Notes under the pieces: model-generated
What the model was told of the DNA's origin: nothing
The model's input: only the letters and a program-made list of their open reading frames with translations
Databases searched by the model: none
Made by a program: the position numbers and the translations under genes
Part shown: positions 1 to 64,000 of the stretch, piece after piece
Layout: the number at the start of each line of letters is the position of its first letter
Position numbering within the stretch: position 1 is the first letter of the stretch
Source: an uncultured Bacteroidales bacterium
Lineage (GTDB): Bacteria; Bacteroidota; Bacteroidia; Bacteroidales; Paludibacteraceae
Length of the DNA stretch: 64,000 nt
Direction of reading: 5' to 3'
NCBI GenBank assembly: GCA_934728255.1
Contig: CAKVEC010000005.1
Span: 8,419-72,418 of the forward strand

Positions 1-737
1 CTGGTGAGTTTCCTGTAAACATTTTTGCTATTCCGTGGGGACATCATAAGGTTATCATCAGCAAGTTTGAGTCCGACCCTGAGCGTGCTTTGTTCTATGC
101 GACCAAGACGATTGAAAACAGTTGGTCGCGTGCTATGTTGCAGAATGCAATAGCATCGGATTTATATGCTACGTATGGTAAGGCAATCAATAATTTCCCG
201 CAGGCACTTCCTGAGCCGACGGGTGATTTGGCACGGGAACTAATCAAAGACCCTTTGAACCTGAGTTTTGTAGCACTACGGGAGAAATATAATGAGACGC
301 AACTAAAAGATGCCCTTATTGACCATATAGGAAAATTGCTTATGGAATTAGGACGGGGATTTGCCTATATGGGTAGAGAATATCTGCTTGAGATACCCGA
401 CAAAGAGCAAAGTGCGGATTTGCTATTCTATAATACAGTTTTGCATGCTTATGTGGTAGTAGAGGTTAAAATGACGGAGTTTGAGTCTGCCGATTTGGGG
501 CAGTTGAGCGGATATATGTCCACAGCCAACCATATACTCAAAACGGAGCAGGACAATCCTACAATAGGTATATTGATATGCCAAGAGAAGAACAATTTGT
601 TTGCCCAATACTGCTTGGAGGGATATAATCAACCTATTGCAATTACAGCGTACAAGGGAGTAAAAATTCTTCCTGAAAATTTCAATCAGGCTTTGCCTTC
701 TGTAGCGGAATTGGAACAAGAGATAAACAAAGACTAA
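1..737 (+). CDS. YhcG/DUF1016-like PDDEXK nuclease family protein, 5' end cut by window edge
   Basis: The frame is open from nt 3 (GEFPVNIFAIPWGHHKVII...) into listed ORF 90..737, whose listed start is a TTG. The C-terminal 'DLLFYNTVLHAYVVVEVK' resembles a PD-(D/E)xK core as remembered for DUF1016. Confidence 0.6.
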   Translation, partial: GEFPVNIFAIPWGHHKVIISKFESDPERALFYATKTIENSWSRAMLQNAIASDLYATYGKAINNFPQALPEPTGDLARELIKDPLNLSFVALREKYNETQLKDALIDHIGKLLMELGRGFAYMGREYLLEIPDKEQSADLLFYNTVLHAYVVVEVKMTEFESADLGQLSGYMSTANHILKTEQDNPTIGILICQEKNNLFAQYCLEGYNQPIAITAYKGVKILPENFNQALPSVAELEQEINKD

Positions 738-846
738 TCTCCATGCCTTGGGAGACTAAATAATAGGCAACATCCTCTCACGTAAGGATTCATACGAACC
801 CCCGATGTAAAACCGTGAGTAGTCGCAGCGGCGACTGACATATCAA

Positions 847-1117
847 ATAAAAGGCGTTTATTGACGCTCTGTTCTGACCTTATGAAACTTCGCAACTTTC
901 ACTATTGTTGTTCAGAACTCTGCAACGATGAATGCTCATAGGAATATATGCATATTCTTATGCCGTGTGCTATAGCCAATACTATTGGGTATGGCATGTT
1001 GGGTATATGGTGTATTGCAGTATTCGGTGTGGGCTTCGCGTTGTCGGTTCAAACAACAAAGGCAATGCGAAGGCCTCATAAGGTGGAACCGGCAATCGTC
1101 GAGTCCACGCTTTTTTT
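847..1117 (+). ncRNA. Candidate structured ncRNA, unknown family, copy A; ends in an intrinsic terminator
   Basis: Homologous to 20961..21282. Shared 5' block 'ataaaaggcgtttattg(a)cgctctgttctgac', hairpin 'ggaatat..atattc', and 3' block 'gtgggcttcgcgttgtcggttc...ggcaatgcga.agcctca...gtggaac...tccacg' followed by a T-run at 1111-1117. Indels between the copies break any common reading frame. Confidence 0.4.
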
Positions 1118-1175
1118 ATGTTCTCACTCTCTAAAAACGAGTGTAACAAACGAGACAACAACATAAAAAACAAAT

Positions 1176-3047
1176 ATGAGCAATATCATCAAATCTCTTC
1201 GCCGTTGGCTTCAGCAAGGCAACCGTCTCACATGGGCAGTTTTCTGCCTGTTTACACTATTGTTATTTGCCAAACAACTTATCTTTCACTGGGATGCTTT
1301 CCATTCCCTGCTCATCAGTTCGCTATGGAGAAACCCTATCGCCTTCTACAAGTTCTATATGTCTAAGTTGCTGATGCCGCTGTTTATTGCCAGTTTTGTC
1401 TTTATCTCGCGGCATCGTTGGTGGACGGTTCTTGTATCTTTCCTCACGGACATCTGGTGTATGGCAAATCTCATCTACTATAAGACGTATGACTCGTTCC
1501 TGTCCGTAAATGACATGCTGTTAGTGGGCAACTTGAATGGTGCGTGGGATTCTGTAACCGCTTACTTTGACATCAGTATGGTGTTGCTTCTCCTTCTCAG
1601 TATAGTATGGACTATCATATATATTCTTATGCCAAAGGTTCAACCAAAGAGACTATGGGGTGCATTTAGCCTTACGCTCTTGTTGCTTTATGGTCTTGCT
1701 GTCTTGAACAATTACTTCACCTATAACGCTCGATTCTGGGCAAGTACCAACCCGCAAGAAGCAGTACAAATTGCAGAAGAGACAGAAGAATGGGCAACTT
1801 TTGTCAAGACACACGGAGGACAAGTAAGGCGGACTGAAGAATGGATGGGATACCTCCCTTTCTACAATCTCTACGATGCCGCCTGTGATAATACCTCGGT
1901 AGGTATCGGACCAATGGTACATTACGTCCAAGAGCAATCCATACTCTCTGACTTTGTGGCAGTTAACGTGTACCAAATCTTCAAGCAGGACATGACAGGA
2001 GACATTAGAACGCTGACTGAAGAAGAGCGGAATCTTGTCGCTCCGTTTGTTTATTCGGACTCAACGCAACTCCGCCCGACAAATAACCTCATCATTATCT
2101 TGGTGGAGAGTTTGGAGGATTGGCCCCTGCATCACGAGATTGAAAGGCAACAGGTCGCCCCGTATCTGATGCAACTGAAAGAGCATAATCACGTCCTATA
2201 TTGCAAAAAGATAAAGAGCCAAGCCCTTGGCGGCAATTCGGGAGACGGACAGATGATTATAAACACTGGTTTATTGCCCATCCATGATGGCGTTGCCTGT
2301 ATGCACTATGGAAATAACTTATATCCTAATTTTGCGCATTTCTATTCCACCTCCGCCTTGGTGAATCCATGGCCGCAGATATGGAATCAAGATACCATGA
2401 GTGTTCGGTACGCCTACACACAAAAGATAGAACCGCAAAACACGCAATGGGAGGACAAACAGGTATTGGAACATGCTTTGAACAGCCTGCAAGGGAACAA
2501 ACCACCGATGTGCCTGCTTGCTATCACGGTTTCTATGCATTGTCCTTTCAATCGGGTGAGAAACAACAAGATTCACATGACTGCTCCCGCTATTTTGGAT
2601 AGATACATGCAATGTCTCAACTACACAGATTCGTGTATTGGTGCCTTTATGGACGCTGTATTGCAAGACTCTGTATTGTCGCAATCCACTATTGTAATCA
2701 CGGGTGACCATACCATATTCAAGCCTGCTATGCTGACCGAGTTTCACGATTATGCAGTGGAGCAGAACCTGCCCATTGCCTCTGGCGATAACTATTGCCC
2801 GCTTATCATCTATTCTCCCGAAATCAATGGCAATATCCACATTACGGACGAGTGTTATCAGATGGATATTTTCCCGACCATTCTGCATCTCATCGGGTGT
2901 GAGAACTACTATTGGCACGGATTGGGTGTAAACCTCTTGGACGCAGAAGCCCGTCACCACCGCACCCTTTCCGAACAGGAAGCCTATCGCCTCTCCGATA
3001 TGTTAATCCGTAGTGACTATTTCCGTCAATATATGGTAAGTAAATAG
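1176..3047 (+). CDS. LTA synthase / sulfatase-like (alkaline phosphatase superfamily) membrane protein
   Basis: 623-aa ORF with a hydrophobic multi-pass N-terminus followed by 'LIIILVESLEDW', 'GGNSGDGQMIINTGLLP' and 'IVITGDHT', motifs typical of the sulfatase/LtaS fold. Confidence 0.75.
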   Translation: MSNIIKSLRRWLQQGNRLTWAVFCLFTLLLFAKQLIFHWDAFHSLLISSLWRNPIAFYKFYMSKLLMPLFIASFVFISRHRWWTVLVSFLTDIWCMANLIYYKTYDSFLSVNDMLLVGNLNGAWDSVTAYFDISMVLLLLLSIVWTIIYILMPKVQPKRLWGAFSLTLLLLYGLAVLNNYFTYNARFWASTNPQEAVQIAEETEEWATFVKTHGGQVRRTEEWMGYLPFYNLYDAACDNTSVGIGPMVHYVQEQSILSDFVAVNVYQIFKQDMTGDIRTLTEEERNLVAPFVYSDSTQLRPTNNLIIILVESLEDWPLHHEIERQQVAPYLMQLKEHNHVLYCKKIKSQALGGNSGDGQMIINTGLLPIHDGVACMHYGNNLYPNFAHFYSTSALVNPWPQIWNQDTMSVRYAYTQKIEPQNTQWEDKQVLEHALNSLQGNKPPMCLLAITVSMHCPFNRVRNNKIHMTAPAILDRYMQCLNYTDSCIGAFMDAVLQDSVLSQSTIVITGDHTIFKPAMLTEFHDYAVEQNLPIASGDNYCPLIIYSPEINGNIHITDECYQMDIFPTILHLIGCENYYWHGLGVNLLDAEARHHRTLSEQEAYRLSDMLIRSDYFRQYMVSK

Positions 3048-3105
3048 CATTTACAATACGTAACCATTGAAGTGCATTTTATTTGCATATATTGTAGAAA
3101 AGTGC

Positions 3106-3113
3106 TACCTTTG
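3106..3113 (+). promoter_or_regulatory. Bacteroidota -7 promoter motif TAnnTTTG ('tacctttg')
   Basis: Exact match to the TAnnTTTG consensus, 24 nt upstream of the ATG at 3137. Confidence 0.45.
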
Positions 3114-3136
3114 TGAGCAAATAAGTGTGTTAATGT

Positions 3137-4081
3137 ATGGCTGAGACAATTATAGAGACAGACAAGCAGCGGGAGCAGAGGATTTATCGGGTGACCATAT
3201 TCGGCAGCGTGGTGAATATGGCGCTGCTGGTATTCAAGTTCCTGGCAGGAGTGCTGGGACATTCGGCGGCAATGATTGCCGATGCGGTACATTCGCTCAG
3301 CGATTTTCTCACAGACATCGTAGTGCTGGTTTTTATAAAAATCAGCAACCGCCCTGCCGACCACGACCATGACTACGGGCATGGCAAGTACGAGACGTTG
3401 GCTACCTTTTGTATCGGCTTGGCATTGTTGGCTGTAGGCGGAATGATAGCCGCAAACGGAGTGGAGAAGATACTGCGTGTGGTGCATGGGGAGCAGTTGC
3501 CTGAGCCCGGTTGGATTGCTTTCTGGGCAGCGTTGGTGAGTATCGTACTCAAAGAAATTACCTATCAAGTTACTGTGCGTGTAGGCAAGCAAGTTCATTC
3601 GGATGCCGTGGTGGCGAATGCATGGCATCACCGTTCGGATGCGTTCTCGTCTATCGGTACGGCACTCGGTATCGGCGGGGCTATCCTCTTGGGGCAGAAA
3701 TGGACTATTCTTGACCCGATAGCCGCACTGATAGTCAGTATCTTAATCATCGTAACGGCGGCTAAATTAGTGTATAGCGCAATGGGGGAGTTCTTGGAGA
3801 AAAGCCTGCCTGATGAAGTGGAAAAACAAATTGTGGATATTGTGAGCGAAGATAAGGTTATGACCGAACTGCACCATCTTCGCACTCGCAGTGTAGGCAA
3901 CCATTATGCCATAGAGATGCACCTGCGTATGCCCGGCGATACACCGCTATATGTAGCACATCAACATGCTACCAATATCGAACGCCGTCTGAAAGAACAG
4001 TTCGGCGAACAAACACACGTGGGCATCCATATCGAACCGACCAAAGAAAATGGTGTCTATACCGCCCCAATAGAGCAATAG
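3137..4081 (+). CDS. Cation diffusion facilitator (CDF) family transporter
   Basis: 314 aa. 'HSLSDFLTD' and 'HHRSDAFSS' are the metal-site motifs in the TM helices, followed by a C-terminal cytoplasmic domain. Confidence 0.85.
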   Translation: MAETIIETDKQREQRIYRVTIFGSVVNMALLVFKFLAGVLGHSAAMIADAVHSLSDFLTDIVVLVFIKISNRPADHDHDYGHGKYETLATFCIGLALLAVGGMIAANGVEKILRVVHGEQLPEPGWIAFWAALVSIVLKEITYQVTVRVGKQVHSDAVVANAWHHRSDAFSSIGTALGIGGAILLGQKWTILDPIAALIVSILIIVTAAKLVYSAMGEFLEKSLPDEVEKQIVDIVSEDKVMTELHHLRTRSVGNHYAIEMHLRMPGDTPLYVAHQHATNIERRLKEQFGEQTHVGIHIEPTKENGVYTAPIEQ

Positions 4082-4148
4082 GGTACGAAAAAGATATACA
4101 ATCTTGACTATCTTTAGGGTGGCTTATTCTCCCACTAAACCCCAATTC

Positions 4149-4192
4149 TTTCTACGTCTTTTCTACGTCCTTTCTACGTCTTTTCTACGTAA
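4149..4192. repeat. Four tandem 11-bp units tttctacgtcN (reverse of TACGTAGAAAG family)
   Basis: Read directly as tttctacgtct/tttctacgtcc/tttctacgtct/tttctacgtaa. The last unit contains the folK stop codon on the minus strand. Confidence 0.85.
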
Positions 4193-4649
4193 TTGGTAAA
4201 GGCAGAATCTCTATCAGCGGCACTATAACAAAAGTGCGCAGATGCATAAGCGGGTGGGGGAGAATAAGGTCGGGTGTTTGGACAGAAAGGGAGTGTCCAT
4301 CAGGAGTGATATAGAGCAGTAGATCGATGTCTATAAGGCGATCCTGATAGTGTCCGTGCTGTGATTTGTGAGTGCGCCCGAGGGTGCACTCTATTTGTTG
4401 TGTAGTGTGAAGAATATCTATGGGAGAAAGGTCAGTGGCGTATGAGGCGCAGAGATTACAGAATGTGTGCTCAGAGCAGAACCCCCATGGCTCGGAATAG
4501 AAGAAAGTAGACCGGCGGACAGGCAGTCCGATATGTTGCCCAAGCAGTTGCAACGCATTCTTGATGTTCTGCTCACGGTTCCCGAGATTGCTGCCAAGAG
4601 AGAAATATACAACGGCAGTCCCGTTTTCTATAGGATTAGATGTGTGCAA
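4185..4649 (-). CDS. folK: 2-amino-4-hydroxy-6-hydroxymethyldihydropteridine diphosphokinase (HPPK)
   Basis: 154 aa with 'VYFSLGSNLGNREQNI', 'EPWG', 'RLIDIDLL' and 'LILPHP', the layout typical of HPPK. Confidence 0.85.
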   Translation of the reverse strand: MHTSNPIENGTAVVYFSLGSNLGNREQNIKNALQLLGQHIGLPVRRSTFFYSEPWGFCSEHTFCNLCASYATDLSPIDILHTTQQIECTLGRTHKSQHGHYQDRLIDIDLLLYITPDGHSLSVQTPDLILPHPLMHLRTFVIVPLIEILPLPIT

Positions 4650-4656
4650 TGCGTTT

Positions 4657-5157
4657 TTACGGATTGTTGGCAGTGGCTTCGGTTACCACATTGAGCAGAT
4701 GATCGGACGCGTCCACAAACGGACGATAGAGAACGGAAGTCTTCACGATTTCCGCCTTGCTGAAACAGCCGAATTGGCGGTCGATTCGGTCGGCAAGGAA
4801 TACTATAATCAAGACTACCAATGCCCATTTGGCGACACCGAATAACCCGCCGCCGAGACGGTTGAGAAAACCGAGATGGATAGCGCGCAGCAGTTTGGAG
4901 AGCAAGCGCCCGAGGATATTCAGCACAATCGCAATCCCCAAGAATAACAGCGCATAGGCAATCACATCGCATACACCCGCAGGCCATTCGGTTTGCAGCA
5001 ATATCCATGCAGAGAACCGTGCGCCCCACAGACGTGCGCCAACCACACCGAACACAACCGCCAGTATGGCAATGAGTTCGGTGATCAGCCCGCGCATCAG
5101 TCCTCGGACGAGTCCGATAAGCAGCGGCAGAAGGAGCAGGGCATCAAGCCAATTCAT
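4657..5157 (-). CDS. cvpA: CvpA family membrane protein
   Basis: 'MNWLDALLLLPLLIGLVRGLMRGLITE' is a typical CvpA N-terminus. I place the start at the internal ATG at 5155-5157 rather than the ORF-track start at 5217. Confidence 0.7.
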   Translation of the reverse strand: MNWLDALLLLPLLIGLVRGLMRGLITELIAILAVVFGVVGARLWGARFSAWILLQTEWPAGVCDVIAYALLFLGIAIVLNILGRLLSKLLRAIHLGFLNRLGGGLFGVAKWALVVLIIVFLADRIDRQFGCFSKAEIVKTSVLYRPFVDASDHLLNVVTEATANNP

Positions 5158-5257
5158 TTCGTTGAAACAAAGAATAAAGGACAATGAACAAAGAATTAAA
5201 AGCGGGACAAAAGTCAATGCTTGTTTGGGTATTGATCTTTGTCCCGCTTTTTTCGTT

Positions 5258-6451
5258 TTACTCAGCAGGAGTGGTCTCTTCTTTTGGAGCAGTGTACTCT
5301 TGCGGTATCCACTCTTCGCCCGTCTCCGTATTGAACATCACGATGTCGTTCAGCGGGCTGCTGTTGCCGATGTTGATATTGCGCGGGGTGATAGACCAAT
5401 CGTATTTGTCGTGTGCATAGCGTGCATTGTCTCGGAACTGACCGAGGATACCGGTAATAGTCCCCTTATACTTGGTGCAGTTGGCAATACCTGTAGAGTC
5501 GGCACCTGGCAGATAGAAATGCGAGAATTTGCTATATTCCGAACTGCCGACGAGTGTCTCGTTGGTGCCATCGGAGATGATACGGCTCTGCGGGAAACCT
5601 ACATTGTTGGTGGTCGGTGCAAAGACATTGGCATAACTATCTGTTTCGGGATTACCCGTTGTGCAGTCGGTCAGCGTACCATTATACTCGTATTTGCCCG
5701 TAAACCATACGTTTTTGAGGACAACCAAGCGTCCGTCCATCGTACGCATCTCTTTCTCGTCGTTGAGGTTGATAAAGTCGGCAATGGTGATGGTGTCGTA
5801 TTGCAGTTTTGATTGGTCGGGTACACCAATCAGTGTTACAGCATTGCGGAAGATACCATTTGGAATACGTCCGGGAGCCCAACCTACCTTTTGTGTCGCA
5901 TTCTGCGCATAGATATTGTTGTTGTATGCGGGTATGCAGAGTTGCGGTTGGTCGCCATAACGCCCGATGCACAGCCCGTTGCAACGGATAAGTATCTCCT
6001 GTCCGAGTTGGTACATACCTCCTACCGAACCGAGATCCACCGACACACGCAGGTTCTGTTGTACACCGTCAATCACCTGTTGGATAACCAGAGATTTATA
6101 AAAATTTCCTCCGTAGTCATCGGTGGTAACCCGTCCGCGGATGTAGATACCCGCACCATTTGTAGGCAGGGTATCCAGCGAGAATAGGTAGATTCCGTCG
6201 CCGCTTGTGGCACGGGTGCGGTATTGCGATGTATCGCTCCAGAAATTACCCTGTTCGGTCATATAGGTGTCCACAAACTCATTGAGCGTATAGAGATGAT
6301 ATTCTGTTTCACGCTGCTGAATGAGACTATCTATGTTGCCGTTCTTTTGAAACACATCGTCCTCGGTGAGGGCACGCGGTTCGCAAGAGGTGAACAGGGC
6401 GGTTGCCGTAGCGGCAAACAGAGCGGCTATATAATAGATTTTACGTTGCAT
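5258..6451 (-). CDS. Lipoprotein partnered with the upstream TonB-dependent receptor (possibly DUF5689-like)
   Basis: Signal peptide plus lipobox 'ALFTSC'. It lies directly downstream of the receptor gene. The family name is from memory only. Confidence 0.5.
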   Translation of the reverse strand: MQRKIYYIAALFAATATALFTSCEPRALTEDDVFQKNGNIDSLIQQRETEYHLYTLNEFVDTYMTEQGNFWSDTSQYRTRATSGDGIYLFSLDTLPTNGAGIYIRGRVTTDDYGGNFYKSLVIQQVIDGVQQNLRVSVDLGSVGGMYQLGQEILIRCNGLCIGRYGDQPQLCIPAYNNNIYAQNATQKVGWAPGRIPNGIFRNAVTLIGVPDQSKLQYDTITIADFINLNDEKEMRTMDGRLVVLKNVWFTGKYEYNGTLTDCTTGNPETDSYANVFAPTTNNVGFPQSRIISDGTNETLVGSSEYSKFSHFYLPGADSTGIANCTKYKGTITGILGQFRDNARYAHDKYDWSITPRNINIGNSSPLNDIVMFNTETGEEWIPQEYTAPKEETTPAE

Positions 6452-6456
6452 ACTGA

Positions 6457-9400
6457 TTAGAATTTATAGGTTACACTCAAGAAGAAGTTCATACCCCATG
6501 CGTAGTAGTACTTGCTCGGGAATTTCCATGCATTGGGCGAGATAACCGAGTTCTCGTTGTCGCCCACACCCTGGCGCGTGTAGCGCGGCAGACGTGCTTG
6601 TTGGTAGCCGCCGGTCTTGAAGTGGGTGTTGTTCGTCAGGTTTGTTAACGTCAGGTTGATTGACAACGACTGACGGTTCTTCAGATAGATCAACTTGCCT
6701 ACGCTGGCATCAACGATGAAACGGTTGAGCGGGTTGGTGGCTGTCAACGACTCCTGCATCGAAAGGATGTTGTATGGATAGCGCAATACAGGAACGCCAT
6801 TCTTATCAAGCACGGCATTGGTCGGGAAATTGCCATCGCCCGTTATCATAGCGGCTTTGCCGTCGGTGGTCTCGATAGCATTTGCGTATGTGTCGCCATA
6901 CCAACCATTTACCGGCGTTCCGTCTGCACGTACACCCGTGTAAAGACCTTTCATACGGCGCGAAGGAGCCACGTCGAGGAAGTTCCAGTCGTAGTAACTA
7001 ACCGTTACATCAGCAAACCACATCTTCGGGTGGAAGAACGACAATTTGAGGCTGGCGTTCACTTGCGGACCGGTTGCCACACGAATACCTTTGAGCAGTA
7101 CCTCGTCTTGCAACTCGAAGACCGACTTGCCGTCTTTGTCCTCGGCGAGTGCCATACCGTTCTCGGCAGAGGTGATAGCCATGGCGTTGCTCGTATAGCG
7201 ATAGTCGCCCACGCTGGCAGCACCTGTCAGGGTGAAATACGTACCGAGTTTTACGGCAGCGGCAGCCTCAATACCCATATGACGGCGGTTGATGCCCGTC
7301 AGAGCCTGATTGACAAACGTACGCGCCTCGTCATCATAGTAGCCGTTCAGTTCGCTTCCGTCCCAGAACTGGGTGAAGAAACCCGTGATACGACCGCGCA
7401 CAATGGGGAAATTGAACTCGTAGGAGAGGTCGCCGCCCGCCACTTTCTCGCTGGCTGTGTAGAAGTCCTTGAGATTTGTTGCATGGTCGTGGGTGTAGAT
7501 AGTCTCAATAGCGCGGTCGTGAACACGCTGCGAGATGTAGGCGTTGCGTGCCAACGGAGCGCGTGTCTCTGCCAGAGCATTGATCTTCAGTTTGTTGCGC
7601 CCGTCAATCTTATAGGTGGCACCGAGTTTGAAAGCAGGGTCAATGAAATGGTGTGCCTGTCCCATATAGGTAGTGCCGGCATGGAGTGTACCTGCTTGCG
7701 CATTGGCGATGATCTCGTCGGCTTGTGTACCGAGGTAGTGGGAAGCGTATTGCGGATTGAGTTGCGAGAGATACCATGCACGACCATTAATCATATTGGT
7801 GGTACGTTGCATAGAAGAGTAGGTGAGTTGCAGGGCATAATAGAGATCCACTTCGTTGAATGTCCACTCGTTCTGCGCCCATAGTTTGGCAGTACCCATA
7901 TTGATACGGTAGTCATAACCGAAGCGGTCGCCATCGTGTTTCACATCGTTGTAGTCGGCAGCGATGTCGTTTTTCTTTACGTTGGCGATGTCGGTTTGCG
8001 ACAATCCTGCATTGGTTGCCAACTCCTTGATATCACGATCGGCAAAAGGATCCACATCAATCCATTGGTTACCGCCCAGCAGGTCGTCCACGGTCTTGTA
8101 GTGGATACCTTGCGAGAACTTGCCCTCCAAACCTGCGGTAATCTTGAGGTGGTCGAACTGCGTATTCACGTAGTTGATGTTCGCCATAGCCTCCTGGATA
8201 TTGTTGTGGCGGCGCTCCAACAGGTAGCGTGCCGACCCATTGGGGTTGTTGTAGTTGTTGGCGATGTTGGAAGCGTAGATGTTGTCCCAGTCAATTTGGG
8301 TGGTCTTGTTATCGCGGCTTTGCCATAGATCCACCAACGCATTGTATTGCTGTGCATTGATACTCGGACCGATGATGTTGCCGTCGTGTGCCACTTGCCC
8401 CATACCCATCTCGAGACCATTCATATCTGCGCCGATGAAATTACCATATTGGTAGTGCCCACCGCCGGGGCTGTAGAGTTGTTCCGAGTTGGAATCGGCA
8501 ATCTGTCCGTCCCAAAGGAACGAAGGCAGGTTGCGGTAGTAGTCCGGACGCGGGTCGGGTGCATTGTAAAATGTGAGTGCCGAGTTGCTGTAGAAACTAT
8601 AGTGATAGCCGATTGCAAACTTCATCTGGTTGTAGTCGTCTATCTTCAGGTCATAATTCAAGATGGCGGTCGGGTCATACGATTTGACAATGCGCGAGTT
8701 GCGCACTTTGCCGTCCTGGTAACCCCAGTATGGGTTGTAATTGTTATATCCCCACGAGGTCTTGTTATAGGCGTTGGTCAGGTCGTATACCTCTTGGGTA
8801 ACGGCCGCAGACTGCCCGCGCTCGGTAGGTGCACCGAAGGTTATGATAGACAATTTGTCGCCATTGTTGAATTTCTTTTCTGCCGAGAAGAAATAGCCCA
8901 GCGAGTAGTATTTGATACCTTCACCGATAATTCCTTTCTGATCTATATAAGGAGAGAAACGGAATGCCAATTGGCCGATAAACGACCAACCATTGGCGAG
9001 AGGACCGCTGGCGTAGGTGGCATTTACGCGGGCTTTGTAGTTGCGGTTGGTGCCGGCAACTCCCACTTTCCACCCTTGTGCATAGCGCGAAGCGTCCATC
9101 AGGTAGTTGGTCGATGTGCCGAGACCGCCGAAAGCGAAGTTGGTTGCCTCAATCGGGTTCAGCACCTCTTTGTTGCGGCTGGCATCGTTCAAACCGCCCA
9201 TCGACGAAAAATTGAACTGACCGCGTTCGGCAGAGTTGAAATTGATGCCGTTGATGTAGTTTTGCTCGTAGGTCTGGTCGTAACCGCGCTTGCGATAACG
9301 GGCTGTGGACCATGCAAATGATGTGGTTGAGTTGAATACATCGTTGCTTGCCGAGGAGGCCGATGCCTGTGCTTGCGACTTACCTTCATCATCGTTGAGG

Positions 9401-9756
9401 TCTTCGTCCGCAATGTTGAGGAGGATCTCCTCTTGTGCATCGCGTGCAAGATCACGTTGCAGGCGGACAGGCTCCATTTTTATTGTTTGATTTTCTTGCA
9501 GAAGCACTAATTCGATGGTGGCGATATAGCCGTCTGCCTCTATAATCACCTCTTCGTCCATCGGTTCCAAATAGAGTAGGGCAAACTCACCCGCTCCGTT
9601 GGTGGTGGTAGAAATGTTCTGGTTAGCCAAGGTAACCTTCGCACCGACGATAGGGCTGTTGCTTGCTTCATCGACAACGGTTCCTCGCAGTGATGTCTGT
9701 GCCATCATACTCGCGGAGAGCAAGAGGACAAACAACATAGAAAAGAGTTTTCTCAT
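6457..9756 (-). CDS. TonB-dependent receptor with N-terminal carboxypeptidase-regulatory-like domain
   Basis: 1099 aa. Signal peptide, then 'LRGTVVDEASNSPIVGAKVTL' (CarboxypepD_reg-like), a long beta-barrel rich in aromatic/Gly repeats, and a terminal '...SVTYKF' aromatic residue. Confidence 0.85.
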   Translation of the reverse strand: MRKLFSMLFVLLLSASMMAQTSLRGTVVDEASNSPIVGAKVTLANQNISTTTNGAGEFALLYLEPMDEEVIIEADGYIATIELVLLQENQTIKMEPVRLQRDLARDAQEEILLNIADEDLNDDEGKSQAQASASSASNDVFNSTTSFAWSTARYRKRGYDQTYEQNYINGINFNSAERGQFNFSSMGGLNDASRNKEVLNPIEATNFAFGGLGTSTNYLMDASRYAQGWKVGVAGTNRNYKARVNATYASGPLANGWSFIGQLAFRFSPYIDQKGIIGEGIKYYSLGYFFSAEKKFNNGDKLSIITFGAPTERGQSAAVTQEVYDLTNAYNKTSWGYNNYNPYWGYQDGKVRNSRIVKSYDPTAILNYDLKIDDYNQMKFAIGYHYSFYSNSALTFYNAPDPRPDYYRNLPSFLWDGQIADSNSEQLYSPGGGHYQYGNFIGADMNGLEMGMGQVAHDGNIIGPSINAQQYNALVDLWQSRDNKTTQIDWDNIYASNIANNYNNPNGSARYLLERRHNNIQEAMANINYVNTQFDHLKITAGLEGKFSQGIHYKTVDDLLGGNQWIDVDPFADRDIKELATNAGLSQTDIANVKKNDIAADYNDVKHDGDRFGYDYRINMGTAKLWAQNEWTFNEVDLYYALQLTYSSMQRTTNMINGRAWYLSQLNPQYASHYLGTQADEIIANAQAGTLHAGTTYMGQAHHFIDPAFKLGATYKIDGRNKLKINALAETRAPLARNAYISQRVHDRAIETIYTHDHATNLKDFYTASEKVAGGDLSYEFNFPIVRGRITGFFTQFWDGSELNGYYDDEARTFVNQALTGINRRHMGIEAAAAVKLGTYFTLTGAASVGDYRYTSNAMAITSAENGMALAEDKDGKSVFELQDEVLLKGIRVATGPQVNASLKLSFFHPKMWFADVTVSYYDWNFLDVAPSRRMKGLYTGVRADGTPVNGWYGDTYANAIETTDGKAAMITGDGNFPTNAVLDKNGVPVLRYPYNILSMQESLTATNPLNRFIVDASVGKLIYLKNRQSLSINLTLTNLTNNTHFKTGGYQQARLPRYTRQGVGDNENSVISPNAWKFPSKYYYAWGMNFFLSVTYKF

Positions 9757-9782
9757 AAACAGTTGTTTTTGTGTGTATTAGA

Positions 9783-11180
9783 TTAGAATTCTGCGGTTTT
9801 CGGTGTACGCGGGAAGGGGATGACATCGCGGATATTCTGCATACCCGTAACGAAGAGCATCAGTCGCTCGAAGCCCAGTCCGAAACCGGCATGCGGTGCG
9901 GCACCGAAACGGCGTGTATCGAGATACCACCACATATCCTTCATCGGGATTTGGCGGCGCTCGATCTCTGCGTTCAGTTTATCGAGGCTCTCTTCACGTA
10001 CTGAACCGCCGATGATCTCGCCTATCTGCGGGAACAGCACATCGGTACCTTGTACGGTCTTGCCGTCCTCGTTGATCTTCATGTAGAATGCTTTGATGTC
10101 TTTCGGATAGTCTGTCATAATGACGGGTTTGCCGAAATGCTCCTCTACCAGAAAACGCTCGTGCTCGGAGCAGAGATCGTCGCCCCAGTTGCAAGGGAAC
10201 TCGAATTTCTTGCCGTTCTTCATTGCCTCTTGCAGGATATTCACGCCCTCGGTGTAGGTCAGGCGCACAAATTCTGTATTGATAACCGATTCGAGACGGG
10301 CAATCAGCCCTTTGTCCATATACTGGTTGAGGAACTCAAGGTCGTCTTTGCAGTTCTCCAATGCCCAACGGACGCAGTATTTGATGAAGTCCTCTTCGAG
10401 GTCCATTAGTTCGTCTTTCTGTATGAAAGCCACCTCGGGTTCAATCATCCAGAACTCAGCCAAGTGGCGCGGGGTGTTGCTGTTCTCGGCGCGGAAGGTA
10501 GGACCGAAAGTATAGATCTTACCGAGCGCCATGGCCGCCAACTCGCCCTCCAACTGACCGCTCACTGTCAGCGAGGTCTGTTTGCCGAAGAAATCGTCGG
10601 AGTAATCAATCTTGCCATTCTTATCAAATTTCAGGTTGTAGAGATTCTTGGTGGTAACCTGGAACATCTGTCCTGCACCCTCGCAGTCGGAAGCCGTGAT
10701 GAGCGGGGTATGGAAATAGAAATAGCCGTGCTCGTGGAAGTAGGTATGAATCGCCATGGCCATATTGTGGCGGATACGGAATACCGCCCCAAAGGTGTTG
10801 GTACGCGGGCGTAGGTGCGCAATGGTACGGAGATACTCCATACTGAGTCCTTTTTTCTGCAGCGGGTATTTTTCGGGATCTGCGGTGCCGTAAATTTCGA
10901 GGTCGGTGAGTTGAATCTCTACCGACTGCCCTGCACCCTGGCTCTCTACAAGCGTACCCGTAGCCGAGATACAAGCACCCGTTGTAACGGGTTTGAGTTG
11001 CTCCTCGGAGAACTTGCTCAGGTCTGCCACAATCTGAATGTTCTTGATAGTGGAACCGTCGTTGAGGGCGATAAACGATACATTCTTGTTGCCACGACGG
11101 CTTCTAACCCAACCGCGGACGTTGATTTCTGCGCCGAAGTCGGTGCGCTTGAGCGCATCAATAATTACTGTTCTTTGCAT
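9783..11180 (-). CDS. asnS: Asparagine--tRNA ligase
   Basis: 465 aa with an N-terminal OB fold ('[23 protein letters not shown]'), class II motifs ('[21 protein letters not shown]', 'GFGLGFERL') and the C-terminal 'FPRTP'. Confidence 0.9.
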
Positions 11181-11274
11181 TATATTGTTGTTTTCTATTT
11201 ACTATGTTCGGGTGAGGCTGTCCGCATAGAAAAAGCAGAGAAACCTCGGGAAATTCATAATTCCTAATTCGTAA

Positions 11275-12825
11275 TTAGAATGCCGGAGCCTCAGGATCTC
11301 CCATTGAGTTCTGATAGGCGGACGCTCCGTCCGGACTCATACTGTTCATTCTCGATGGGAAACTCTGGTAACCGCCATCGCCGGATGTCTGTGCCTGTGG
11401 TTCATCATCGGGGGCGGCTTCGTCCTCGTTTTGGAACTTAGCAAACTTCGATCGGAAACGCAGGAACACTTCGTCGGTAGCACCGCTACGGTGCTTGGCG
11501 ATGATGATTTCCGCCAGTCCTCGCAGGTCTTTGCCCGTCTTCTCATCGTTGAAGAATTTGTAGTATTCGGGGCGGTGGATAAAGCATACCATATCGGCAT
11601 CCTGCTCTATGGCACCCGACTCACGCAAGTCGCTTAACTGCGGTTTTTTCCCATCGTTACCCTGACGCGCTTCTACACCACGGTTCAACTGACTGAGGGC
11701 GATAATCGGTATATCCAACTCTTTGGCAAGTCCTTTCAAGTTGCGGGAGATGATACTGATTTCCTGCTCGCGGCTGCCGAAACTCATACCCTGTGCATTC
11801 ATCAGTTGCAGGTAGTCGATGATAATCAGTTGTACATCATGTTCGCGCACGAGTTTGCGTGCTTTGGAACGCAACTCGAACACCGAGAGCGAGGGCGTAT
11901 CGTCGATATACAGCGGTGCGCCGTATAGTTCGTTGATCTTGGTGTTGAGACGGGCTTTGTCGTCTCTGGTCAGACGACCGGTCTTAATTTTGTCGCCCTC
12001 TATCTCGCATACGTTCATTATCAGACGGTTCACCAACTGCACGTTGGACATCTCAAGCGAGAACATCGCCACGGGAATCTGATAATTGACCGCTATGTTT
12101 TTTGCCATCGAAAGCACAAAGGCGGTCTTACCCATTGCAGGGCGGGCTGCGAGAATCACAAGGTCGGATTTCTGCCAACCCGCTGTAATCTTATCCAAAG
12201 CACCAAAACCGGACGGAATACCCGATATATTACTGTCGTTTTTAGAGGCTTCATTCATACGGCGCAGTGCTTCTGCTACCACGGGGTCAATCTGGGTAAC
12301 ATCGCGCTTCTGCGCACGCTGCCCAATCTCGAACACACCAGCCTCGGCACGCTGCATCAGTTCTTCGATGTCCTGTGTCTCGTCGTACCCTGCCTCTTCT
12401 ATCTCGGCGGCAAGGTGTATGAGGTCGCGGGCGGTGGCTTTCTGGGCAATGATCTGCGCATGGTAGCGCAGGTGGGCGGTAGAAGCCACACGACGGGTGA
12501 GTTCGGTCAGATTGATCAATCCGCCTGCCTCCTCCAGCGTACCCATACTTTTCAGTTTCTCGGCTACCGACAGGGAATCAATCGGCTGGTCTTTGGAAGC
12601 CAAAGCACGTATCGCCTCAAAGATGATGCGGTTCTGGTCTTTGTAGAACGATTCGGGCGTGAGCAAGTCGGCTACGGTACCGTATGCCTCTTTCTCTATC
12701 ATCAGTGCGCCCAGCACAGAGTCCTCCAATTCGGGGGCTTGTGGGGGCAGTTTGCCCATTTCGTTGGCACCTACTTTCTGGGTGGAGTTGCTTCGGCGAC
12801 GTGTATTTTTAGTGGTTTCTGCCAT
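11275..12825 (-). CDS. dnaB: Replicative DNA helicase DnaB
   Basis: 516 aa with 'LPPQAPELEDSVLGALM', the Walker A motif 'ARPAMGKTAF', 'IIDYLQLM' and 'ALSQLNR'. The start overlaps the meaB stop by 17 nt. Confidence 0.9.
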   Translation of the reverse strand: MAETTKNTRRRSNSTQKVGANEMGKLPPQAPELEDSVLGALMIEKEAYGTVADLLTPESFYKDQNRIIFEAIRALASKDQPIDSLSVAEKLKSMGTLEEAGGLINLTELTRRVASTAHLRYHAQIIAQKATARDLIHLAAEIEEAGYDETQDIEELMQRAEAGVFEIGQRAQKRDVTQIDPVVAEALRRMNEASKNDSNISGIPSGFGALDKITAGWQKSDLVILAARPAMGKTAFVLSMAKNIAVNYQIPVAMFSLEMSNVQLVNRLIMNVCEIEGDKIKTGRLTRDDKARLNTKINELYGAPLYIDDTPSLSVFELRSKARKLVREHDVQLIIIDYLQLMNAQGMSFGSREQEISIISRNLKGLAKELDIPIIALSQLNRGVEARQGNDGKKPQLSDLRESGAIEQDADMVCFIHRPEYYKFFNDEKTGKDLRGLAEIIIAKHRSGATDEVFLRFRSKFAKFQNEDEAAPDDEPQAQTSGDGGYQSFPSRMNSMSPDGASAYQNSMGDPEAPAF

Positions 12826-13897
12826 ATTCTGTCAGTAGGTTGTGCGCAGCGATAAAACTGCTTATCTCGTTGTTCAGTACTTGTTTTTCGGCTTGCTCGA
12901 TAAACCGCTCCATACGTTCGTTCTTGTAGAATCCGTCCAACAGGGCTTGGTTGATGGTCTCGTACATCCAGTATTTCGCCTGCTCGGTGCGGTGGCGATC
13001 AAAATAGCCGTTTTTGCGGACAAAAGCGATATATTCTTCGATATTCTTCCACACTTCCGCTACGCCCGTATGCTCCACCGAGGAGCAGCATATCGCATCG
13101 GGCTTCCACCCTGATTCCGATGGCGGAAAGAGAGCCAACGCATTGCGGAAACTCACCCGTGCTGCCTGCGCACGCTCTATATTGTTGCCGTCGCATTTGT
13201 TGATAGCGATACCGTCCGCCATCTCCATGATACCGCGCTTGATACCTTGCAGTTCGTCGCCCGTACCGGTTACCTGCAGGAGCAGGAAGTAGTCCACCAT
13301 CGAATGGGCGGCGGTCTCCGATTGCCCGACACCTACCGTCTCCACGAGAATAGTGTCAAATCCTGCGGCTTCGCACAGCACGATGGTCTCACGTGTTTTG
13401 CGTGCTACGCCGCCCAGCGAACCCGCCGACGGACTGGGGCGGATAAACGCATTCGCAGCAGCCGACAGTTCGTTCATACGTGTTTTGTCGCCCAAAATAC
13501 TGCCCTTGCTGCGCTCGCTCGAGGGGTCGATAGCCAATACGGCAAGATGTTTTCCTTGCTCGCAAAGTTCGGTGCCGAGTGCCTCGATAAACGTTGATTT
13601 GCCTGCCCCCGGCACACCCGTGATGCCTACACGGATAGAGTTTCCCGAATAGGGCAAACACATCTCGATCACTTTCTGGGCGATGGCTTGGTCGGACAAT
13701 AGACTGCTCTCGACCAGCGTTACCGCCTGACCGAGAATAGACGCATCGCCGCGGCGAATGCCCTCGAAATACTCTTCGGCACTCAATGTACGTTTCTTGC
13801 GGCGAAAGGTGGCATACGGATTAACGCTGGGGAGGTTCTCCACCCCGGCGTTAACCGTCAGACCTTTGTATTGTTGCTCGTTTTCAGGATGATGCAT
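12809..13897 (-). CDS. meaB: Methylmalonyl-CoA mutase-associated GTPase MeaB/ArgK family
   Basis: 'GITGVPGAGKSTFIEALG', 'LVETVGVGQSE' and 'INKCD' are the G1/G3/G4 motifs in MeaB order. Confidence 0.85.
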   Translation of the reverse strand: MHHPENEQQYKGLTVNAGVENLPSVNPYATFRRKKRTLSAEEYFEGIRRGDASILGQAVTLVESSLLSDQAIAQKVIEMCLPYSGNSIRVGITGVPGAGKSTFIEALGTELCEQGKHLAVLAIDPSSERSKGSILGDKTRMNELSAAANAFIRPSPSAGSLGGVARKTRETIVLCEAAGFDTILVETVGVGQSETAAHSMVDYFLLLQVTGTGDELQGIKRGIMEMADGIAINKCDGNNIERAQAARVSFRNALALFPPSESGWKPDAICCSSVEHTGVAEVWKNIEEYIAFVRKNGYFDRHRTEQAKYWMYETINQALLDGFYKNERMERFIEQAEKQVLNNEISSFIAAHNLLTEYGRNH

Positions 13898-14003
13898 AAG
13901 TCAATTAACAATTAAAAATGAACAATTAATATGCAGGGTAGGGTACATCGTAGGTCGTTCCCACAAAGCATATAATTCCTAATTCATCATTCTTAATTCA
14001 TCA

Positions 14004-15098
14004 TTATTTCACCGTCCACGTCAGGTTTACGGTGTGGCGGGGATGGTTCGGGTCGTTGGTGATAACCAGAATCTGGCGTGCATACTTACCCGGCTCCATC
14101 GGTTTGCCGTTGTCCAAGGTGTTGATATCCACTTTGATAGTAACGGCTTTCGGGCTGGCTTTTACCGATTTCGGTGCTGCGCAAACCACGTTCTTATCGC
14201 TGCTATATACGCGGTGGATAGCCAGGGCGTTGGTACCGCTGTTCTTTAGGCTGATGGTGCCTTTCAGATGCTTGCCTGCAGCCACGGTACCGAGGTCAAA
14301 CTGGGTATCCATTTCCATAATAGGGGCATTCTGACGCTGTGCGGGAGTGAGGGTAGAGAAGTCCTCCACTACATCGGCACGGAGCGTAATCATATACTCG
14401 TCGGTGAGTTGTTGCTTGCCGTTCACTACCACGTAGGCGTAGAGAGTGGCAGGACCGTAGTTTTTGCAGACTTTCGAATCGAAGATGAACACCAATTTGC
14501 CGGTCTCGGTAGCCTTGACAGTGGGAAGCGTAACCTGCGAAAGGAGATAGTTGTCCTGATCGCGGGTAGCCAATTCCACAGTGATGTCCTGTTGGGTAAG
14601 GTTGGCGTACTCAATCTCGCGGGTAACGCTTTCGCCTTTTTTGATAGTACCGAAATCGATGGTTTTCGACTTGAGACTCAGTTCGCCCATCTTTACGGCA
14701 TATTGGTTAATCGGTTTGGCAGGCTTGGGAATAACCTCTCCTTTTATATATAGGCGTTGGGTTGCCACGGTGGCGTTGGAGGTAACGGTGATGGTCTTTT
14801 GGAAACGACCGGGACGACCATTAGGGTTGTAGGTAACGGTGATTTCGCCGTTCTGCCCGGGCTCTATCGGTTCGCGTGTCCATTTTGGGGTGGTGCAACC
14901 GCAACTGGCACGTACATTGCTCAATACAAGAGGTTCCATACCCTCGTTTTTGAATTTGAACACCGTAGTAACACGACCGTCTGCCTCGTTAATCTTGCCA
15001 AAGTCGTGCTCTGTCTTCTCAAATGTGATGACCGGCTGTTGTGCCATCATGGCTACTGCCACCAGAGCCATAGAGAGAGTTGCAAAAATCTTTTTCAT
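14004..15098 (-). CDS. DUF1573 domain-containing secreted protein (tandem Ig-like repeats)
   Basis: Signal peptide. 'FDFGKI...' and 'VRASCGCTTPKW' form the hallmark of DUF1573, and a second repeat begins 'FDLGTVAAGK'. Confidence 0.7.
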   Translation of the reverse strand: MKKIFATLSMALVAVAMMAQQPVITFEKTEHDFGKINEADGRVTTVFKFKNEGMEPLVLSNVRASCGCTTPKWTREPIEPGQNGEITVTYNPNGRPGRFQKTITVTSNATVATQRLYIKGEVIPKPAKPINQYAVKMGELSLKSKTIDFGTIKKGESVTREIEYANLTQQDITVELATRDQDNYLLSQVTLPTVKATETGKLVFIFDSKVCKNYGPATLYAYVVVNGKQQLTDEYMITLRADVVEDFSTLTPAQRQNAPIMEMDTQFDLGTVAAGKHLKGTISLKNSGTNALAIHRVYSSDKNVVCAAPKSVKASPKAVTIKVDINTLDNGKPMEPGKYARQILVITNDPNHPRHTVNLTWTVK

Positions 15099-15232
15099 AT
15101 CACTATGTCGTTAGTTTTGTTAAATTTGCTTTATTTTTTTGAGGGCGTATTCCCTTTCTATCATAAGCGCATCCTATAACCATCCACCTACGTTTACAAT
15201 ATAGATAATAGGGTGCTTGTTTTTATCAATAA

Positions 15233-17464
15233 TTAACTATTCCCCGTCTCGATTCGTTTCACCACTTTGATTTCCTCTATTTTTTTGAGGGATTGGAACA
15301 GGTCTTGCAGTTCCTTGCGGTCATAGACATAGAGTTCCAGTTCGCCTTTGAATATACCGTCATCGGCTGCCACTTGCATAGAGCGTATATTGATGTGGAA
15401 CTCCTCGGTGATGATGGTCAGCACGTGGATAAACACGCCGAATTTGTCAATACCTTGTATCTCGATCGTCTCGACGAACGACTGCACACGATGGGTGTTC
15501 CATGTGGCGGCATAGATGCGTTTGCCTTGCGACGACTTGAGCAGCATAGCCTCGTCGCAGTCAATCTTGTGGATATACATCTTGCCGTCGTCGCCCAGAT
15601 AGCCGAGTACCTCGTCGCCCGGAATGGGGTGGCAGCAGTCGGCTAAGATATAATCGTGTCCTAAGTTTTCATCCGTCAGGACTATCGTTTGGTGCGATTT
15701 GGGTGCCGCCTGTGCCGGTGCTTGCGGTTGCGGTTTCTCTTTGTCTGCCGACGAGAAGGGATTGAGACGCGCCCAGAAACCTTTCTTCGGAAAGATAATC
15801 TGCTGCATGTCGTCTAAGCGTATCACTCCCTGACCTATCTGCAGGTAGAGTTGGCTCGGACGGGTGAGTTGGTAATGGTTGAGCATACGCTGCAATGCCA
15901 TATCCTCGCTGCCTTTCGCCTCCAGCATACCCCACGCATCGTGGAAGAGTTTGTCGCCGCGCTTGATATACTGCCGCTCCTCGCGGCGGAAATACTCGCG
16001 CAGACACGATTGTGCCTTGGCGGTCGTTACAAAATTCAGCCAGTTCTCCTGCGGGTGCTGGCTGCCCGAGGTGAGTATCTCCACCTGGTCGCCGCCTTTC
16101 AGTACGTAACTGAGCGGCACCAGCGTATGGTTCACTTTCGCACCGATACAATGTTCGCCCAACTCGGAGTGGAGTAGGAAGGCAAAATCGAGTGCAGTTG
16201 CCCCTTGTGGCATCGTCTTGATCTCGCCTTTCGGCGTGAAGACGAACACCTCCTGCGCAAACAGGTTCAGTTTGAAGGTGTCGAGAAACTCCATAGCGTC
16301 CTTTTCGGGGTGCTCCAGAATCTCCTTTATCTCGCAGAGCCATTTGTCTAACTCCGACTCGTCCGACTCGCCCGTTTTGTATTTCCAGTGCGCTGCCAGA
16401 CCGCGTTCTGCCAGTTCGTGCATACGGTCGGTACGTATCTGTACCTCGATCCACTCGCCGTCCTGCCCCATTACCGTTACGTGCAACGCTTCGTAGCCGT
16501 TGGCTTTCGGCGTGCTGATCCAGTCGCGGATACGCTCGGGGTGCGGGCGGTAAATCTCCGTGATAGCGGAGTAGATCATCCAGCATTGGTCTTTCTCCGA
16601 CATCGACTCGTTGGGCGTAAACACGATACGCACTGCCAGCAGGTCATACACGTCCTCAAACGGTATCTGCTGGGTGGTCATCTTCTTCCATATCGAATAG
16701 ACCGACTTGATACGCGCCGTAATGCTGAACCGGTAGCCCATCGCCTCCAGTTTGGTGCGGATAGGGGCGGAGAATGTCTCGAAAGTAGCCATTTGGGCGT
16801 TCTTGTTCGCCGCCAGTTTGGCTTCTATCTCGGCGTAGGTATCAGGGTGCTCGTATTTGAAACTCAGGTCTTCCAGTTCCGTTTTGATGGGGAACAGACC
16901 CAAGCGGTGCGCCAGCGGGGCATAGATATACTGTGTCTCGCCGGCAATCTTGTACTGCTTGTCTTTCGGTTGTGCACCGAGGGTGCGCATATTGTGCAAC
17001 CGGTCGGCAATCTTGATCAGTACGACGCGGATGTCGTCGGAGATGGTCAGCAGCAGTTTGCGGAAGTTCTCCGCCTGCTCGCTGGCGTGCTCGCCGAATA
17101 CACCGCCCGAAATCTTCGTCAGTCCGTCCACTATCTGGGCAATCTTGTCGCCGAAGAGGTTGCGTATGTCATCGGTCGTATAGTCGGTATCCTCCACCAC
17201 GTCGTGGAGCAGCGCACTGCATATACTGGTGCTGCCCAGACCTATTTCCCGCACACAGATACGCGCCACTGCCAGCGGGTGCATGATATACGGCTCGCCA
17301 CTCAGGCGGCGGACACCCTTGTGTGCCTGCTTGGCAAAATGAAAAGCATGCGTGATCAGTTCCACCTTCTGGCGGTGCATCGTATGGGCATAATCGTCTA
17401 AGAGCGCCTCAAACTCGCGCTGAATCATCTGCTCTTCTTCCTGTGTAAACTCGCTTTCTGTCAT
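15233..17464 (-). CDS. Bifunctional (p)ppGpp synthetase/hydrolase, RelA/SpoT (RSH) family
   Basis: HD hydrolase motif 'HDVVEDT', synthetase region 'YEALHVTV...VQIRT', then TGS and ACT-like C-terminal domains. The start is placed at MTESEF (17464), supported by a TAnnTTTG motif just upstream. Confidence 0.9.
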   Translation of the reverse strand: MTESEFTQEEEQMIQREFEALLDDYAHTMHRQKVELITHAFHFAKQAHKGVRRLSGEPYIMHPLAVARICVREIGLGSTSICSALLHDVVEDTDYTTDDIRNLFGDKIAQIVDGLTKISGGVFGEHASEQAENFRKLLLTISDDIRVVLIKIADRLHNMRTLGAQPKDKQYKIAGETQYIYAPLAHRLGLFPIKTELEDLSFKYEHPDTYAEIEAKLAANKNAQMATFETFSAPIRTKLEAMGYRFSITARIKSVYSIWKKMTTQQIPFEDVYDLLAVRIVFTPNESMSEKDQCWMIYSAITEIYRPHPERIRDWISTPKANGYEALHVTVMGQDGEWIEVQIRTDRMHELAERGLAAHWKYKTGESDESELDKWLCEIKEILEHPEKDAMEFLDTFKLNLFAQEVFVFTPKGEIKTMPQGATALDFAFLLHSELGEHCIGAKVNHTLVPLSYVLKGGDQVEILTSGSQHPQENWLNFVTTAKAQSCLREYFRREERQYIKRGDKLFHDAWGMLEAKGSEDMALQRMLNHYQLTRPSQLYLQIGQGVIRLDDMQQIIFPKKGFWARLNPFSSADKEKPQPQAPAQAAPKSHQTIVLTDENLGHDYILADCCHPIPGDEVLGYLGDDGKMYIHKIDCDEAMLLKSSQGKRIYAATWNTHRVQSFVETIEIQGIDKFGVFIHVLTIITEEFHINIRSMQVAADDGIFKGELELYVYDRKELQDLFQSLKKIEEIKVVKRIETGNS

Positions 17465-17482
17465 TGTACTGAAAAAGGTCTG

Positions 17483-17490
17483 CAAAATTA
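17483..17490 (-). promoter_or_regulatory. Bacteroidota -7 motif ('taattttg' on minus strand)
   Basis: The plus strand reads 'caaaatta'. The motif lies about 20 nt upstream of the proposed RSH start at 17464. Confidence 0.4.
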
Positions 17491-17567
17491 CTAAAACTAT
17501 TCCATATATGCAAACCCGCCCGCGCTTTTTGTCTGATAGTGGAGAAAGAGAGTGTTTGCTCACTCCC

Positions 17568-17672
17568 GCCAACCTTGCCAACCAACCGACCTTTTTCTAA
17601 ATATATACACCCTCGCCCGCGTACACGGGTGTATAGAGTTTTCAAAAAGGTCGGTTGGTTGGCAAGGTTGGC
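17568..17672. repeat. 105-nt hairpin with perfect 29-bp arms and a nested 9-bp inner stem
   Basis: The left arm 'gccaaccttgccaaccaaccgaccttttt' (17568-17596) is the exact reverse complement of 17644-17672. The inner stem is 'tatacaccc...gggtgtata'. Confidence 0.85.
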
Positions 17673-17719
17673 ATTGTTTCGCGTATACGCCTTGCAAAAA
17701 GTGCATTTTGTTAAGATTC

Positions 17720-17797
17720 CATTGTGCATTGTGCATTATGCATTGTGTATTGAAAAGTCAGGTGGATGTCAGGTGGATGTCAGGTGGATAGCGGGTG
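17720..17797. repeat. Composite word array: 7-mers (cattgtg/cattatg) + 'aaaag' + three 11-mers (tcaggtggatg)
   Basis: Read directly. It has the same module architecture as 60273..60363. Confidence 0.85.
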
Positions 17798-17870
17798 CTT
17801 GCCGCTCTCTCGAAATGTGTCAAATTTTAAGATACCCCGCCAAACACTTGGAAATTCGAAAAAAATGCAG

Positions 17871-17878
17871 TAACTTTG
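17871..17878 (+). promoter_or_regulatory. Bacteroidota -7 motif ('taactttg')
   Basis: Exact TAnnTTTG match, about 29 nt upstream of the ATG at 17907. Confidence 0.45.
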
Positions 17879-17906
17879 CAGCAAATTTGTGGCAAATTCG
17901 ACCGGT

Positions 17907-18998
17907 ATGTCTAAAAGAGTACTCCTGTATATTGTTTTTTCTTTGCTTGTGGTGCTGCCGCTGGCGGCAAAAGGTGTACCCGATAAGCCTTTTACCGTGG
18001 TGATTGATGCCGGGCACGGCGGCAAAGACCCGGGAGCCATTGGCAAGATCGCTTTGGAGAAAAACCTCAATCTGGAGGTGGCTTTGCTTACAGGCAAAAT
18101 GATCAAGGAGCAGTTCCCCGATGTCAACGTGGTCTATACGCGCCAAACCGATATATTCCTCCCTCTGCAGAAGCGTGCCGACATCGTGAACAGCCACAAT
18201 GCCGACCTCTTCATCTGTATCCATACCAATTCGTCCGAATCCAAAGCCGCCGAAGGTGTGGAGACCTTTATTCTCGGTACGGAGAAGATGGACAAGAACC
18301 TCGATGTCGCTATGCGAGAGAACTCGGTTATCAAACTTGAGTCCGACTATCAGACGGCTTACCAGGGCTTCGACCCCAATTCCATTGACTCCTATATTAT
18401 GTTCGAACTGATGCAGAATACCTATATGGATCAGTCGCTGCAATTTGCTACATACGTGCAGCGTCAGTTCGTGGAGAATCTGCACCGTGCGGAGCGGGGA
18501 GTGCGTCAGGCGGCATTCTGGGTATTGCTCAAGTCGGCTTGCCCGAGTATCCTGTTGGAGATGGGCTTCATTTCCAATCCTGCCGAGGAAAAGTACCTTG
18601 CCTCCGAGAAAGGACAGCGCGATATGGCGCAGTCGTTGTGCAACGCTTTTGCGCAGTTTACCCACCGTACGCAGGCGAAAGCAACAGCCATTCCTGCTAC
18701 GGCGCAACCATCTGCCACGGCGCAGGATTCGGCTAAGGCAACATCGCCCGACTCCGTCGCGGTACAACCTGTTACTGCAGAGAAGAAGACTACCTATGCC
18801 ATCCAACTCTTGGCATCCCGTACACCCGTTTCTGACAAGGACGCGCGTCTGCACGGACTGAAGTGCCAATGCCTCCAAGTGGATGGTTGGTACAAATACT
18901 ACTATGGCGAATCGGCTGACCGGGAAGCCGTAGTGCGTACCCAAAAAGAGATACGCAAACACTTCCCCGATTGTTGGATTATCAAGTTGGAAAAATAA
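17907..18998 (+). CDS. N-acetylmuramoyl-L-alanine amidase (Amidase_3) with C-terminal SPOR-like domain
   Basis: Signal peptide, then 'VVIDAGHGGKDPGA', 'ADLFICIHTNS' and 'ILLEMGFISN'. The C-terminal 'YAIQLLASRTPV...WYKYYYGES' is SPOR-like. I prefer the ATG at 17907 over the GTG at 17889. Confidence 0.85.
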   Translation: MSKRVLLYIVFSLLVVLPLAAKGVPDKPFTVVIDAGHGGKDPGAIGKIALEKNLNLEVALLTGKMIKEQFPDVNVVYTRQTDIFLPLQKRADIVNSHNADLFICIHTNSSESKAAEGVETFILGTEKMDKNLDVAMRENSVIKLESDYQTAYQGFDPNSIDSYIMFELMQNTYMDQSLQFATYVQRQFVENLHRAERGVRQAAFWVLLKSACPSILLEMGFISNPAEEKYLASEKGQRDMAQSLCNAFAQFTHRTQAKATAIPATAQPSATAQDSAKATSPDSVAVQPVTAEKKTTYAIQLLASRTPVSDKDARLHGLKCQCLQVDGWYKYYYGESADREAVVRTQKEIRKHFPDCWIIKLEK

Positions 18999-19004
18999 CA
19001 GAAT

Positions 19005-19919
19005 ATGAAATACGCTCGTGAAATCAAGGTCGGCATTCTTGCCGTCGTTTGTATCTTTTTATTGTTCTTTGGCTTCAATTTTCTGAAAGGAGTCAATATA
19101 TTCTCGTCTATGTACGCTTTCCATGGCGTGTACGATAATATACACGGCTTGGAGGAACAGGCACCCGTGATGATACGCGGTTATAAGGTTGGGCAGGTGG
19201 ATAAAATCCACTACGACTTCGCCAAAGACAGTGCTTTCACCATCGACATCTCTATCAACCGCGACATCGACCTTCCGCGTGGCACGCAGATGGCACTTGT
19301 GGCAGACGGGCTTCTCGGCGGTATGGCTATCGAACTGCAACTGCCCGCCCATCCGGGGCAGGAACTATGCAAGTCGGGCGAGACCTTGCCGACGCGCTAT
19401 GTCCCCGGTTTGGTAGAGGACTTGCAAGTCAACCTTTTAGCATCGCTTGGCAGTACCATCGATGCTGTGGACTCGTTAGTTGATCAACTCAATAGCCAGT
19501 TGGACAACGACCACTTGGCGACCACTTTGGCGAATGTGGATAATATATCCTCCGACCTTACCACCGTTTCGCGCGACCTCAAAGGACTGATGGCTGACAA
19601 GGTGCCGCAGATAGTGGACAATGCGGATAGCACAATCAATAGCATCAAGCAGATTGCTTCCGACATCAACGGCGCAGACATCGCTGCTACGGTGGCGCGT
19701 GTGGACTCGGCTGTGGCACAGGTGAATACCACATTGGCGGACGTTAATTCGGATAACGGCACACTCGGTCTTTTGCTCCACGACAAGTCGCTCTACCGCA
19801 ACATCGATGCCACTGTCGTCTCTGCTGATTCGCTCCTTACCGACCTCAAGGCGAATCCCAAACGCTACGTCCATTTCTCACTCTTCGGCCAGAAAGACAA
19901 GAAGGACAAGAAAAAATAG
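19005..19919 (+). CDS. MlaD/MCE family protein
   Basis: N-terminal TM anchor 'KVGILAVVCIFLLFFGF', the MCE core 'PVMIRGYKVGQV', and a helical C-terminus. Confidence 0.75.
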   Translation: MKYAREIKVGILAVVCIFLLFFGFNFLKGVNIFSSMYAFHGVYDNIHGLEEQAPVMIRGYKVGQVDKIHYDFAKDSAFTIDISINRDIDLPRGTQMALVADGLLGGMAIELQLPAHPGQELCKSGETLPTRYVPGLVEDLQVNLLASLGSTIDAVDSLVDQLNSQLDNDHLATTLANVDNISSDLTTVSRDLKGLMADKVPQIVDNADSTINSIKQIASDINGADIAATVARVDSAVAQVNTTLADVNSDNGTLGLLLHDKSLYRNIDATVVSADSLLTDLKANPKRYVHFSLFGQKDKKDKKK

Positions 19920-20122
19920 CAATATATAGAAAGATAGAAATAGAAAGTGAGTTTGTATAACTATTTTAGTTTGTACAAATGAATTTTTTATTGTAATTTT
20001 GCAGCCGAATAGAATAATAATTAAAAGAATGACAATAGTCCTTTTGTTTCGTACCTTGTAAAAACTGACAGATATATGCCTGCACAATCGTTTTAATGTT
20101 TTATTTATGAAAAATTGTTGCT

Positions 20123-20425
20123 ATGAATAGTACACAATATTACATAGATACGCTTCGGGCACATGCTGCTGAACTACAAACGCGGTTTGGCATATCGTAT
20201 ATGCGTCTTTTCGGTTCTGTGGCACGCGGCGAGCAGCGGGAAGACAGCGATGTGGATATTTTTGTTGAGATGCCTGCTACAATGAAAGAGGTTTGCGGGG
20301 CACAATTGTTTTTAGAGAAATTATTGGGCTGCAATGTAGATTTAATCCGCAAGCACAGCAACCTCAGTACGTACTTTCTAAACCAAGTAGAGAAAAATGG
20401 TATCACTATCTTCGGAGCAGCGTGA
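20123..20425 (+). CDS. Nucleotidyltransferase-domain antitoxin (MntA-like, type VII TA)
   Basis: 100 aa. 'LFGSVARGEQREDSDVDIFV' is the minimal NTase GS...DxD motif. Confidence 0.8.
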   Translation: MNSTQYYIDTLRAHAAELQTRFGISYMRLFGSVARGEQREDSDVDIFVEMPATMKEVCGAQLFLEKLLGCNVDLIRKHSNLSTYFLNQVEKNGITIFGAA

Positions 20426-20780
20426 ATTGGCAAAACGCACATTATCACAAATTCAATCGGCAATCATACAACTAAATGAATGGAATACCGATGTGGTGAG
20501 TCAAGATGACTGGCTACATTCTTCCGAGGGAATGAGACGTTTGGCGGCAAATTGTATGTTGATTGAAGCCATTGGTGAAGGACTCAAGAAAGTAGATAAG
20601 CGAACAGATGGGCAATTGTTGGTGTTGCGTTCTGAAATACCATGGCAGGAAGTAATGGCTATGCGCAATCATATAGCCCATGGCTATTTTGATATAGACG
20701 CTGAATTTGTGTATGGGGTTATTAAGAATGATTTGCTTCCGTTATTGGAGGCTGTGGATTTTTTGATCACGCAGTTATAA
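20397..20780 (+). CDS. HepT-like / DUF86 RNase toxin
   Basis: 127 aa. 'MRNHIAHGY' matches the RX4HXY HEPN motif. It overlaps the NTase gene by 29 nt, the typical TA arrangement. Confidence 0.8.
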   Translation: MVSLSSEQRELAKRTLSQIQSAIIQLNEWNTDVVSQDDWLHSSEGMRRLAANCMLIEAIGEGLKKVDKRTDGQLLVLRSEIPWQEVMAMRNHIAHGYFDIDAEFVYGVIKNDLLPLLEAVDFLITQL

Positions 20781-20960
20781 TCATATCATAATATATAAGT
20801 CTTTTTGTTTGTGGGACTATAAAACAATAAATACATCCTTGGTCTCTGGATGTGAAACATAGAGACCTATTGAAGTTCACGCAGAGGTGTGGGGTGGGTA
20901 TTATGGCTTGCGCAAGCAGTAAGCCCGCCAAACATCAATGTAATGGGCTTCACAGACATA

Positions 20961-21282
20961 ATAAAAGGCGTTTATTGCGCTCTGTTCTGACGAATTGAAA
21001 TGTCGCAGTTTCTTTAGAGTAATCAGACTTAGCAACGATAGATGTCCTCGGAATATAAGTATATTTCGCAACCTGTGTAGGGGCACGGGCATCTTGCCCG
21101 TAGGTGGTATGCAAGTACCATTGATTGTTCCCTTTCTATGCTCTTTTGTAGAGTGTGGTTTGATCATAGGTGTGCGTATAGTCTTATATTGGCGTGGGCT
21201 TCGCGTTGTCGGTTCTATTACTCAAGGCAATGCGACAGCCTCAATTCGTGGAACGACGACGGTCGAACTCCACGTTTTTTTT
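20961..21282 (+). ncRNA. Candidate structured ncRNA, unknown family, copy B; ends in an intrinsic terminator
   Basis: Homologous 5' and 3' blocks to 847..1117. The terminator stem 'gtggaacgacgacggtcgaactccac' plus the T-run at 21275-21282 differs from copy A but keeps its pairing. Confidence 0.4.
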
Positions 21283-21406
21283 GTGCTCAATTGTAGGCTA
21301 AAAGGGGAAAACACACAGAAACACACGGAAAAACACACCGCATAGGTTACAAACATACAATATAATGCCATAAACTATATACGTCCAATCTTAAAAATAT
21401 CCGAAT

Positions 21407-21808
21407 ATGAAAAAACTACTTACCTTGTTCGCTGCCTGTATCTTTGGTGCAGTAATGGTTTATGCAGATGTTCTGAAATTACAAGCAACATCTCTGGCTT
21501 TCAAATCTCAAAATGACTATGGCTATTGGTCTGACTGGTCGGATTGGGAAAGTACAAACATTTTAGTTGTAGTAAATACGGATATTGACAGAGTGAATAT
21601 CTATTCCAGTTCTCCGCAAGAATATGATATTTATGATTATGATGCTGAAGAGAAAGATGGTGAGGGCGGAACTATATCTACCTGTCATTGTATCGACCAA
21701 AATGGTACTCGATGTGATATGCGGATTCGCTTTCAAGCAAATGGGCAGGTTCAATTATATGTTGATTATGCTGATTTTATGTTTGTTTATAATGTTCAAA
21801 GAAAATAA
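21407..21808 (+). CDS. Small secreted hypothetical protein (first gene of FHA/kinase operon)
   Basis: Signal peptide 'MKKLLTLFAACIFGAVMVYA'. A 5-nt gap separates it from the next ORF. Confidence 0.5.
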   Translation: MKKLLTLFAACIFGAVMVYADVLKLQATSLAFKSQNDYGYWSDWSDWESTNILVVVNTDIDRVNIYSSSPQEYDIYDYDAEEKDGEGGTISTCHCIDQNGTRCDMRIRFQANGQVQLYVDYADFMFVYNVQRK

Positions 21809-21813
21809 AAGTT

Positions 21814-22917
21814 ATGCGTTGTAGTAATTGTGGTTGGGATAATCCCAACGGACTTAGTAAGTGTGAAAAATGTGGTACTCCTCTTGCTGCCGGTAATTCG
21901 CAACAGAGTTCCTCTGCTTCTGTATCCCCTGCGGAATATGCAGGTACTGCCGTAGAAAGCAGCCGTGCAGAGTCTCCATTTAGCAAAACGGTTAATGAAG
22001 CCAGTGTATTTGGCGGATTAGATCCCGAGGCACCGATTATGTCTCCGTCGGCTAATGATGGGCGTTGTCCGGAGTGCGGTTATCCGCTTCGTCCCGGGGT
22101 GTCTGTCTGCCCCAAGTGCCACCACCTCATAGGGCACAATGGCAGTTTGGCTGCTAAAATCGGCGGAAATACAACGCAGCGTGAAACGCCCGATGCTGTG
22201 AGAGATAAACCGAGCACCCCTGCCAACTTCGGAGGAACTGTTATGCCCGGTATGAATATCACCCCTGATATATGGTTTTCGCTCACGCCGCAACCCCTTC
22301 CTAACGAGCGGGAAACACCCGAGAAAGTGGAGTTTGAGGGCAAACATCACGAACTGAATCGCGCCAATATCGATCCTAAGAATCACACTATTACGAGTAA
22401 GGTTCAGGCAGTAATGGACTATGATGAGGAAAAGAAAAAATGGTATATTCAGGATAAGTCGGCTTTGCAATATACGTTCTTGCATTGTACGGGTGATATA
22501 CTGCTAATGGATAGCGATGTCTTGCTTATGGGCGACCGTAAGTTTATCTTCTATGCGGAACAGTCGCAACCCGATGCAGAGCCGCAAGATTTTACCGGTA
22601 CTATTGCTGCAGGTCGTCTGCGTGTGAATGTTCCGCGTTGTAGGCTTGTCCCTATGGTGGAAGAATATGAACAAGATGCACCCCAAGAGCATCTGTTCCG
22701 CGGGAATGTTCATCAATTGAACCGTGCCAATCTTGATCCTGAAAATCATACGATCACCAGTCATATACAGGCGGAACTGAAGTATGAAGACGGACATTGG
22801 TATATCAAGGATTGCTCGCAACTGCAGACAACGTACATTCTCTGCAAAGACCCTATGGACTTGAAAGACGGAGATCGTCTTCTAATGGGTAATCGTGTAT
22901 TTGTATTCAATTGTTAG
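21814..22917 (+). CDS. Double zinc-ribbon protein with two FHA domains
   Basis: The zinc ribbons are 'CSNCGWDNPNGLSKCEKCG' and 'CPECGYPLRPGVSVCPKCH'. Two repeats, 'HELNRANIDPKNHTITSKVQAV...WYIQDKS...LLMGDRKFIF' and 'HQLNRANLDPENHTITSHIQAEL...WYIKDCS...LLMGNRVFVF', are FHA-like. Confidence 0.75.
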   Translation: MRCSNCGWDNPNGLSKCEKCGTPLAAGNSQQSSSASVSPAEYAGTAVESSRAESPFSKTVNEASVFGGLDPEAPIMSPSANDGRCPECGYPLRPGVSVCPKCHHLIGHNGSLAAKIGGNTTQRETPDAVRDKPSTPANFGGTVMPGMNITPDIWFSLTPQPLPNERETPEKVEFEGKHHELNRANIDPKNHTITSKVQAVMDYDEEKKKWYIQDKSALQYTFLHCTGDILLMDSDVLLMGDRKFIFYAEQSQPDAEPQDFTGTIAAGRLRVNVPRCRLVPMVEEYEQDAPQEHLFRGNVHQLNRANLDPENHTITSHIQAELKYEDGHWYIKDCSQLQTTYILCKDPMDLKDGDRLLMGNRVFVFNC

Positions 22918-22920
22918 GCT

Positions 22921-24198
22921 ATGGCAGATCGTTGCGATTTTTCGGTTGGCGACTATATTGATGGCAAGTATCGCGTTACCAAAATGCTCGGTGAAGGCAG
23001 TTTTGGTAAAGTGTTTTGCGTTTCGGATAATACAGGGAATAATTACGCCCTCAAATTGCTCAAACTATGGGAAATACACCCCGATATACGGCAGCAGTTG
23101 GTCAGCCGCTTTGATATGGAATATGAAACAGGGCGTATCAATAGCCCTTATCTGGTACATGCGATAGGACACGGTCTGGCTCAAGGCAACCCGTATATAG
23201 TGATGGAGTTTTGCCCGGGGGGAGATTTGAAAGGTGCTGCTCCGGATACCGATTGGAACAAGGTTGCACACGAAGTGCTGCTCGGACTGAAGGCTCTGCA
23301 CCTTTGTGGTAAGGTACATCGGGATTTGAAACCGGAGAATGTCCTTATAAAAACAGATGGTACTGCCGCTTTAACCGACTTTGGTATATCCGGAGACCGC
23401 AATAAGCGTATGACGGAGCGCAATATCTTGGGTAAGCCCACTCAGATATTCGGTACGTATGGCTATATGCCGCCGGAACAAATCAGTCCTAAGAGCGGCG
23501 ATGCGACGGTGCTCCCGACTACGGATATATTTTCGTTTGGCGTGATGATGTACGAACTTCTGACCGGTTCTCTCCCTTTCGGAACACTTCGGGACGAAAA
23601 TGAATGGGTGCTTTATGCCAAAAATGGCAGAGAAGGCAACTGGGATCGGCAACGATTGTTGACGACTCCATATGGTAACCAATTTATGCAGGCTATAGAG
23701 GGCTGCCTTGTACCCGATTTCAAACACCGTTTGCAGTCGTGTGATGAGGTGCTGGCATTGCTTCCGCAAACAGCCAATATGCAAAAGTTACTCGCTTCAG
23801 ACGAATCACTCAAGACTCCTTCTGTTATTCATGGTCTGCTGCTACATATCATGCAAGGCGAGGAATATGGTAAGAAGTATGATCTTACGCAGTTGGCACA
23901 TCGGAGTTACGTTCTCAATATGGGGCGTGCTGCTATTGGGGTTAATAACGATATTCCTATCGTAGAGAACAAGAGCAGTTATATCTCGCGTAAACACTGC
24001 ACATTGGAGTATGACGATAGCAGCAGCCATTGGTTCATACGCGATGGTCAGTGGGATAATGGCAGTGACGGAGGCTGGAAACATTCGCTCAATGGCACTT
24101 TCGTCAATTCCAGACAAGTGGACGAGACGGGTTACTTTATTCAAATAGGCGACATTATATCTATAGGAGATACCAAACTACGTGTAGAAGCGTATTAA
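22921..24198 (+). CDS. Hanks-type Ser/Thr protein kinase (RD type) with C-terminal FHA domain
   Basis: Kinase motifs 'LGEGSFGKVF', 'ALKLL', 'HRDLKPENVLI', 'DFGIS' and 'YMPPE'. The C-terminal 'GRAAIGVNNDIPI...ISRKHCTLEY...NGTFVNSRQV...GDIISIGDTKLRV' is FHA-like. Confidence 0.85.
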   Translation: MADRCDFSVGDYIDGKYRVTKMLGEGSFGKVFCVSDNTGNNYALKLLKLWEIHPDIRQQLVSRFDMEYETGRINSPYLVHAIGHGLAQGNPYIVMEFCPGGDLKGAAPDTDWNKVAHEVLLGLKALHLCGKVHRDLKPENVLIKTDGTAALTDFGISGDRNKRMTERNILGKPTQIFGTYGYMPPEQISPKSGDATVLPTTDIFSFGVMMYELLTGSLPFGTLRDENEWVLYAKNGREGNWDRQRLLTTPYGNQFMQAIEGCLVPDFKHRLQSCDEVLALLPQTANMQKLLASDESLKTPSVIHGLLLHIMQGEEYGKKYDLTQLAHRSYVLNMGRAAIGVNNDIPIVENKSSYISRKHCTLEYDDSSSHWFIRDGQWDNGSDGGWKHSLNGTFVNSRQVDETGYFIQIGDIISIGDTKLRVEAY

Positions 24199-24211
24199 AA
24201 ACAACCAAATT

Positions 24212-24883
24212 ATGGCAAATCAAATTACAATCGGGCGCAATCCGCAAAATACTATTGTGGTGAACGCGCAATACAACACGGTTAGTGGTAGTCATGCTAC
24301 CATTAGCAGAAATGGCAATACATTGACCTTTGAAGACCATTCTACGAATGGTTCGTATGTCAACGGACAAAAAGTACATCATAGTTCTATTACAATTCAA
24401 CAAGGAGATATTATCACTTTAGGGCATCAATACACCCTGAATATGAATGACGTACTCCGCTATATGGGCGGTAGTCGTGATACACAGCGTACACCACAAG
24501 TTCCCGGTACAGCACGCGAGATACCTACTCCTATTGTGCGACAAGAGCCACAGCACGCCGAAGCACCTGCACCTAAAGCAGAACCGAATAATCTCAATTC
24601 TTTCAATTGGGGTGCATTTCTACTTAGTTGGATATGGGGGTGTGGCAATGGTATCTATTGGCCGCTTATCGTTCTCATCCCCGGCGTAGGATGGGTGGTA
24701 GGAATAGTCATACCTTTTGTCCTCGGCTTCAATGGCAACCGTATGGCGTGGGAGAAATACAACGACTCCGCCCTCGCTTTCGAAGACAAACAGGCATCTT
24801 GGACCAAAGGGGCATGGATATATGTAATCTGTGTATTTATTCTTTCATTCATCATCGGAATGCTTATGGGATTTGCCGATTAG
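24212..24883 (+). CDS. FHA domain protein with C-terminal multi-pass membrane region
   Basis: 'ITIGRNPQNTIVV...VSGSHATISR...NGSYVNGQKV...GDIITLG' is FHA-like. The hydrophobic C-terminus includes 'FNWGAFLLSWIWGCGNGIYWPLIVLIPGVGWV'. Confidence 0.75.
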   Translation: MANQITIGRNPQNTIVVNAQYNTVSGSHATISRNGNTLTFEDHSTNGSYVNGQKVHHSSITIQQGDIITLGHQYTLNMNDVLRYMGGSRDTQRTPQVPGTAREIPTPIVRQEPQHAEAPAPKAEPNNLNSFNWGAFLLSWIWGCGNGIYWPLIVLIPGVGWVVGIVIPFVLGFNGNRMAWEKYNDSALAFEDKQASWTKGAWIYVICVFILSFIIGMLMGFAD

Positions 24884-24925
24884 ACAATGCAGTGGAAAAA
24901 ATAATGGATAATTATATGATAATTA

Positions 24926-26422
24926 ATGTTTTATAAAAATAGTATGGCACAATCAACTACGTACAAACGTACACTCAGCGGCTCCGTAGGAGCGGGAATC
25001 GGATCTATGTTCAATGCGGGTGGTAGAAACTACTACATTCTCGAGCACAAAGTATCTTCCAAGTACCATAAAGCCGGTGAAGCACAAGAGATTATCGTCG
25101 ATCAGATTGAATTGGGACGCGACTCGAGTTGTGCAGTGCAATTTGATGAATCGTTCACAACGGTCAGCCGTCATCATGCTGCCATTGTGCGCGATGGGGA
25201 TAACTGGAAACTGGTGCAATTGAGCAAAACCAATCAAACGTTTCTCAACGGTCATCCCGTCAAGAGCGAGTGGTATTTGCAAAATGGTGATGAGATACAA
25301 CTATCCGTCAATGGTCCGAAACTCGGTTTTATCATTCCGCAGAATAACAAAGTAGGCACTATTGGTTTGAGCCGCCGGTTAAGCGCATTCCGTCAGCAGG
25401 CTCTCAAACCCTATAAAACGGCTATGTGGAGTATGGCGGTATGTATACTGCTGCTTATTTGTGTGGGCGTTGGATGGGGGATATATGATCACAAGCAAGA
25501 TGTGGAATATCGGACATTGACCGAACAGCAGCGAATTGAGGCTGAGCAACAACACAAGGAGGCATTAGCAGCCGCCAAAGCAGAGCGTGAGGATTTGGAA
25601 AAACAACTCAAAAACGTGAAAGCAGATATGAAACGGCTTAAAAGCGGCTCCAATCAAGCCGTTGCCGAACCAGCCAAAGTATCTCGCTCCACTACGTCCA
25701 ATAAGTCTATTGCTGACTGTGAACCGAACGTATATTTTGTATATATCAAAAAAATCGTTGTTACCTATAATGGTGAAACCAAGACATTAGAGGATGTTGG
25801 TACGGGTACCGGTTTCCTTTTGTCTGATGGACGCTTTGTTACGGCTCGCCATGTGGTGGAACCTTGGGCATATCCTTCGGGACCGGATGATACAAATAAC
25901 CTAATCTGCAATGCTATTGCTAACAATGGTGGTAAGGTCGTTTGTTATCTGGATGCCTATTCTCCTTCAGGAAAGATTTTACGTTTGGTATCAACCAATG
26001 CGAAAATCAACCGTTCTACTGATGAGACAATCAACTATGATGGAACACCACTGCGTCTCGCATCCAACGATGCTACCGATTATGCCTACTTCCAAACCAA
26101 TGAACATGGAGGGCTGCCTTACAATGTCTCTTTATCGAAGCAACTGCCGGTACAAACCAAACTGACTATCCTTGGCTATCCGATGGCGCTCGGCGCACAC
26201 TCCCCGGGTGATATTCATCCCATCTATAGCGAGGCAACCGTTGCACGTGAAGGATTGGAGCAGGGGTATATTCTCACTACTGCCACCACTTTCGAACATG
26301 GCAATTCCGGTGGTCCTGTCTTTGCTACAACTACAGATGACGAACTCATCGTGGTGGGTATTGTATCGGCAGGCGCAGGACGCTCCACCGGTTTGGTAGT
26401 CCCTATTTCCGCAATTAAATAA
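24926..26422 (+). CDS. FHA - TM - coiled coil - trypsin-like serine protease fusion
   Basis: FHA region 'IELGRDSSCAVQF...VSRHHAAIVR...NQTFLNGHPV...GDEIQLS', TM 'MWSMAVCILLLICVGVGWGIY', and a Glu/Lys-rich coil. The protease triad context is 'GTGFLLSDGRFVTARHVV', 'DYAYF' and 'HGNSGGPVF'. An alternative start is the ATG at 24944. Confidence 0.8.
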   Translation: MFYKNSMAQSTTYKRTLSGSVGAGIGSMFNAGGRNYYILEHKVSSKYHKAGEAQEIIVDQIELGRDSSCAVQFDESFTTVSRHHAAIVRDGDNWKLVQLSKTNQTFLNGHPVKSEWYLQNGDEIQLSVNGPKLGFIIPQNNKVGTIGLSRRLSAFRQQALKPYKTAMWSMAVCILLLICVGVGWGIYDHKQDVEYRTLTEQQRIEAEQQHKEALAAAKAEREDLEKQLKNVKADMKRLKSGSNQAVAEPAKVSRSTTSNKSIADCEPNVYFVYIKKIVVTYNGETKTLEDVGTGTGFLLSDGRFVTARHVVEPWAYPSGPDDTNNLICNAIANNGGKVVCYLDAYSPSGKILRLVSTNAKINRSTDETINYDGTPLRLASNDATDYAYFQTNEHGGLPYNVSLSKQLPVQTKLTILGYPMALGAHSPGDIHPIYSEATVAREGLEQGYILTTATTFEHGNSGGPVFATTTDDELIVVGIVSAGAGRSTGLVVPISAIK

Positions 26423-26423
26423 A

Positions 26424-27797
26424 ATGATAACGATTATGAAAAACAAGAATGTATTATTTCGTATGGCGGCACGCTGCGAGGCTGCAGGACGCCCGAACAA
26501 TGAAGATAACTATCAAATAGATGCCGACCTGTCTGACGACAAGTGGGGCTTTACGGCGGATGCACAAGTCGAGTTGGGCAAAAAAGGTGCTCTGTTGGTT
26601 GTATGCGATGGTATGGGTGGAATGAATGCCGGTGAAGTAGCCTCCGCCATTGCTGTAGAAACTATCAAAAGTCATTTCGCAGCGGAGCAACTGACCGATG
26701 CTGCATTGACAGAGCCGATGGCATACATCAAAAATGCCATTGTGGCTGCCGATGCTGCTATCAAGAAACATGGCAAGGAGCATCCCGACACTGCCGGTAT
26801 GGGTTCTACTATCGTGTTGGCATGGCTGCTCGGCAAGAAAGTATATGTCGGTTGGTGTGGCGATAGCCGTTGCTATTGCTACAATTCCAAGACAGGACTG
26901 GTTCGCTTGAGTCACGACCACTCGTATGTGCAGGAATTGGTGGATGCCGGCAAACTGACCGAGGAACTGGCTTTCGACCATCCGAACAACAATATCATTA
27001 CGCGCTCGCTGGGGGACCCTAATGGTACGGCCCGTCCGGATGTGAAAGAGTATGACCTCCATAATGAGGATATTCTGCTCTTGTGTTCCGATGGGCTATG
27101 TGGTTGCCTCCGTGATAATGAGATAGAGGAGCAACTGGCTGCTCACCAGACCTCAATGCAGGAATGTCGTGATGCACTTTGGGTTGCAGACGAGGCGGCA
27201 GGGTGGCATGATAATGTTACGGTCGCTTTGGCGCAAGTCATCAGTGGTGCAATGCCTGCAGTTTCTGTCAAACAAACATCAAGTTCTGCTGACAAAGCGC
27301 TGCTACAAACCAATAAACGTCTCAAAATTATTATTGCCGTTCTTGCCGTATTGCTGCTCGCGATTCTCTCGGTTTGGGCATACAAACCTGTAAAGCGAAT
27401 GGTTACAGAGAGGAATAATACTACGGGAAGAACAGTTCTGCAATCGGATAGCATATCTGAAAGCACAACAACTGCGGAGCAAGAAAACACAGAGCCTAAA
27501 AAAAATAATCAAAATAACGACACCATTCAGACGCAAACACCCCCAACTCCTCCCAAAGCAGAAGTTGATATCAACAAACTGAATACTGGAAAAGAAAAAG
27601 TTCCGGAGGTTCAAAAAGCAAATGAAGATGTACATAATAACGCTGCTCCAAAACAAGACACGGAAAAGCCAAAAGAGGAAGTGCCTAATGTGAAAACAGT
27701 TGGGGATGATGCTTCGGTAACGGAACCAAGTGCAAATAATGGGGGAACAACCGCATCAAAAACGAATGATAGTTCAGAGCCAAATGATGCCGAATAA
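26424..27797 (+). CDS. PP2C-family Ser/Thr phosphatase with TM anchor and low-complexity tail
   Basis: 'RPNNEDNY', 'LLVVCDGMGGMNAGEVAS', 'GSTIVLAWL...VGWCGDSRCY' and 'LLLCSDGL', then the TM 'LKIIIAVLAVLLLAILSVWAY' and a Thr/Pro/Lys/Glu-rich tail. An alternative start is at 26436. Confidence 0.85.
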   Translation: MITIMKNKNVLFRMAARCEAAGRPNNEDNYQIDADLSDDKWGFTADAQVELGKKGALLVVCDGMGGMNAGEVASAIAVETIKSHFAAEQLTDAALTEPMAYIKNAIVAADAAIKKHGKEHPDTAGMGSTIVLAWLLGKKVYVGWCGDSRCYCYNSKTGLVRLSHDHSYVQELVDAGKLTEELAFDHPNNNIITRSLGDPNGTARPDVKEYDLHNEDILLLCSDGLCGCLRDNEIEEQLAAHQTSMQECRDALWVADEAAGWHDNVTVALAQVISGAMPAVSVKQTSSSADKALLQTNKRLKIIIAVLAVLLLAILSVWAYKPVKRMVTERNNTTGRTVLQSDSISESTTTAEQENTEPKKNNQNNDTIQTQTPPTPPKAEVDINKLNTGKEKVPEVQKANEDVHNNAAPKQDTEKPKEEVPNVKTVGDDASVTEPSANNGGTTASKTNDSSEPNDAE

Positions 27798-27900
27798 TTT
27801 TTGTGCTGCCGTTTTTTGCATAGACATATTCTCCAAATTATGCATAATAAGCAATTCCTATACTTCATAATACAATTTACGGCAACGAGACGGCAACGAC

Positions 27901-27960
27901 ATACACCTTTATGCGGTGCTTTTATACACTTTATGCACTGTATATCTGCATAAAGTGTAT
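27901..27960. repeat. Three copies of ATACAC(C)TTTATGC(A): two direct, one inverted (14-bp perfect inverted repeat 27924-27937 / 27947-27960)
   Basis: Read directly in the 231-nt spacer between the PP2C gene and the second kinase operon. No T-run follows, so it does not look like a classic terminator. Confidence 0.7.
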
Positions 27961-28028
27961 GGATGTTGTTCTGATGTGGTTGTCCTTAAATAATAGTGAT
28001 TCAACTAAAACCGACTAACGATTAAATT

Positions 28029-29669
28029 ATGCAACTACAAGAAAATACGCTTTTCGCGAATAGATACCAACTTATCAAACTTCTGGGACGCGGTGGCTTC
28101 TCTGAGGTCTGGCTGGCAAAAGACAATTGGACGCACCTCAAGATTGCGCTCAAAGTCTATGCACCAGGCACGGGTATGGACGCCAACGGCTTGCAGGAGT
28201 TCTGTGGTGAACTGGCAAGCGTCTATGACCTCAATCATACCAATCTGCTCAAGCCGCAGCACGTGGATACGTGGGAAAATATGCCGTACTTGATTATGGC
28301 GTATTGTTCGCAAGGTTCATGCGGCAGTAAGTTGGGAAAGATGTCCGAAACTGAGATGTGGAAGTTTATCCACGATGTAGCGGCAGGATTAGCGTACTTG
28401 CATTCGAAAGATGTGGTGCACCAAGATATCAAACCCGACAATATCCTTATTGACGATGCGGGTAACTATCTGATTACCGATTTTGGGGTCTCTACTCGTG
28501 CACGTAGCACGTTGCGCAAAAGCGTTGTTGCTTCTTCTGCAGGCGGTACAACCGCGTATATGGGACCGGAGCGTTTCTCTCGCCAACCGGCTCCTACAAA
28601 GGCAAGCGATATCTGGTCGTTTGGTGCGATGTGCTTTGAGTTATTAGAGGGTGTTGTACCCTTTGGTGAGATAGGTGGCGGTATGCAGAAAGGCGGTGCG
28701 GAGATACCTGCTATCACAGCCGATGTCTCCGATGCCCTCAAATACACTATCACCAAGATGCTCCAAAAGGAGACATGGGACAGACCTACAGCCGCCACTT
28801 TGGTTGAGTGGGCAACCAAGCCCGACGCTATCGAGGTGGATTATTCGTTGCTCGAAGAGACCGAACCGGTAGAAACACCATCGGTAAATCCTGTGGATAG
28901 CGATCGTAGTACGCAACGATTAGATTCTGCCACTGGTATCGGTCAAGCCACGCAGCGATTGGGACATACACCTGCGGAAGAGGAAAACGTACCCTTATCC
29001 CTCTCGCCAACGACCGTTCATGTACCCGCTGAAGGAGGTGTAAAGATCATAGATATAAAATCGGATGATACAAATTGGAGAATTGGTCATTATGACGAAT
29101 GGATACATTGGGTAAGCAATAATAGCAATCGTTTTGTTTTGCGTTTTGACAAGAATAAAACGGGTGAAACGCGTAAATGCTCATTGGAAGTTCGCGCACA
29201 CGACAAGACTGGCAAATTGGTACTTGCAACAGTCCAAGTATCCCAGATCTCTTTACCCAAGAGTAATAATTCTTGGTGGAAATGGCTATTGGGTACTATC
29301 CTTTCGATTGCACTGATAGTTGGTATAGGTACTATGATTGAAAACCAGCAAGAGAAACAGCGTTTAGAATCTGCCCATTCTGCAGCCGTAACACGTTTTG
29401 AACAGCAACTTGACGCTGCCGACTTAGATAATATCACGGCTTTAGAAAATGCGCTACAGAGTTTGCGAGACATTGGAAACCTCGAAGATAATAGCAAGTA
29501 TTCCGGCTCATATGTCTATTATAAAAAACAACAATTACTCAAAGACAAAACGCAATCCTTGTACAATACTGCCAATCGTAAATACCAGAAAGCCCCTGCT
29601 GGAACTGATACCGAGCGGAGAAATAAGGAAAAACGTGATAGACTAAATGAAATTTATAATAAGATTTAA
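28029..29669 (+). CDS. Hanks-type Ser/Thr kinase (non-RD, 'HQD') - BACON-like domain - TM - coiled-coil tail
   Basis: 'LLGRGGFSEVWL', 'ALKVY', 'HQDIKPDNILI', 'DFGVS' and 'YMGPERF'. The stretch 'LSLSPTTVHVPAEGG...WRIG...WIHWVS...RKCSLEVRA' is BACON-like. The TM is 'WWKWLLGTILSIALIVGIGTMI'. Confidence 0.85.
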   Translation: MQLQENTLFANRYQLIKLLGRGGFSEVWLAKDNWTHLKIALKVYAPGTGMDANGLQEFCGELASVYDLNHTNLLKPQHVDTWENMPYLIMAYCSQGSCGSKLGKMSETEMWKFIHDVAAGLAYLHSKDVVHQDIKPDNILIDDAGNYLITDFGVSTRARSTLRKSVVASSAGGTTAYMGPERFSRQPAPTKASDIWSFGAMCFELLEGVVPFGEIGGGMQKGGAEIPAITADVSDALKYTITKMLQKETWDRPTAATLVEWATKPDAIEVDYSLLEETEPVETPSVNPVDSDRSTQRLDSATGIGQATQRLGHTPAEEENVPLSLSPTTVHVPAEGGVKIIDIKSDDTNWRIGHYDEWIHWVSNNSNRFVLRFDKNKTGETRKCSLEVRAHDKTGKLVLATVQVSQISLPKSNNSWWKWLLGTILSIALIVGIGTMIENQQEKQRLESAHSAAVTRFEQQLDAADLDNITALENALQSLRDIGNLEDNSKYSGSYVYYKKQQLLKDKTQSLYNTANRKYQKAPAGTDTERRNKEKRDRLNEIYNKI

Positions 29670-29670
29670 T

Positions 29671-30819
29671 ATGAAACGACTAATTCTATTAGGTTGCTTA
29701 ATATGCACTTGTTCATTTTTTGTCTATGCTGATGAAGATTGTACGGGTGCGCTTCAAGAGGCAAAGTCCGCATACAATGCAGGAGATTATCAAAAAGCAA
29801 AAAGGTTATATGACTATGTAGTGTCAGAATGTGGGAACAACTATGGGAATGCTGCCGTTATGCTAAGGCAATGCGAAGAAATGCTAAACCCCAAGTTGTC
29901 TGTTAGTAGATCCTACATAACAATAGGCGCCTCGTCCGGTTCTACTACGTTGTCGGTTACAAGCAATCGTAATTGGGAACTGCGAAATACCAATTCAAAT
30001 ATGTTCTCGGTTTATAAAAACGGAAGCACAATCACTATCAACTACTATGCAAATTCAAGTTCCTCATCTCGTTCTGACTATTTTGATGTTGTAACTGCAG
30101 ACGGAAGCAAGTCCGTTCGAATAAACATTTCTCAGTCGGCAGCAAGTATTGCTTCTACATTGTCGGTTAACTCAACGAGTATTTCTAGTCCAGCAAGTGG
30201 CAAGACCGAATACATAATCGTCAATAGTAATACAAATTGGGAAATTCAGTATGCTACAGGCACGATGTATCGTACCACACGTTCTGGAAATATGGTAAAG
30301 GTCGAAATCTTTGCCAATTCTGCGACAAGTAGTAGAACAGATTATTTTTATATCAAGACTGCGGACGGAAGCAAAACACAGAAAATTTCTTTGACACAAT
30401 ATGGAAAAACATCGGCATCTTCTTATAATGCGGCTGCTCGTATTAAGAAAGTTTGGATAGAACATAATGTGTATCAGAATTCTATAAAAGGCATGAAAAT
30501 TCATGTGCGATTTGATGTCGATAATATGAGAAATTGTACAGGACGAGTTGTTGCATACTTCTATCATCAAGGAGGAACTGCGTTGAGAGACGCTAATAAT
30601 AGTTATAGAACGACTTCTGGTGAAATCTCTTGTGGTGAAAGTTTTACGCCTTCATACATTAATACTGCATATAACGATTTCGTTCTTTTTATGCCGTACA
30701 GTGAATTACATTGTACAAGTTATAGTCGCTATAACTTACGTTTTTTTGTTAGTATATTTAATGATCATAGTAGAGAAATGACACAATCAAATTGGGTTCA
30801 GTTTACCTTAACTAATTAA
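29671..30819 (+). CDS. Secreted protein with two BACON-like domains and an unknown C-terminal domain
   Basis: Signal peptide 'MKRLILLGCLICTCSFFVYA'. The repeats are 'LSVSRSYITIGASSGSTTLSVTSNRNWEL...RSDYFDVVTADGSKSVRINISQ' and 'LSVNSTSISSPASGKTEYIIVNSNTNWEI...RTDYFYIKTADGSKTQKISLTQ'. The ATG lies 1 nt after the kinase stop (TAATATG). Confidence 0.65.
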   Translation: MKRLILLGCLICTCSFFVYADEDCTGALQEAKSAYNAGDYQKAKRLYDYVVSECGNNYGNAAVMLRQCEEMLNPKLSVSRSYITIGASSGSTTLSVTSNRNWELRNTNSNMFSVYKNGSTITINYYANSSSSSRSDYFDVVTADGSKSVRINISQSAASIASTLSVNSTSISSPASGKTEYIIVNSNTNWEIQYATGTMYRTTRSGNMVKVEIFANSATSSRTDYFYIKTADGSKTQKISLTQYGKTSASSYNAAARIKKVWIEHNVYQNSIKGMKIHVRFDVDNMRNCTGRVVAYFYHQGGTALRDANNSYRTTSGEISCGESFTPSYINTAYNDFVLFMPYSELHCTSYSRYNLRFFVSIFNDHSREMTQSNWVQFTLTN

Positions 30820-30831
30820 TATGTGAAATCT

Positions 30832-32319
30832 ATGCAACTAATCGAAAATACGTATTTTGGCGAGAATAATCGCTATTATTTGGAGAAACTACTCGGTAGA
30901 GGTGGGTTTTCAGAAGTTTGGTTGGTGAAAGATAATATCACCAACTTGGAATTAGCCCTAAAGGTGTATGCCCCCGGCACAGGAATGGATGAAGACGGCT
31001 TACAGACTTTCAGTCAAGAGTTGGCGCGGGTCTATAATCTCAATCATACAAATCTTCTCAAACCTCAGCATGTAGATTCATATCAAGGTATGCCTTACCT
31101 GACTATGTCCTATTGCCCGCAGGGGTCTTTGGTTAGGCGGATAGGTAAGATGTCAGAACAGGAGGTTCGCAAAGTTATTCACGATGTGGCTGCAGGATTG
31201 GCGTATCTGCACGAGCGTGATATTATCCACCAAGACATCAAACCCGACAATATATTGATAGATAATGCGGGCAATTATGTCATTACTGATTTCGGTATTT
31301 CAACCCGCGCTCGCAGCACGTTGCGCAAGAGTGTAGCAGCCTCTTCTGCTAATTCGGGTGGTACAATTGCGTATATGGGACCGGAGCGTTTCGGCAAAGA
31401 ACCTGCACCTATCAAAGCCAGCGATATATGGTCGTTGGGCGCAATGTGCTATGAACTGATGACCGGCGATACACCATTTGGCGAACATGGAGGACTTATT
31501 CAGAAATCAGGGGCAGAAATTCCTAATATAGGGGGTAACTACTCAGACGAACTTAAACAGATAGTGGAGCAGATGTTATCCCTCAATCCGTGGGACAGAC
31601 CTACGGCTGCGGCTTTGGAGAAAGGAGATTTCTCAACTACAGTACCGGAGCGTAATCGTCCTACGGTGGCAAAAACTACGTCTCGTTCTACACAACCAAC
31701 CGTTAATTCACCAACAGACAATGGAATAATAAAAAACAATTCTACACAAAACAATGTAGGAACAACAAATAAGAAAAAGAAAATTGTGTGGACTATCGTA
31801 TGCTTCCTATTATTAGTCGCATTAGCAGTAGGTATCAGTATATGTGTGAACAATAATAATGCGCAAACCTATAGTACTGCACAACAGACACAACCCGTTT
31901 CTACTATTTCAAAACCAGTTGTAGAAGAATATAGGTATGAAACCATAGATAAAAATAGGGTACAGACTTTACTTACCAATATATCCCGTTGCTCGAGTAG
32001 AGGAGGCAATTATAGTTTGTTGAGCGATTATTATACATACGAGATAAATCCATATGTTAGAGTGGGAGTAAACAGATATAATTATGATATAGGTGAAAAA
32101 ATCAAAGCCTACGCGGAGAAATTCCCTAAATACGAAATGTCAGACCCTTATAATTTCTCATACCTAAATACTTCATTTCCATTAACGGTCAAATGTGATG
32201 TATTGGTGGATTGGATTAATACACAAGGTATTTCCCGAAAGGCTATTCTTCATAAAACTTACTATATAACATCTGATTACAAAGTATCCGGATTTACTGA
32301 CGAACAAGTAAATCTGTAA
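30832..32319 (+). CDS. Hanks-type Ser/Thr kinase (non-RD), paralogue of 28029..29669, with TM and divergent C-terminal domain
   Basis: It shares long identical runs with the upstream kinase: 'LLGRGGFSEVWL', 'ALKVYAPGTGMD', 'LNHTNLLKPQHVD', 'IHDVAAGLAYLH', 'HQDIKPDNILID' and 'STRARSTLRKSV'. The start MQLIEN parallels MQLQEN. The TM is 'IVWTIVCFLLLVALAVGISICV'. Confidence 0.85.
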   Translation: MQLIENTYFGENNRYYLEKLLGRGGFSEVWLVKDNITNLELALKVYAPGTGMDEDGLQTFSQELARVYNLNHTNLLKPQHVDSYQGMPYLTMSYCPQGSLVRRIGKMSEQEVRKVIHDVAAGLAYLHERDIIHQDIKPDNILIDNAGNYVITDFGISTRARSTLRKSVAASSANSGGTIAYMGPERFGKEPAPIKASDIWSLGAMCYELMTGDTPFGEHGGLIQKSGAEIPNIGGNYSDELKQIVEQMLSLNPWDRPTAAALEKGDFSTTVPERNRPTVAKTTSRSTQPTVNSPTDNGIIKNNSTQNNVGTTNKKKKIVWTIVCFLLLVALAVGISICVNNNNAQTYSTAQQTQPVSTISKPVVEEYRYETIDKNRVQTLLTNISRCSSRGGNYSLLSDYYTYEINPYVRVGVNRYNYDIGEKIKAYAEKFPKYEMSDPYNFSYLNTSFPLTVKCDVLVDWINTQGISRKAILHKTYYITSDYKVSGFTDEQVNL

Positions 32320-32344
32320 AATATAGTTGAGAGTCTATAACATT

Positions 32345-33991
32345 ATGAACCGATTAACAGTTCTTTTGGCGGCACTCTGCATGTCAGTGATGTCGCTCGT
32401 GGCGCAGCAGACTGCGCAAATCAGACAATTGATGGATAGTGCACAATATGCGGAAGCGGTGCAACTATGTACCATCGAGTTACAACAACACCCCAAGGAT
32501 GGTATGCTGTACCGCTGTCGTGCCATTGCCAACATCATGCAGGAGCAATATGGTATGGCGTTGCAGGATATAGATATGCTTCTCAAGTATGCCAAGACAT
32601 CCGGTATATCCGTCAGCGAAGTATATGAACTGCGTGGTGCCACATATATGTATGCGGGTGAGTTGCAGAAAGCGTTGGACGACTACACCACCGCCATCAA
32701 GAAAGACAAGAAGAACGCCGATGCGTATGCCGCACGGGGTGAGTTGTACTACCATAAGGAGAACTACGCGGCAGCCCTTGCGGACTACAAGGCGGCAAGC
32801 AAATTAGTGCCAGCCGATGACTCGTACCTCGTGGAGATAGCACGCTGTACCCTGCAATTGGGCAAATATGATGAGGCGCGTGCCATGCTCACTTCTATCA
32901 CAGTGCTCTATCCCTACAACGCCGAGGCGTGGCGACTGTCCGCAGGATTGGCGATGTTGAGCGGCGAGACTACCAAGTTCATAGACCAGTATATCCGTTA
33001 CCTCAATCTCAGTTACAACGAGACAGGGCGGTTTGGCGATACCGATATACTGATTGCCGCCGCCGATACCGAGTATCCGTACCTGCTCCATGCCGTGTCC
33101 GAACAGATAAGCAACCTAACGGATTATCCGCAGTTGTTCTATATGGGTGTCCGTGTCCGTATCTATATAGAGAAAGGGTACTATGCCGATGCTATCAAAG
33201 ACTTGGATATGATGGAGCGGATAGAGGGAACCGCCGACCCGTTTGTGCTTGCCAATCGCGCAGATTGCTACCAAAACCTGTATCAGTACCACAAGGCGAT
33301 AGCCGATTATGATGCTATGTTGGCATTGGATGCCACCTATTCGTATGGTTATATCAGTCGTGGTTTGTGCTATGCCGAGTTGGGGCAATACGACAAGGCT
33401 ATCGGTGACTTTACGTACGTTATACAAAATGATGTCAATTATGCCTATTATGCCTACTATCGCAGAGGGTGGGTGTATGAGTTCCAAAAGGATACTACGG
33501 CGGCACTATCCGACTACTCGCGCGGAATAGAGTTGGAAGATGACTATAATTATTTGCATCTGATGCGTGGCGAGATATATTGGAATATGGGAGATACCCT
33601 GCAAGCCAAATCCGATTTTGAAAGAATACTCGAATTGGATACGGTAGCCCGTGCAGGGTCGTGCCGCCAATATGCATTGTACTTCTTGGGACAAGAAAAT
33701 GAGGCTGTGCAGTGGATGCAAAGTATGATAGAGAGTGCATCTGACAAGGCCGGGTGTTACTATGATGCCGCTTGTCTGTATGCCCGTATGAACAAGACAG
33801 AAGAGGCGTTGGCGGCTTTCGACAAGTGCCTGTCGTTGGGGTATAAACGGTTCAAACATATTGAAGTGGATGATGACCTTGACAATATCCGCAACCTGCC
33901 GCGCTTCACTGAGATACTCAACAAGTACCGCAAACAAGAGGTACAGAGCAAGTTCGATTTGCTGAAAGGGGCTGATACGGATATGAAATAG
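32345..33991 (+). CDS. Secreted TPR-repeat protein
   Basis: Signal peptide 'MNRLTVLLAALCMSVMSLVAQQ', then many 34-aa repeats with the A/Y/G pattern, for example 'AYAARGELYYHKENYAAALADYKAA'. Confidence 0.8.
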   Translation: MNRLTVLLAALCMSVMSLVAQQTAQIRQLMDSAQYAEAVQLCTIELQQHPKDGMLYRCRAIANIMQEQYGMALQDIDMLLKYAKTSGISVSEVYELRGATYMYAGELQKALDDYTTAIKKDKKNADAYAARGELYYHKENYAAALADYKAASKLVPADDSYLVEIARCTLQLGKYDEARAMLTSITVLYPYNAEAWRLSAGLAMLSGETTKFIDQYIRYLNLSYNETGRFGDTDILIAAADTEYPYLLHAVSEQISNLTDYPQLFYMGVRVRIYIEKGYYADAIKDLDMMERIEGTADPFVLANRADCYQNLYQYHKAIADYDAMLALDATYSYGYISRGLCYAELGQYDKAIGDFTYVIQNDVNYAYYAYYRRGWVYEFQKDTTAALSDYSRGIELEDDYNYLHLMRGEIYWNMGDTLQAKSDFERILELDTVARAGSCRQYALYFLGQENEAVQWMQSMIESASDKAGCYYDAACLYARMNKTEEALAAFDKCLSLGYKRFKHIEVDDDLDNIRNLPRFTEILNKYRKQEVQSKFDLLKGADTDMK

Positions 33992-34078
33992 GGCGGTGCG
34001 GTTAGTAAGAGACAGCGGCAGGTAGGCAGGGATATGGCGTATGCCTACGGTCAGGGTATTATGTGGTCAGCACAATGT

Positions 34079-34151
34079 ACCGATTATCTACCGATTATCT
34101 ACCGTATATCTACCGTGTATCTACCGTGAAAATACCGTGAAAATACCGTAG
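34079..34151. repeat. About 6.6 tandem 11-bp units (accgattatct x2, accgtatatct, accgtgtatct, accgtgaaaat x2, accgtag)
   Basis: Read directly. The array is embedded between 'agcacaatgt' and 'taccgtagttgtcgacgtgagg', a frame that recurs unexpanded at 39684..39725. Confidence 0.85.
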
Positions 34152-34299
34152 TTGTCGACGTGAGGTCGGCACCGAAATTGGGCGTGTGGAACATACATAT
34201 ATGGAGTACCAAATTCATACTTTCAAGTCAATTCATACAGCCAAGACATCATTTCGTACATTGCATAGAAAATGACTTTGTGGTGCAATTTATTAGTGC

Positions 34300-34307
34300 T
34301 AATTTTG
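34300..34307 (+). promoter_or_regulatory. Bacteroidota -7 motif ('taattttg')
   Basis: Exact TAnnTTTG match, 56 nt upstream of the ATG at 34363. Confidence 0.4.
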
Positions 34308-34362
34308 TGCCACAAAAATAAACAATGAAACGTAATAGCAACTAACAAAAAAATACATCATT

Positions 34363-35043
34363 ATGGGGCAAGGTAAATATCAAATAGAGGTAGATAAGCA
34401 TCTGCCTAATGACATCTACACGCGCTTGTGCTTCGTGTTTGTACAAGCGGCAGCAGAGAATGATTGGCGGCGACTGCTGCCGTATTGCGCAGCGAATATC
34501 AGCATTGTGGACTATGGTAATGGCACATACAATGGACAAACGAGTATAGTACTCGGCGACTATTGGCGAATGGCTAAAGTAGGAAACAATTTCACTGATT
34601 GCGACTATTGGATACATACCGCTCGCTTTTATGCACGGGCGGTGGTCTTGGTACAAATGATAAACAAACAGACACGGTATATCACTTTTCGAGTGCAGGA
34701 TGGTTTGGTAACGCATATTGTCATTTTTCCCTGTACAATAGAAGAAGGTGTAAGTTTAGAATATAACCCTATGGCAAAACTTCCTTTCCGCACCGAGTAT
34801 TTGGATTCGGTATGTGGCGAGGACACAGCCCCAAAAGCAAATCACCTGCCATGTATGGTGTGCGGTGCCTTGTCCGAGACACTCCTATGGCGCAAAATCA
34901 CGTTGTATCCGAAGCAGAATATCACCCTTGAAGGCGAAGTTTCTGTCTGCCCTCATTGCCAAAGGCAGGCGGAACTGCATATAAGCAAACAAATACCGGC
35001 AGAACCTAAAAAAAACGAAGACGATGAAGGCTTACCATTCTGA
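34363..35043 (+). CDS. Hypothetical protein with C-terminal zinc-ribbon
   Basis: 226-aa ORF. 'CMVCG...(31 aa)...CPHCQ' is a CxxC...CxxC ribbon. I do not recognise the N-terminal half. Confidence 0.5.
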   Translation: MGQGKYQIEVDKHLPNDIYTRLCFVFVQAAAENDWRRLLPYCAANISIVDYGNGTYNGQTSIVLGDYWRMAKVGNNFTDCDYWIHTARFYARAVVLVQMINKQTRYITFRVQDGLVTHIVIFPCTIEEGVSLEYNPMAKLPFRTEYLDSVCGEDTAPKANHLPCMVCGALSETLLWRKITLYPKQNITLEGEVSVCPHCQRQAELHISKQIPAEPKKNEDDEGLPF

Positions 35044-35710
35044 TGCCATTATTGCTGATGGCAAACAACTATTGCAGACCATACACACGTTATTTGATAA
35101 ACAATGTAAAATATCTGCAATTGTCAATGAACGCATTTTGGGTATCACACTTATACCCGAAGCATCTCTATGGCTACATTGTGCCACGAATATGGGTATT
35201 GGTGATATGTCGTATTTTTATGTTCGTAAACAAGGAGAGGAACTATCGAAAGAATGTTTTTATCATAACAATAATATATGGTCTTATGTCATTATTCCGA
35301 AAATTAACCCGCTGCAAACCATATGGCGCATCTACCTGTTAGACAAGGCAGATACGCAATTACCTGCATTTTGGCATGGAGCATATGGTCAAGCCAAACT
35401 CATTTTTGAATCAAACGATATGGGCTCCATACGCCCAATTGACAGGATGCATGACCGGCATCTCATCTTGTTAGAAATGACCAAAGTGTTTGCTAATAGG
35501 GATTGGAGCGTCATCGCTCCTATAGAAGAATTGCAGCCCCGGGTAACCGCCATTGACGACCGCACATACCAAGTGATTTGTTGCTATTGGAACGATTGGG
35601 AGGGACTTGTCCGCGAAACAGCCACCTATGTTGTTGAGGATACTACGATTACGGCAAAGGATAGCATACAAGAAGTGCTATATCCATATCATTGCGGGAT
35701 TATGTTCTGA
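35024..35710 (+). CDS. Hypothetical protein
   Basis: 228-aa ORF that overlaps the previous ORF by 20 nt. No motif recognised. Confidence 0.45.
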   Translation: MKAYHSDAIIADGKQLLQTIHTLFDKQCKISAIVNERILGITLIPEASLWLHCATNMGIGDMSYFYVRKQGEELSKECFYHNNNIWSYVIIPKINPLQTIWRIYLLDKADTQLPAFWHGAYGQAKLIFESNDMGSIRPIDRMHDRHLILLEMTKVFANRDWSVIAPIEELQPRVTAIDDRTYQVICCYWNDWEGLVRETATYVVEDTTITAKDSIQEVLYPYHCGIMF

Positions 35711-35852
35711 TTAGGTCTTTTAATTTGCAAGTGGCGTAGCGTATAACAGATTGGTGAGTACGCAGACAAAGCACTCAATCAAAATGCAAAAGATATGGAT
35801 TGGCAGTGTTAATTGCGGTGCTAATTGTCGTATTAATAATATGTTTGGCAAT

Positions 35853-36854
35853 ATGAAACTTTCAATCATTCACATTGTCCTTGGGGCAATCATTTTGGCG
35901 GGCATGAGTGCCTGCGCACGGCGGGAGCGTGTGGCTACAGAGCACCCTGTTGCCATTGTGGATTCGTTGCAACAGATAGTGGCGGAAGAGGTGCAAGCAC
36001 GTGTTAATCGCACTGAAGCCGAGTGGGGTGTCGGCATAATGATTGACACACACAGCGGGACGGTGGTGGCGATGTACGATACCGATTCCACACTTGTGCA
36101 TGCGCAGTCGGCATGGGAGTTGGGGAGTGTCGTCTCGCCATTGGCTCTGCTGGCGGCATATTCCGTAGAGCCACAGGGGTGGGATAGTGCTGTCGGGGTG
36201 TGCCGAAGTGGTTTTGACTATGCAGGACGTGTGTTTCGGGACGGACATGCGCGTGATGCAGTCTATTCGCTGTCCGATGCTATTGCTACGAGCAGCAAGG
36301 CAGCAGTTGTCCGATATATGCTTCGCGTGTTTGAGCAGCAGCCGGCATTACTGCCCGAGATACTTGCCAAGTGGGGCTTTGAGTTTGCAGCGCAGGATAG
36401 TGCGTGCGATGCTATGACCGAGACACTGGAGTATGCCACGGGCTACCATTGTACCATCACGCCTGGGCAACTCGCCTATCTGTATTCGTGTGTGGCTACG
36501 GGGCAGCACTTGCATGTTCCTGCCAGCGGGTTGGACTCTATCCGGTTGGGGTTGCACCGCGTGGTGTGGGATAATGATTTAGGCACGGCGAGCATCAATC
36601 CGTGGGATATGCGGAAGGCGCAAAGCGACAAGGTGCAGATTGCAGGCAAGACAGGGGCGGCGCAAATCTCCATGGGCGGGAACTATGCCGGTAATCACCA
36701 CCGTTTGTCTTTTGTCGGTTATTTCCCCGAAGCCAATCCGCAGTATACGTGTCTGGTTATTCTCAATAATCCCAAGTATTACGGCTATTACGAAGCAGGT
36801 GCCGATTGCGGCATTCCTGTCCGTCGTATTGCAGAAAAGATATCTACAGAATAG
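35853..36854 (+). CDS. Stand-alone PBP transpeptidase-fold lipoprotein with degenerate catalytic motifs
   Basis: Lipobox 'LAGMSAC'. It aligns to class B PBP motifs: 'GVGIMIDTHSGTVVAMYD', 'ELGSVVSP' (where ..GSxxKP is expected), 'ATSSKAAV' (where SxN is expected), 'AGKTGAAQ' (KTG retained) and 'SFVGYFPEANP'. Confidence 0.7.
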   Translation: MKLSIIHIVLGAIILAGMSACARRERVATEHPVAIVDSLQQIVAEEVQARVNRTEAEWGVGIMIDTHSGTVVAMYDTDSTLVHAQSAWELGSVVSPLALLAAYSVEPQGWDSAVGVCRSGFDYAGRVFRDGHARDAVYSLSDAIATSSKAAVVRYMLRVFEQQPALLPEILAKWGFEFAAQDSACDAMTETLEYATGYHCTITPGQLAYLYSCVATGQHLHVPASGLDSIRLGLHRVVWDNDLGTASINPWDMRKAQSDKVQIAGKTGAAQISMGGNYAGNHHRLSFVGYFPEANPQYTCLVILNNPKYYGYYEAGADCGIPVRRIAEKISTE

Positions 36855-36911
36855 AATTATCCATCCGCATTTTTATGAAAAATAGCAAATACAACAAAAC
36901 TATACAGAATT

Positions 36912-37637
36912 ATGAAGAGGAAAAAGAAATATACGAAAAACAGGAGAAAGTACCACCAATTGCCTGCAATCCATAGGAAAAAACAGATTATTCCTATCGG
37001 TACCTCTGTGCAAGAATCGGTTACGGCTATAATATATCAAAGCGAATTGGATTATATCTCGCGCTGCATAATGGATTGCCCTCGGATAGAAACCGGTGGA
37101 CAATTATTTGGTTTCTACACAATGAAAGGAACTCCGGTGGTATGCTATGCGCTCGGGCCGGGATCGAATGCCAATCATCAGATTACATTCTTTAATCAGG
37201 ATATCCCCTATCTGCAGTCTAACGGAACGATCTTGGCAAAAGAGTTTGCTTTGCAGCATATCGGAGAATGGCACTCGCATCATAGTTTGGGATTGGATCA
37301 TCCCAGCAGTCATGATTCGCACACGATGATATCTGCTATCAATACACATCATCTGGGGACAATGCTCCTCTGTATAGGGGTATGCGATGCCGAAGGTGCC
37401 ACCATAAACGGCTTTCTGTATAGCGAGGGGCAAATTAATTATCCACAAGTAAACTGGATGATAAAAGCGCAAGAAAGTCCCTATCGCAAGATAGCCGACG
37501 AGCGATTGATTCGCTCTGTCGTTCATCCTATAACTACTATTCCTAAACTGAAAAAGATGCGAATTGCTACGATTACATTGGCTACAGGGCAGGATAATAA
37601 ATACTTGTTACGTGCATATACCGATTTACAACTATGA
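36912..37637 (+). CDS. JAB/MPN (JAMM) metallopeptidase
   Basis: 'ETGGQLFG' supplies the Glu and 'EWHSHHSLGLDHPSSHD' is the HxH...S..D JAMM signature. Confidence 0.8.
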   Translation: MKRKKKYTKNRRKYHQLPAIHRKKQIIPIGTSVQESVTAIIYQSELDYISRCIMDCPRIETGGQLFGFYTMKGTPVVCYALGPGSNANHQITFFNQDIPYLQSNGTILAKEFALQHIGEWHSHHSLGLDHPSSHDSHTMISAINTHHLGTMLLCIGVCDAEGATINGFLYSEGQINYPQVNWMIKAQESPYRKIADERLIRSVVHPITTIPKLKKMRIATITLATGQDNKYLLRAYTDLQL

Positions 37638-38062
37638 TGACAAAGCAACGATTACAAGCCGAAAAGACTGTACTTGAAAAATACTTGAAACCGAATACAT
37701 ATCGGTTCATGGATATGAATACTGGGAACCCGTATATAGTTATGGCTGTTATGACCAATTCGGGAAAGGTTTACACTATCCGGATTATGTTGAGAGAATT
37801 TCCTAATAGTGTGCCTTCGGTTCAAGTGATTACTCCGATTCGAACCAAGCGAGGTCGTGCGATGAATATGCCGGACGGAAGTATGCATGTATTAGGGCTT
37901 GAAGACGGACATACGCTGATATGTCATTATGGTCCCCTATCATGGACACCCAATGTGTCTTTATTCAAGGTCTATATGAAATGCCGCCTATGGTTCGAGA
38001 TGTATGAGGAACATCTGCGAACCGGTGCTCCGATAGATACATTTTTACCTCATCAAGACTAA
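37634..38062 (+). CDS. E2 (UBC)-like protein
   Basis: The start overlaps the JAB stop (ATGA). 'EFPNSVPSVQVITPI', 'SMHVLG' and 'GHTLICHYGPLSWTPNVSL' follow the E2 layout (PxxPP-like strand, His, catalytic Cys, WxP). Confidence 0.65.
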   Translation: MMTKQRLQAEKTVLEKYLKPNTYRFMDMNTGNPYIVMAVMTNSGKVYTIRIMLREFPNSVPSVQVITPIRTKRGRAMNMPDGSMHVLGLEDGHTLICHYGPLSWTPNVSLFKVYMKCRLWFEMYEEHLRTGAPIDTFLPHQD

Positions 38063-38086
38063 TTTTATAAATCTAAAAAAAAGACA

Positions 38087-38266
38087 ATGGAAAAGAAAAT
38101 GTCACCACTGGCACAAGCCGTTCAGGAGGCACAACGCCCCCGTCCAACAATTGATTTGGTTTACAATTCTGACACAGGTGTGTTCTCGGAAACAGCAGCA
38201 GGAAGTGTTACGGAAGGTCTGCCCGTTACAGAAATCACTAAAGGAGGATTCGCATGTCGGAACTAA
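38087..38266 (+). CDS. 59-aa mini-ORF with near-C-terminal Gly-Gly, candidate modifier/precursor peptide (not in supplied ORF track)
   Basis: My translation is MEKKMSPLAQAVQEAQRPRPTIDLVYNSDTGVFSETAAGSVTEGLPVTEITKGGFACRN*. Its last 13 nt overlap the E1-like start at 38254. It shares a motif block with the N-terminus of ORF 39200. Confidence 0.45.
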   Translation: MEKKMSPLAQAVQEAQRPRPTIDLVYNSDTGVFSETAAGSVTEGLPVTEITKGGFACRN

Positions 38267-39183
38267 CAGAAAAGAAATATCCTTCGCGCGAGGAGTTTTA
38301 TTCTCGTGCAAAGGGTATCCTTGAAGTAGATATTTTGCGAAATAAGCGTGTGGCTATCATCGGGCTGGGGAGTTTCGGATCGCATATCGCAGTGGAGTTG
38401 GTAAAAGCAGGTGTGGAAACATTCCACCTGTTTGATTTTGATACGATAGAGGTGCACAATCTGGCTCGTCATACGGCTTCCGTCCATGACATCGGGCGGC
38501 TGAAAACAGATGTGATGAAGGATACTATATTGGGTAAGAATCCATATGCAACGGTGCATTTGTACCCGATAGATATTCATCTCAATCCTGGGCCGTTAAC
38601 CGCTTTATTGAAGGCGCAATTGATAGACCTTATTATATGTGCGACCGACAACAACTCCAGCCGGTACATTTTAGCCCAACTAGCAAGTGAGTACAATGTT
38701 ACTTGTATCTATGGGCGTGCTATCACGCGAGCAGAGGGAGGAGATGTCTTCATACAGCGTCCTGGAGAAGCCTGCTACTGCTGCTTGGTGGGCAATGATT
38801 GGTTTGATGCTGCAGACGAGGAGATTAGTGATGAAAACTCTGCGCGTAGAGATGGACGTATTCCAGCATACGCATCGGCAGAAGATGCCGATGTAATGGT
38901 ACAAGTGGGGTTGTCATCGGACATTATGCCTATCTGCAATATGATGGTCAAGTTGGCACTGATTGAACTATCCAGAGGACTCGAATCCGGTTTGCAGGAG
39001 TTGGAGAAAGAATTGCGGTTCAACTATTATATGTGGGCCAATCGGCGGGAACGGCGTCATAAGAACTGGGCTGCGTTCGGTGAAAGTGGCAGTTTGCCCA
39101 CAATTCTTCGATGGTATGGAGCACAAATCTCTAAGAAAGAGCATTGTGCAGTATGTTCGACTTCTATAGAATTGGAAATATAG
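38254..39183 (+). CDS. E1-like ThiF/MoeB-family adenylating enzyme
   Basis: 'FYSRAKGIL', 'RVAIIGLGSFGSHIAVELVKAGV', 'FDFDTIEVHNLARH', 'ICATDNNSSR' and 'ACYCCL'. Confidence 0.85.
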   Translation: MSELTEKKYPSREEFYSRAKGILEVDILRNKRVAIIGLGSFGSHIAVELVKAGVETFHLFDFDTIEVHNLARHTASVHDIGRLKTDVMKDTILGKNPYATVHLYPIDIHLNPGPLTALLKAQLIDLIICATDNNSSRYILAQLASEYNVTCIYGRAITRAEGGDVFIQRPGEACYCCLVGNDWFDAADEEISDENSARRDGRIPAYASAEDADVMVQVGLSSDIMPICNMMVKLALIELSRGLESGLQELEKELRFNYYMWANRRERRHKNWAAFGESGSLPTILRWYGAQISKKEHCAVCSTSIELEI

Positions 39184-39199
39184 GAAAGATGGAAGTGAA

Positions 39200-39622
39200 A
39201 TGAATGATTTGAATGACATTGTTTTTAATCCCGAGACCGGGCTGTTTGAGAGCAAAACCAATATCACAGCCCACCTTACGGAGTGCCAAATACAGGGGGG
39301 TAGCAGAAGCCGTCGTATGATAGACCCCGCACGTGCTGCCTTGAAACCCGTCATAGTGGATTTTCGGGTAGAAGGCGGATATGAGCATAAGGTCGGATCT
39401 GAGGTATGTGTGCGTTGGCGTGTGGCAAATGCGCAGAAAATCATTATTCATTTCCACAATCACCGCGCATTGGAATATGATATGCAGGGTACTTTGCGGT
39501 TTGTTATGCCTGATGAGGATTGCAAGGTACGCTTGGTTGCAACGAATCAGGACGTAAAAACCCAAAGTACTATTTCCTTGATATCTCGTCGTCTAACCAT
39601 CTTCGACCGTTTATTCAGGTGA
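39200..39622 (+). CDS. Hypothetical protein: N-terminal GG-terminated module paralogous to the mini-ORF, plus a beta-rich C-terminal domain
   Basis: 'NDIVFNPETGLFES...LTECQIQGG' parallels 'IDLVYNSDTGVFSE...VTEITKGG'. The remainder ('KPVIVDFRVEGG...VCVRWRV...KIIIHF...CKVRLVATN') looks like an Ig-like sandwich, which is an inference. Confidence 0.5.
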   Translation: MNDLNDIVFNPETGLFESKTNITAHLTECQIQGGSRSRRMIDPARAALKPVIVDFRVEGGYEHKVGSEVCVRWRVANAQKIIIHFHNHRALEYDMQGTLRFVMPDEDCKVRLVATNQDVKTQSTISLISRRLTIFDRLFR

Positions 39623-39643
39623 TAAAATCCTTATAACACCAAT

Positions 39644-39665
39644 TACGTAGAAAAGACGTAGAAAG
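39644..39665 (+). repeat. Two units of TACGTAGAAAG-family 11-mer
   Basis: 'tacgtagaaaagacgtagaaag', read directly about 20 nt after the stop of ORF 39200. Confidence 0.75.
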
Positions 39666-39749
39666 AATGGGTATTACGTGTTTAGCACAATGTACTATGT
39701 ATTTACCGTAGTCGTCAGTGTGAGGACAACTGCAGAATAGATTATTATT

Positions 39750-42700
39750 ATGGAACCAACAAATACCTCCCATACCGTCCAAACGGCAAACGCTCAAAAC
39801 AGAGTGAACTATTGGGAACGGAAACTTTTGGATTTGACCAAGAGTAATGCACTCATCAATATACGATATGGAAATACTTGTATTGCATTGACAAATGAGG
39901 CAACCGAAGAAATATATGCAGAACTGACAGACGGAGGTAATATGCCTCTCCTGTCCTCCTGCAATACTTCTACACACGGCTTGCAAACCGCATTGGAAGA
40001 CAAAGAACTCGCTCAAAATGCGAAAGAACTGATGCGAACGGCCCAAAGCAATTTGGAAGAGATTGGCAATGCGCAACTGTTTGTAGTGATGGGAATGTTA
40101 CAATACATAGACAATCCTAACCCATTTCAACCTTCTGCCGCCATAGACTCTCATGTGGCACCCGTGTTGCTGCTACCCGTTAAGATTACACGGCAACGTA
40201 TAACCGGAGTGTACTACATATCTGCAATGGGAGACGAACCGTGTGTAAACGTTACGCTCATAGAACTGCTCAAGCAACAACATGAACGCAACTTATCTTC
40301 GCTTGTCGCCAATACAGATACCACGCCTGACTACAGGAAAGTAATGGAGACTTTTCAGGAGTTGGCAGCAAGCAAAACCGACTGGCATTTCTATTCAGGT
40401 ATGTGCGTAGGGATATTCTCGTTTGCCAAGTTTGTGATGTGGAGTGATATCCATACCAACTCCGAGCGTATGCTGAAATCGTCGTTAGTGGAAAGCCTTG
40501 TAGAGAAACGAAAAGCGGATTCGATGGCAATACCCGACAGTGATGCGCGGACAATGGACAAGGAAACAAAGCCCATAGAGTTGGCATTGCCTTTAGACGC
40601 CGATAGTTCGCAAATAGAGGCTGTAGCAGATGCTTCCGCAGGAAAAAGTTTCTTGCTCTATGGTCCTCCGGGGACAGGCAAAAGCCAGACAATTACCAAC
40701 ATCATTGCCAATGCCATTTACCACAAACAGCAAGTGCTTTTTGTAGCACAGAAGCGTGCTGCGCTGGAAGTGGTACAGGAGCGTTTACAGCAAATAGGTA
40801 TTGATTCGTTTTGCTTGGAACTGCACTCTAACAAAGCCACCAAAACGTATCTGATCAACCAGTTGGAGCAGGTGATGAGCAGCGCATACAGCAATGATTT
40901 TGAACGGGATTTTCATAATGTTTCCGAGCAACTGTTCGCGCGTCGTAAACAGTTGCTGCAATATATAGAAGCATTGAATGCTCCGCATAGCATGCACGGA
41001 GATGAATACTCTTTAGCCGATTGCATTGAGCAGTATTGTGCCATTGATGCTGCAGGGCTATTGTCGTTTGATTTTGACCAACCGACACTCTCACGCACTA
41101 CCAACGCAGAGTTGGATAGTATTGCCAACACCTTGCACGAGATGCAAACCATTCGTCCTACATTTGCAAGCATCGAGAAGCATCCATTACGCACATTGCT
41201 TCCACGTGACGGACGTATTAGTGCGATTGAGAATATATGTAACAAGTTGCAGGAACTGCGGCAAGACATAGTGGAGATTTCACTCAACCAAAACGGGTTG
41301 CGCAAATGGTTGCGCTTGTCGGGCTTGCAACAACGTTACCATCTGCATGAGATTGAATTGCAAGATTTAGCCACCATTGTTTGGGACACCTCGGCATTGT
41401 ATGAAGACAAACAAAAAGACATTAGCCAATGGTTAGCCCATCGTGCGGAAATGAAAGAGTGGAGTCTGTATAGTGTCAGGTGGAATCGTGTGACGGATTT
41501 GGGATATCCACAATTGGCAGATGCTATGGAGGCAGAGACTGATACAGTCGTTGTGCAATCTTTGCGCCGGGCTGTTTATCAACAACGTGCAATGGATATT
41601 ATTGATTCGGATAACACCCTAACCATGTTCAACGGGAAAGTGTTTGAGGAGATAATCGCAGAATATCGTCGGTTGTTCAGCGAATTTCAATCACTGACGA
41701 AACAAATTCTGCTACTACGGCTGCAAAACAATGTGCGCGATACGCTATTAAGTCCAAATCCTATAATCCAAAGTTCGTTAACAATCATTCGCCGATGGAT
41801 CAAACAACACGGGCGCGGTATGAGTATTCGGCATTTGTTTGCAGAACATGGCGAAGTATTGCGTACTCTCTGTCCGTGCCTGCTGATGTCTCCAATCTCT
41901 GTGGCACAATACCTGCCTATACGCTCTTCCTTATTCGATATGGTGCTGTTTGACGAGGCATCACAGATCCCTACTTCGGAAGCAGTCGGAGCCATTGCAC
42001 GTGGCAAGGCTGTTGTGATTGTGGGGGACCCGAAGCAGATGCCGCCGACCACTTTTTTCCAAACGCAATTATTTTCGGAAGAAGATATAATCAATGGCGA
42101 TATGGAATCGGTGCTTGACGACTGTATTACATTGGGAATGCCAGACCATTACCTAAACTATCATTATCGTTCACGTCATGAATCGTTGATTGCTTTCAGT
42201 AATCATTACTACTATGACGACAAATTAGTAACTTTCCCTAGCGCAGACAACAGAATTTCGCATTTGCATTATTGCTATGTAGAGAGCGTTTATGATTATA
42301 GTGCTACCCGTACTAACCGCTTGGAAGCAGAGGCGTTGGTTCTGGAAGTGATCAGGCGATTGGGTAACCCTGAACAGAGTCGTTGCTCAATGGGTATCAT
42401 TGCATTCAGTAAGGTTCAGCAAGACTTGATTGAAGAACTGCTTTCGGAGCAACTATCACGCCGACATAATTTGGAAAAACGGGCTTTTGGTGAGAATAGG
42501 GAACCTCTGTTTGTTAAGAATTTGGAGAATGTGCAAGGTGATGAACGCGATGTTATCTTCTTGTCGGTAGGTTATGGACCGGACAAGGACGGGAAAATTA
42601 GTATGAATTTCGGACCGCTGAATAACGCCGGTGGTGAGAGGCGTCTGAATGTAGCCGTTACTCGTGCCAGACAGGAGATGTTGGTCTTCACCGGAATGCA

Positions 42701-43154
42701 TTCGGAAGATATCGACTTGTCTAAGTCACAGGCACTTGGTGTGGAAGGACTGAAGAATTTTCTATACTACGCTGAGCATCATGAATTGCCTCAAGATATT
42801 GCTGCTCCGGGACAGAACTATCCCCTACATCCTATTGCTGTGCAATTGGCAGATGTGTTGCGTAACGAAGGCTATCGTGTGGATACAGGAGTCGGGCAAA
42901 GCGATTTTCGTATAGATGTTGCTGTTGTCAATCCCGCATGTCCTGATATGTACCTATTGGGCATACAGATAGACGGGTGGCGCTACTATCAAACACCCAC
43001 TATGCGAGATCGTGCCTTGGTGCAACCTGATGTATTGCAGGGGCTTGGTTGGAAAATTGTACACATTTGGCAAGAAGATTATTTCCATTCCCCGCAAATT
43101 GTCATACGACAACTACTGAATATCCTGACACAAACGACTAATAACCAACAATAA
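39750..43154 (+). CDS. Superfamily 1 (DNA2/Upf1-like) helicase with C-terminal PD-(D/E)xK endonuclease-like domain
   Basis: 1134 aa with 'LLYGPPGTGKSQTITNIIA', 'VLFDEASQIP', 'VIVGDPKQMPPT', 'HYRSRHESLIAFSN', 'NVQGDERDVIFLSVGY' and 'RLNVAVTRAR'. The C-terminal 'DFRIDVAVV...LGIQIDGWRYY...RDRALVQPDVLQGLGWKIVHIW' is Vsr/DUF559-like. The N-terminus is possibly DUF4011, from memory. Confidence 0.85.
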   Translation: MEPTNTSHTVQTANAQNRVNYWERKLLDLTKSNALINIRYGNTCIALTNEATEEIYAELTDGGNMPLLSSCNTSTHGLQTALEDKELAQNAKELMRTAQSNLEEIGNAQLFVVMGMLQYIDNPNPFQPSAAIDSHVAPVLLLPVKITRQRITGVYYISAMGDEPCVNVTLIELLKQQHERNLSSLVANTDTTPDYRKVMETFQELAASKTDWHFYSGMCVGIFSFAKFVMWSDIHTNSERMLKSSLVESLVEKRKADSMAIPDSDARTMDKETKPIELALPLDADSSQIEAVADASAGKSFLLYGPPGTGKSQTITNIIANAIYHKQQVLFVAQKRAALEVVQERLQQIGIDSFCLELHSNKATKTYLINQLEQVMSSAYSNDFERDFHNVSEQLFARRKQLLQYIEALNAPHSMHGDEYSLADCIEQYCAIDAAGLLSFDFDQPTLSRTTNAELDSIANTLHEMQTIRPTFASIEKHPLRTLLPRDGRISAIENICNKLQELRQDIVEISLNQNGLRKWLRLSGLQQRYHLHEIELQDLATIVWDTSALYEDKQKDISQWLAHRAEMKEWSLYSVRWNRVTDLGYPQLADAMEAETDTVVVQSLRRAVYQQRAMDIIDSDNTLTMFNGKVFEEIIAEYRRLFSEFQSLTKQILLLRLQNNVRDTLLSPNPIIQSSLTIIRRWIKQHGRGMSIRHLFAEHGEVLRTLCPCLLMSPISVAQYLPIRSSLFDMVLFDEASQIPTSEAVGAIARGKAVVIVGDPKQMPPTTFFQTQLFSEEDIINGDMESVLDDCITLGMPDHYLNYHYRSRHESLIAFSNHYYYDDKLVTFPSADNRISHLHYCYVESVYDYSATRTNRLEAEALVLEVIRRLGNPEQSRCSMGIIAFSKVQQDLIEELLSEQLSRRHNLEKRAFGENREPLFVKNLENVQGDERDVIFLSVGYGPDKDGKISMNFGPLNNAGGERRLNVAVTRARQEMLVFTGMHSEDIDLSKSQALGVEGLKNFLYYAEHHELPQDIAAPGQNYPLHPIAVQLADVLRNEGYRVDTGVGQSDFRIDVAVVNPACPDMYLLGIQIDGWRYYQTPTMRDRALVQPDVLQGLGWKIVHIWQEDYFHSPQIVIRQLLNILTQTTNNQQ

Positions 43155-43161
43155 CAAAACT

Positions 43162-44580
43162 ATGACACGAGAAGAACAATTGAAATTATGCTCTGTCTGC
43201 ACCCATCGTCAGATGGATATGCATAAAGGTATGTTGTGCGGACTGACTCAAAATGCCGCAAATTTTGAAGGCGAATGCCCTAACTTTGAGCAAGATGAGA
43301 AAGAATTCCAAAAACAGCAGCAGATTCAGCAAGAGATTATGAGTGATGAAGACCATACTGTTGGTGGTTGGTTGGCAATTTTTTTATGGCTCGGCATTGG
43401 AGGCGGTGCCTTGGCGAGTATAGTGACTACATGTTTGTCATTTAGTGATTTGTTGTTATCGACATGGCTTGTCGTTGCACAATTGGTTATTTTGCTTTGT
43501 TTGTGCACTATCGCAGTTAGCACAATCGTAGCCTTTTATAAGCGTCAACCCAATGCCAAAGCATTGGCATATACATATATTGCAACAATTGCAATAGATA
43601 GCGTCTTTGCTATTGCAATGTACTTCGCAATACCCGATGCTCAGGAAAGCAATCTTGTACACTCTATTCGTTCCATATTGTGGGGCGTGATATGGGGTAC
43701 ATATCTTGCCAGTTCAACACGTGTGGAGAATATCGTTCCGAAGCCACGCACATGGCAGATATTTGAGAAAATCTTGGCAGGTGTCATTGTGAGTATGTAT
43801 ATATTGATGGCTACTGTTACTATAGATATGCACAACAATGAAAATAGTATATTCTACAACCCGCGCCAAGTGGTTAAGACAATATTGCAAGAAATTAACA
43901 AAGACCTTCCATATCAGGATATTGACGGCGTCATTTCGCAGCGTCTGTTTTTGCAAAAAGATACAATTGTGTATCCGTACAAATTGACACAAACGGATAT
44001 CAAAGATTGTGTTGTAGAGGATTTGCAACTTACAGGTATGCACACAAAACAATCAATACTTCAAGAAGTTGCATTACAATCACCGGATGCCACCCTATCG
44101 GGGCATGAGTATTTCTTCGAGCATAACTACAGCGTGTCTTTCCGCTATTATGACAAATGGAATACTCTGTTGTATTCAGTCGCAATTACCCCTGAAGATT
44201 ACACGAATGCGCTTGCTGCTGGTAATCAATTCCGATGTGACGAAGCAGATTTTCAAAAGGCAGAAGATATTGTCAAGACATTGTTGCCCATTGCATATCT
44301 TGGAGAAGGTGCCGAGTTGACAGATATCCGTCATACACATGATAACCTATACTACGTGATTCGATTTAAGGATATGTATTTCGCAGACGTGTGCCAAATA
44401 GATAAGTCTTACTTCCGACAGACTATATTGTCTCATTTCGCGGAGTTGGAAGATGCTGTGGTCTCAATGGCGGAAATGAATCGGATGAACATTGTGTTTT
44501 CGTTGTGCGGTATAGACTCCGATAGAACTATAGACATAGTCATTACCCCGCAAGATTATATACAGACTGTCGAAAAATAA
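43162..44580 (+). CDS. Membrane protein: Cys-rich N-terminal knuckle, multi-pass TM core, unknown C-terminal domain
   Basis: 'CSVCTHRQ...CGL...GECPNF', then the TM stretch 'GGWLAIFLWLGIGGGALASIV...'. A 7-nt gap separates it from the helicase gene. Confidence 0.55.
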   Translation: MTREEQLKLCSVCTHRQMDMHKGMLCGLTQNAANFEGECPNFEQDEKEFQKQQQIQQEIMSDEDHTVGGWLAIFLWLGIGGGALASIVTTCLSFSDLLLSTWLVVAQLVILLCLCTIAVSTIVAFYKRQPNAKALAYTYIATIAIDSVFAIAMYFAIPDAQESNLVHSIRSILWGVIWGTYLASSTRVENIVPKPRTWQIFEKILAGVIVSMYILMATVTIDMHNNENSIFYNPRQVVKTILQEINKDLPYQDIDGVISQRLFLQKDTIVYPYKLTQTDIKDCVVEDLQLTGMHTKQSILQEVALQSPDATLSGHEYFFEHNYSVSFRYYDKWNTLLYSVAITPEDYTNALAAGNQFRCDEADFQKAEDIVKTLLPIAYLGEGAELTDIRHTHDNLYYVIRFKDMYFADVCQIDKSYFRQTILSHFAELEDAVVSMAEMNRMNIVFSLCGIDSDRTIDIVITPQDYIQTVEK

Positions 44581-44678
44581 TGATTGTATGCAGCAAATAT
44601 GTTGAAGGTTTGTTTAGGTCTGATGATTTTCAAGATCCTGAATATGAATATACAATTCCCATACCTCATAATACCGAT

Positions 44679-44711
44679 TACGTAGAAAGGACGTAGAAAG
44701 GACGTAGAAAG
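44679..44711 (+). repeat. Three tandem 11-bp units (tacgtagaaag gacgtagaaag gacgtagaaag)
   Basis: Read directly. It is followed by the hairpin 'ggctt..aagcc' and 'tgttttta'. Confidence 0.85.
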
Positions 44712-44970
44712 AATTGGCTTTTCTCTATAGGATAAGCCTGTTTTTATGCACTTTATTCACTCTGTACTTTGCATAAACTGTATAAAATAGATGCTAAATA
44801 CAAAACGCAAGTGAATTGAGTGTAAACAGAGTGCCACAAAATAACAAGTCTCCAGTGCCATACCGGCAGAGAATTAGCATAATTTTTGCATACGATCAAC
44901 AGAATAAATAAAAACTTTGTATATATCGCAAAGTATATTTTGTTGACTTTGTAAAAATGCTTCATATAAT

Positions 44971-45813
44971 ATGAAAACGGGACTGGTGCTGGAAGGCGGC
45001 GGAATGCGCGGAATTTATACCTGCGGAGTGTTGGATATCATGATGGACAAGGGCTTTGAACCCGATGTGCTGTGCGGTACATCAGCGGGTGCGCTTTTTG
45101 GTGTCAACCTTCCGTCCAAGCAACGTGGCAGAGCCTTTGATTACAACTATCGTTACTGCGACAATCCCGACTATGTCTCCATTCGTTCCCTCATTCGCAC
45201 GGGTAATATGGTGAATGTGGATTTTTCGTACAACCGTATTCCCAACGAGTTGGCTCCGTTTGACGAAGTCGCATACGAAGCCTCGAAAACCCAAGTCTTC
45301 GCTACCGTAACCAACGTAAAAACAGGCAAAGCCGAATACAAGCATATCGAAAATTGTATGACGCAAATAGACTGGCTCCGAGCATCGGGTACGTTGCCGT
45401 TTATTTCCCATAGGGTGCATATCGGTGAGAATGAGTACTTGGATGGCGGATTGGTGGACAATATCCCGCTGGATAAAGCGTTTGAGGAGGGCTGCGACAA
45501 GGTGATTGTGGTGCTGACGCGCCCCATTGAGTTCCGTCTGAACGAGCACATGTATTTGCTCAGCAAGATATTTTATCCGCAAGAAAAGAACCTGCAACAG
45601 GCATTGCGTGTGCGCAGTGCGAACTACAACAAACGTATGCAGCAGGTGCGCCAACTGAAGGAGGAAGGCAAGATTTTTGTATTCTCGCCCGAAACATTGT
45701 TGCCCGTGCGCCGTTTGGAGCGCAATCCGCTCCACCTCAAACAAATCTACCACCTCGGTCTCCGTGATGCCACCCGCGAATGGAGTAAACTGGAAAACTA
45801 TCTGCAAAAATAA
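44971..45813 (+). CDS. Patatin-like phospholipase
   Basis: 'LVLEGGGMRGIYTCGVLD' (oxyanion GGG.RG), 'GTSAGA' (GxSxG) and 'DGG' (the catalytic Asp motif). Confidence 0.85.
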   Translation: MKTGLVLEGGGMRGIYTCGVLDIMMDKGFEPDVLCGTSAGALFGVNLPSKQRGRAFDYNYRYCDNPDYVSIRSLIRTGNMVNVDFSYNRIPNELAPFDEVAYEASKTQVFATVTNVKTGKAEYKHIENCMTQIDWLRASGTLPFISHRVHIGENEYLDGGLVDNIPLDKAFEEGCDKVIVVLTRPIEFRLNEHMYLLSKIFYPQEKNLQQALRVRSANYNKRMQQVRQLKEEGKIFVFSPETLLPVRRLERNPLHLKQIYHLGLRDATREWSKLENYLQK

Positions 45814-45891
45814 GCCGATACATAGAATAGTTGCTTTTGTGTAAAATCGTGCATACTGCCAATACCTATTGTGTATGTAAAAAAAAAAGCG

Positions 45892-45899
45892 TACCTTTG
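45892..45899 (+). promoter_or_regulatory. Bacteroidota -7 motif ('tacctttg')
   Basis: Exact TAnnTTTG match, 36 nt upstream of the ATG at 45935. Confidence 0.45.
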
Positions 45900-45934
45900 C
45901 GCGCTATTTTGTACGTATAAAAACTAAATTCACA

Positions 45935-47803
45935 ATGAAAGCAAGACATCTATTCTTTGTCGTAGCAGGTTTCATAGGCTTGGCTATGAGTGGTTGCAAA
46001 GCGGATGTGGACTTGAAAAACATCAATACGACCGCAGAGTTGGATATGGGTATCGCTCTGCCCGTAGGTTCTATGAGTGCTACTATCGGTGATTTCCTTG
46101 CCGATGGGCAAATCTCGAATATCTATGTAGATTCGCTTAACAATAAGGGAATCCTGACATTCAAGGATACTTTCAGCATAGACAGAAAGTTCCACCAAGT
46201 GGATTTGAGTCAGTATGTTTCGGAGAAGACACTTACAATGAATGTCTATGACAAGTTACAGGGAACTCCGGAATTGAATAATCATCAGATTACGGGCGAT
46301 GATACCAAAGAGATTACATTGGCTTTTCCGCTCACGTTGAAACTGAAAGGTATCAATAGTGATGAGGATAATGAGCGATTGGATAGTGCGCTGATTGAAA
46401 ATGCAAATTTTATCAGTACGATTGTACCCAAGAATTTACCGCTTAAATGGGAGTGGATCAATAGTGTGAGTATTGATTTGGGTAGTGCTTTTTCCCGCCC
46501 GAAGGGCAAAAATGTGGTGGTGTATTCGAAGGGCGATGGATATGGGTATAGTCAGGATATTCCTGTTAGTGTTACAGAGTTTACTATCAATTTGATGAAA
46601 AACAGAACCCCATCTGCACCTGAGGCGTATTTCGGCAATGTGATAGATACCTGTGATTTTGTCATCTATTTCAATTTTACGGTGCCTACATCTGCAGGCA
46701 AGGTAACCATAGCCGATGATGCGGCGTTCGAATATCATTTGGGTGTGCAGTTTATCGATTATGCGGCTATTTGGGGAATGTTTACTCCATCAAAAGATAT
46801 GTATGATGAGGATACGGTAGAGATAGCCGAGCAGTGGAATACTTGGCGGCAACTCAAAAAAGCCAAACTGCCTTTTGCTGAACCTGTGATAGATATGCAG
46901 ATTACCACTCAAGTGGCGGGTGCGTTGATGATGCAGGGGGATTATCTGTTTGTGGAGACCGAAGACAAATCGCAGAAACGGTATGCCACTTTCAACGGAA
47001 GCCAAACGCTTTACCGTGATTTTACACCTGATGAGTATTTACCGCTGACGAGTGCAATAGGTGATTCGGCTACTATGCACGTGCGTTTCGACAATACGGA
47101 GGCTTTCGGGCATATTGATCGTCTGTTTGCCATTCGTCCTGATATATTTGGTTATAAATTTTCTATAGATTTTAATCGTCAGCGTACACCGCAGATACGT
47201 ATCACACCCAATACAGGTATCTATGTGGACGCTATTGCTACGTTGCCTTTTATTTTCAATGAAGGGGTAGGTTTGGAGTATAGTGACACCATTAAGAATA
47301 TAGACATCAGCCGATATACGCTGGATTCGTTGTTGGCATCGGTGGATATGATTGATACGCTGAAAACCAGCGATTTGAAACTGATAATGAAGATAACCAA
47401 CTCCATTCCTCTGGATATCAAAGGTGTATTCTATGCATTGGACGAGAATGGCGATGTGGTTACTGAACCGGACGATCCCACCAAGGTTTATCGTTTGACT
47501 TCATCCGATACTATCCGGATTCAGGCGCCGGTCTATCGTTTCGAGGGTGGGGCGGCTATACCGACAGCGAGCGAGCAGACTGAGATAGTGTTGATAGACA
47601 AAAAGCATTTTGATACATTCAGCAAGATTAAAAGCATTGTCTATACGGCAAGTATTGATGATGAATCGTTGCAGAGTGCATATCAGCACGGCGGTTTCAA
47701 TGTACGTATTGCAGAGGATAACAAACTGAAGGTACAATTGGGGTTGACTGCCAAAGTGGATGCTGTTTTAGATTTGGATAATATAAAAAGGACCAATGAA
47801 TAA
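45935..47803 (+). CDS. Hypothetical lipoprotein
   Basis: Signal plus lipobox 'GLAMSGC'. 622 aa, with no family recognised. It is co-oriented with the downstream OmpA-family gene, 13 nt away. Confidence 0.55.
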   Translation: MKARHLFFVVAGFIGLAMSGCKADVDLKNINTTAELDMGIALPVGSMSATIGDFLADGQISNIYVDSLNNKGILTFKDTFSIDRKFHQVDLSQYVSEKTLTMNVYDKLQGTPELNNHQITGDDTKEITLAFPLTLKLKGINSDEDNERLDSALIENANFISTIVPKNLPLKWEWINSVSIDLGSAFSRPKGKNVVVYSKGDGYGYSQDIPVSVTEFTINLMKNRTPSAPEAYFGNVIDTCDFVIYFNFTVPTSAGKVTIADDAAFEYHLGVQFIDYAAIWGMFTPSKDMYDEDTVEIAEQWNTWRQLKKAKLPFAEPVIDMQITTQVAGALMMQGDYLFVETEDKSQKRYATFNGSQTLYRDFTPDEYLPLTSAIGDSATMHVRFDNTEAFGHIDRLFAIRPDIFGYKFSIDFNRQRTPQIRITPNTGIYVDAIATLPFIFNEGVGLEYSDTIKNIDISRYTLDSLLASVDMIDTLKTSDLKLIMKITNSIPLDIKGVFYALDENGDVVTEPDDPTKVYRLTSSDTIRIQAPVYRFEGGAAIPTASEQTEIVLIDKKHFDTFSKIKSIVYTASIDDESLQSAYQHGGFNVRIAEDNKLKVQLGLTAKVDAVLDLDNIKRTNE

Positions 47804-47816
47804 GGAGAACTGACCA

Positions 47817-50447
47817 ATGAAAAACGTATTTCGTAAATGGATGGTTGTGGCTCTCCTTGCTGGCGCCGTCAGCATTCAGGCACAACAGGTAACAACTCTC
47901 TATTTCTTGGAAAATGCGCCGATGCGCCATATCGTAAACCCGGCTTTTCAACCGGTAAGCAATGGGTATATTAATTTTACGCCATTAGGCTATACCGGTT
48001 TGTGGGTGGGTAATAACTCACTGACAATGAGCGACCTTATTTATATAGATCCGCTTACGGGGCAGACTATTACGGCTCTGCACCCCAATGGTGATAAGGC
48101 TGCATTGCTTCGTGCTTTCCGCAAGGCCACGTTGGTGGATGGTGATGTTACTGCCGACTTGCTTAGTTTTGGTTTCCGTACAAAAAATGAAAACGGCTAT
48201 TTCCATTTTAATGTTATGGAGCGTGTCGAGGGTGGGGTAGCCCTTCCATATGACCTGTTTGGCTTTGTACTTGGCGGAGGTATGCAGGATTTGAATGGAG
48301 GTATCAACTATATAGATCTCAATCGGTTAGGTGTTCGTGCTACAATGTACACCGAGATCGGTTTCGGCTACTCGCATCGTATCAATGACCAATGGACGGT
48401 CGGTGGCAAACTGAAAGTGCTGTTAGGAACTATGTATGCTGGACTGACAAGTTCCAATCTCGGCATTGATGCTTCGGCTACCGAGTGGCGCATACATGGT
48501 ACGGGCGATTTGATGGTGGCGGCTCCTATCAACTGGGATGCCGTTCCTTTGGATATCAACAAGGAGACTATGAATGGCTTTAATACCGATAATCTGGTCA
48601 ATACTGAAGATACCGGAGCATTGATTAAATCACTGCTTACTCCAAGTGGTTATGGTGCGGCTTTTGATTTGGGTTTTACCTATAAACCCATTGAACAACT
48701 GCAAATTACTGCTGCAGTAAACGACCTTGGTTTTATATATTGGAATGGCGGGCGTCGCTATAATTGCACGATTGATACCACGTTTACCGGTGTCGGAGAT
48801 TTTACGTACGACCACTATGTTGTGGATGGAAAGTTTGATTCGGATAGCCTGCTCAATGATGTAAAAAGCAATCTGATTGGTATTGTGGATGGTACTACCG
48901 CCACGATGGCGGGTACTGGGTTTGCCCGTATGCTGAGTGCCAAACTCAATATAGGTATTGACGCCAATTTCTGGGATAATCGTATAGGCGTAGGCGTGCT
49001 GTCAAAGACACGTCTTTGCAACCGCCGTTTATATGAGGAGGTTACGCTCGGTGCGGCTTTGCGCCCGTGTAATTGGTTTAACCTGGCATTGAGTTATTCT
49101 TTGGTAAATAATGGAAAATACAGCAATCTCGGTGCGGGACTCAGTTTCATGCCCTATGATGGTGTTAACTTGACATTGGCAATGGATTATATACCCACCT
49201 CGTATGCTTATTACGATGTAGAGCAGGACGGTGGAAAAACTGTTCATTGTCCTATTCCTTACAAAGCCAAAGGTGTTAATCTTGCATTGGGTTTCAGCAT
49301 TGTATGGGGAACCAACAAGAGCAGAAAGGATACCGACAAGGATGGTATCTACGATCGCTTGGATATGTGTCCTAATACGCCAAAGAACGTCCAAGTGGAT
49401 GCTCTCGGTTGCCCTATAGACTCGGATGGTGATGGGGTTCCCGACTATCTTGACCGCTGTCCCGGTACGCCCGAATCGGCTTATGGATTGGTAGATAGCG
49501 TAGGCTGTCCGATAGATTCCGATGGCGATGGTGTGCCTGATTATCTGGATGAGTGTTCCAATACTCCCGCCGGTGCTATCGGTATGGTGGATGAGAAAGG
49601 TTGTGAGATCGACTCTGACGGCGATGGTGTCCCAGACTGGCGTGATGAATGTCCCGGTACCCCGATTGAGGCACAAGGCTATATTGACGACAAAGGTTGC
49701 CTGTTGGATACAGATGGTGACGGAGTTCCCGATTATCTCGACGAATGTCCCGACACGCCCGAGGCTGCGTATGGTATGGTGGACGGAAAAGGGTGTCCTA
49801 TTGATTCGGATGGCGACGGAGTTCCCAATTATTTGGACGAATGTCCCAATACGCCTGCCGAGGCAAAGGGCTTTGTGGACGAGAAAGGTTGTGAGATAGA
49901 TACTGACGGGGATGGGGTTCCCGATTGGAAAGACGAATGTCCGACGGTGGCAGGTCCGAAATACAACAAAGGTTGTCCTGAGGTAAAACGTGAGGTGCGC
50001 AACCTGCTTAAGAAAGCGATGCAGGGTATCCAGTTCGAGAACGGAAAGGCAAATATCAAGAAAGCCTCGTATCCGCTGCTTGATCAGATTGCCAAGACCT
50101 TTATTGACAATCCGACCTTTATGATCGAGGTGCAGGGGCATACCGACAATGTGGGTAAGGCGGACTTTAACAAGACCTTGAGTGACAAGCGTGCACACGC
50201 TGTGATGGACTATCTGGTGAAGAAAGGTGTTCCCGCAGAGCGTATGACTGCACACGGCTATGGTATGGAAGTACCTATTGCAGACAACAAGACTGCCAAG
50301 GGGCGTGCTTTGAACCGCCGTGTGGAGTTCAATATAACCTTTGAGGAGATTACTTACGAGACGATCCTCGACCACGCAGATTCTACTTTGCTGCCAAAGC
50401 AGGACACCATTCAGGCACTGCCGTTGGATTCGGCGCAAAACCGATGA
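47817..50447 (+). CDS. OmpA-family outer membrane protein with N-terminal beta-barrel-like domain and thrombospondin type-3 repeats
   Basis: Signal peptide, then about eight 'DSDGDGVPDYLDECP.TP' Ca-binding repeats. The C-terminal OmpA_C region is 'IEVQGHTDNVG...NKTLSDKRAHAV...NRRVEF'. Confidence 0.85.
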   Translation: MKNVFRKWMVVALLAGAVSIQAQQVTTLYFLENAPMRHIVNPAFQPVSNGYINFTPLGYTGLWVGNNSLTMSDLIYIDPLTGQTITALHPNGDKAALLRAFRKATLVDGDVTADLLSFGFRTKNENGYFHFNVMERVEGGVALPYDLFGFVLGGGMQDLNGGINYIDLNRLGVRATMYTEIGFGYSHRINDQWTVGGKLKVLLGTMYAGLTSSNLGIDASATEWRIHGTGDLMVAAPINWDAVPLDINKETMNGFNTDNLVNTEDTGALIKSLLTPSGYGAAFDLGFTYKPIEQLQITAAVNDLGFIYWNGGRRYNCTIDTTFTGVGDFTYDHYVVDGKFDSDSLLNDVKSNLIGIVDGTTATMAGTGFARMLSAKLNIGIDANFWDNRIGVGVLSKTRLCNRRLYEEVTLGAALRPCNWFNLALSYSLVNNGKYSNLGAGLSFMPYDGVNLTLAMDYIPTSYAYYDVEQDGGKTVHCPIPYKAKGVNLALGFSIVWGTNKSRKDTDKDGIYDRLDMCPNTPKNVQVDALGCPIDSDGDGVPDYLDRCPGTPESAYGLVDSVGCPIDSDGDGVPDYLDECSNTPAGAIGMVDEKGCEIDSDGDGVPDWRDECPGTPIEAQGYIDDKGCLLDTDGDGVPDYLDECPDTPEAAYGMVDGKGCPIDSDGDGVPNYLDECPNTPAEAKGFVDEKGCEIDTDGDGVPDWKDECPTVAGPKYNKGCPEVKREVRNLLKKAMQGIQFENGKANIKKASYPLLDQIAKTFIDNPTFMIEVQGHTDNVGKADFNKTLSDKRAHAVMDYLVKKGVPAERMTAHGYGMEVPIADNKTAKGRALNRRVEFNITFEEITYETILDHADSTLLPKQDTIQALPLDSAQNR

Positions 50448-50509
50448 ATCAACTAAGTACGCATAAACAATAAACTAATAAACTTATAATAAACAAATAA
50501 ACTAAAAGT

Positions 50510-51229
50510 ATGGGACGCGCATTTGAATATCGCAAAGCAACCAAACTGAAACGTTGGGGCCATATGGCTCGTACATTCACCAAACTCGGTAAAGAAATTA
50601 CAATCGCTGCTCGTGAGGGTGGTCCGGATCCCGATAGCAACCCGCGTTTGCGTACACTGATACAGCAGTGCAAACGGGAAAATATGCCAAAGGAGAACAT
50701 CGATCGTGCTATCAAAAAAGCCACCGATAAATCATCGGAGGGCTACAAGGAAATCAACTACGAAGGATATGGTCCGCATGGTGTGGCTATCTTTATTGAA
50801 ACGGCTACCGACAACAATATGCGTACGGTGGCCAATATCCGTTCGTATTTTACTAAGCATGGGGGAACTCTCGGTACGCAAGGCTGCTTGCAATTCCTTT
50901 TCGACCGAAAAGCCTGCTTCACGGTGAGCCCGAAAGAAGGCGTGGATTTGGACGAACTCGAACTCGAATTGATTGATTTCGGAGTAGAGGAACTTGGCAA
51001 CGATGAGGATGGAAACATCATCATCTACGGCGATTTCAACCAGTATTCGCAAATCCAAAAGTATCTCGAGGACAACGGTTTCGAAATCCAGAGTTGTGAG
51101 TTTGTGCGTATTCCGAACGACTACAAGACCCTCACAGACGAGGAAAAAGAGTCTGTTCAGAAACTCATCGACCGTATCGAAGAGGATGAGGACGTGCAGA
51201 ATGTCTTCACCAATATGGCTGAAGAGTAA
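50510..51229 (+). CDS. yebC: YebC/PmpR family transcriptional regulator
   Basis: 'MGRAFEYRKATKLKRWGHMARTFTKLGKEI...AREGGPDPDSNPRLR' is the characteristic N-terminus. Confidence 0.9.
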   Translation: MGRAFEYRKATKLKRWGHMARTFTKLGKEITIAAREGGPDPDSNPRLRTLIQQCKRENMPKENIDRAIKKATDKSSEGYKEINYEGYGPHGVAIFIETATDNNMRTVANIRSYFTKHGGTLGTQGCLQFLFDRKACFTVSPKEGVDLDELELELIDFGVEELGNDEDGNIIIYGDFNQYSQIQKYLEDNGFEIQSCEFVRIPNDYKTLTDEEKESVQKLIDRIEEDEDVQNVFTNMAEE

Positions 51230-51266
51230 GAGAATTTACACACTTACCAATTTACAAATTCTCTCG

Positions 51267-51884
51267 ATGGAACTGATCCGTCAATACTTTTCGCTGACAG
51301 CGCGTCAGGAGCAGCAGTTTGCTGCGCTTGACGCGTTTTATCGTGAATGGAACAGTAAGATCAATGTCATCTCCCGCAAGGATATTGATAATCTCTATGA
51401 ACATCACGTCTTACATTCGCTTGCCATAGCCAAAGTGCTGCCTTTTCAGCCGCAGAGCAAGATTCTTGATGTTGGTACGGGGGGGGGCTTCCCGGGGGTG
51501 CCGTTGGCTATTCTGTTTCCGGAGTGTGAGTTTACACTTATCGATTCCATCGGTAAGAAAGTCCGTGTTGCGCAGGAGGTTTCCAATGCCATAGGACTTA
51601 CTAATGTGCGCTGTATTCAGGAACGTGTAGAGGACGAGAAGGGCAAGTTCGACTTTGTGGTCTCTCGGGCTGTAATGCCTTTGTCCGACCTTGTCAAACT
51701 CGTGCAGAAGAATATCAGTCGTACCCAGCACAATGCCGTACCTAATGGTCTGGTAGTACTCAAAGGCGGCGATTTGGCAGACGAACTGCGTCCTTTCCAA
51801 AAGCGTGTGGAGATTACGCCTATTAACCAACTCTTTGCGGGTGATTGGTTTGAAACCAAGCAAGTCATCTACTTACCTATGTAG
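51267..51884 (+). CDS. rsmG: 16S rRNA (guanine527-N7)-methyltransferase
   Basis: The start is taken at the internal ATG (MELIRQYF...). 'ILDVGTGGGFPGVPLAI' is the SAM motif. The upstream part of ORF 50994 overlaps yebC and is discarded. Confidence 0.85.
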   Translation: MELIRQYFSLTARQEQQFAALDAFYREWNSKINVISRKDIDNLYEHHVLHSLAIAKVLPFQPQSKILDVGTGGGFPGVPLAILFPECEFTLIDSIGKKVRVAQEVSNAIGLTNVRCIQERVEDEKGKFDFVVSRAVMPLSDLVKLVQKNISRTQHNAVPNGLVVLKGGDLADELRPFQKRVEITPINQLFAGDWFETKQVIYLPM

Positions 51885-51921
51885 CCTGTATATCTCCACC
51901 GAATAAGGTATAGGTGATTCC

Positions 51922-51954
51922 TTATAGGATGGTTATAGGATAGTTATAGGATAC
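51922..51954. repeat. Three tandem 11-bp units (ttataggatgg/ttataggatag/ttataggatac)
   Basis: Read directly in the rsmG to MBL spacer. Confidence 0.85.
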
Positions 51955-52008
51955 TCTATTTTTGCCATCATTTAATTCCAAGCAGCCCGAAGGGCGGTCT
52001 CATAGCGA

Positions 52009-52557
52009 ATGACAATCAAACCTTTCTATTTCAATCCATACCGCGAATGTACCTACGTGGTATGGGACGAGCAGAACCCGAACCATAAGGCACTGCTGAT
52101 TGATGCAGGTATGTATGGCGAGGCGGAAGAAAAGCGAATGGCGGATTTCCTAACCAAAGGAAACCTTTCGCCGATAGCCTTACTCATTACACATACTCAC
52201 CCTGACCATATATGTGGAGTGGACTTTGTGCGTAGCACTTATGGTATAGAACCGATTATCTGTCCGCCCGAAGGCGCATTGCAGATACCTGATTTTGACG
52301 GAATCGAGGTGCTGCGTACCCCCGGACATAAGGAAGATTGTGTGTGCTACTATTGGCGTCCGCAAGGCTGTGTCTTTACAGGCGATACCCTTTTCAAAGA
52401 TTCTGTCGGGCGTACCGACCTCGCCGGTGGAGATATGCCTATGTTGATTCGTTCGCTTGATAAACTCAAGCAACTGCCAGACAATACGATTGTTTATCCC
52501 GGACATGGTTATCAAACCACTATAGGACAAGAAAAGCGGTTTAATCCCTATTTATGA
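52009..52557 (+). CDS. MBL-fold metallo-hydrolase
   Basis: 'LITHTHPDHICG' (HxHxDH), 'TPGHKEDCVCY' and 'YPGHG'. Confidence 0.8.
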   Translation: MTIKPFYFNPYRECTYVVWDEQNPNHKALLIDAGMYGEAEEKRMADFLTKGNLSPIALLITHTHPDHICGVDFVRSTYGIEPIICPPEGALQIPDFDGIEVLRTPGHKEDCVCYYWRPQGCVFTGDTLFKDSVGRTDLAGGDMPMLIRSLDKLKQLPDNTIVYPGHGYQTTIGQEKRFNPYL

Positions 52558-53189
52558 AATATAGCAAAAGCAATATATTGGTAGCCATTGCCGCAGTGAT
52601 GGTTACAGGCTATCTGACTGCCAACGTGATGGCTACGCAGATTATCCGAATCGGCGACCTCAGTATCTTTGATGCCGGGACAATCATATTTCCCATTACC
52701 TATATGTTGGGCGAGGTGGTAACCGAAGTATGGGGGTTCCGCACCGCACGTCGGTTGATACTGCTTACTTTCTTTTGCCAAATGTTGTTCACGCTTTTTG
52801 CTTGGATAGGTACATTGGTACCCGTTCCCGTAGAGACGGTGGAGATGCAAGAGGCATACCGCCAAATTTTCGGTTTTGTACCGCGTATAATGTGCGCGTC
52901 GGTGTGTGCTTTCCTGGTGGGCGAGACCACCAATGCGTGGGTGATGAGCCGGCTGAAAGAACGTGTCGGTGGACCGATGTGGACGCGCACCATCAGCAGT
53001 TCGATAGCGGGATACGTGTTGGATACCACTATCTTTGTGTGTATTGCTTTTGCAGGTGTTGTCTCCTTTACGCAAGTGATGACTATGATAGGTTTTCAGG
53101 TGCTTGCCAAAGTGCTGATGGAAATATGTTGTTCCACTCCGTTGGCGTATGCCACAGTAGCGTGGATACGAAAACACCTGCCGGAATAG
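52554..53189 (+). CDS. yhhQ: Queuosine-precursor transporter, YhhQ/DUF165 (VUT) family
   Basis: 'DAGTIIFPITYMLGEVVTEVWGF' plus multiple TM helices. The start overlaps the MBL stop by 4 nt. Confidence 0.75.
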   Translation: MKYSKSNILVAIAAVMVTGYLTANVMATQIIRIGDLSIFDAGTIIFPITYMLGEVVTEVWGFRTARRLILLTFFCQMLFTLFAWIGTLVPVPVETVEMQEAYRQIFGFVPRIMCASVCAFLVGETTNAWVMSRLKERVGGPMWTRTISSSIAGYVLDTTIFVCIAFAGVVSFTQVMTMIGFQVLAKVLMEICCSTPLAYATVAWIRKHLPE

Positions 53190-53207
53190 ACGACAGGTGT
53201 TTTTTTA
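53175..53207. terminator. Putative bidirectional intrinsic terminator between convergent yhhQ and dgt
   Basis: 'aaaaCACCTGccggaatagacgaCAGGTGtttttttt' has a 6-bp stem flanked by an A-run and a T-run. Confidence 0.45.
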
Positions 53208-53232
53208 TGTATGGCGAATGTTTTTTTCTCCG

Positions 53233-54651
53233 CTACATTCCACATAGGAAACGATATGTTTCGAGGGCGTATTTGTCGGTCATACCTGCCACCCAATCAA
53301 CGACCAGTCGCAGTTGGTGATAGCGGTCGAGATGCAAGATGTCAATGGACGCTTCTGCCTGCATCTCGGGATGTTGTGCTTCGTATTCTGCTGCCACTAA
53401 ATGTTGCATAGAGGATGAAATAAGTTTCTCTACACGCCAATCCTGCTTTTCTATAAGCAAATGCAAGGTCTTGTCCAATATGCCGGTTAGGACTGTGGCT
53501 CCTGTCATTTCGGCATGGGCTATTTCCGATGTTTGGAAGATGTGTTCTATTTCAAAGATACCCAATGCGTTGCATAGCGGGTCGTCTTCTAATAGTTCCT
53601 TGCCGTATGTGCCGTGGTCTATTTCTTCCAAATGTGCGATAAAGGTCTTTCTTGTGACGTGGGTGAGGTAGTTCATTAGTGCCACGCGCAAATCAACGAC
53701 CATCTTATCATATGTGTAGTTTCCGCTATTGTAATGTTTTTCCAAACGCAGCATTTGAACAATTTCCTCCACGGGACAATGTAGGCTGTCTGCCAAGTAG
53801 GAAAGAGTCTGCTCTATGTTGACCAATTGTTTAGAAATACCGTCTTCCAAGTCCATTACGCGATAGCAGATAGTATCTGCCGCTTCTACGAGAAATGCCA
53901 GCGGATGGCGTTTGATAGTGCCGTCTTTGCGGTAGAGATGGCAATGTGAGGCTGTATGTTCCAATATCGTCTGTTCGGATGTGAATACCCCGTGTTTGTG
54001 TATTGCCACATTGCCTTCTTTGTCTTTGCGCCCTGTATTCGGATATTTCAAATAGGCTGCAAGGGTGGAGTAGGTAAGGTTGAGCCCATATAAGTCGTTG
54101 AGATAAGGCATTTTGGTCAATATACGGAACCCCTGTGCATTGCCGTCAAATTGCGTAAAATCAAGACGCTGTTGCTCGGTTAATTCTTCTAACAGGTGCG
54201 CCCCTTTGTGCTTGAAATAGTCTTGTATTATGGCTTCTCCGCAGTGTCCGAAAGGAGGGTTGCCTATGTCATGTACAAAAGCGGCAGTCTTCACTATGGC
54301 AGATATTTCACGTTCTAAATCGCGGTCGTCATAGTGATACATTTGCCTGAAATCCGGGGTGCGGCATACACCGATACACAGCGAGTCGGCAACGCTCATC
54401 ACCTCCATAGAGTGCGTGAGACGTGTGTGAACCGAGTCTCCGTTAGTGAGAGGAAACACTTGTGTCTTGTCGTGCATACGCCGTGCGGCATTGCTGAATA
54501 TTACTCGCCCGAAATCGCTTTCAAAATTATTGCGGTAGTCGGGAGTAATATCGTATGAAACATTTGGATGCGAATGTTTGTTGAACGTAAAGAATGATTG
54601 TCGTTCGCGTTCTATAGACAGGTACTCATACCATTTAATATCAGCATACAT
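53233..54651 (-). CDS. dgt: dGTP triphosphohydrolase-like HD-domain protein
   Basis: 'TRLTHSMEV', 'FVHDIGNPPFGH', and 'DWVAGMTDKYA' at the C-terminus. The start is taken at MYADIKW (54651). Confidence 0.85.
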   Translation of the reverse strand: MYADIKWYEYLSIERERQSFFTFNKHSHPNVSYDITPDYRNNFESDFGRVIFSNAARRMHDKTQVFPLTNGDSVHTRLTHSMEVMSVADSLCIGVCRTPDFRQMYHYDDRDLEREISAIVKTAAFVHDIGNPPFGHCGEAIIQDYFKHKGAHLLEELTEQQRLDFTQFDGNAQGFRILTKMPYLNDLYGLNLTYSTLAAYLKYPNTGRKDKEGNVAIHKHGVFTSEQTILEHTASHCHLYRKDGTIKRHPLAFLVEAADTICYRVMDLEDGISKQLVNIEQTLSYLADSLHCPVEEIVQMLRLEKHYNSGNYTYDKMVVDLRVALMNYLTHVTRKTFIAHLEEIDHGTYGKELLEDDPLCNALGIFEIEHIFQTSEIAHAEMTGATVLTGILDKTLHLLIEKQDWRVEKLISSSMQHLVAAEYEAQHPEMQAEASIDILHLDRYHQLRLVVDWVAGMTDKYALETYRFLCGM

Positions 54652-54829
54652 AGGAGTTAGTGTTTTGTTGACAAGGCAAAGGTACTGCTTTTTGGCGGAA
54701 TAAACAAGAGCAATTAGCAATTAACAATTAATAATTAACATTAGAGCGGATGTAAGCATAGTGAATATGCAGCGCGAGTGCATAAAATGTGTATAAAAAC
54801 ACGCTTAACATCCCTGCAAAAGCCTATTC

Positions 54830-54862
54830 TTTCTACGTCCTTTCTACGTCTTTTCTACGTAA
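54830..54862. repeat. Three tandem 11-bp units tttctacgtcc/tttctacgtct/tttctacgtaa (reverse of TACGTAGAAAG family)
   Basis: Read directly in the divergent spacer between dgt and the DUF6089 gene. Confidence 0.85.
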
Positions 54863-54991
54863 TTAGTATTATGAGGTATAGGAGTTTGCATAATATGTAT
54901 ATTTTTTGCATATTGTATGTATGGCAAGAGAGGATTATAGGCAAAACACGGAGAAAATGGGATAGTGCTTGCGTATATCTGTTTTTTTGTG

Positions 54992-54999
54992 TAACTTTG
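54992..54999 (+). promoter_or_regulatory. Bacteroidota -7 motif ('taactttg')
   Basis: Exact TAnnTTTG match, 39 nt upstream of the ATG at 55038. Confidence 0.45.
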
Positions 55000-55037
55000 C
55001 ACGCTAATCGTATTTAGTAAATCATCGTATCTGAAAA

Positions 55038-55796
55038 ATGGGCACTAAGCAAATATACAGGTCTTCGGGCAGTCGTAAGGCGGAGGATTTGTTGCGAGTA
55101 TGGATGGTATTCGCAGCGTTGATGTATTCTCTGCTGCTTTTTGCCGATGACAGACCCTATCTGTGCGAATTAGGTTTGCAGGCAGGGTGCGGGTACTATG
55201 TGGGCGATGCGACAACGCATATTTTCAACCATCCGCGTGAGGCATACGGGGCGCATTTCCGATATAAATTTACCAACCGATGGGCATTGCAGGTAAAGGG
55301 GCTGACGCAGCGTATTACGGGCTATGAATACGATGACCGGATGCAGAAACAGGATGCGATGTGGAGTACGCAGATAATCAACCTTGATGCCATGGCGGAG
55401 TTCAATTTCTTCCGCTTTGGCGGGAAAACCTACGACACACGGGTCAAACCGCTGACACCCTATATATTCCTCGGTGTAGGCGTAGCGGTGTACGGCAGCG
55501 GAATGAATATCGGCGGGTGGGACTGGAGCAACTATGGCGGCAAGGTACCCGTGGCATTTTATGTCCCGCTGGGCTTCGGGTTGAAATGGAAATTTGCGGA
55601 ACGATTCGGATTGAATCTGGCATGGCAGCATAATATATATATGGCTGACAATCTGGAGGGTAGAGAGATCTTGAACAATACTCATAACCTCAATGGCAGC
55701 AATATATTGAACTTTGATGTAACCTCGCAACTTACTCTCGGCATAGTTTTTGAATTTGCCCAAGAGAAAAAAGAATGCAGAACCTGTATGTATTGA
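55038..55796 (+). CDS. Outer-membrane beta-barrel protein (DUF6089-like)
   Basis: Beta-barrel-like alternating pattern ending in 'LTLGIVFEF'. Its position upstream of uppS-bamA matches the conserved Bacteroidota synteny, as recalled from memory. Confidence 0.6.
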   Translation: MGTKQIYRSSGSRKAEDLLRVWMVFAALMYSLLLFADDRPYLCELGLQAGCGYYVGDATTHIFNHPREAYGAHFRYKFTNRWALQVKGLTQRITGYEYDDRMQKQDAMWSTQIINLDAMAEFNFFRFGGKTYDTRVKPLTPYIFLGVGVAVYGSGMNIGGWDWSNYGGKVPVAFYVPLGFGLKWKFAERFGLNLAWQHNIYMADNLEGREILNNTHNLNGSNILNFDVTSQLTLGIVFEFAQEKKECRTCMY

Positions 55797-55812
55797 CAAT
55801 GCATAATGCACA

Positions 55813-56574
55813 ATGCGTAATTATAATGGAATGATGACATATAAAGACCAAATAGACAAATCGCGTATGCCGCGCCACGTGGCGATCATTATGGACGGCA
55901 ACGGGCGGTGGGCGAAGAAACAGGGCTTGGCGCGTATGTTCGGACACCGGCAGGGTGTACAGACCGTACATGACATTACCGTTGCCGCTGCCGAGATAGG
56001 TATAGAGTATCTGACGCTTTATACTTTCTCCACCGAGAACTGGAACCGCCCGAAAGAGGAGGTGGATGCGCTGATGAGTCTGTTGGTGGATACGATAGTG
56101 AAAGAGACGCCTACTCTGATGCAGAACAATGTGCGGCTGCTCACTATCGGCGATATTAGCCGTCTGCCTGAGGAGGCACGCCTGAAATTCGAGCAATGTA
56201 TGCGCGAGACGAGCCTGAATACGGGGCTGAAAATGGTCATTGCCCTCAGTTATTCCTCCCGCTGGGAGATAACTCACGCTATGCAGGAGGCTGTGCAAAT
56301 GGCACTTACAGGCGGGCTGCGCGTAGAGGATATCAATGAGGAGTTTGTATCGTCGTGTATGACAACCCGCAATATGCCCGACCCCGATTTGTTGATTCGT
56401 ACTAGCGGAGAACTGCGGCTGAGCAATTTTTTGCTGTGGCAGTTGGCTTATTCGGAACTCTATTTTACCGATTGCTTGTGGCCGGAGTTTACGCCCGAGG
56501 AGTTTTATAAAGCAATCGTAGATTATCAACATCGTGAACGTAGATTTGGCAAGACCAGTGAACAAATTCGTTAA
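55813..56574 (+). CDS. uppS: Isoprenyl transferase (undecaprenyl diphosphate synthase)
   Basis: '[13 protein letters not shown]', 'FSTENWNRP' and '[23 protein letters not shown]'. The true start may be at the Met pair at 55831/55834. Confidence 0.9.
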
Positions 56575-59209
56575 TATACTATTTCTTCTTTTCTTTGTAT
56601 CTGTGGCTGCATTGGCACAAAATGCCAATCAGGCAATGGTTGCAGATACGATAGTGAGTGATTCGCCGTTTGTACAAGACAGCGCAGAAACCGATGTCCC
56701 CGAGATAGAGTACTCGTTGCAACGCAAGACCTACGAGATTGCAGGAATCGAGGTATCGGGGGCGGACAGTTACGAGGACTTTGTGCTGATCGGTTTTTCG
56801 GGACTGGCGGTCGGCGACAAGATCGAGGTGCCGGGCGACCAAATAACTAAGGCTATCAAGCGTTTTTGGAAACAGGGACTATTCTCCGACGTAAAGATCA
56901 AAGCGAAAAAGATAGAGGGCTCGAAAATCTGGTTACAGATCGAACTGAAGCAGCGTCCGCGTGTGTCGGAGGTGGCATATCAGGGATTGAAAAAGAGCGA
57001 GAAAGAGGATGTGGAGGTAAAAGTAGGTATCCGCAACGGCAGCCAGATGACGCCGAACCTGTCTGACCATGCCAAGACGGTTATCAAGAAGTATCTTGCC
57101 GAGAAAGGCTTCCACAATGCCGAAGTACAGGTGCTGGAATTTAACGACCAAGACCACCCCGGCTACGTGAAAGTGGCAATCAATGTGGATAAGAAGACCA
57201 AGACCAAGGTGGGGAAAATCTACATTACAGGTAACAATGCCTTGACACACAATCAGATCAACAAGGCAATGAAGAAGACGAATGACAACAACATCATCAA
57301 TCTCTTCCGCACCAAGAAGTTTGTTACTGAGGAGTATGAAAAGGACAAGCAAGCGGTAATAGAAAAATACAACGAAATAGGTTACCGCGATGCGTACATT
57401 GTTGCCGACAGCGTGGTGCCGAACCCCGAAGACCCGACGCGCGTGGATGTGTATATGACTGTCAGTGAGGGCGACAAGTATTATATCCGCAATATCAAAT
57501 GGGTGGGAAATACCGTTTATCCGTATGAGATGCTGGACGCTACGCTGGGTGTGAAAAAAGGCGATGTATATAACCTGAAGACCCTGAACGAGCGTTTGCA
57601 GTCGGACGACGATGCCGTTGCCAAATTATATACCGACCGTGGTTACCTGTTCTTTAATGTCGATCCGGTGGAAGTAAATGTAGAGAACGACAGTATCGAC
57701 TTTGAGATGCGAATGTATGAGGGCAAGCCCGCCACTATCAACCAAATCAATATAGTAGGTAACACGCGCGTGTATGAGCATGTGGTGCGCCGCGAACTCT
57801 ATACCAAGCCCGGGCAACTCTATTCGCAGTCCGATATTATGCGGTCGCTGCGTGAGTTGGCGCAGATGGGACACTTTGACCAAGAGAAATTAGTTCCCGA
57901 TATTCAACCAAACCCAGAAGAAGGAACGGTGGATATTACGTATCAGTTGGAAACCAAATCGAGCGACCAGATCGAGTTCTCTCTCGGTTGGGGAGCAACC
58001 GGTTTGGTGGGAACGCTGGGATTGAAGTTTACCAACTTTGCCATCCAAAACCTATTTAACAAAAAAGCATACCGCATTGTGCCGCAAGGTGAGGGACAGA
58101 CGTTCTCCATCAATGCCCGCACGAACGGTATCTACTATACCTCGGCAAGTCTTTCGTTCCTCGAACCGTGGTTGGGCGGAAAACGTCCTAACTCGCTGAG
58201 TGCGAGCATCTATTTTGCACAACAGACGGGTTATGCCGATAGTTATTATAAGGCATACCAGAATCTCTACAACACCTATTACAACAACTATTATGCATAC
58301 GGTAATTCGTCGGACTACTATCAGCAGTTGCAGGAATCGTATGCCGACAAGGACAAGTACTTGCGCACGTTTGGTGTGAGCATCGGATATGGCAAGCGTC
58401 TGCGCTGGCCGGACGACTATTTCACGTTCTATGGTGAGTTGAGTTATCAGATGTATATGATGAAAGACTGGCCTTACCTGCTGATTTCCAATGGTACGAG
58501 CCACAACCTTTCGCTTAATTTGCAACTCTCGCGCTCCAGTATAGACAACCCGATTTATACCCGCCGCGGTTCGCAGTTCTCTCTCGGTCTGAAGATAACT
58601 CCGCCGTATTCGCTGATTTCGGGTAAGGACTACTCGCAGATGACCACGGCAGAGCGGTATCACTTGATAGAGTACCACAAGTGGAAATTCTCCGGCAAGG
58701 TGTTCACCCCGCTGAGCAAAGACTCCAAGTTGGTGCTGATGACGCGTGCGGAGTTCGGCTATCTCGGCAACTACAACAAGGATGCCAAGTCACCGTTTGA
58801 GACATTCTATATGGGTGGCGATGGTATGTCGAGTTACACCAGTTATTCCACCGAATATGTAGCTATGCGTGGTTATTCATCCGGTTCGCTAACTCCGTAC
58901 GATGCTACTACGGGACGCAATATGGGTTATGTCTATAACAAGTTTACGATGGAGTTGCGTTACCCGATTGCGTTGGAGCAGAGTGCCACTATCTGGGCAC
59001 TGGCATTCGTGGAGGCGGGTAACTGTTTTTCGGACATCAAGCAGTACAACCCGTTTGACTTGAAGCGCAGTGCGGGTGTAGGTGTTCGTATCTTCCTGCC
59101 GATGTTCGGTCTGCTCGGTATTGACTGGGGCTGGGGCTTCGACAAAATCAATGGTTCCGACCAGTATGGCAAGAGTCAGTTCCATTTCGTCCTCGGACAG
59201 GAGTTGTAA
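56534..59209 (+). CDS. bamA: Outer membrane protein assembly factor BamA
   Basis: Signal peptide '[18 protein letters not shown]', POTRA repeats and a C-terminal barrel '...FHFVLGQEL'. Only GTG starts (56534 or 56558) precede the signal peptide, and both overlap the uppS 3' end. Confidence 0.9.
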
Positions 59210-59254
59210 GGAGAGAGTTCCATGGTTGTTATGTTAGGTGGTAGAATTGTAAAG

Positions 59255-59731
59255 ATGGAGAAGTTTAGTCATATATGTTTGGCTCTATGCTTATTGTGTA
59301 CTATAATAATGATGTCATGTACCAATGAGTTCGGACAGAAACAAGGGCGGTTGATTGTAACGGATTTGCAGAGAGAGACGGTTGGCTTAATGGTTGAGGA
59401 TAATAGTACTCTTAATTGCAAACTGACATGGGATGGTGAGAAACAGTTGCACGTAGAATTTGGTGATGTATTTCCTTGCGACATGACCAAACTGAATATC
59501 AAATGCAGGGCAAAAGGAAATACTCTATACATAGATGAATACTATAATGGAGGACAAGCCAACGGAATACAGGTTTGCAAGGTGCAATTTGATGTACATC
59601 CCATAGTACAGAAAGATTGGACTGTATGTATAGGGTGTGGCAGTATATATGGAAATTCCGCAGAGTATACATTTCCTGTAACGTTGAGCAAGGATAAAGA
59701 AATAGTAACTTATTTCTCTGATTTGAAATAA
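59255..59731 (+). CDS. Hypothetical lipoprotein inserted between bamA and skp
   Basis: 'MEKFSHICLALCLLCTIIMMSC' is a signal peptide plus lipobox. No family recognised. Confidence 0.5.
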   Translation: MEKFSHICLALCLLCTIIMMSCTNEFGQKQGRLIVTDLQRETVGLMVEDNSTLNCKLTWDGEKQLHVEFGDVFPCDMTKLNIKCRAKGNTLYIDEYYNGGQANGIQVCKVQFDVHPIVQKDWTVCIGCGSIYGNSAEYTFPVTLSKDKEIVTYFSDLK

Positions 59732-60268
59732 ATGATGAAGACTATTGTCAAAAAATATCTGTTTGTTGCCGTTCTTTGTATGAGTGGCATAGTTTCTGCC
59801 TTTGCAGCCAAGGAACAGTCGATTGCGTATATTGACATGGCATACATTTTGAAGAACTTGCCACAGTATGAGTCGGCTAACGAGCAACTGACGATGATCA
59901 GCCGCCGTTGGCAAAAAGAGATTGATGCGCTCAACCAAGAGGCACGGGTATTGGCGACCAACTACCAGACCGAGCAGATCTTCCTTTCGGAGGAGATGAA
60001 ACGCCGCCGCGAAGAGGAGATTGTAGCCAAAGAGCAGGAAGTGCTGGAACTGAAACGCAAGTACTTCGGGCAGGACGGCGAATTGTTCAAGAAGCGCGAG
60101 GCACTCATCAAACCGATACAAGATGAGATCTATGCAGCCATTCAGGAACTGGCGAACGAGAAACATATAGATATTGTAAAAGACCGCTCTGCCGACCCAT
60201 CGCTCATCTATATGTCGAGCAAACTGGATATTAGCGACCAAGTGCTGCAGAAACTCGGAGCGAAATAA
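59732..60268 (+). CDS. OmpH/Skp family periplasmic chaperone
   Basis: Signal peptide, 'IAYIDMAYILKNLPQY', and a long helical Glu/Lys/Gln-rich hairpin region. Confidence 0.8.
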   Translation: MMKTIVKKYLFVAVLCMSGIVSAFAAKEQSIAYIDMAYILKNLPQYESANEQLTMISRRWQKEIDALNQEARVLATNYQTEQIFLSEEMKRRREEEIVAKEQEVLELKRKYFGQDGELFKKREALIKPIQDEIYAAIQELANEKHIDIVKDRSADPSLIYMSSKLDISDQVLQKLGAK

Positions 60269-60272
60269 CTTC

Positions 60273-60403
60273 AATGCATAATGCGTAATGCGTAATGCGC
60301 AATTCGTAATGCATAATGCATAATGAAAAGTCGGGTGGATGTCGGGTGGATGACGGGTGGATAGTCATTCTATCCTAAGCCTATCCTATGCGCATCCTAT
60401 AAC
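60273..60403. repeat. Composite word array: seven and a half 7-mers (aatgcat/aatgcgt...), 'aaaag', three 11-mers (tcgggtggatg), then tatcct-type words
   Basis: Read directly. 'gcgcatcctataac' (60390-60403) is identical to 15167-15180. Confidence 0.85.
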
Positions 60404-60450
60404 AAAATTAGCAAAAAGAAAATACGGATAATTAATAACAAAACACAATA

Positions 60451-60942
60451 ATGAAAAAACTTATTTTAGCACTTGCTTTGGCACTCCCGATGATTGCCTC
60501 GGCACAGAAATTCGGACATGTAAACACACAGGAACTCTTTGCACAAATGCCTGAGATGGCAACTATCAAACTGAAGATGGATACCGTGCAATCGCAGTAT
60601 GAGACCCAACTGGCTTCGATGCAGGAGGAGTTCCAAAAGAAAGCACAGGATTATCAGGCACAAGAGGCAACGATGGCTGCCGGCGTAAAACAAATTCGCC
60701 AACAGGAGTTGCAAGAGATGCAGCAGCGTATTCAATTGTTCTACCAAACGGCAGAACAGGATATCCAGAAGACTCAGCAAGACCTTATTGCTCCTGTACA
60801 CGAGCGTATGTCAAAGGCAATCCAAGCCGTCGGACAAAAAGAGGGATATACATATATCTTTGATTCCGCCGCAATGGTCTATATCGCACAGGATGCGGCT
60901 GACGTAATGCCTTCCGTAAAGAAAGAACTCGGCATTAAGTAA
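60451..60942 (+). CDS. OmpH/Skp family periplasmic chaperone (second copy)
   Basis: Signal peptide 'MKKLILALALALPMIASAQ', 'FGHVNTQELFAQMPE', and a Gln/Glu-rich helical region. Confidence 0.8.
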   Translation: MKKLILALALALPMIASAQKFGHVNTQELFAQMPEMATIKLKMDTVQSQYETQLASMQEEFQKKAQDYQAQEATMAAGVKQIRQQELQEMQQRIQLFYQTAEQDIQKTQQDLIAPVHERMSKAIQAVGQKEGYTYIFDSAAMVYIAQDAADVMPSVKKELGIK

Positions 60943-60980
60943 ATTCTTTGTTCATTGTCCTTTGTTCATTGTCCGGTACT

Positions 60981-61121
60981 ATGGCTGACGGTTATCTCGA
61001 AACCCATTATGCGGAATATGAGAAACGCAAGGCTGCGTGGCTCAAGAAGAAAAAACATCTCTCTGTGCGAAAGCCTACGCCACCTGCTAATCCTCAAAAA
61101 GAGGAAGACGAGGCTCTTTGA
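60981..61121 (+). CDS. 46-aa small basic protein (below ORF-track cutoff)
   Basis: My translation is MADGYLETHYAEYEKRKAAWLKKKKHLSVRKPTPPANPQKEEDEAL*. It resembles a small conserved Bacteroidota ORF that I recall only vaguely. Confidence 0.35.
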   Translation: MADGYLETHYAEYEKRKAAWLKKKKHLSVRKPTPPANPQKEEDEAL

Positions 61122-61184
61122 CAATGCATAATGCACAATGACTTACAAATTCCCCCATTTACAAATTTACAAATTGACTAAACT

Positions 61185-62558
61185 GTGGTAGAAAAACTGC
61201 AACAAACCCTGCGCGACTCGGCTGTAGCGCGTTGGACGGTACTCGTTTTGGTGGCATCGATGATGTTCTTTGCCTATATGTTTGTGGATATTCTCTCACC
61301 GCTGGCATCCTTATTGGATACATCCTATGGTTGGGATAGAGGTGATTTCGGTACATATGCTGCCGGTGAGTATCTGCTCAATGTGTTCGGTTTTTTGATT
61401 ATTGCCGGTATCATCCTGGACAAGATGGGTGTCCGTTTTACGGGTACGCTCTCCGCCGGTCTGATGGTTATAGGTGCAGCAATCAAATATATAGGTTTGA
61501 GCGATTGGTTTGATGCCAACAACGTGTCATGGCTCAACTCGTGGTGGACAGATATGCCCGGATCGGCTAAGTTGGCAATGTTCGGATTTATGATCTTCGG
61601 TTGCGGTTGCGAGATGGCTGGTACTACTGTGAGTAAGATTCTCGCCAAGTGGTTCAAAGGCAAGGAGATGGCACTCGCTATGGGACTTGAGATGTCTATC
61701 GCGCGTATCGGTGTGTTTGCCGCGATGCTTTTCTCGCCGATGATTAGTCACGCTTTTGCAGTGAATGGTACTGACTCCGTAGTGGCTCCGCTGCTTTTCT
61801 CAGCTCTGCTGCTCGTTATCGGACTGATCAACTTCTTGGTGTTCACCGTAATGGATACCAAGTTTGACAAACAACTGGTAGAGATTGGCGAAGCAACCGC
61901 AGAGAAAGACCCCGAAGATGAATTCCATATTTCCGACCTTGGACAGATCTTCAAATCGAAGATGTTTTGGATTGTGGCTATTCTCTGTGTGCTGTATTAT
62001 TCGGCAATTTTCCCCTTCCAGCGTTTTGCTACCAATTTCCTTGAGGAGACACTGCAAATATCAAATGCCGAAGCGGCAGGTCTGTTTAAATGGTTTCCGA
62101 TTTTGGCAATGGTACTGACGCCATTTCTCGGTGCGTTTATTGACAACAAGGGCAAAGGTGCTTCGATGATGATGATTGGTGCACTGATTATGATTGTGTG
62201 CCACTGCGTCTTTGCTTTCGTGTTGCCGCACTTCCCGAGTAAGACTTTGGCACTTGTTACCATTCTGGTGCTTGGTGTCAGTTTCTCGCTTGTGCCTGCA
62301 TCGATGTGGCCGTCGGTTCCGAAGATTATTGATGAGAAAGTACTCGGCTCGGCATATTGTCTGATTTTCTGGGTACAGAATATCGGACTTTGTCTGGTAC
62401 CGTTGCTGATAGGCAAACTACGTGAAGCAACAGGCGGATATCTTGTGCCGATGATAGTGTTTGCTAGTTTCGGCGTTATCGCCTTTGTTTTCTCATTGCT
62501 CTTGAAGATTGAAGACAAAAAGAAGGGCTATGGATTGGAACTTCCTAATAAAAAATAA
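61185..62558 (+). CDS. MFS transporter
   Basis: 457 aa with about 12 hydrophobic helices in a 6+6 layout around a central loop. GTG start. Confidence 0.75.
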   Translation: MVEKLQQTLRDSAVARWTVLVLVASMMFFAYMFVDILSPLASLLDTSYGWDRGDFGTYAAGEYLLNVFGFLIIAGIILDKMGVRFTGTLSAGLMVIGAAIKYIGLSDWFDANNVSWLNSWWTDMPGSAKLAMFGFMIFGCGCEMAGTTVSKILAKWFKGKEMALAMGLEMSIARIGVFAAMLFSPMISHAFAVNGTDSVVAPLLFSALLLVIGLINFLVFTVMDTKFDKQLVEIGEATAEKDPEDEFHISDLGQIFKSKMFWIVAILCVLYYSAIFPFQRFATNFLEETLQISNAEAAGLFKWFPILAMVLTPFLGAFIDNKGKGASMMMIGALIMIVCHCVFAFVLPHFPSKTLALVTILVLGVSFSLVPASMWPSVPKIIDEKVLGSAYCLIFWVQNIGLCLVPLLIGKLREATGGYLVPMIVFASFGVIAFVFSLLLKIEDKKKGYGLELPNKK

Positions 62559-63759
62559 GGACTCGCTCTGTGTGAGTACCGATACACGCAATCTGCCGGC
62601 AGGTTGCGTGTTCTTTGCGCTTCGCGGTGACAATTTCGACGGCAACCGTTTTGCCGCACAAGCTCTAGACAACGGGGCTTCGATGGCGATTGTCTCTGAT
62701 GAAGACATTTATAAACAGATAGCGGCAGAATACGGATCAGACAAATCCATTCTTATCCCACTCTCTTTGAGGGGGAGGGGAGGAGTCGTTGCTCTTCAAA
62801 GCCTTGCCCGTGCTTGGCGTCGTGAACTCGGGTTGCCTATCATTGGCATTACAGGGACCAATGGCAAGACAACGACAAAGGAACTGACGGCAGCGGTGCT
62901 TTCTACAAAGTACAATATCTATTATACACAGGGAAACTTGAACAATTCCATCGGCGTACCGCTTACGCTGTTGAGCATCACGCGTGCGCACGAGATGGCT
63001 ATTGTAGAGATGGGGGCTTCGCACCCGGGCGATATACGCGAATTGGTGACTGTCGCCGAACCAAACTATGGGCTTATCACCAATGTAGGGCACGCCCACT
63101 TGCAAGGCTTCGGTTCTTTCGAGGGGGTACAGCAGACCAAAAAAGAACTATACGACTATATCTGCGAACACGGAGGCAAAATTTTCCGAAATACGGATAA
63201 TCCATACCTGGCAAAGATGGCGGGTAATCTGACTACGATCCCCTATACCACGGGTACAATGCCTGCAGGAACGCATCTTGTTGGGAATTACAATGCCGAG
63301 AACATCTCTGCGGCACTCTGTGTCGGTGAGTATTTCGGTATCCCCCGTGAGCAGGGATTGGAGGCTATACGCAACTATATCCCCTCCAACGGGCGTTCGC
63401 AGGCAATGGACACAGCGCACAACCACCTCATTGTAGATGCATACAATGCCAACCCCACGTCTATGCAGGTGGCCATCGATGCTTTTACAGGCGATACGTA
63501 TATCCTCGGGGCAATGCGCGAATTGGGTGAATACTCTCATTTGGCGCATCAAAACATAGTGAATATGCTGGCTGAGCGCAAGGCAGAATTGGTGTTTCTT
63601 GTAGGCGACGAATACACGGATACTACTAGCCCTTATCCTGTATTTAGCACGATTGACGACTTGTGCGACTATCTGCAGAAACATCCGCTGCAAGGGCGGC
63701 ATATTTTGCTCAAAGGTTCACATTCCAACCATATGGAAAAAGCAATACAATACCTATAA
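62530..63759 (+). CDS. murF: UDP-N-acetylmuramoyl-tripeptide--D-alanyl-D-alanine ligase
   Basis: 'STDTRNLPAGCVFFALRGDNFDGNRFA', 'GITGTNGKTTTKEL', 'DAYNANP' and 'LKGSHS'. The start is taken at MDWNFL (62530). Confidence 0.85.
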   Translation: MDWNFLIKNKDSLCVSTDTRNLPAGCVFFALRGDNFDGNRFAAQALDNGASMAIVSDEDIYKQIAAEYGSDKSILIPLSLRGRGGVVALQSLARAWRRELGLPIIGITGTNGKTTTKELTAAVLSTKYNIYYTQGNLNNSIGVPLTLLSITRAHEMAIVEMGASHPGDIRELVTVAEPNYGLITNVGHAHLQGFGSFEGVQQTKKELYDYICEHGGKIFRNTDNPYLAKMAGNLTTIPYTTGTMPAGTHLVGNYNAENISAALCVGEYFGIPREQGLEAIRNYIPSNGRSQAMDTAHNHLIVDAYNANPTSMQVAIDAFTGDTYILGAMRELGEYSHLAHQNIVNMLAERKAELVFLVGDEYTDTTSPYPVFSTIDDLCDYLQKHPLQGRHILLKGSHSNHMEKAIQYL

Positions 63760-63764
63760 ACTCT

Positions 63765-64000
63765 ATGAAAAAATCAATTGTCATCCCAGTGATTGTAGTG
63801 CTCGTATTGGGCATTGCTGCATTATTGTTCCTTAATTTTCACCAAAAGCAGGAACTGAACGAGATGGTGGAGCAGATGGAGTTCGAGAAATCGGAACTCG
63901 AAGACGAGTACGAAGATCTGGCACTCCAGTTTGACGGATATCAGCAAATGAATATCCAAAACGATTCGCTCCAAGAGCGTTTGGCGCAAGAGCAACAGCG
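63765..64000 (+). CDS. Membrane-anchored coiled-coil protein, 3' end cut by window edge
   Basis: An open frame with no stop runs to nt 64000. My translation is MKKSIVIPVIVVLVLGIAALLFLNFHQKQELNEMVEQMEFEKSELEDEYEDLALQF... It is not in the ORF track because no stop codon is reached. Confidence 0.45.
   Translation, partial: MKKSIVIPVIVVLVLGIAALLFLNFHQKQELNEMVEQMEFEKSELEDEYEDLALQFDGYQQMNIQNDSLQERLAQEQQ

Follow-up and report, generated by a model that had tools for sequence, protein, structure and literature searches.

A family of rod-shaped RNA elements 5' of cell-surface genes in uncultured gut Bacteroidales

Copies A (850..1117) and B (20964..21282) of an intergenic element in the window, the whole 64-kb stretch of DNA analysed, are members of an undescribed family of RNA elements of uncultured gut Bacteroidales. 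The element measures ~290 nt, consists of one giant hairpin with a terminal terminator, and lies a short distance 5' of cell-surface genes. Nearly all of the 170+ retrieved relatives come from Paludibacteraceae/Bacteroidales gut MAGs, and each carrier genome has several copies. Where the element sits and which way it faces suggest a 5' leader acting in cis, not an independent sRNA gene.

Copies, limits and fold

The original prediction described A and B as homologous, terminator-ended elements sharing three features. Pairwise alignment recovers these features at the predicted positions (Table 1): a 5' block, AAAGGCGTTTATTG(A)CGCTCTGTTCTGAC; a GGAATATA..TATATT hairpin; and a 3' block, GTGGGCTTCGCGTTGTCGGTTC..GGCAATGCGA..GCCTC..GTGGAAC..TCCACG, ending in T7 in A and T8 in B. 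A 22-mer from the 3' block has two exact occurrences in the window, and 0 of 100 shuffles contain any. An nhmmer profile derived from copies beyond the window matched A and B with E = 7e-51 and 7e-46, and neither this profile nor a pattern search detected a third copy in the 64-kb window. Elsewhere, the 5' block is kept in 106 of 109 genome copies, always 144-341 nt 5' of the 3' block. The predicted 3' ends stand, but the 5' starts at 847 and 20961 do not, as homology extends further upstream (in copy B from ~20872). The homologous unit runs from the -33 region to ~15 nt beyond the T run, where inter-copy homology stops (~15-17 nt), and no inverted repeat was found at these outer ends. Complementary sequences occur at both ends of the rod.

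The original prediction could place the element in no RNA family, and the Rfam 15 search agrees. No covariance model matched anywhere in the window at gathering score. Copies A and B gave chance-level matches only (E 0.8-10), far below gathering, and 18 outside loci yielded only tRNA and DUF805b matches, both beyond the element. Literature searches on leaders or rods in Bacteroidales or Paludibacteraceae gave nothing specific, though the element may be an unnamed entry in large catalogues (PMC8040213). The element is thus new to Rfam and, so far as found, to the literature, and genomes of a little-studied, uncultured family carry it in several copies each.

The whole element is a single imperfect hairpin, or rod, of ~105 bp. 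On its 5' side are three short hypervariable segments, which in almost all copies have exactly compensating counterparts on the 3' side. Across 76 copies, 91.3% of cells in the proposed structure are paired, compared with 36-47% when the partners are slid. Compensatory double changes number 419 cells versus 149 in shuffles, and none of 500 shuffles reaches the observed value. Pairing is 96-100% in the three variable helices, ordered v1, v3, v2, and each column there has 3-5 pair types; a mutual information (MI) analysis likewise shows covariation. Among metagenome copies, the helix corresponding to positions 913..937 of copy A has a compensated variant, AAGAAC:GUUUU. Large structured bacterial RNAs with comparable covariation support are rare.

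Duplex energies tell the same story at the level of individual copies. The 5' and 3' strands of one copy bind each other with -24.0 kcal/mol and non-cognate strands with -11.9 kcal/mol (p = 6e-43). In an independently ascertained metagenome set, the values are -23.6 for own halves and -11.8 kcal/mol for non-cognate halves (p = 3e-31). The two halves of nearly every copy therefore fit as a private lock and key. This makes the family a natural collection of orthogonal, self-addressed RNA helices within one conserved scaffold, which is relevant for RNA design. Identical variable codes occur 5' of different genes in different genomes, and codes are constant at orthologous loci of different species; the code of copy B is also found in its orthologues L011, L031, and L056 and in L138 and L173. 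A few copies (L093, L110, L125, and L186) have mismatched halves. Assembly chimerism may account for these, given that ~190 nt in the centre hardly differ from copy to copy.

Whole elements adopt a single rod as their minimum free energy (MFE) fold, at -107 to -120 kcal/mol and with z-scores between -6.4 and -7.9. Each element contains ~15 G.U pairs, and the sense fold beats the antisense fold by 27 kcal/mol in 103 of 103 copies; therefore, the structure belongs to the + strand RNA. The rod is broken every 7-9 bp by internal loops that are strongly conserved among copies. In the folds, its A tract is base-paired to the U tail. In read-through RNA, the rod runs ~8 bp further than the U tract, and its base, AGACAUAU(U)AAAAAGGCG : CGCUUUUUU(G)UAUGUCU, forms a nearly continuous duplex of ~20 bp. 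A comparison of cognate and non-cognate flanks past the U tract gave no signal, these flanks being too conserved for such a test.

This fold changes how the predicted parts relate to one another. The sequences of the three shared features hold, but the features are not separate, since all are parts of one giant hairpin. The middle is variable and ~50 nt longer in copy B, as predicted; it is, however, no unstructured filler but the apical part of the hairpin, and apical length varies by 50-100 nt across subfamilies. The predicted pairing of ggcttcgc with gcgaagcc within the 3' block is perfectly complementary. It is also invariant and competes with the long-range pairing backed by covariation. 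A placement of v2:v2' as a loop-to-strand pseudoknot on this 3' hairpin was considered and dropped. MI and folding make the three variable helices collinear, and hence part of one rod that competes with the 3' local hairpin.

The same data favour RNA over protein, as had been argued from reading frames. The open reading frames through the two copies (948..1166 and 20995..21345) differ and are unconserved, and no conserved frame emerges with further copies. Just one ATG recurs (..ATGTCGCA..), and two of the three v3 alleles, CTTCGCA and TCTCGCA, lack it. Changes between copies compensate each other within RNA pairs and are not codon-like.

Table 1. Features of copies A and B and the genes that follow them (window positions).
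Copy	Feature	Position	Strand	Evidence and details
A	5' block, strand 1 of the proposed switch	850..878	+	Alignment, folding, covariation; in the rod, AAAGGCGU pairs with 3'-end GCGCUUUU and GUUCU..AC with terminator 5' arm GU.GGAAC
A	Long-range helix, 5' strand	879..912	+	Duplex with own 3' strand -23.3 kcal/mol; covariation; v1 CTTATG 879-884, v3 CTTCGCA 888-894, v2 TATTGTTGTT 903-912; conserved GAAA/UUUC between variable segments can make a small local hairpin
A	Conserved CAGAACTCTGCAACGATGAATGCTC	913..937	+	Rod partner GGGCTTCGCGTTGTCGGTTC; helices 6 and 7
A	Apical domain	938..1028	+	Holds the originally predicted hairpin GGAATATATGCATATTC at 941-957; below typical family length
A	GTGGGCTTCGCGTTGTCGGTTC	1029..1050	+	In the rod, 3' partner of 913-937; alternatively, left arm of local hairpin with 1061-1076
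A	Long-range helix, 3' strand	1051..1082	+	In order: v2' AAACAACAAA, GGCAA, v3' TGCGAAG, GCCT, v1' CATAAG; the local hairpin leaves precisely the variable positions unpaired
A	Intrinsic terminator (predicted)	1083..1117	+	Hairpin GTGGAACCGGCAATCGTCGAGTCCACGC, then T7 (1111-1117); local fold -13.5 kcal/mol
A	LtaS-like gene	1176..3047		Start 59 nt past element
B	5' domain	20872..20963	+	Homology begins at GAAGTTCACGCAGAGG and finishes ..CACAGACATAATA
B	5' block	20964..20991	+	Alignment, folding
B	Long-range helix, 5' strand	20992..21047	+	v1 GAATTG, v3 TGTCGCA, v2 GAGTAAT, then conserved CAGACTTAGCAACGATAGATGTCC; duplex with own 3' strand -26.6 kcal/mol
B	Apical domain	21048..21193	+	Hairpin GGAATATAAGTATATTT at 21050-21066; ~50 nt longer than in copy A
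B	GTGGGCTTCGCGTTGTCGGTTC and 3' strand	21194..21247	+	v2' ATTACTC, GGCAA, v3' TGCGACA, GCCT, v1' CAATTC
B	Intrinsic terminator (predicted)	21248..21282	+	Hairpin GTGGAACGACGACGGTCGAACTCCACG, then T8 (21275-21282); local fold -14.2 kcal/mol
B	Small lipoprotein gene	21407..21808		Start 124 nt past element

Position relative to genes and promoters

In 89 of 93 copies the next gene is co-directional; the distance from the T run to its ATG is usually 35-100 nt. A Bacteroidetes promoter box, TAnnTTTG, is found in ~95% of copies at a fixed 69 nt or ~110 nt 5' of the 5' block. Between the T run and the gene, such a box occurs in just 3 of 76 copies. The arrangement is that of a leader: promoter, element, and a co-directional gene without a promoter of its own. 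The canonical upstream box is absent in both window copies and in the orthologues of copy B, and none lies 5' of the 5' domain in the copy B lineage. For the window copies, transcription could come from the upstream gene instead.

The original prediction asked whether copies accompany particular neighbouring genes. Downstream genes are mostly lipoproteins, BspA-type LRR proteins, GtrA, glycosyltransferase, and similar envelope or surface proteins, and thus specify the cell surface seen by host and phages. They are heterogeneous, with no common pathway among them. Upstream genes are unrelated: they fall into 74 clusters, mostly housekeeping, and include no conserved partner such as a regulator or transposase.

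Two further roles for the element were considered and set aside. The variable segments do not appear to guide the RNA to the downstream mRNA, as pairing with the UTR/start region is equally strong for cognate and non-cognate partners (-8.3 vs -8.7 and -9.7 vs -10.3 kcal/mol). Copy A was also examined as a gene-replacement breakpoint by comparison with L198, and the breakpoints were found inside the ORF. Copy A is kept in both syntenic relatives examined (L194 and L198), though the following gene is mosaic, and no empty site was recovered. At more distant orthologues of the LtaS-like gene (L195, L196, and L201), a different long-hairpin leader, unrelated-looking in sequence, follows the same logic, which may point to a wider superfamily.

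Alternative pairings and what they may do

Judged by sequence, the element ends in an intrinsic (Rho-independent) terminator, a G+C-rich hairpin directly before a U tract. The stem has 9-11 bp and -12 to -16 kcal/mol, and T4-T9 follow in nearly all copies. A simple terminator scan overlooked it solely on account of its loop, which is longer than 8 nt. The base of the rod (GGCG:CGC, then the U tract) might be a terminator in its own right.

The 5' arm of this terminator has a second partner. The 5' block is complementary to it, GUUCU..AC pairing with GU.GGAAC in the MFE fold. The first 7 nt of the arm are conserved over three terminator types, and their partner in the rod is the 5' block. In the L016/L064 subfamily, the helix between the two shows a compensatory change from UGAC:GUGG to UGGU:ACAG. 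Most of its pairs are invariant, and its support consists of complementarity and this one covariation event. Variants of the 5' block are unevenly distributed over terminator types: GA occurs in 16 copies with type T2 and 4 with T1, and AG and G occur in 54 copies with T1 and 10 with T2. This association may be phylogenetic. When the RNA up to the U tract of 101 copies was folded with either terminator or antiterminator forced, the energies differed by -0.2 +/- 1.9 kcal/mol, a balance partly expected in any four-strand exchange.

Residues within the rod point to the same competition. Those that lie in internal loops and are nevertheless invariant (GGCAA, GCCU, and GAAA/UUUC) coincide exactly with the pairing residues of the alternative local hairpins. 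GGGCUUCGCGUUGUC has two alternatives, GGCAAUGCGA..GCC in the local hairpin and ..GCAACGAUAGAUGCCC in the rod. The local hairpin GGGCUUCGC../..GCGA..GCC is invariant and therefore uninformative for covariation.

The reading we prefer, at slightly below even odds (probability about 0.45), is that the element makes up the bulk of a long 5' leader RNA that would work in cis as a bistable transcription attenuator. In this model, the 3' half would zip onto the 5' half while being transcribed, bringing the conserved 5' block (..GCGCUCUGUUCUGAC) beside the emerging terminator. The 5' block, including GUUCUGAC, could then pair with the terminator 5' arm (GUGGAAC..), no terminator hairpin would form, and RNA polymerase would enter the gene. 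If the local hairpins won, transcription would stop at the U tract. The competing hairpins would be the 5' block folded on itself, GAAA..UUUC, GGGCUUCGCGUUGUC/GGCAAUGCGA..GCC, and the terminator. Candidates for the factor that tips the balance are a protein, a helicase or RNase, a small molecule bound to the conserved apical domain, and temperature. The same scaffold stands before many envelope and surface genes and therefore would define a regulon. If the switch is real, it would be a new post-initiation regulon in a phylum with sparsely mapped RNA-based regulation.

A broader version of the attenuator model treats the elements as a new class of large "lock-and-key" rod leaders, multi-copy scaffolds of 300-400 nt with private three-part codes, in which one global signal would set read-through of the surface regulon. 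Here, the private codes would zip promoter-proximal onto terminator-proximal RNA, and nascent leaders would be insulated from one another. We consider this generalisation less likely than not.

The extension of the rod past the U tract is compatible with a processing or insulating stem as much as with a switch. The primary transcript would lose the double-stranded rod through cleavage at the A/U-rich base of the rod, with RNase III as one candidate enzyme. This cleavage would determine where the downstream mRNA begins and how stable it is and would uncouple it from promoter-proximal RNA, and the terminator would only trim unprocessed transcripts. This account strikes us as improbable. The nearly continuous ~20-bp base in read-through RNA suits it, as does the persistence of homology ~15-17 nt after the T run, and private halves would hold each leader folding on itself. 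However, conserved loops every 7-9 bp usually disfavour RNase III, and a processing stem leaves unexplained both the embedded strong terminator and the invariant loop residues complementary to local partners. Were the element a processing or stability stem only, it would be an annotation feature that marks starts of transcription units and accounts for MAG assembly breaks and chimeras.

It is still more doubtful that the rod and 5' domain are an abundant, free-standing, trans-acting sRNA, such as a protein sponge or scaffold, for which gene position and read-through would be secondary. Such an RNA would have its own promoter box and strong terminator, several copies per genome, highly conserved internal loops as possible protein sites, and a 3' end shielded by pairing between A tract and U tail, all of which the element offers. 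Yet it would need neither the 89:4 orientation bias nor the short, fixed distance to a promoter-less ORF nor complementarity past the U tract. In addition, the variable segments are fully buried in the rod and show no added complementarity to the mRNA that follows them.

Least probable is a selfish palindromic repeat of the MITE kind (cf. Correia, ERIC, and RUP), or a DNA-level hairpin site, whose RNA fold is incidental: the element is multi-copy and one long imperfect palindrome with complementary ends, a formal echo of the terminal inverted repeats that the original prediction named as a sign of a MITE, some codes recur before different genes across genomes, and a few copies have mismatched halves, but variation is confined mainly to compensated blocks, asymmetric internal loops are invariant, the G.U pairs and the sense/antisense gap belong to RNA and not duplex DNA, orientation toward the downstream gene is strongly biased, and at orthologous loci the codes persist from species to species. 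Nor do the copies look like the product of random drift away from a master copy, free of strand or orientation preference. Moreover, blastn against plasmid and phage records found no match to the element, and it has no linkage to transposases.

Comparison with known systems

Attenuators, including riboswitch platforms, T-boxes, and trp/pyr-type leaders, share several properties with the element. They are 5' leaders ending in an intrinsic terminator, with an upstream segment complementary to the terminator 5' arm and mutually exclusive pairings. They also have a closing long-range helix that is free in sequence but kept in pairing, and T-boxes likewise occur in many copies per genome before different genes. 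In contrast, the element has no known aptamer, specifier, or leader peptide and no Rfam match. The closing helix has 4-10 bp in attenuators and ~40-100 bp in the element, whose antiterminator strand lies ~250 nt from the terminator. Its downstream genes also lack a metabolic theme. A riboswitch was rejected on the heterogeneity of these genes, the apical domain, whose length differs by 50-100 nt between subfamilies, and the lack of a match to a known aptamer.

Correia/NEMIS elements of Neisseria, ERIC/IRU of enterobacteria, and RUP/BOX of pneumococci are transcribed palindromic repeats found in 5' UTRs. Like them, the element is a multi-copy imperfect palindrome that forms a long hairpin in mRNA leaders, and by analogy it may be capable of acting as a promoter or terminator and of carrying RNase III sites. 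It differs from these repeats in its block-wise compensated variation, fixed orientation, codes stable across species, and strong G.U strand asymmetry, with no transposase link seen.

In Bacteroides, the 5' UTRs of capsule loci act with UpxY (NusG-like) antiterminators. These leaders and the element are both found in Bacteroidales, both are long and precede genes for surface structures, and both need recognition to be locus-specific within a multi-copy system. However, no upxY-like gene follows the element, where the first genes encode lipoproteins, LRR proteins, GtrA, and the like, and the specificity of the element is intramolecular.

Rod-shaped bacterial RNAs such as 6S RNA are also long imperfect hairpins with conserved internal loops. 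The element has no Rfam match to 6S RNA, which is a single housekeeping gene, whereas the element is multi-copy and lies in terminator-bearing leaders. The Bacteroides sRNAs FopS and GibS were considered as well and are unrelated, being 65-70 nt long with a single-stranded seed and a terminator (PMC11697453).

One described RNA shares leaders with the element. The DUF805b motif (RF02914) is a separate 35-nt hairpin 3' of the element. It is absent at both window copies, and in 6 of the 18 scanned loci it lies between the T run of the rod and the start codon.

Copies in and beyond the window

The element is a sense-strand rod RNA with private pairing codes in each copy and a terminator, and it sits in leader position. 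Both look-alike stretches of the original prediction are recovered where it placed them, and pairwise alignment confirms the three features said to be common to them (see table). The 3' block's 22-mer has exactly two occurrences in the 64-kb window and none in 100 shuffles. Likewise, a profile from outside copies matches exactly two window sites, A and B (E = 7e-51 and 7e-46). Outside loci (other genomes or metagenome contigs) carrying element copies or LtaS-like gene homologues are designated by L numbers.

The search for further copies that had been proposed uncovers a large family. A scan with the 19-mer GGCTTCGCGTTGTCGGTTC, covering one genome for each species, gave at least 118 loci; about 109 of the 118 matches listed are true copies, and the remainder are chance matches in high-GC genomes. 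Nearly all copies listed come from Paludibacteraceae or unclassified Bacteroidales MAGs of human, ruminant, and other guts, and three bins assigned to other phyla probably reflect contamination during binning. Individual MAGs carry copies on at least five contigs (e.g., JAZNMH01, JAZNMT01, JAZNRY01, JAFTOD01). The 5' block, which lies outside the probe, is found 144-341 nt upstream of the 3' block (mode about 200) in 106 of the 109 copies listed, whose length is typically 285-290 nt (range 229-426 nt). A second scan, run independently on metagenome contigs with the 5' block as anchor, returned 75 loci with 66 further full copies, including near-identical relatives of A (L148) and B (L138, L145, L173). 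Plasmid and phage records contain nothing resembling the element.

In line with the original difficulty of placing the element in a known RNA family, Rfam 15 gives no match at gathering score in the whole window, and A and B have only chance-level matches at E up to 10. Terminator-ended structured leaders with alternative pairings are a kind already known. Neither Rfam 15 nor the searchable literature yielded a description of this family, of how large it is, of its distribution, or of its single-rod architecture with three private helices.

Features of the element, its neighboring genes, and related loci (window positions unless a locus is named)
Feature	Position	Sequence or pairing	Remark
Copy A	850..1117 (+)		
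Copy B	20964..21282 (+)		
5' block		AAAGGCGTTTATTG(A)CGCTCTGTTCTGAC	common to A and B; pairwise alignment
Hairpin		GGAATATA..TATATT	common to A and B; pairwise alignment
3' block		GTGGGCTTCGCGTTGTCGGTTC .. GGCAATGCGA .. GCCTC .. GTGGAAC .. TCCACG, then T7 (A) / T8 (B)	pairwise alignment
v1	directly 3' of ..TTCTGAC	6-7 nt	pairs with linker between GCCTC and terminator
v3		NNTCGCA	pairs with TGCGANN
v2	directly 5' of CAGGACTTAGCAACGA	7-9 nt	partner is would-be loop of predicted 3'-block hairpin
Rod base helix		5' AAAGGCGU : 3' GCGCUUUU	whole-element folds
Next helix		UUGC : GCAA	whole-element folds
5' block to terminator arm		GUUCU..AC : GU.GGAAC	whole-element folds
Order after 5'-block helix		v1, then v3, then v2	whole-element folds
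Helix above v2		CAGGACUUAGCAACGAUAGAUGCCC : GGGCUUCGCGUUGUCGGUUC	whole-element folds
Helix beneath small apical domain		CGGGAUAUAGA : UUUAUAUUCGG	whole-element folds
Gene behind A	1176..3047		LtaS-like membrane protein
Gene behind B	21407.. (ORF 21407..21808)		small lipoprotein heading FHA/kinase cluster
DUF805b motif	L020:1036-1070; L012:7745-7779; L032:5225-5259; L047:4814-4848; L053:5175-5209; L104:1873-1907		
Second leader family	L195:1700-2003; L196:1712-2003; L201:1171-1503		upstream of LtaS-like orthologues

The rod and its private codes

The alignment is 95-100% conserved apart from three short 5'-side segments (v1, v2, v3), each the reverse complement of a 3'-side segment. The top-ranked column pairs by mutual information are exactly the v1, v3, and v2 pairings, and two-strand duplex folding reproduces this three-part helix in virtually all copies (-20 to -28 kcal/mol; A -23.3, B -26.6). 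Whole-element folding gives a single rod, one giant hairpin, of -107 to -120 kcal/mol (z-scores -6.4 to -7.9), and no shuffle folds as well. Pair counts were taken on a 76-copy alignment (A2), in which the rod has 105 pairs and 91.3% of cells are paired, compared with 36-47% when partners are slid by 1-3 columns. A covariation count, a check of the kind suggested originally, finds changes on both sides in 419 cells versus 149 +/- 9 in shuffles, with 0 of 500 shuffles as high. In the v helices, 96-100% of cells are paired, and each column shows 3-5 pair types. The two halves of one copy pair at -24.0 kcal/mol versus -11.9 for halves of different copies (p = 6e-43), and the same test on the metagenome set gives -23.6 versus -11.8 kcal/mol (p = 3e-31). 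The probe region also varies among metagenome copies: GUCAGUUC (n = 11) converts a U.G pair to U-A, and a subfamily with GUCGUUUU (n = 5) is matched by CAGGAC to AAGAAC on the opposite strand. Support for the existence of this RNA structure is very strong.

The sense fold beats the antisense fold in all 103 copies (-110.8 vs. -84.1 kcal/mol), and the roughly 15 G.U pairs per element would become C.A mismatches on the opposite strand. No conserved ORF exists across aligned copies, the sole recurrent ATG sitting in just one v3 allele of three. The sense-strand advantage and the lack of a conserved ORF bear out the earlier preference for RNA over protein, and the strand asymmetry also favors RNA over a DNA-level structure.

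Pairing codes are shared by orthologous loci across species, both for B (L011, L031, L056, L138, L173) and for A (L148, L194, L198), and thus are not hypermutating. The simplest reading is that the variable positions are the only ones bound by one structure rather than two, so that doubly constrained positions would have been frozen while code positions underwent long compensatory drift. Private codes could possibly insulate co-expressed leaders from each other. The variable segments were also tested as guides to their own mRNA, with no signal.

The 5' and 3' variable segments are mismatched in L093, L110, L125, L186, and partly L174. Either paralogous leaders have recombined naturally in these copies, or assembly has joined different copies into chimeras across the near-identical central ~190 nt. 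They call for caution with MAG assemblies containing this repeat.

Alternative pairings and the terminator

Those internal-loop residues of the rod that never vary (GGCAA, GCCU, and GAAA/UUUC) are exactly those paired in local alternatives; the hypervariable positions are those paired in the rod only. The hairpin originally drawn in the 3' block, GGGCUUCGCGUUGUC/GGCAAUGCGA..GCC, can form 15 bp (-21 kcal/mol, 99.9% paired), but it is invariant, hence uninformative, and it competes with the rod. GAAA..UUUC forms a small local hairpin with v3 as its loop. The terminator is strong, comprising 9-11 bp (-12 to -16 kcal/mol) followed by U4-U9. GUGGAAC, the seven bases with which it begins, is kept across three terminator types that otherwise differ, and in the rod it is paired to the 5' block. 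In the L016/L064 subfamily, this helix is changed from UGAC:GUGG to UGGU:ACAG, and GCCUC plus v1' serves as the 5' arm of the terminator hairpin, another way to make rod and terminator exclusive. The 5'-block variant GA accompanies terminator type T2 in 16 copies versus T1 in 4, and variants AG and G accompany T1 in 54 versus T2 in 10, an association that may be partly phylogenetic.

For RNA extending to the U tract, folds with the terminator forced and folds with its 5' arm paired upstream differ by only -0.2 +/- 1.9 kcal/mol (101 copies), and the terminator is part of the minimum free energy fold in 65 copies, the antiterminator in 35. Reasoning from these features, we infer a regulatory role: the 3' half would zip onto the 5' half co-transcriptionally and deliver the 5' block to the nascent terminator, and read-through would be set by whether terminator or extended rod forms. 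The rod could alternatively be a processing or insulating stem, with which its extension ~8 bp past the U tract in read-through RNA is consistent, as is the end of homology about 15-17 nt beyond that tract.

The 5' domain of a typical copy (e.g., L046:240-296; L001 upstream of 5532, - strand) carries AUGUCUGC, which is fully complementary to the GCAGACAU conserved directly before the 5' block. UAUGUCU or UAUGUGU after the T run nearly copies AUGUCUGC, giving GCAGACAU two alternative partners.

Promoters, neighboring genes, and a second leader family

Among the copies listed, the next downstream ORF is co-directional in 89 of 93 cases and usually starts 35-100 nt past the T run, a gap that contains the Bacteroidetes -7 box TAnnTTTG in only 3 of 76. 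In ~95% of copies, this box, preceded by TTG at -33, lies upstream of the 5' block at a fixed 69 nt (mode) or about 110-115 nt. The transcript is thus predicted to start about 55-100 nt upstream of the start given originally and should include a 5' domain ending in conserved GCAGACATATTA. A and B both depart from this pattern: copy A has TGTAAAAC where the box is expected, and B, like its orthologues, is homologous to other copies only from GAAGTTCACGCAGAGG (20872) onward. A and B may instead be transcribed from the co-directional genes upstream, a YhcG-like nuclease (A) and a HepT toxin (B). A free-standing sRNA would explain the promoter, terminator, and protected U tail, but not the orientation bias or the promoter-less genes. 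A MITE-like repeat would account for a multi-copy palindrome and a few mismatched halves (L093, L110, L125, L186), which may be assembly chimeras, but is contradicted by compensated block-wise variation, G.U asymmetry, orientation bias, stable orthology, and the lack of any transposase link.

Genes upstream of copies across the family are unrelated and housekeeping. Most of those downstream encode signal-peptide lipoproteins with no Pfam match, in clusters of 18, 10, and 4; others encode BspA-type LRR proteins, GtrA, zinc-ribbon/FHA proteins, peptidases, OmpH, and glycosyltransferases. Directly upstream of B and co-directional with it, an MNT-like nucleotidyltransferase and a HepT-like RNase form a toxin-antitoxin module (20123..20780). 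A conserved sequence (20795..20871) replaces the usual promoter region of B and its orthologues L031 and L039; it contains the hairpins AGTC(T/C)TTTTGTTTGTGGGACT and GGTCTCTGGATGTGAAACATAGAGACC, and its match to CRISPR-DR63 is at chance level (E = 2.6). Behind B, an operon-like stretch (21407..about 27800) begins with the small lipoprotein gene and continues with genes for a zinc-ribbon/FHA protein, an FHA-domain Ser/Thr kinase, and an FHA protein, plus other large ORFs; L056 and L075 likewise have zinc-ribbon/FHA genes behind the leader. The DUF805b motif (RF02914, a candidate cis-regulatory hairpin) lies between T run and start codon in 6 of 18 scanned loci, so some leaders stack two RNA elements; it is absent from the window. 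Another recurrent hairpin, GCATAGT(A/T/C)GGGAGTTCCTATGC, follows the T run in L009, L011, L037, L058, and L102 and, in several downstream genes, adjoins or overlaps the start codon as annotated.

Among homologues of the LtaS-like gene behind A, two syntenic relatives retain leader A almost unchanged, with proteins only 78% and 48% identical to that of the window. Against its close relatives L198 and L194, the gene is a mosaic. L198 shares 96% identity with it over the flanks, the leader, and the ORF's initial ~78 nt, shows no nucleotide similarity over the central ~1.5 kb (protein 48% identical), and returns to 91% identity over the final ~245 nt. The replacement breakpoints lie within the ORF, not at the leader, and the pattern looks like allelic replacement of the extracellular part. 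In L197, L199, and L200, the gene lies inside an operon with no leader before it. Three more distant orthologues (L195, L196, L201; 60-64% identity) are preceded by another leader, about 300 nt long and built on the same logic. This second family has a canonical promoter box where visible (L196), a conserved AAAGCAUUACUAUUAUUUCGCG 5' part, ..ACAUAUUAAUAAAGCAUUACUAUUAUUUCGCG.. on the 5' side, and a hairpin over the start codon, with z-scores of -7 to -10. Its long-range helices differ among the three loci yet remain complementary (CGCGUUCAAG:CUUGAACGCG, CGCGUUUACC:GGUAAACGC, CGCGAGAACC:GGUCUCGCG), and the family may be distantly related to that of the window.

Follow-up and report, generated by a model that had tools for sequence, protein, structure and literature searches.

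A ten-gene block in the genome of an uncultured Bacteroidales bacterium is a widely conserved and so far unstudied module of gut and rumen Bacteroidales, and the literature that could be searched contained no description of it. From the sequences we infer, with a probability of about 0.5, that it specifies one membrane-associated Ser/Thr phospho-signalling module, in which an invariant cytoplasmic core is combined with an interchangeable extracytoplasmic periphery and would gate periplasmic proteolysis. Most likely, it mediates an accessory response of the envelope or surface and does not serve essential housekeeping.

A gene block conserved across Bacteroidales

The window analyzed here is a stretch of 64,000 nt from a member of the Paludibacteraceae (GCA_934728255.1, contig CAKVEC010000005.1, positions 8,419-72,418 of the forward strand). 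In the ORF list, ten co-oriented + strand genes, g1 to g10, occupy positions 21407-33991 of the window, with gaps, from g1 to g10 in order, of 5, 3, 13, 42, 1, 231, 1, 3 and 25 nt. ORF coordinates and gaps bear out the ten genes of an earlier note on this DNA; nearly all of its domain assignments were upheld by Pfam profile searches, and the transmembrane (TM) segments and signal-peptide-like N-termini match its description.

Is this a real unit or a chance neighborhood? The comparison set consisted of 80 independent loci, all of which contain g5 by construction (80/80). The core order, g2-g3-(g4)-g5-(c4)-g6-kinase(s), recurs with tight gaps in about 75 of the 80, in many Bacteroidales families, while the flanking genes are unrelated from locus to locus. 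Judging from this recurrence, the cluster is a real block, far from a chance neighborhood, and with a core order that holds across Bacteroidales between flanks that differ, the view that the genes form one functional unit is supported. The most constant members besides g5 are g3 (75/80 loci), g6 (73-76/80) and g2 (69-73/80, usually as a protein of about 236 aa with one module); g4 is found in 36-38 of 80 loci, placed before g5 or after the PP2C gene, and g8 in 26-30 of 80. Both g1 (14-15/80) and g10 (16/80) are peripheral, and elsewhere the periphery consists of c4, Sel1 proteins or RHS-repeat ectodomains instead of g1, g8 and g10. A search with g5 returned 336 cluster representatives at E<=1e-30. 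There are no transcription factor genes anywhere in the block.

The ten genes had previously been read as two operons divided by the 231-nt spacer between g6 and g7 (27798..28028), a division that the other loci do not support. The gap between PP2C and kinase genes has a median of 7 nt over 47 loci, is below 100 nt in 43 of these and is 3 nt in 90%-identical relatives; a comparably wide gap occurs only in the window and in the related locus L001 (234 nt), and the wide spacer is thus lineage-specific. It contains a perfect 14-bp inverted repeat at 27924-27960, ATACACTTTATGCA-N9-TGCATAAAGTGTAT, which is conserved in L001, and no TAnnTTTG motif. Upstream of g1 lies a conserved non-coding leader (20781..21406, + strand), which is 93-97% identical to L001, above g1 itself (70% at the amino acid level). 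The leader carries a hairpin followed by T8 at about 21250-21283; it has no plus-strand TAnnTTTG promoter motif and no Rfam match. A mechanical ORF within it (20995-21345) was rejected as a gene, since its frame is broken by a 1-nt indel relative to L001.

Kinases, FHA proteins and phosphatase of the core

Two of the three kinases, g7 (28029..29669, +) and g9 (30823..32319, +), are receptor-like, with Pfam Pkinase matches at 4e-44 and 1e-47, respectively. They are paralogs, as had been proposed, with 64% identity in the kinase domain. The earlier distinction between RD and non-RD kinases also stands: g7 (HQDIKPDN) and g9 have HQD where g3 has HRD, with the G-loop, Lys and DFG intact in all three. 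The same split runs across the loci, with HRD in 68 of 82 TM-less kinases and HQD in 72 of 88 TM kinases. In g7, the kinase is followed by a juxtamembrane linker with two TQRL motifs, a BACON-like domain that aligns to repeat 2 of g8 (E 3e-5), a TM segment (419-437) and a helical periplasmic segment of about 110 aa; since it is N-terminal to the single TM segment, the BACON-like domain is placed on the cytoplasmic (kinase) side. In g9, the kinase is followed by an STQ linker, a TM segment (324-342) and an ectodomain of about 155 aa with no assigned fold, which is found in just five other loci.

The receptor kinases would respond to a cue from the envelope or from outside the cell, in concert with the periplasmic proteins encoded beside them, and would phosphorylate juxtamembrane sites of the form R-x-T-Q-R-[F/L]. 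TQ shows no overall enrichment in these proteins. In the juxtamembrane region, however, it is enriched 2.5-fold, with F, L, W or V at +3, and is present in the juxtamembrane regions of 34 of 82 receptors, the RxTQRF motif mainly in Paludibacteraceae-type loci. TQ is also found, positionally conserved, at the N-terminus of g5, in the linker of g4 and in the activation loop of g3, a distribution that puts these motifs at regulatory positions.

PknB recruits FHA domains of the GarA/OdhI type through phosphothreonine (pThr) (PMC6213207), and similarly, the phosphorylated sites would recruit the canonical FHA proteins g3, g4 and g5. Five pThr readers had been counted in the block. Three of these are canonical, with the pThr-binding residues Gly-Arg, Ser-x-x-His and Asn-Gly present in g3, g4 and g5; the other two, both in g2, are classed as atypical because they lack these residues. 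The g2 protein (21814..22917, +), predicted to be cytoplasmic, consists of a double zinc ribbon (DZR, 7e-8) and two tandem FHA-like modules, of which one is matched by Pfam (FHA, 1e-6) and the second came to light as a repeat within the protein (48% identity, E 3e-28). Both have NR in place of GR, without SxxH or NG, and may not bind pThr. We consider g2 a candidate scaffold, and it would serve as such in the proposed scheme.

The g3 protein (22921..24198, +) is an RD Hanks kinase (Pkinase, 5e-39; HRDLKPEN) with a C-terminal canonical FHA domain (4e-12) and no TM segment. It is a candidate second-tier or amplifier kinase, and with PTQIFGT in its own activation loop (GKPTQIFGT) it might act as an amplifier of the signal. 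It could equally be the real output of the system, acting on cytoplasmic targets, with the protease in a side role. In g4 (24212..24883, +), a canonical FHA domain (2e-16) is joined by the linker SRDTQRTP to a multi-pass membrane domain (TM at 152-170 and 203-221). A GRxTQR motif recurs in the g4 family, and the protein is probably a membrane adaptor.

Resetting of the system would fall to g6 (26424..27797, +), a PP2C phosphatase (Pfam PP2C, 7e-14) with the motifs DGMGG62, CSDG221 and DNVT263, whose NCBIfam match is Stp1/IreP-like (2e-60; 204 bits vs a cut-off of 230). It is anchored by one TM segment (302-320) and ends in about 135 aa of low complexity on the periplasmic side; dN/dS is 1.65 in this tail, compared to 0.11 for the catalytic domain.

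In the PpkA/PppA/Fha1 pathway of P. aeruginosa, too, a Hanks kinase with a TM segment is encoded together with a PP2C and an FHA protein, and pThr-FHA docking is the switch that turns on an envelope machine. Control of secretion by FHA, Ser/Thr kinase and PP2C proteins is established for the Pseudomonas H1-T6SS (PMC6213207). By analogy, the block might regulate an energy-dependent process of secretion or of the outer membrane, of the Ton/Tol, gliding/T9SS or T6SS kind, and in 7-9 loci a MotA/ExbB-family protein and a TM-coiled-coil partner are indeed encoded between g3 and g5. However, the window and most loci lack this MotA/MotB-like pair, and there are no secretion or motility structural genes, T6SS genes included, in the window or in the 80 loci. 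Against the TagH/Fha1 model TIGR03354 (cut-off 120), g4 scores 50 bits and g5 30. Unlike PpkA, the kinases here have no vWA periplasmic domain, and the output appears to be a protease. A role of this kind is therefore highly improbable.

A predicted periplasmic protease and a variable periphery

What does the module act through? The presumed effector appears to be g5 (24926..26422, +; translation probably starts at Met7, position 24944), which, as had been noted earlier, is the only obvious effector other than the kinases. It consists of an FHA domain (Pfam 1e-16), a TM segment (168-186), a coiled coil and a protease domain (Trypsin_2, 6e-12), whose triad, H309, D385 and S461, is invariant in 61 sequences. 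In the structural model, the protease domain is predicted with pLDDT mostly 85-97, and a helix spans residues 149-236, while pLDDT stays under 50 for the first 83 residues, which take in part of the FHA domain. Foldseek ranks HtrA1/2, DegS and DegP highest (E 1e-9, TM-score normalized to the target 0.63-0.68), and g5 has both the chymotrypsin fold and the His-Asp-Ser triad of HtrA/DegS. The closest description is thus a predicted HtrA/DegS-like fold without a PDZ domain: no PDZ profile matched g5, there is no extra domain in the model, and the protease domain extends to the last residue, 498. By hydropathy and the positive-inside pattern, the protease is predicted to lie in the periplasm.

Like DegS of the E. 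coli DegS-RseA envelope stress pathway, g5 has an N-terminal membrane anchor and a chymotrypsin fold, and its output would be regulated proteolysis in the periplasm. On the other hand, it lacks a PDZ domain, its regulatory FHA domain is cytoplasmic and connected via a long coiled coil, identity is only 15-20%, and there is no anti-sigma/sigma pair nearby. By sequence, the FHA domain is nearest to those of GarA/OdhI, and, as in GarA, a Thr-containing N-terminal peptide, conserved as T(Q)xYKR, precedes it. GarA and OdhI, however, are small soluble metabolic regulators, while the FHA domain of g5 is part of a TM protease. When g5 is recruited or clustered, its PDZ-less protease domain might be switched on in the periplasm; a hypothetical alternative or additional trigger is a switch of the GarA kind within the molecule, in which the T-Q-x-Y-K-R peptide would bind its own FHA domain. 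The output in either case would be regulated periplasmic proteolysis.

The secreted proteins form the periphery. The small g1 protein (133 aa; 21407..21808, +) has a signal-peptide-like N-terminus and a W-rich motif, GYWSDWSDWE, with a dN/dS of 0.33 and no Pfam, NCBIfam or PDB relative. For g8 (29671..30819, +; the mechanical ORF starts at 29647; dN/dS 0.33), the model (pLDDT 89) shows three beta-sandwich domains (76-155, 164-243 and 255-381) and a Cys-containing helical hairpin, rather than just the two BACON-like domains described before, and only two of the three are BACON-like. That label itself is partly sustained: 37 of 53 members of the g8 family match BACON (PF13004) at E<=0.01, the best at 6.5e-7, and the g7 domain aligns to g8 as described above, but g8 of the window scores 19 bits (E 1e-3), below the Pfam cut-off of 25. 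Foldseek gave only generic tandem Ig/FN3 matches for g8. Finally, g10 (32327..33991, +; likely start 32345) matches TPR families with E down to 1e-32 and has a signal-peptide-like N-terminus.

Recombination, predicted phase variation and the role of the module

The catalytic domains are under strong purifying selection (dN/dS 0.01-0.12), while evolution is faster in the extracytoplasmic parts, which are variable. Compared to L001, dS along the window is mosaic, 0.83 in g10 and 0.1-0.2 in the core, and the g2-g7 core has been exchanged recently with a sister lineage. In at least seven related loci, candidate invertible promoters next to a tyrosine recombinase gene would drive the operon. We looked for 15-30-bp inverted repeats around about 150-200 bp with a TAnnTTTG promoter and an adjacent recombinase gene: the full arrangement was found in L037, L039 (twice), L045, L067 and L069, and the inverted repeats only in L043 and L051. 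In the assemblies of several lineages, the predicted promoter has the OFF orientation. The window has neither recombinase nor inverton, only an 80% 15-nt inverted repeat.

Could the module be an anti-phage or abortive-infection system, in which the receptor kinases or the soluble FHA kinase detect infection and proteolysis, or mass phosphorylation as by Stk2 or PD-T4-6 kinases, blocks phage spread? Invertible promoters in Bacteroidales often control phage-relevant surface traits, and their presence here, the hypervariable sensor periphery and the recent recombinational exchange of the core would all fit. So would the company that the genes keep: a SIR2_2 gene with weak ThsA/LmuA similarity is inserted in the operon in five close relatives, the MotA/MotB-like pair has weak similarity to ZorA/ZorB, L049 encodes an AbiC-like protein, and in the window an MNT/HepT toxin-antitoxin pair and a DUF4011 helicase-REase lie nearby, in line with the conflict modules reported earlier next to the cluster. 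However, the SIR2, MotA and AbiC genes are sporadic across loci and absent from the window, and the linkage to the toxin-antitoxin pair is incidental, since in L001 that pair flanks the cluster on the opposite side, and it moves independently of the cluster. No copy of the module was found in phages, viral contigs or plasmids, and close relatives keep the locus at the same site. PADLOC-DB 2.0 gave only generic matches to kinase, protease and PP2C domains and no multi-component match to one system, with no match for g1, g2, g4 and g10, a marginal one to DpdH for g8 (E 6e-4) and weak ones only for the accessory genes of other loci. The matches to the Hanks kinases of Stk2, PD-T4-6, MADS Mad6 and BREX PglW (E 1e-13 to 1e-60) cover the kinase domain alone, and the partner genes of those systems are missing here; the kinases in question belong to cytoplasmic single-gene or differently organized systems. 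Moreover, no abortive-infection effector is known to act in the periplasm, which g5 is predicted to face. The phage-sensing idea is thus speculative, and we regard it as unlikely.

Slightly less likely again is a housekeeping regulator of envelope growth or division, the Bacteroidales counterpart of the actinobacterial FhaA/FhaB-PstP-PknA/PknB cluster or of the PrkC/PrpC pair of Firmicutes. The parts list is much the same as in the fhaA-fhaB-pstP-rodA-pbpA-pknA-pknB cluster of Mycobacterium and Corynebacterium: in the window, too, a TM PP2C whose tail is extracytoplasmic and a set of FHA adaptors that includes a membrane-bound one are encoded beside two TM Hanks kinases in one operon-like arrangement, with TQ-type sites as in the mycobacterial kinases. 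The phosphatase comes closest to Stp1/IreP and the kinases come closest to the PknB model, and the window contains an AmiC-like amidase gene upstream and a transpeptidase-domain ORF (35751-36854) 1.8 kb downstream. However, NCBIfam equivalog scores are all far under their cut-offs. FhaB_Rv0019c reaches 42 bits against 125, so that the FhaA/FhaB-type match is at the domain level only, and PknB_PASTA_kin reaches 149-169 bits against 450, over the kinase domain only, with no PASTA domain found by Pfam in g7 or g9. No SEDS glycosyltransferase (RodA/FtsW) or class B PBP is among the recurrent families of the 80 loci. The earlier remark that T6SS and RodA/PbpA genes are missing here stands for the conserved block; its RodA/PbpA part needs qualifying for the surroundings, where the transpeptidase-domain ORF lies. 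This ORF directly follows g10 in L002 and L005; it is not conserved with the module, and it and the amidase are shared only with the closest relatives. In addition, unlike the actinobacterial cluster, the module has an extra soluble RD kinase-FHA protein, an FHA-anchored periplasmic protease, non-RD receptors and a variable periphery, and it is patchily distributed and, in some lineages, probably phase-variable: a strict-pattern scan found it in just 171 species-representative genomes, and an operon behind an OFF-oriented promoter makes an essential division regulator implausible.

An accessory envelope function fits better than essential housekeeping, because the module is chromosomal, stays at one locus among close relatives, recombines and, in some other lineages, is probably phase-variable. 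Phocaeicola sartorii, a cultured species, has a complete copy, which offers a route to learning what the module senses.

Organisation of the cluster in the window

Ten plus-strand open reading frames (ORFs) fill 21407-33991, in exact positional agreement with the gene cluster described in an earlier note on this DNA. Its domain calls are borne out by Pfam, which gives a double zinc ribbon and FHA in the second gene (g2), Pkinase and FHA in g3, FHA in g4, FHA and Trypsin_2 in g5, PP2C in g6, Pkinase in g7 and g9, and TPR in g10. NCBIfam provides a specific family for none of g1-g10 other than g6, a PP2C phosphatase that is nearest Stp1/IreP (204 bits, cut-off 230) and has kept the motifs DGMGG, CSDG and DNVT, and g1 had no match among PDB sequences in a profile search. 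By hydropathy, g1, g8 and g10 have signal-peptide-like N-termini, single transmembrane (TM) segments are found in g5 (residues 168-186), g6 (302-320), g7 (419-437) and g9 (324-342), and g4 has at least two.

The intergenic gaps from g1 to g10 measure 5, 3, 13, 42, 1, 231, 1, 3 and 25 nt, assuming the likely starts 29671 (g8) and 32345 (g10). The long gap between g6 and g7 had been taken to divide the cluster into two operons. It is real, but limited to one lineage: the spacer is 231 nt in the window and 234 nt in its nearest relative, L001, and is seen nowhere else among the loci compared. The PP2C-to-kinase gap measures only 3 nt in L002 and L003, which share 90% identity with the window in g5; over 47 loci its median is 7 nt, and it is below 100 nt in 43. 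The two-operon arrangement is thus no property of the system. The 3' half of the spacer is conserved above the adjacent coding DNA, and a perfect 14-bp inverted repeat at 27924-27960 (ATACACTTTATGCA-N9-TGCATAAAGTGTAT), unique in the window and kept in L001, may serve as an operator or form a hairpin in RNA.

Upstream of g1 is a non-coding leader of ~600 nt (20781-21406) that is 93-97% identical to L001, which is above g1 itself. It contains GC-rich hairpins, including a hairpin followed by T8 at ~21250-21283, and is possibly either a structured leader or a small RNA; the window gave no matches in Rfam or tRNA scans. (An ORF of 116 codons at 20995-21345 was rejected as a further gene, since its frame is interrupted in L001 by a 1-nt indel although the sequence is conserved.)

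Conservation, exchange and promoters of the module

Homologues of the g5 fusion number in the thousands. An exhaustive search of 1.84 billion cluster representatives gave 336 matches at E<=1e-30, these being clusters at 50% identity, and for most of the best 150 of the 336 the alignment is a single stretch nearly as long as the query. With two exact octapeptide patterns, a scan of GTDB genomes (one per species) was positive in 171 species. The best 80 of the 171 loci, which were used for the locus analysis, are all from Bacteroidales, with labels that include Paludibacteraceae, Muribaculaceae, Prevotellaceae, Bacteroidaceae, Tannerellaceae, Rikenellaceae and Azobacteroides (for some bins the label is plainly wrong).

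Across these 80 loci the gene order is largely kept and the flanks are not. By tblastn, g2 is detected in 73, g3 in 75, g6 in 76, g7-type kinases in 56, g4 in 36, g8 and g9 in 26 each, g10 in 16 and g1 in 15, and the flanking relA, amiC, mlaD and downstream genes are confined to the very closest relatives. Independent ORF calling and clustering agree with this picture, and no gene family outside the block occurs in more than six of the 80 loci. The usual order is an optional g1, then g2, g3, either g4 or a coiled-coil TM protein with a MotA/ExbB protein (this position may also be empty), g5, an optional secreted protein (c4), PP2C, an optional g4, and finally one to four receptor kinases, with gaps of a few nucleotides inside the block. 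Variable secreted proteins are found among the kinases: g8, Sel1-repeat proteins, TPR proteins and the families c10 and c18. The module is self-contained: its cytoplasmic core is fixed, and its extracytoplasmic periphery consists of interchangeable parts.

The window has the Paludibacteraceae-type variant, with g1, a duplicated FHA in g2, g4 before g5, g8 and TPR, and without c4. This ~290-aa protein with a basic or Pro-rich tail occurs in 42 loci (L027-L080; for example L080 11491-12363), in non-Paludibacteraceae variants always between protease and PP2C. It has no Pfam relative and no match among PDB sequences in a profile search, and might serve the protease as a substrate, an inhibitor or a partner. 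A complete module that includes c4 is present in Phocaeicola sartorii, a cultured species from the mouse gut (L083 9240-21293; same in L084 and L085), which therefore offers a direct experimental approach in a tractable organism. The P. sartorii module also encodes a 1219-aa receptor kinase, found on at least 234 contigs, for whose long ectodomain the precomputed annotation holds only a faint RHS_repeat. No copies of the module were found in IMG/VR viral contigs, INPHARED/GenBank phages or PLSDB plasmids.

Between the window and L001, dS is 0.98 for amiC, 0.57 for mlaD and 0.59 for g1 on the upstream side, and 0.39, 0.36 and 0.83 for g8, g9 and g10 on the downstream side, whereas it is only 0.10-0.21 over g2-g7 (21814-29669). 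This difference indicates that the g2-g7 core was exchanged by recombination between the two lineages recently, well after their flanks had diverged. The dN/dS ratio is 0.01 in the kinase domain of g7, 0.03 in the protease domain of g5 and 0.11 in the PP2C catalytic domain; it is 0.21-0.33 in g1, g8, g10 and the g9 ectodomain, 0.51 in the periplasmic part of g7 and 1.65 in the low-complexity PP2C tail.

No transcription factor is encoded in any part of the block. In five related loci (L037, L039, L045, L067 and L069), g2 is immediately preceded, on its own strand, by a tyrosine recombinase gene whose product has Phage_int_SAM_5, Phage_integrase and Arm-DNA-bind_5 domains. The 276-610 nt between the two genes contain perfect or near-perfect inverted repeats of 15-20 bp (consensus ~TCTCTTnnnAAGAGAT) that enclose 147-170 bp. 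These inverton-like cassettes lie at L037 3717-3903, L039 1864-2063 and 2182-2370 (two cassettes), L045 6057-6256, L067 1779-1964 and L069 7699-7888; further repeats of the same type are found at L043 508-697 and L051 7626-7834, and with these two the repeat lengths span 15-29 bp. In the 700 nt preceding the operon, inverted repeats that match exactly over at least 14 nt and are 100-400 nt apart number 0.22 per kb, compared with 0.004 per kb in the rest of the loci. In each of the six segments of the five recombinase-bearing loci, TAnnTTTG (the -7 element of Bacteroidota promoters) is found beside the repeat closer to the recombinase, always at an equivalent position and on the strand directed away from the operon, and the assemblies are therefore in the OFF state. 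Inversion would put the promoter ~100 nt upstream of g2. The anatomy is that of Bacteroidales invertons and implies a putative phase-variable expression of the whole module in the cassette-bearing lineages. For the window an inverton was rejected, because it has only a weak 15-nt inverted repeat (80%) and no recombinase. A motif scan found no plus-strand TAnnTTTG upstream of g1 or in the 231-nt spacer, and scans for sigma-70 promoters and terminators, a model that is wrong for Bacteroidota, did no better than shuffles.

Kinases, FHA domains and the anchored protease

The kinases of the module form two tiers. The catalytic loop is HRDLKPEN in g3 and HQDIKPDN in g7 and g9, and none of the three has lost the glycine loop, the beta-3 lysine or DFG. 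The kinase domains of g7 and g9 are 64% identical, that of g3 only 33% identical to g9. Across the loci, HRD is found in 68 of 82 TM-less kinases and HQD in 72 of 88 TM kinases. Non-RD kinases are the class used by plant and animal pattern-recognition receptors. The receptor ectodomains are mostly 95-170 residues long; eight loci have one kinase with an ectodomain of ~925 residues, and in one such kinase Pfam matched the kinase domain alone.

Some of the domain assignments in the earlier note need to be modified. The BACON-like domain of g7 is present, but on the cytoplasmic side, since it is placed between the kinase and the only TM segment; the periplasmic part is a helical stretch of ~110 residues. 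For g8, two such domains had been counted, but its AlphaFold model (pLDDT 89) has a helical hairpin followed by three beta-sandwich domains, with only generic tandem Ig/FN3 neighbours in Foldseek. The g8 of the window is under the Pfam BACON cut-off; 37 of 53 members of its family match BACON at E<=0.01, and the middle domain of g7 aligns with g8 repeat 2 (E 3e-5), which makes the label "BACON-like" acceptable. The count of five phosphothreonine (pThr) readers becomes three canonical readers and two atypical modules, because the FHA loop residues GR, SxxH and NG are confined to g3, g4 and g5. In g2, whose second FHA-like module arose from the first by tandem duplication (48% identity, E 3e-28), both copies show NR in place of GR, and neither has SxxH or NG.

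In the juxtamembrane linkers of the receptors, TQ is enriched 2.5-fold and QR 3.1-fold. A motif R-x-T-Q-R-[F/L]-[G/N/S] recurs there, and in 29 of 59 cases the +3 position is occupied by F, L, W or V, in agreement with the general preference of FHA domains for pT-x-x-hydrophobic. Over whole proteins TQ is not enriched; it occurs at specific places, such as the g4 linker (GRxTQR) and the activation loop of the RD kinase (GKPTQIFGT). At the g5 N-terminus it is part of M-[AS]-Q-x-T-Q-x-Y-K-R, in which the Thr is nearly invariant. GarA is switched when its N-terminal phospho-Thr peptide binds its own FHA domain. By sequence the FHA domain of g5 is nearest GarA/OdhI, which is recruited by PknB through pThr (PMC6213207).

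The g5 protease has kept ARH309, D385 and GNS461GGP, and H309, D385, S461 and the FHA loop residues are invariant in a 61-sequence alignment that extends down to 52% identity. In the model, a single long helix (149-236) comprises the TM segment and a coiled coil, and the protease domain (250-498) is confident (pLDDT mostly 85-97); residues 1-83 are modelled with low confidence. Among solved structures, the closest are the catalytic domains of HtrA1, HtrA2, DegS, DegP and plant Deg proteases (E ~1e-9, target-normalised TM-score 0.63-0.68, identity 15-20% in Foldseek). The predicted fold thus resembles that of the HtrA/DegS family, but the PDZ domain that defines the family is absent from g5. 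Basic residues precede the TM segment and acidic residues follow it, and the FHA domain must share the side of the kinases; the protease domain is therefore predicted to be periplasmic. Presumably g5 is an anchored protease of DegS type in which the regulatory domain has moved to the cytoplasmic face. It may be the first case of a cytoplasmic pThr code that controls a periplasmic protease via a transmembrane FHA fusion.

Role of the module and its neighbourhood

The best-supported reading of the module is a membrane phospho-relay. In the signal flow that we infer from its architecture, the non-RD receptor kinases would generate pThr docking sites, to which the canonical FHA domains would recruit the RD amplifier kinase, the membrane adaptor and the protease fusion. 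PP2C would reset the relay, and the output would be periplasmic proteolysis, phosphorylation by g3, or both. This amounts to a clear, testable wiring diagram in a large family (336 representatives). Signalling through Hanks kinases, FHA domains and PP2C has been studied thoroughly in Actinobacteria, Firmicutes and the Pseudomonas T6SS; in Bacteroidales, the dominant Gram-negative gut order, it has, to our knowledge, received hardly any study. In its components the module resembles the actinobacterial FhaA/FhaB-PstP-PknA/B cluster and the PpkA/PppA/Fha1 pathway of T6SS, but the PASTA and RodA/PbpA of the former and the T6SS genes and TagH of the latter are absent here; that such partners are missing had been noticed before. 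What sets the module apart is its FHA-gated transmembrane protease, together with the split of the kinases into non-RD and RD-FHA tiers. No published description of the module was found in the literature searched, which covered few subscription-journal papers.

The variable periphery, recombination, putative phase-variable promoters and patchy occurrence argue against an essential division regulator and for an accessory envelope or surface function. Variable sensors and putative phase-variable expression likewise suggest that the module acts at the cell surface, where it would bear on colonisation, phage or competitors. A dedicated anti-phage role is possible but less likely. Sporadic genes within the related loci are suggestive of defence, and point to it weakly. 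Five close relatives have a 287-aa SIR2_2 protein between g8 and the second receptor kinase (L002 ~9.9-10.9 kb, L003, L016 12470-13333, L020, L024) that is weakly similar to ThsA and LmuA (E 1e-6 to 1e-7) and is absent from the window. In 7-9 loci, a TM-plus-coiled-coil protein (~299 aa) and a MotA/ExbB-family protein (~246 aa) lie between g3 and g5 (L049 8381-9998; also L040, L045, L046, L052, L053 and L078). This MotA/MotB-like pair is similar to ZorA and ZorB at E 1e-4, the ~299-aa partner weakly to the ZorB/MotB N-terminus, which suggests a module variant driven by the proton-motive force. An AbiC-like protein occurs sporadically inside the operon in loci other than that of the window. PADLOC gave domain-level matches only. 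(The "ternary" conflict systems were considered as relatives and rejected, since they are vWA-MoxR-VMAP systems in which FHA or PP2C is merely sporadic; Kaur et al. 2020.)

On a more far-reaching reading, the module would be a bacterial receptor-kinase surveillance system with eukaryote-like logic. Fast-evolving non-RD receptor kinases would act through pThr-FHA docking on a Chk2-like RD kinase-FHA and would also signal from the inside outwards, through the membrane, to the HtrA-like periplasmic protease that FHA gates. In gut Bacteroidales, invertible promoters would switch the system ON and OFF, and populations could thus direct envelope proteolysis at phage or competitors. That all of these parts hold jointly is unlikely.

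Upstream of the cluster, the window has housekeeping genes (an aminoacyl-tRNA synthetase, DnaB, MeaB, RelA/SpoT, an AmiC-like amidase and MlaD), followed by an MNT (NTP_transf_2)/HepT toxin-antitoxin (TA) pair at 20123-20780. The cluster does lie next to this pair, as had been noted, but in L001 the MNT gene is downstream of g10, on the other side; the linkage is therefore incidental, and the pair moves independently.

Downstream are unknowns and a 367-aa ORF (35751-36854) with a partial transpeptidase (PBP) domain only (E 3e-14) and NCBIfam matches limited to the C-terminal end of PBP2/SpoVD models. It adjoins the 3' side of g10 in L002 and L005 and may be a truncated or sensor-type PBP. The stretch at 38254-45813 encodes a ThiF-family protein (38254-39183), a 1134-aa fusion of DUF4011, SF1 helicase and REase_MTES_1575 (39750-43154), a 472-aa protein with no assigned family and a patatin-like phospholipase with DUF6363 (44971-45813). 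The downstream region is variable, with some defence-like content. The G+C content is ~0.50-0.53 over the housekeeping genes at 6-20 kb and 0.40-0.48 from 20 kb, and the drop at ~20000 falls where the TA pair begins, followed by the module and the variable region.

Follow-up and report, generated by a model that had tools for sequence, protein, structure and literature searches.

To our knowledge, wherever a characterised E1/E2 pathway has a modifier of its own, that modifier is a β-grasp protein. The β-grasp modifiers include ubiquitin and the ubiquitin-like proteins (Ubls) of eukaryotes, SAMP and Urm1 of archaea, and the modifiers of the bacterial Bil and Bub systems. Within the operon classes of bacterial ubiquitin-like systems, type II CBASS is class 6b, a designation that reportedly goes back to the classification of Iyer et al. 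2006, Bil comprises classes 6d and 6c, and Bub is class 6e, or DUF6527. In type II CBASS, Cap2 adenylates the disordered tail of the CD-NTase, and Cap3 cuts precisely behind the final residue of that tail (10.1101/2022.03.31.486616). Bil has an anti-phage role; its modifier BilA consists of one to three β-grasp domains ending in Gly, its E1 (BilD) is a multidomain IAD-AAD-CYS enzyme, and its genes are arranged in the order Ubl-E2-JAB-E1 (PMC11601596, PMC10557695). Bub systems use β-grasp Ubls, a Cys-less E2 with Ser/His oxyester chemistry, an E1 that relies on a loop Tyr, and the DUF6527 serine protease BubE; their fusion patterns are Ubl-E2 and JAB-E1, and the JAB domain processes the Ubl fusion (PMC11601596).

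The cassette described here seems to be an undescribed branch of bacterial ubiquitin-like systems, with enzymes that would act on a conserved peptide ending in Gly-Phe-Ala. The preferred reading, to which we assign a probability of roughly 0.6, is that of a bacterial E1/E2/JAB-type protein-conjugation module whose dedicated modifier is a ~56-residue peptide of non-ubiquitin fold, referred to below as mini.

Organization and distribution of the cassette

The source is an uncultured Bacteroidales bacterium (Paludibacteraceae; assembly GCA_934728255.1, contig CAKVEC010000005.1). The whole stretch of DNA that was analysed, termed the window, is 64,000 nt long and covers contig positions 8,419 to 72,418 of the forward strand; coordinates given below are window positions. 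Five plus-strand ORFs are present at 36912-39622, which confirms the positions given in a preliminary description of this DNA. They encode a JAB/JAMM metallopeptidase of 241 aa (36912..37637), a UBC-fold, E2-like protein of 142 aa (37634..38062), the 59-aa putative peptide modifier precursor mini (38087..38266), a ThiF/MoeB-type adenylating enzyme (E1) of 309 aa (38254..39183), and an accessory protein of 140 aa, ORF E (39200..39622). The JAB stop and the E2-like start share an ATGA, an overlap already pointed out in that description, and each of the peptide strings quoted there was found in the ORF translations. The E1 start overlaps the end of mini by 13 nt, with the E1 ATG straddling mini codons Ala56 and Cys57, and a gap of 16 nt separates the E1 stop from the start of ORF E.

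The genes for JAB, E2, mini and E1 stand in synteny in every one of the 64 related loci, which represent at least six phyla; this degree of conservation places the cassette far beyond chance. These loci come from gut and rumen Bacteroidales, Fibrobacter, Kiritimatiellae, Verrucomicrobia, Chloroflexi, Firmicutes and Treponema. The order JAB-E2-mini-E1 is that of the window and of all loci, E1 and E2 are separate in all 64, and mini is always located between E2 and E1 or fused to E1; in 17 loci it is fused in front of E1, which begins directly after the GFA of mini. In about half of the loci the cassette is extended by a ClpB-like AAA+ gene or by small membrane proteins headed by the hairpin motif discussed below; the ClpB-like gene, found after E1 in ~30 loci, resembles DolB and PDC-M37B. 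Co-conservation had been expected of all five genes, and it is universal for JAB, E2, mini and E1 but does not extend to ORF E-type genes (family 3), which occur in 14 loci; ORF E is a variable accessory. One cultured carrier of the operon family is Segatella copri OF03-3.

The enzymes and the conserved peptide

The JAB matches the PADLOC JAB model at 3.6e-14, scores under the cut-off of Pfam Prok-JAB, and reaches only 0.017 with the NCBIfam Cap3 model, far under the cut-off. Residues E60, H121, H123, S132 and D135, which make up the E...HxH...S..D motif, are invariant in 59 aligned sequences. Its sequence supports assignment as a JAMM/MPN+ peptidase with an intact JAMM motif and, on the PADLOC match and the invariant JAMM residues, as a JAB isopeptidase of the Cap3 type known from type II CBASS. 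The window encodes a short form, without the ~90-aa C-terminal extra domain of most relatives.

The E2-like family comprises 148 homologous protein clusters, all of ~142 aa; no Pfam domain was found in any of them, and the Prok-E2 and UQ_con models are unmatched. Sequence evidence for an E2 is weak (PADLOC E2 at 5e-4; hhalign probability of 2.4% against a single sequence). A UBC/E2 fold consists of an α-helix, a four-strand meander and helices, with the catalytic Cys after the meander, and the AF2 model of the 142-aa protein (pLDDT 94.3) finds its top Foldseek matches in Ube2N, UbcH7, UBE2L6, the FANCL UBC-like domain, Ube2W and RWD, with a probability of ~1, TM of 0.48-0.55 and E of only ~1e-2. 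C97 aligns with the catalytic Cys85 of UBE2D2, SWTP with QWSP, and FPxxxP with YPFKPP. The invariant residues of the family are H85, C97 (in 'ICHYG'), W104-x-P106 and C117, and C97 is invariant in 38 aligned sequences. The model supports a UBC fold and the alignment an invariant Cys, as had been anticipated from the layout of the ORF.

The E1 is recognised by Pfam ThiF (3.8e-30; 105 bits, cut-off 28) and has one ThiF domain only, at residues 27-234 of 309. Its best PDB match is MoeB (1.7e-15), with MccB, UBA5, PaaA, Uba4 and Cap2 also matched. Invariant positions include GLGSFG, D61, D63, R72, K84, D132 and the Zn-site cysteines C174, C177, C298 and C301, so that by motif content the protein has the GxGxxG, the catalytic Arg/Asp and the CxxC...CxxC Zn site of ThiF/MoeB/E1 adenylating enzymes. 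The loop at residues 178-223 contains no Cys, and its Tyr206 is 98% conserved. As with the JAB, the window form is short, lacking the N-terminal ~100-aa domain of most relatives.

The mini family consists of 114 protein clusters built from a helix, the β-hairpin 'LV[FY]NPxTGxF' and the tail 'VTEMTxxGFA'. In the window, mini has a helix at residues 7-16, a β-hairpin at 22-37 that includes the putative docking motif 'LVYNSDTGVF' (a regex match at 38156..38185), and a flexible tail ending in GFA and followed by CRN. Strong conservation across the family is confined to the hairpin and the C-terminal GFA. The motif [KEGD]GFA is carried by 102 of the 114 members; GFA is the exact end in 48 of these, the remainder having 1-11 variable residues beyond it, and a Treponema-type subgroup ends in ...TQDYYQL rather than GFA. 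Mini had been considered a modifier ending in GG, a proposal that does not survive the alignment: the conserved end is [KEGD]-G-F-A, and in the 'KGGFACRN' of the window the first G of the GG sits at a variable position. The predicted mature C-terminus of the modifier is encoded by codons G54-F55-A56 (38246..38254), and the CRN codons (38255-38263) specify a predicted removable extension. A free GFA end in about half of the minis, combined with short variable extensions in others, is a classic signature of a C-terminus that is the site of activation. In the 17 loci with fused genes the GFA is internal, so cleavage would be required before adenylation, presumably by the JAB.

The AF2 model of mini is of low confidence (pLDDT 67.8) and consists of a helix, a hairpin and a floppy tail, with no β-grasp, although a fold taken up only on binding would escape it; the best Foldseek E-value is 2.3, hhalign found no similarity to ubiquitin or ThiS, and there was no match in Pfam, NCBIfam or PADLOC. 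These results, and Pfam searches in which no other small cassette ORF matched a Ubl family, confirm the earlier impression that the cassette has no ubiquitin-sized β-grasp Ubl.

The hairpin regex matches 88 of 972 locus ORFs, every one of them inside a cassette and on the cassette strand, and a six-frame translation of the 64-kb window gives only three matches. Proteins other than mini account for 34 of the 88, mostly with the motif at residues 3-9. One such protein is ORF E, in which an N-terminal hairpin motif ('IVFNPETGLF', residues 7-16, 39218..39247) is followed by a basic linker, one Ig-like β-sandwich repeat and a C-terminal amphipathic tail; the motif was detected by the regex and by alignment of the N-terminus to the mini profile (hhalign E = 2.8e-5). 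The family of ORF E homologues (n=15) includes relatives of 450-560 aa with 5-7 copies of the Ig-like repeat. ORF E had also been viewed as a fusion with a GG-ending modifier; its orthologues have no GG, and what it shares with mini is the hairpin. The hairpin also heads small membrane, SH3 and Ig-repeat proteins of other loci. It is probably a docking element recognised by one of the three enzymes, which makes the proteins that have it in common with mini, namely ORF E and the membrane, SH3 and Ig-repeat proteins, the leading candidates for cognate targets or partners.

The closest E2 outside the family (31% identity) is encoded in JAB-E2-E1 sets on Bradyrhizobium plasmids, which adjoin a CD-NTase ending in ...TFGA, a Cap4 nuclease-SAVED gene and a TIR gene; this nearest outgroup is a split-Cap2 CBASS. 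A possible substrate there is the CD-NTase, and the E1 carries a long extension at its N-terminus. This would fit a reading in which mini serves as a regulator or pseudo-substrate, sitting in the E1 or JAB site much as an antitoxin or autoinhibitory module would, with the C-terminus of the true substrate encoded elsewhere or phage-borne. The frequent fusion of mini to the E1 N-terminus would suit such a module, as would the two or three tandem mini-like genes or pseudo-tails of some loci. However, the N-terminus of the Bradyrhizobium E1 has no significant match to the mini profile (E = 0.096), the free GFA ends and short, variable extensions of the minis argue against a regulator, and no other protein encoded in the cassettes has the conserved small residue at its C-terminus that a substrate would need, ORF E-type proteins ending in ...LFR or ...IFGK. 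A regulatory role for mini is accordingly judged unlikely.

Relationship to described systems

ThiF-type E1 enzymes also act on the C-termini of small proteins or peptides in ThiF/ThiS, MoeB/MoaD, QbsC/D/E, CysO/Mec, MccB/MccA and PaaA systems, in some of which a JAB trims extra C-terminal residues; such trimming of sulfur carriers is established for QbsD and Mec. The E1 of the cassette could similarly activate mini as a thiocarboxylate, on the model of the sulfur carriers ThiS, MoaD, QbsE and CysO, or generate a modified or secreted peptide, on that of MccB and PaaA, with the E2-like protein relaying the acyl group or the sulfur. Peptide activation is consistent with the PDB entries closest to the E1 (MoeB, MccB, UBA5, PaaA and Uba4), with a small substrate that has a conserved C-terminus and removable residues, with the QbsD/Mec precedent, and with radical-SAM/SPASM genes flanking the cassette in five loci. 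Those systems, however, have no E2, end in GG or Asn, and are accompanied by sulfurtransferase or biosynthetic partners, whereas the window cassette has no rhodanese, sulfurtransferase, cofactor or cysteine biosynthesis enzyme, exporter or immunity gene, and no rhodanese domain was found in the E1 or its neighbours. Sulfur carriers moreover end in GG where mini ends in GFA, a hairpin common to large Ig-repeat and membrane proteins would not be accounted for by a RiPP leader, and a UBC-fold protein with an invariant Cys, a hallmark of conjugation, is encoded in every locus. Activation of a peptide for purposes other than protein tagging is thus quite improbable.

A reading of the locus as a ubiquitin-like conjugation operon with a JAB and separate E1 and E2, as offered in the preliminary description, is supported. 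The cassette resembles type II CBASS in its enzymes, namely a ThiF-type E1 that is probably a homodimer as in CBASS, a Cys-containing UBC-like E2 and a JAB isopeptidase, and in a substrate that would be a flexible, non-β-grasp C-terminal tail with a small last residue, after which the JAB would cut exactly. In contrast to CBASS, the cassette has no cyclic-nucleotide effector and, as first noted, no CD-NTase: no cyclase match from PADLOC or Pfam was obtained for any cassette or flanking ORF, nor do CD-NTases figure in the 25 Pfam families found most often in 105 neighbour proteins of related loci. Furthermore, Cap2 is an E2-E1 fusion with a loop cysteine, C548, whereas here mini lies between distinct E1 and E2 genes, an invariant loop Cys is missing from the E1, and the substrate would be a dedicated ~56-aa peptide.

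Like Bil, the cassette has four separate genes for modifier, E2, JAB and E1, and its JAB may pre-process the C-terminus of the modifier. It differs in having no BilA-type β-grasp modifier, mini ending in GFA, in an E1 with a single ThiF domain instead of a tandem IAD-AAD with a CYS insert, and in gene order, which is indeed unlike that of Bil (JAB-E2-mini-E1 versus Ubl-E2-JAB-E1). The E1 is probably a minimal, homodimer-type enzyme like that of Bub; its loop has no Cys, and the conserved Y206 in it may correspond to the loop Tyr Y370 of BubCD. As in Bub, the JAB may free the modifier from a fusion protein. The E2 of the cassette nevertheless keeps its Cys (C97), unlike that of Bub, the modifier is not a β-grasp protein, the fusion pattern is a different one (mini-E1), and no scanned ORF matches DUF6527 (BubE) at E <= 0.1. 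In 6A-MBL, E2, E1 and JAB form a triple fusion rather than separate proteins and are accompanied by a metallo-β-lactamase (MBL); matches to NCBIfam NF058523 (6A-MBL cap2_3) are only partial, scoring 27 and 57 bits where the cut-off is 320, and the sole MBL gene of the window is 12 kb away from the cassette.

A further likeness, by analogy only, is to pupylation, which involves Pup, PafA/Dop and the AAA+ ATPase Mpa, and in which Pup is linked through a side-chain carboxylate. Like Pup, mini would be a tag of ~60 residues, largely unstructured and non-β-grasp, that needs C-terminal maturation, and an AAA+ unfoldase gene is in the same operon in about half of the family loci. The ligase of pupylation is glutamine-synthetase-like rather than E1/E2, and no AAA+ gene is present in the window cassette.

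Judged by the features that define type II CBASS, Bil, Bub and 6A-MBL, the family belongs to none of these, and, as the preliminary description had supposed, profile and structure searches do not place the locus in a described Bil, Bub or CBASS subtype with a canonical Ubl gene. That it is nonetheless an ordinary type II CBASS, Bil or Bub member with an overlooked Ubl or CD-NTase is very improbable: its JAB and E1 do match the PADLOC CBASS Cap3 and Cap2 models and, weakly and partially, the 6A-MBL model, but the cassette has no cyclase, DUF6527, β-grasp or MBL partner, its gene order, separate E1 and E2, single-domain E1 and Cys-retaining E2 set it apart, none of E2, mini and ORF E is covered by an NCBIfam model (June 2026), and literature searches found no description of a JAB-E2-mini-E1 family.

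Proposed pathway and biological role

Under the conjugation reading, the JAB would initiate the pathway by trimming the precursor after ...K-G-G-F-A56, shedding Cys-Arg-Asn, and in other genomes would free mini from the mini-E1 fusion. The E1, probably a Zn-site homodimer, would then adenylate the Ala56 carboxylate of the flexible tail 'VTEITKGGFA', in analogy to Cap2 acting on the disordered C-terminal tail of the CD-NTase. The acyl group would move to Cys97 of the UBC-fold E2; as the E1 has no invariant loop cysteine, this transfer would be direct or via the conserved Tyr206. Finally, the E2 would pass mini to a target amine, a linkage that the JAB could undo. A broader claim, for which the odds fall a little short of even, is that this may be the first ubiquitin-type E1/E2/JAB machinery with a genome-encoded, Pup-like modifier of ~56 residues that is not a β-grasp protein, matures to Gly-Phe-Ala, is docked by a hairpin also present on operon-encoded membrane and Ig-like partners, and, in half of the lineages, is linked to a ClpB-like unfoldase.

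In biological terms, the cassette most likely serves in conflict or against phages; this is the least secure part of the explanation. Its earlier assignment to a defence-island-like neighbourhood is supported only in part: in the window a ProA/Hhe-like helicase is encoded directly downstream, with a patatin also downstream. Further links to conflict systems are the CBASS genes beside the outgroup E2 on Bradyrhizobium plasmids and the ClpB-like gene that follows E1 in ~30 loci. The helicase is not kept beside the cassette in the closest relatives (L001 and L061), however, PADLOC gives no match for five of the seven large genes that were sampled from the flanks of related loci, and no homologous locus was found in viral contigs. 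The link of the cassette to defence is circumstantial.

If the conjugation reading is correct, a conserved, free-standing tag of ~56 aa would go one step beyond the tail activation carried out by Cap2 of CBASS, and the ubiquitin fold would be dispensable for E1/E2 tagging, the chemistry of E1 and E2 having become detached from it in bacteria. With parts of 142, 309 and 241 aa plus a peptide, the cassette would offer a minimal system for substrate recognition by E1, E2 and deubiquitinase (DUB) enzymes. An operon family of gut and rumen Bacteroidales, Fibrobacter and Kiritimatiellae that is widespread, horizontally mobile and as yet unannotated would join the candidate immune or conflict systems, and gut and rumen bacteria would possess a new conflict system.

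Architecture and enzymes of the cassette

The cassette consists of five close-packed plus-strand ORFs, encoding a JAB protein (241 aa; 36912-37637), an E2-like protein (142 aa; 37634-38062), the putative peptide modifier mini (59 aa; 38087-38266), an E1 (309 aa; 38254-39183), and the accessory protein ORF E (140 aa; 39200-39622). These coordinates are exactly those of the preliminary description, and all of the peptide strings that it quoted are found in the window translations. An ATGA is shared by the JAB stop and the E2 start, the E1 ATG (38254-38256) straddles mini codons Ala56/Cys57, and 16 nt separate the E1 stop from the start of ORF E. A promoter and terminator scan of positions 35600-40000 gave background-level signals only, with a sigma-70 model that is not appropriate for Bacteroidota.

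E1 is a ThiF/MoeB-type adenylating enzyme. It matches Pfam ThiF (3.8e-30), and its top PDB match is MoeB (1.7e-15), with MccB, UBA5, PaaA, Uba4, and Cap2 as further matches. Among 62 family members, the GLGSFG motif, D61, D63, R72, K84, and D132 are invariant, as are the Zn-site cysteines C174, C177, C298, and C301, and C228 is conserved in 87%. The long loop following the first CxxC (residues 178-223) contains no cysteine, and in the same 62 proteins it carries a conserved tyrosine (Y206, 98%) and serine (S208, 90%). An equivalent of Cap2 C548 was sought by sequence, and the C-terminal half of E1 alone yielded no usable PDB alignment. The JAB protein matches the Cap3-type JAB models of PADLOC (3.6e-14), with no variation at E60, H121, H123, S132, or D135 among 59 sequences.

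The 142-aa protein has no match among curated families and only a weak PADLOC E2 match (5e-4). Its family is a tight one, with 148 protein clusters, each of ~142 aa, in which H85, C97, W104, P106, and C117 are invariant. The AF2 model is confident (pLDDT 94.3), and the top PDB structure matches are all E2 or UBC-like, including Ube2N, UbcH7, UBE2L6, the FANCL UBC-like domain, Ube2W, and RWD; the match probability is ~1 and TM ~0.5, but E is only ~1e-2. In a profile alignment with UBE2D2, C97 is matched to the catalytic C85, ‘SWTP’ to ‘QWSP’, and ‘FPxxxP’ to ‘YPFKPP’. We take the protein to be a divergent E2 of the UBC fold whose cysteine is of the catalytic type.

The mini peptide as a candidate modifier

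A single-sequence search with mini recovered only 8 close relatives, and a profile search was needed to define the family, which comprises 114 protein clusters of 37-84 aa, none with a Pfam domain. The common layout is an N-terminal helix, a linker, a hairpin of the form ‘DLV[FY][ND]PxTGxFxxV’, and a tail, ‘G..VTEMTxxGFA’. The sequence [K/E/G/D]-G-F-A is present in 102 of the 114 members, and in 48 of these 102 the protein ends exactly at the GFA alanine; in the remainder, 1-11 unconserved residues follow (CRN in the window). This pattern is the signature of E1-activated C-termini that are pre-processed by a JAB or DUB in Bil, Bub, and CBASS (PMC10557695, PMC11601596, 10.1101/2022.03.31.486616). 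In 17 loci mini is fused in frame ahead of E1, as at the junction ‘...TEMTEGGFA|AEMAAD...’, and a free GFA carboxylate is therefore possible in these loci only through proteolysis. The preliminary description had instead placed maturation at a GG shared by mini and ORF E, which the family alignments contradict: the first G of ‘KGGFA’ occupies a variable position (K, E, G, or D), so that the GG is incidental, and orthologues of ORF E lack a GG at the corresponding position.

An AF2 model of mini, built from a 73-sequence alignment (pLDDT 67.8, pTM 0.36), shows only a helix at residues 7-16, a beta-hairpin at 22-27 and 32-37, and a tail with little order. A cryptic beta-grasp finds no support in this model, whose order of a helix followed by a single hairpin differs from that of the beta-grasp, nor in a Foldseek search, which returned nothing ubiquitin-like (best E 2.3), nor in hhalign comparisons of mini with ubiquitin and ThiS, which gave no match.

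At several loci, mini-like genes occur as two or three tandem copies, or the hairpin is repeated within a longer protein (L009 3027-3424; L014 8438-8999; L006 3463-4090; and mini genes of L039, L052, and L053). In Fibrobacter minis, the usual module is preceded by an additional N-terminal ‘...AGFAG’ pseudo-tail. A link between the ‘E-V-R-K-Q-G’ N-terminal helix of mini and the ClpB-like gene found at many loci, as in a Pup/Mpa-style reader, was rejected for lack of association (Fisher p = 0.58).

We favor, with a probability of roughly 0.6, a conjugation system in which mini is the modifier, with a mechanism inferred from these features. JAB would trim mini to ...GFA, and E1 would then adenylate Ala56. 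The acyl group would pass to Cys97 of the E2, either directly or via Y206 of E1, and the E2 would join mini to a target amine, a conjugation that JAB could reverse. The main rivals, that mini is a regulator or pseudo-substrate and that the cassette is a sulfur-carrier or RiPP-like peptide activation pathway, seem about equally unlikely.

Distribution, variants, and the hairpin module

A scan for the E2 of one genome per species identified 64 loci. Carriers in the Bacteroidales belong to the Paludibacteraceae, Muribaculaceae, and Prevotellaceae (including a cultured Segatella copri), and others are found in Fibrobacter, Kiritimatiellae, Verrucomicrobia, Flexilinea, Butyricicoccaceae, and Treponema; nearly all are of gut or rumen origin. 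A search of viral contigs found no related locus, and a phage origin of the cassette was set aside on that result. The JAB/E2/E1 synteny holds wherever the contig permits, and every locus has a mini-type coding module in the interval between E2 and E1 (62 by regular expression, two by inspection). Of the five genes, co-conservation extends to JAB, E2, mini, and E1 but not to ORF E, which has few homologues (15). One of the loci (L021; QSCI01000017.1), with the cassette in its mini-E1 fusion form, is in Segatella copri OF03-3, a cultured human-gut isolate.

The window represents a minimal form, with a short JAB, a short E1, and a single-repeat ORF E. In most loci JAB has an added C-terminal domain of ~90 aa and E1 an added N-terminal domain of ~100 aa; neither has a PDB or Pfam match, and our impression of the JAB extension is that it looks RWD- or UEV-like. 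A ClpB-like double-AAA+ gene directly follows E1 in about 30 loci (for example, L009 4716-10112), with matches to Pfam AAA_2, AAA_lid_9, and ClpB_D2-small and to PADLOC PDC-M37B and DolB, and is often followed in turn by an Ig-repeat hairpin protein and a DUF4407 membrane protein. In L034, L054, and L059 it is replaced by a protein of 1245-1273 aa with three AAA modules. None of these genes is present in the window.

The conserved parts of ORF E are an N-terminal ‘D[IL]VFNPxTGLFE’, a basic linker, a beta-sandwich repeat, present in one copy in ORF E and in 5-7 copies in relatives of 450-560 aa, and an amphipathic C-terminal tail. Its N-terminus matches the mini profile (E = 2.8e-5). ORF E was considered as a second modifier precursor and rejected, as its hairpin, Ig-like repeat, and amphipathic tail are not followed by a conserved small C-terminus. 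A regular expression for the hairpin matches 88 of the 972 ORFs in the 64 loci and the window, and all 88 lie inside cassettes on the cassette strand. Thirty-four encode proteins other than mini, with the motif mostly at residues 3-9, among them Ig-repeat, tail-anchored membrane (60-90 aa), multi-TM, and TM-SH3 types. In a six-frame translation of the window, the only matches are mini, ORF E, and one loose match. This restriction to cassette genes, both mini and non-mini, indicates a system-specific module common to the modifier and to operon-encoded partner proteins, with a putative docking function. Hairpin-headed proteins would be the candidate targets or partners of conjugation; in the window, this would be ORF E.

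Relationship to known systems and possible role

Five classes of E1/E2/JAB operon were defined by Iyer et al. 2006 (PMC1779556), and are now named 6A-MBL, type II CBASS, type II Bil, type I Bil, and Bub (PMC11601603, PMC11601596, PMC10557695). For each class, the cassette lacks a feature that defines it. The cassette falls outside type II CBASS, because it has neither a CD-NTase nor an E2-E1 fusion; outside Bil, because it lacks a beta-grasp BilA and an IAD-AAD-CYS E1 and has a different gene order; outside Bub, because it has no DUF6527 protein and its E2 retains the Cys that is missing in Bub; and outside 6A-MBL, because there is no triple fusion and no adjoining MBL. The preliminary description was correct in noting an absent CD-NTase, separate E1 and E2, a non-Bil gene order, and no beta-grasp protein. 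The cassette resembles Cap2/Cap3 in functional features that are inferred here, namely tail recognition and cleavage after the last residue, and its minimal E1, with a conserved loop Tyr and no loop Cys, may be like that of Bub; the cassette belongs to neither.

The nearest relatives outside the family are plasmid-borne E2 homologues with ~31% identity. On plasmid pBb323S2b of Bradyrhizobium barranii (L066, 5832-12202), JAB, E2, and a 483-aa E1 neighbor a CD-NTase ending in ...TFGA (annotated at only 215 aa and possibly truncated), a Cap4 nuclease-SAVED effector, and a TIR protein, which makes this a type II CBASS in which Cap2 is split. A relationship of the N-terminus of the Bradyrhizobium E1 to a fused mini was considered and was not significant (E = 0.096). 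On Acaryochloris pREB3 (L065, 6051-7432), an IS630 element interrupts the copy of the distant E2 homologue. The family is most simply read as derived from the Cap2/Cap3 lineage, with loss of the cyclase and use of a stand-alone tail peptide.

A defense or conflict function is plausible, on evidence that is thin, given this descent, the patchy cross-phylum distribution, the variable and effector-like accessory genes, the DolB-like AAA+ gene of some loci, and the helicase and patatin genes downstream in the window. Directly downstream of the cassette on the plus strand is a DUF4011/SF1 helicase/MTES_1575 protein (1134 aa; 39750-43154) that is related to the anti-phage proteins ProA, Hhe, and PDC-S37, although it falls under the NCBIfam cut-offs and is shorter than the models; a 472-aa Zn-ribbon multi-TM protein and a patatin-like phospholipase follow (the three spanning 39750-45813, plus strand). 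At L001 and L061, the closest relatives, none of these three genes adjoins the cassette. The defense-island setting that had been proposed is only partly borne out: the helicase and patatin are in its favor, and against it, a sample of seven large genes flanking related loci included five without a PADLOC match.

Upstream, a lipoprotein-like PBP transpeptidase-domain gene (35751-36854, plus strand) ends 57 nt before JAB; it is probably a syntenic neighbor rather than part of the system, since it is conserved at this position only in L001 and L061. In 11 loci, one of them the window (32327-33991, plus strand), a signal-peptide TPR protein, with or without a retropepsin domain, adjoins the cassette. 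Full-length alignments of this family show 22-33% identity (71% for L061), and the truncated L035 copy allows only a partial alignment. Outside the window, a retropepsin-like aspartyl protease domain is usually present at the C-terminus of the protein. Besides the window, these loci include L002, L003, L028, L033, L035-L037, L056, and L061, and the gene is upstream of the cassette in some and downstream in others. Further upstream lies a co-directional signaling cluster (21814-32319, plus strand) of Zn-ribbon/FHA, Ser/Thr kinase-FHA, FHA, and FHA-trypsin-like protease proteins, a PP2C phosphatase, and two more Ser/Thr kinases.

With regard to novelty, NCBIfam (June 2026), Pfam, and PADLOC contain no model for E2, mini, or ORF E, source annotations list these as hypothetical proteins, and no description of the family was found in an incomplete coverage of the literature. 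Segatella copri OF03-3 offers an experimental host for the cassette. If the conjugation reading is true, the family would be the first case of an E1/E2 system whose dedicated modifier is a peptide and not a beta-grasp protein.
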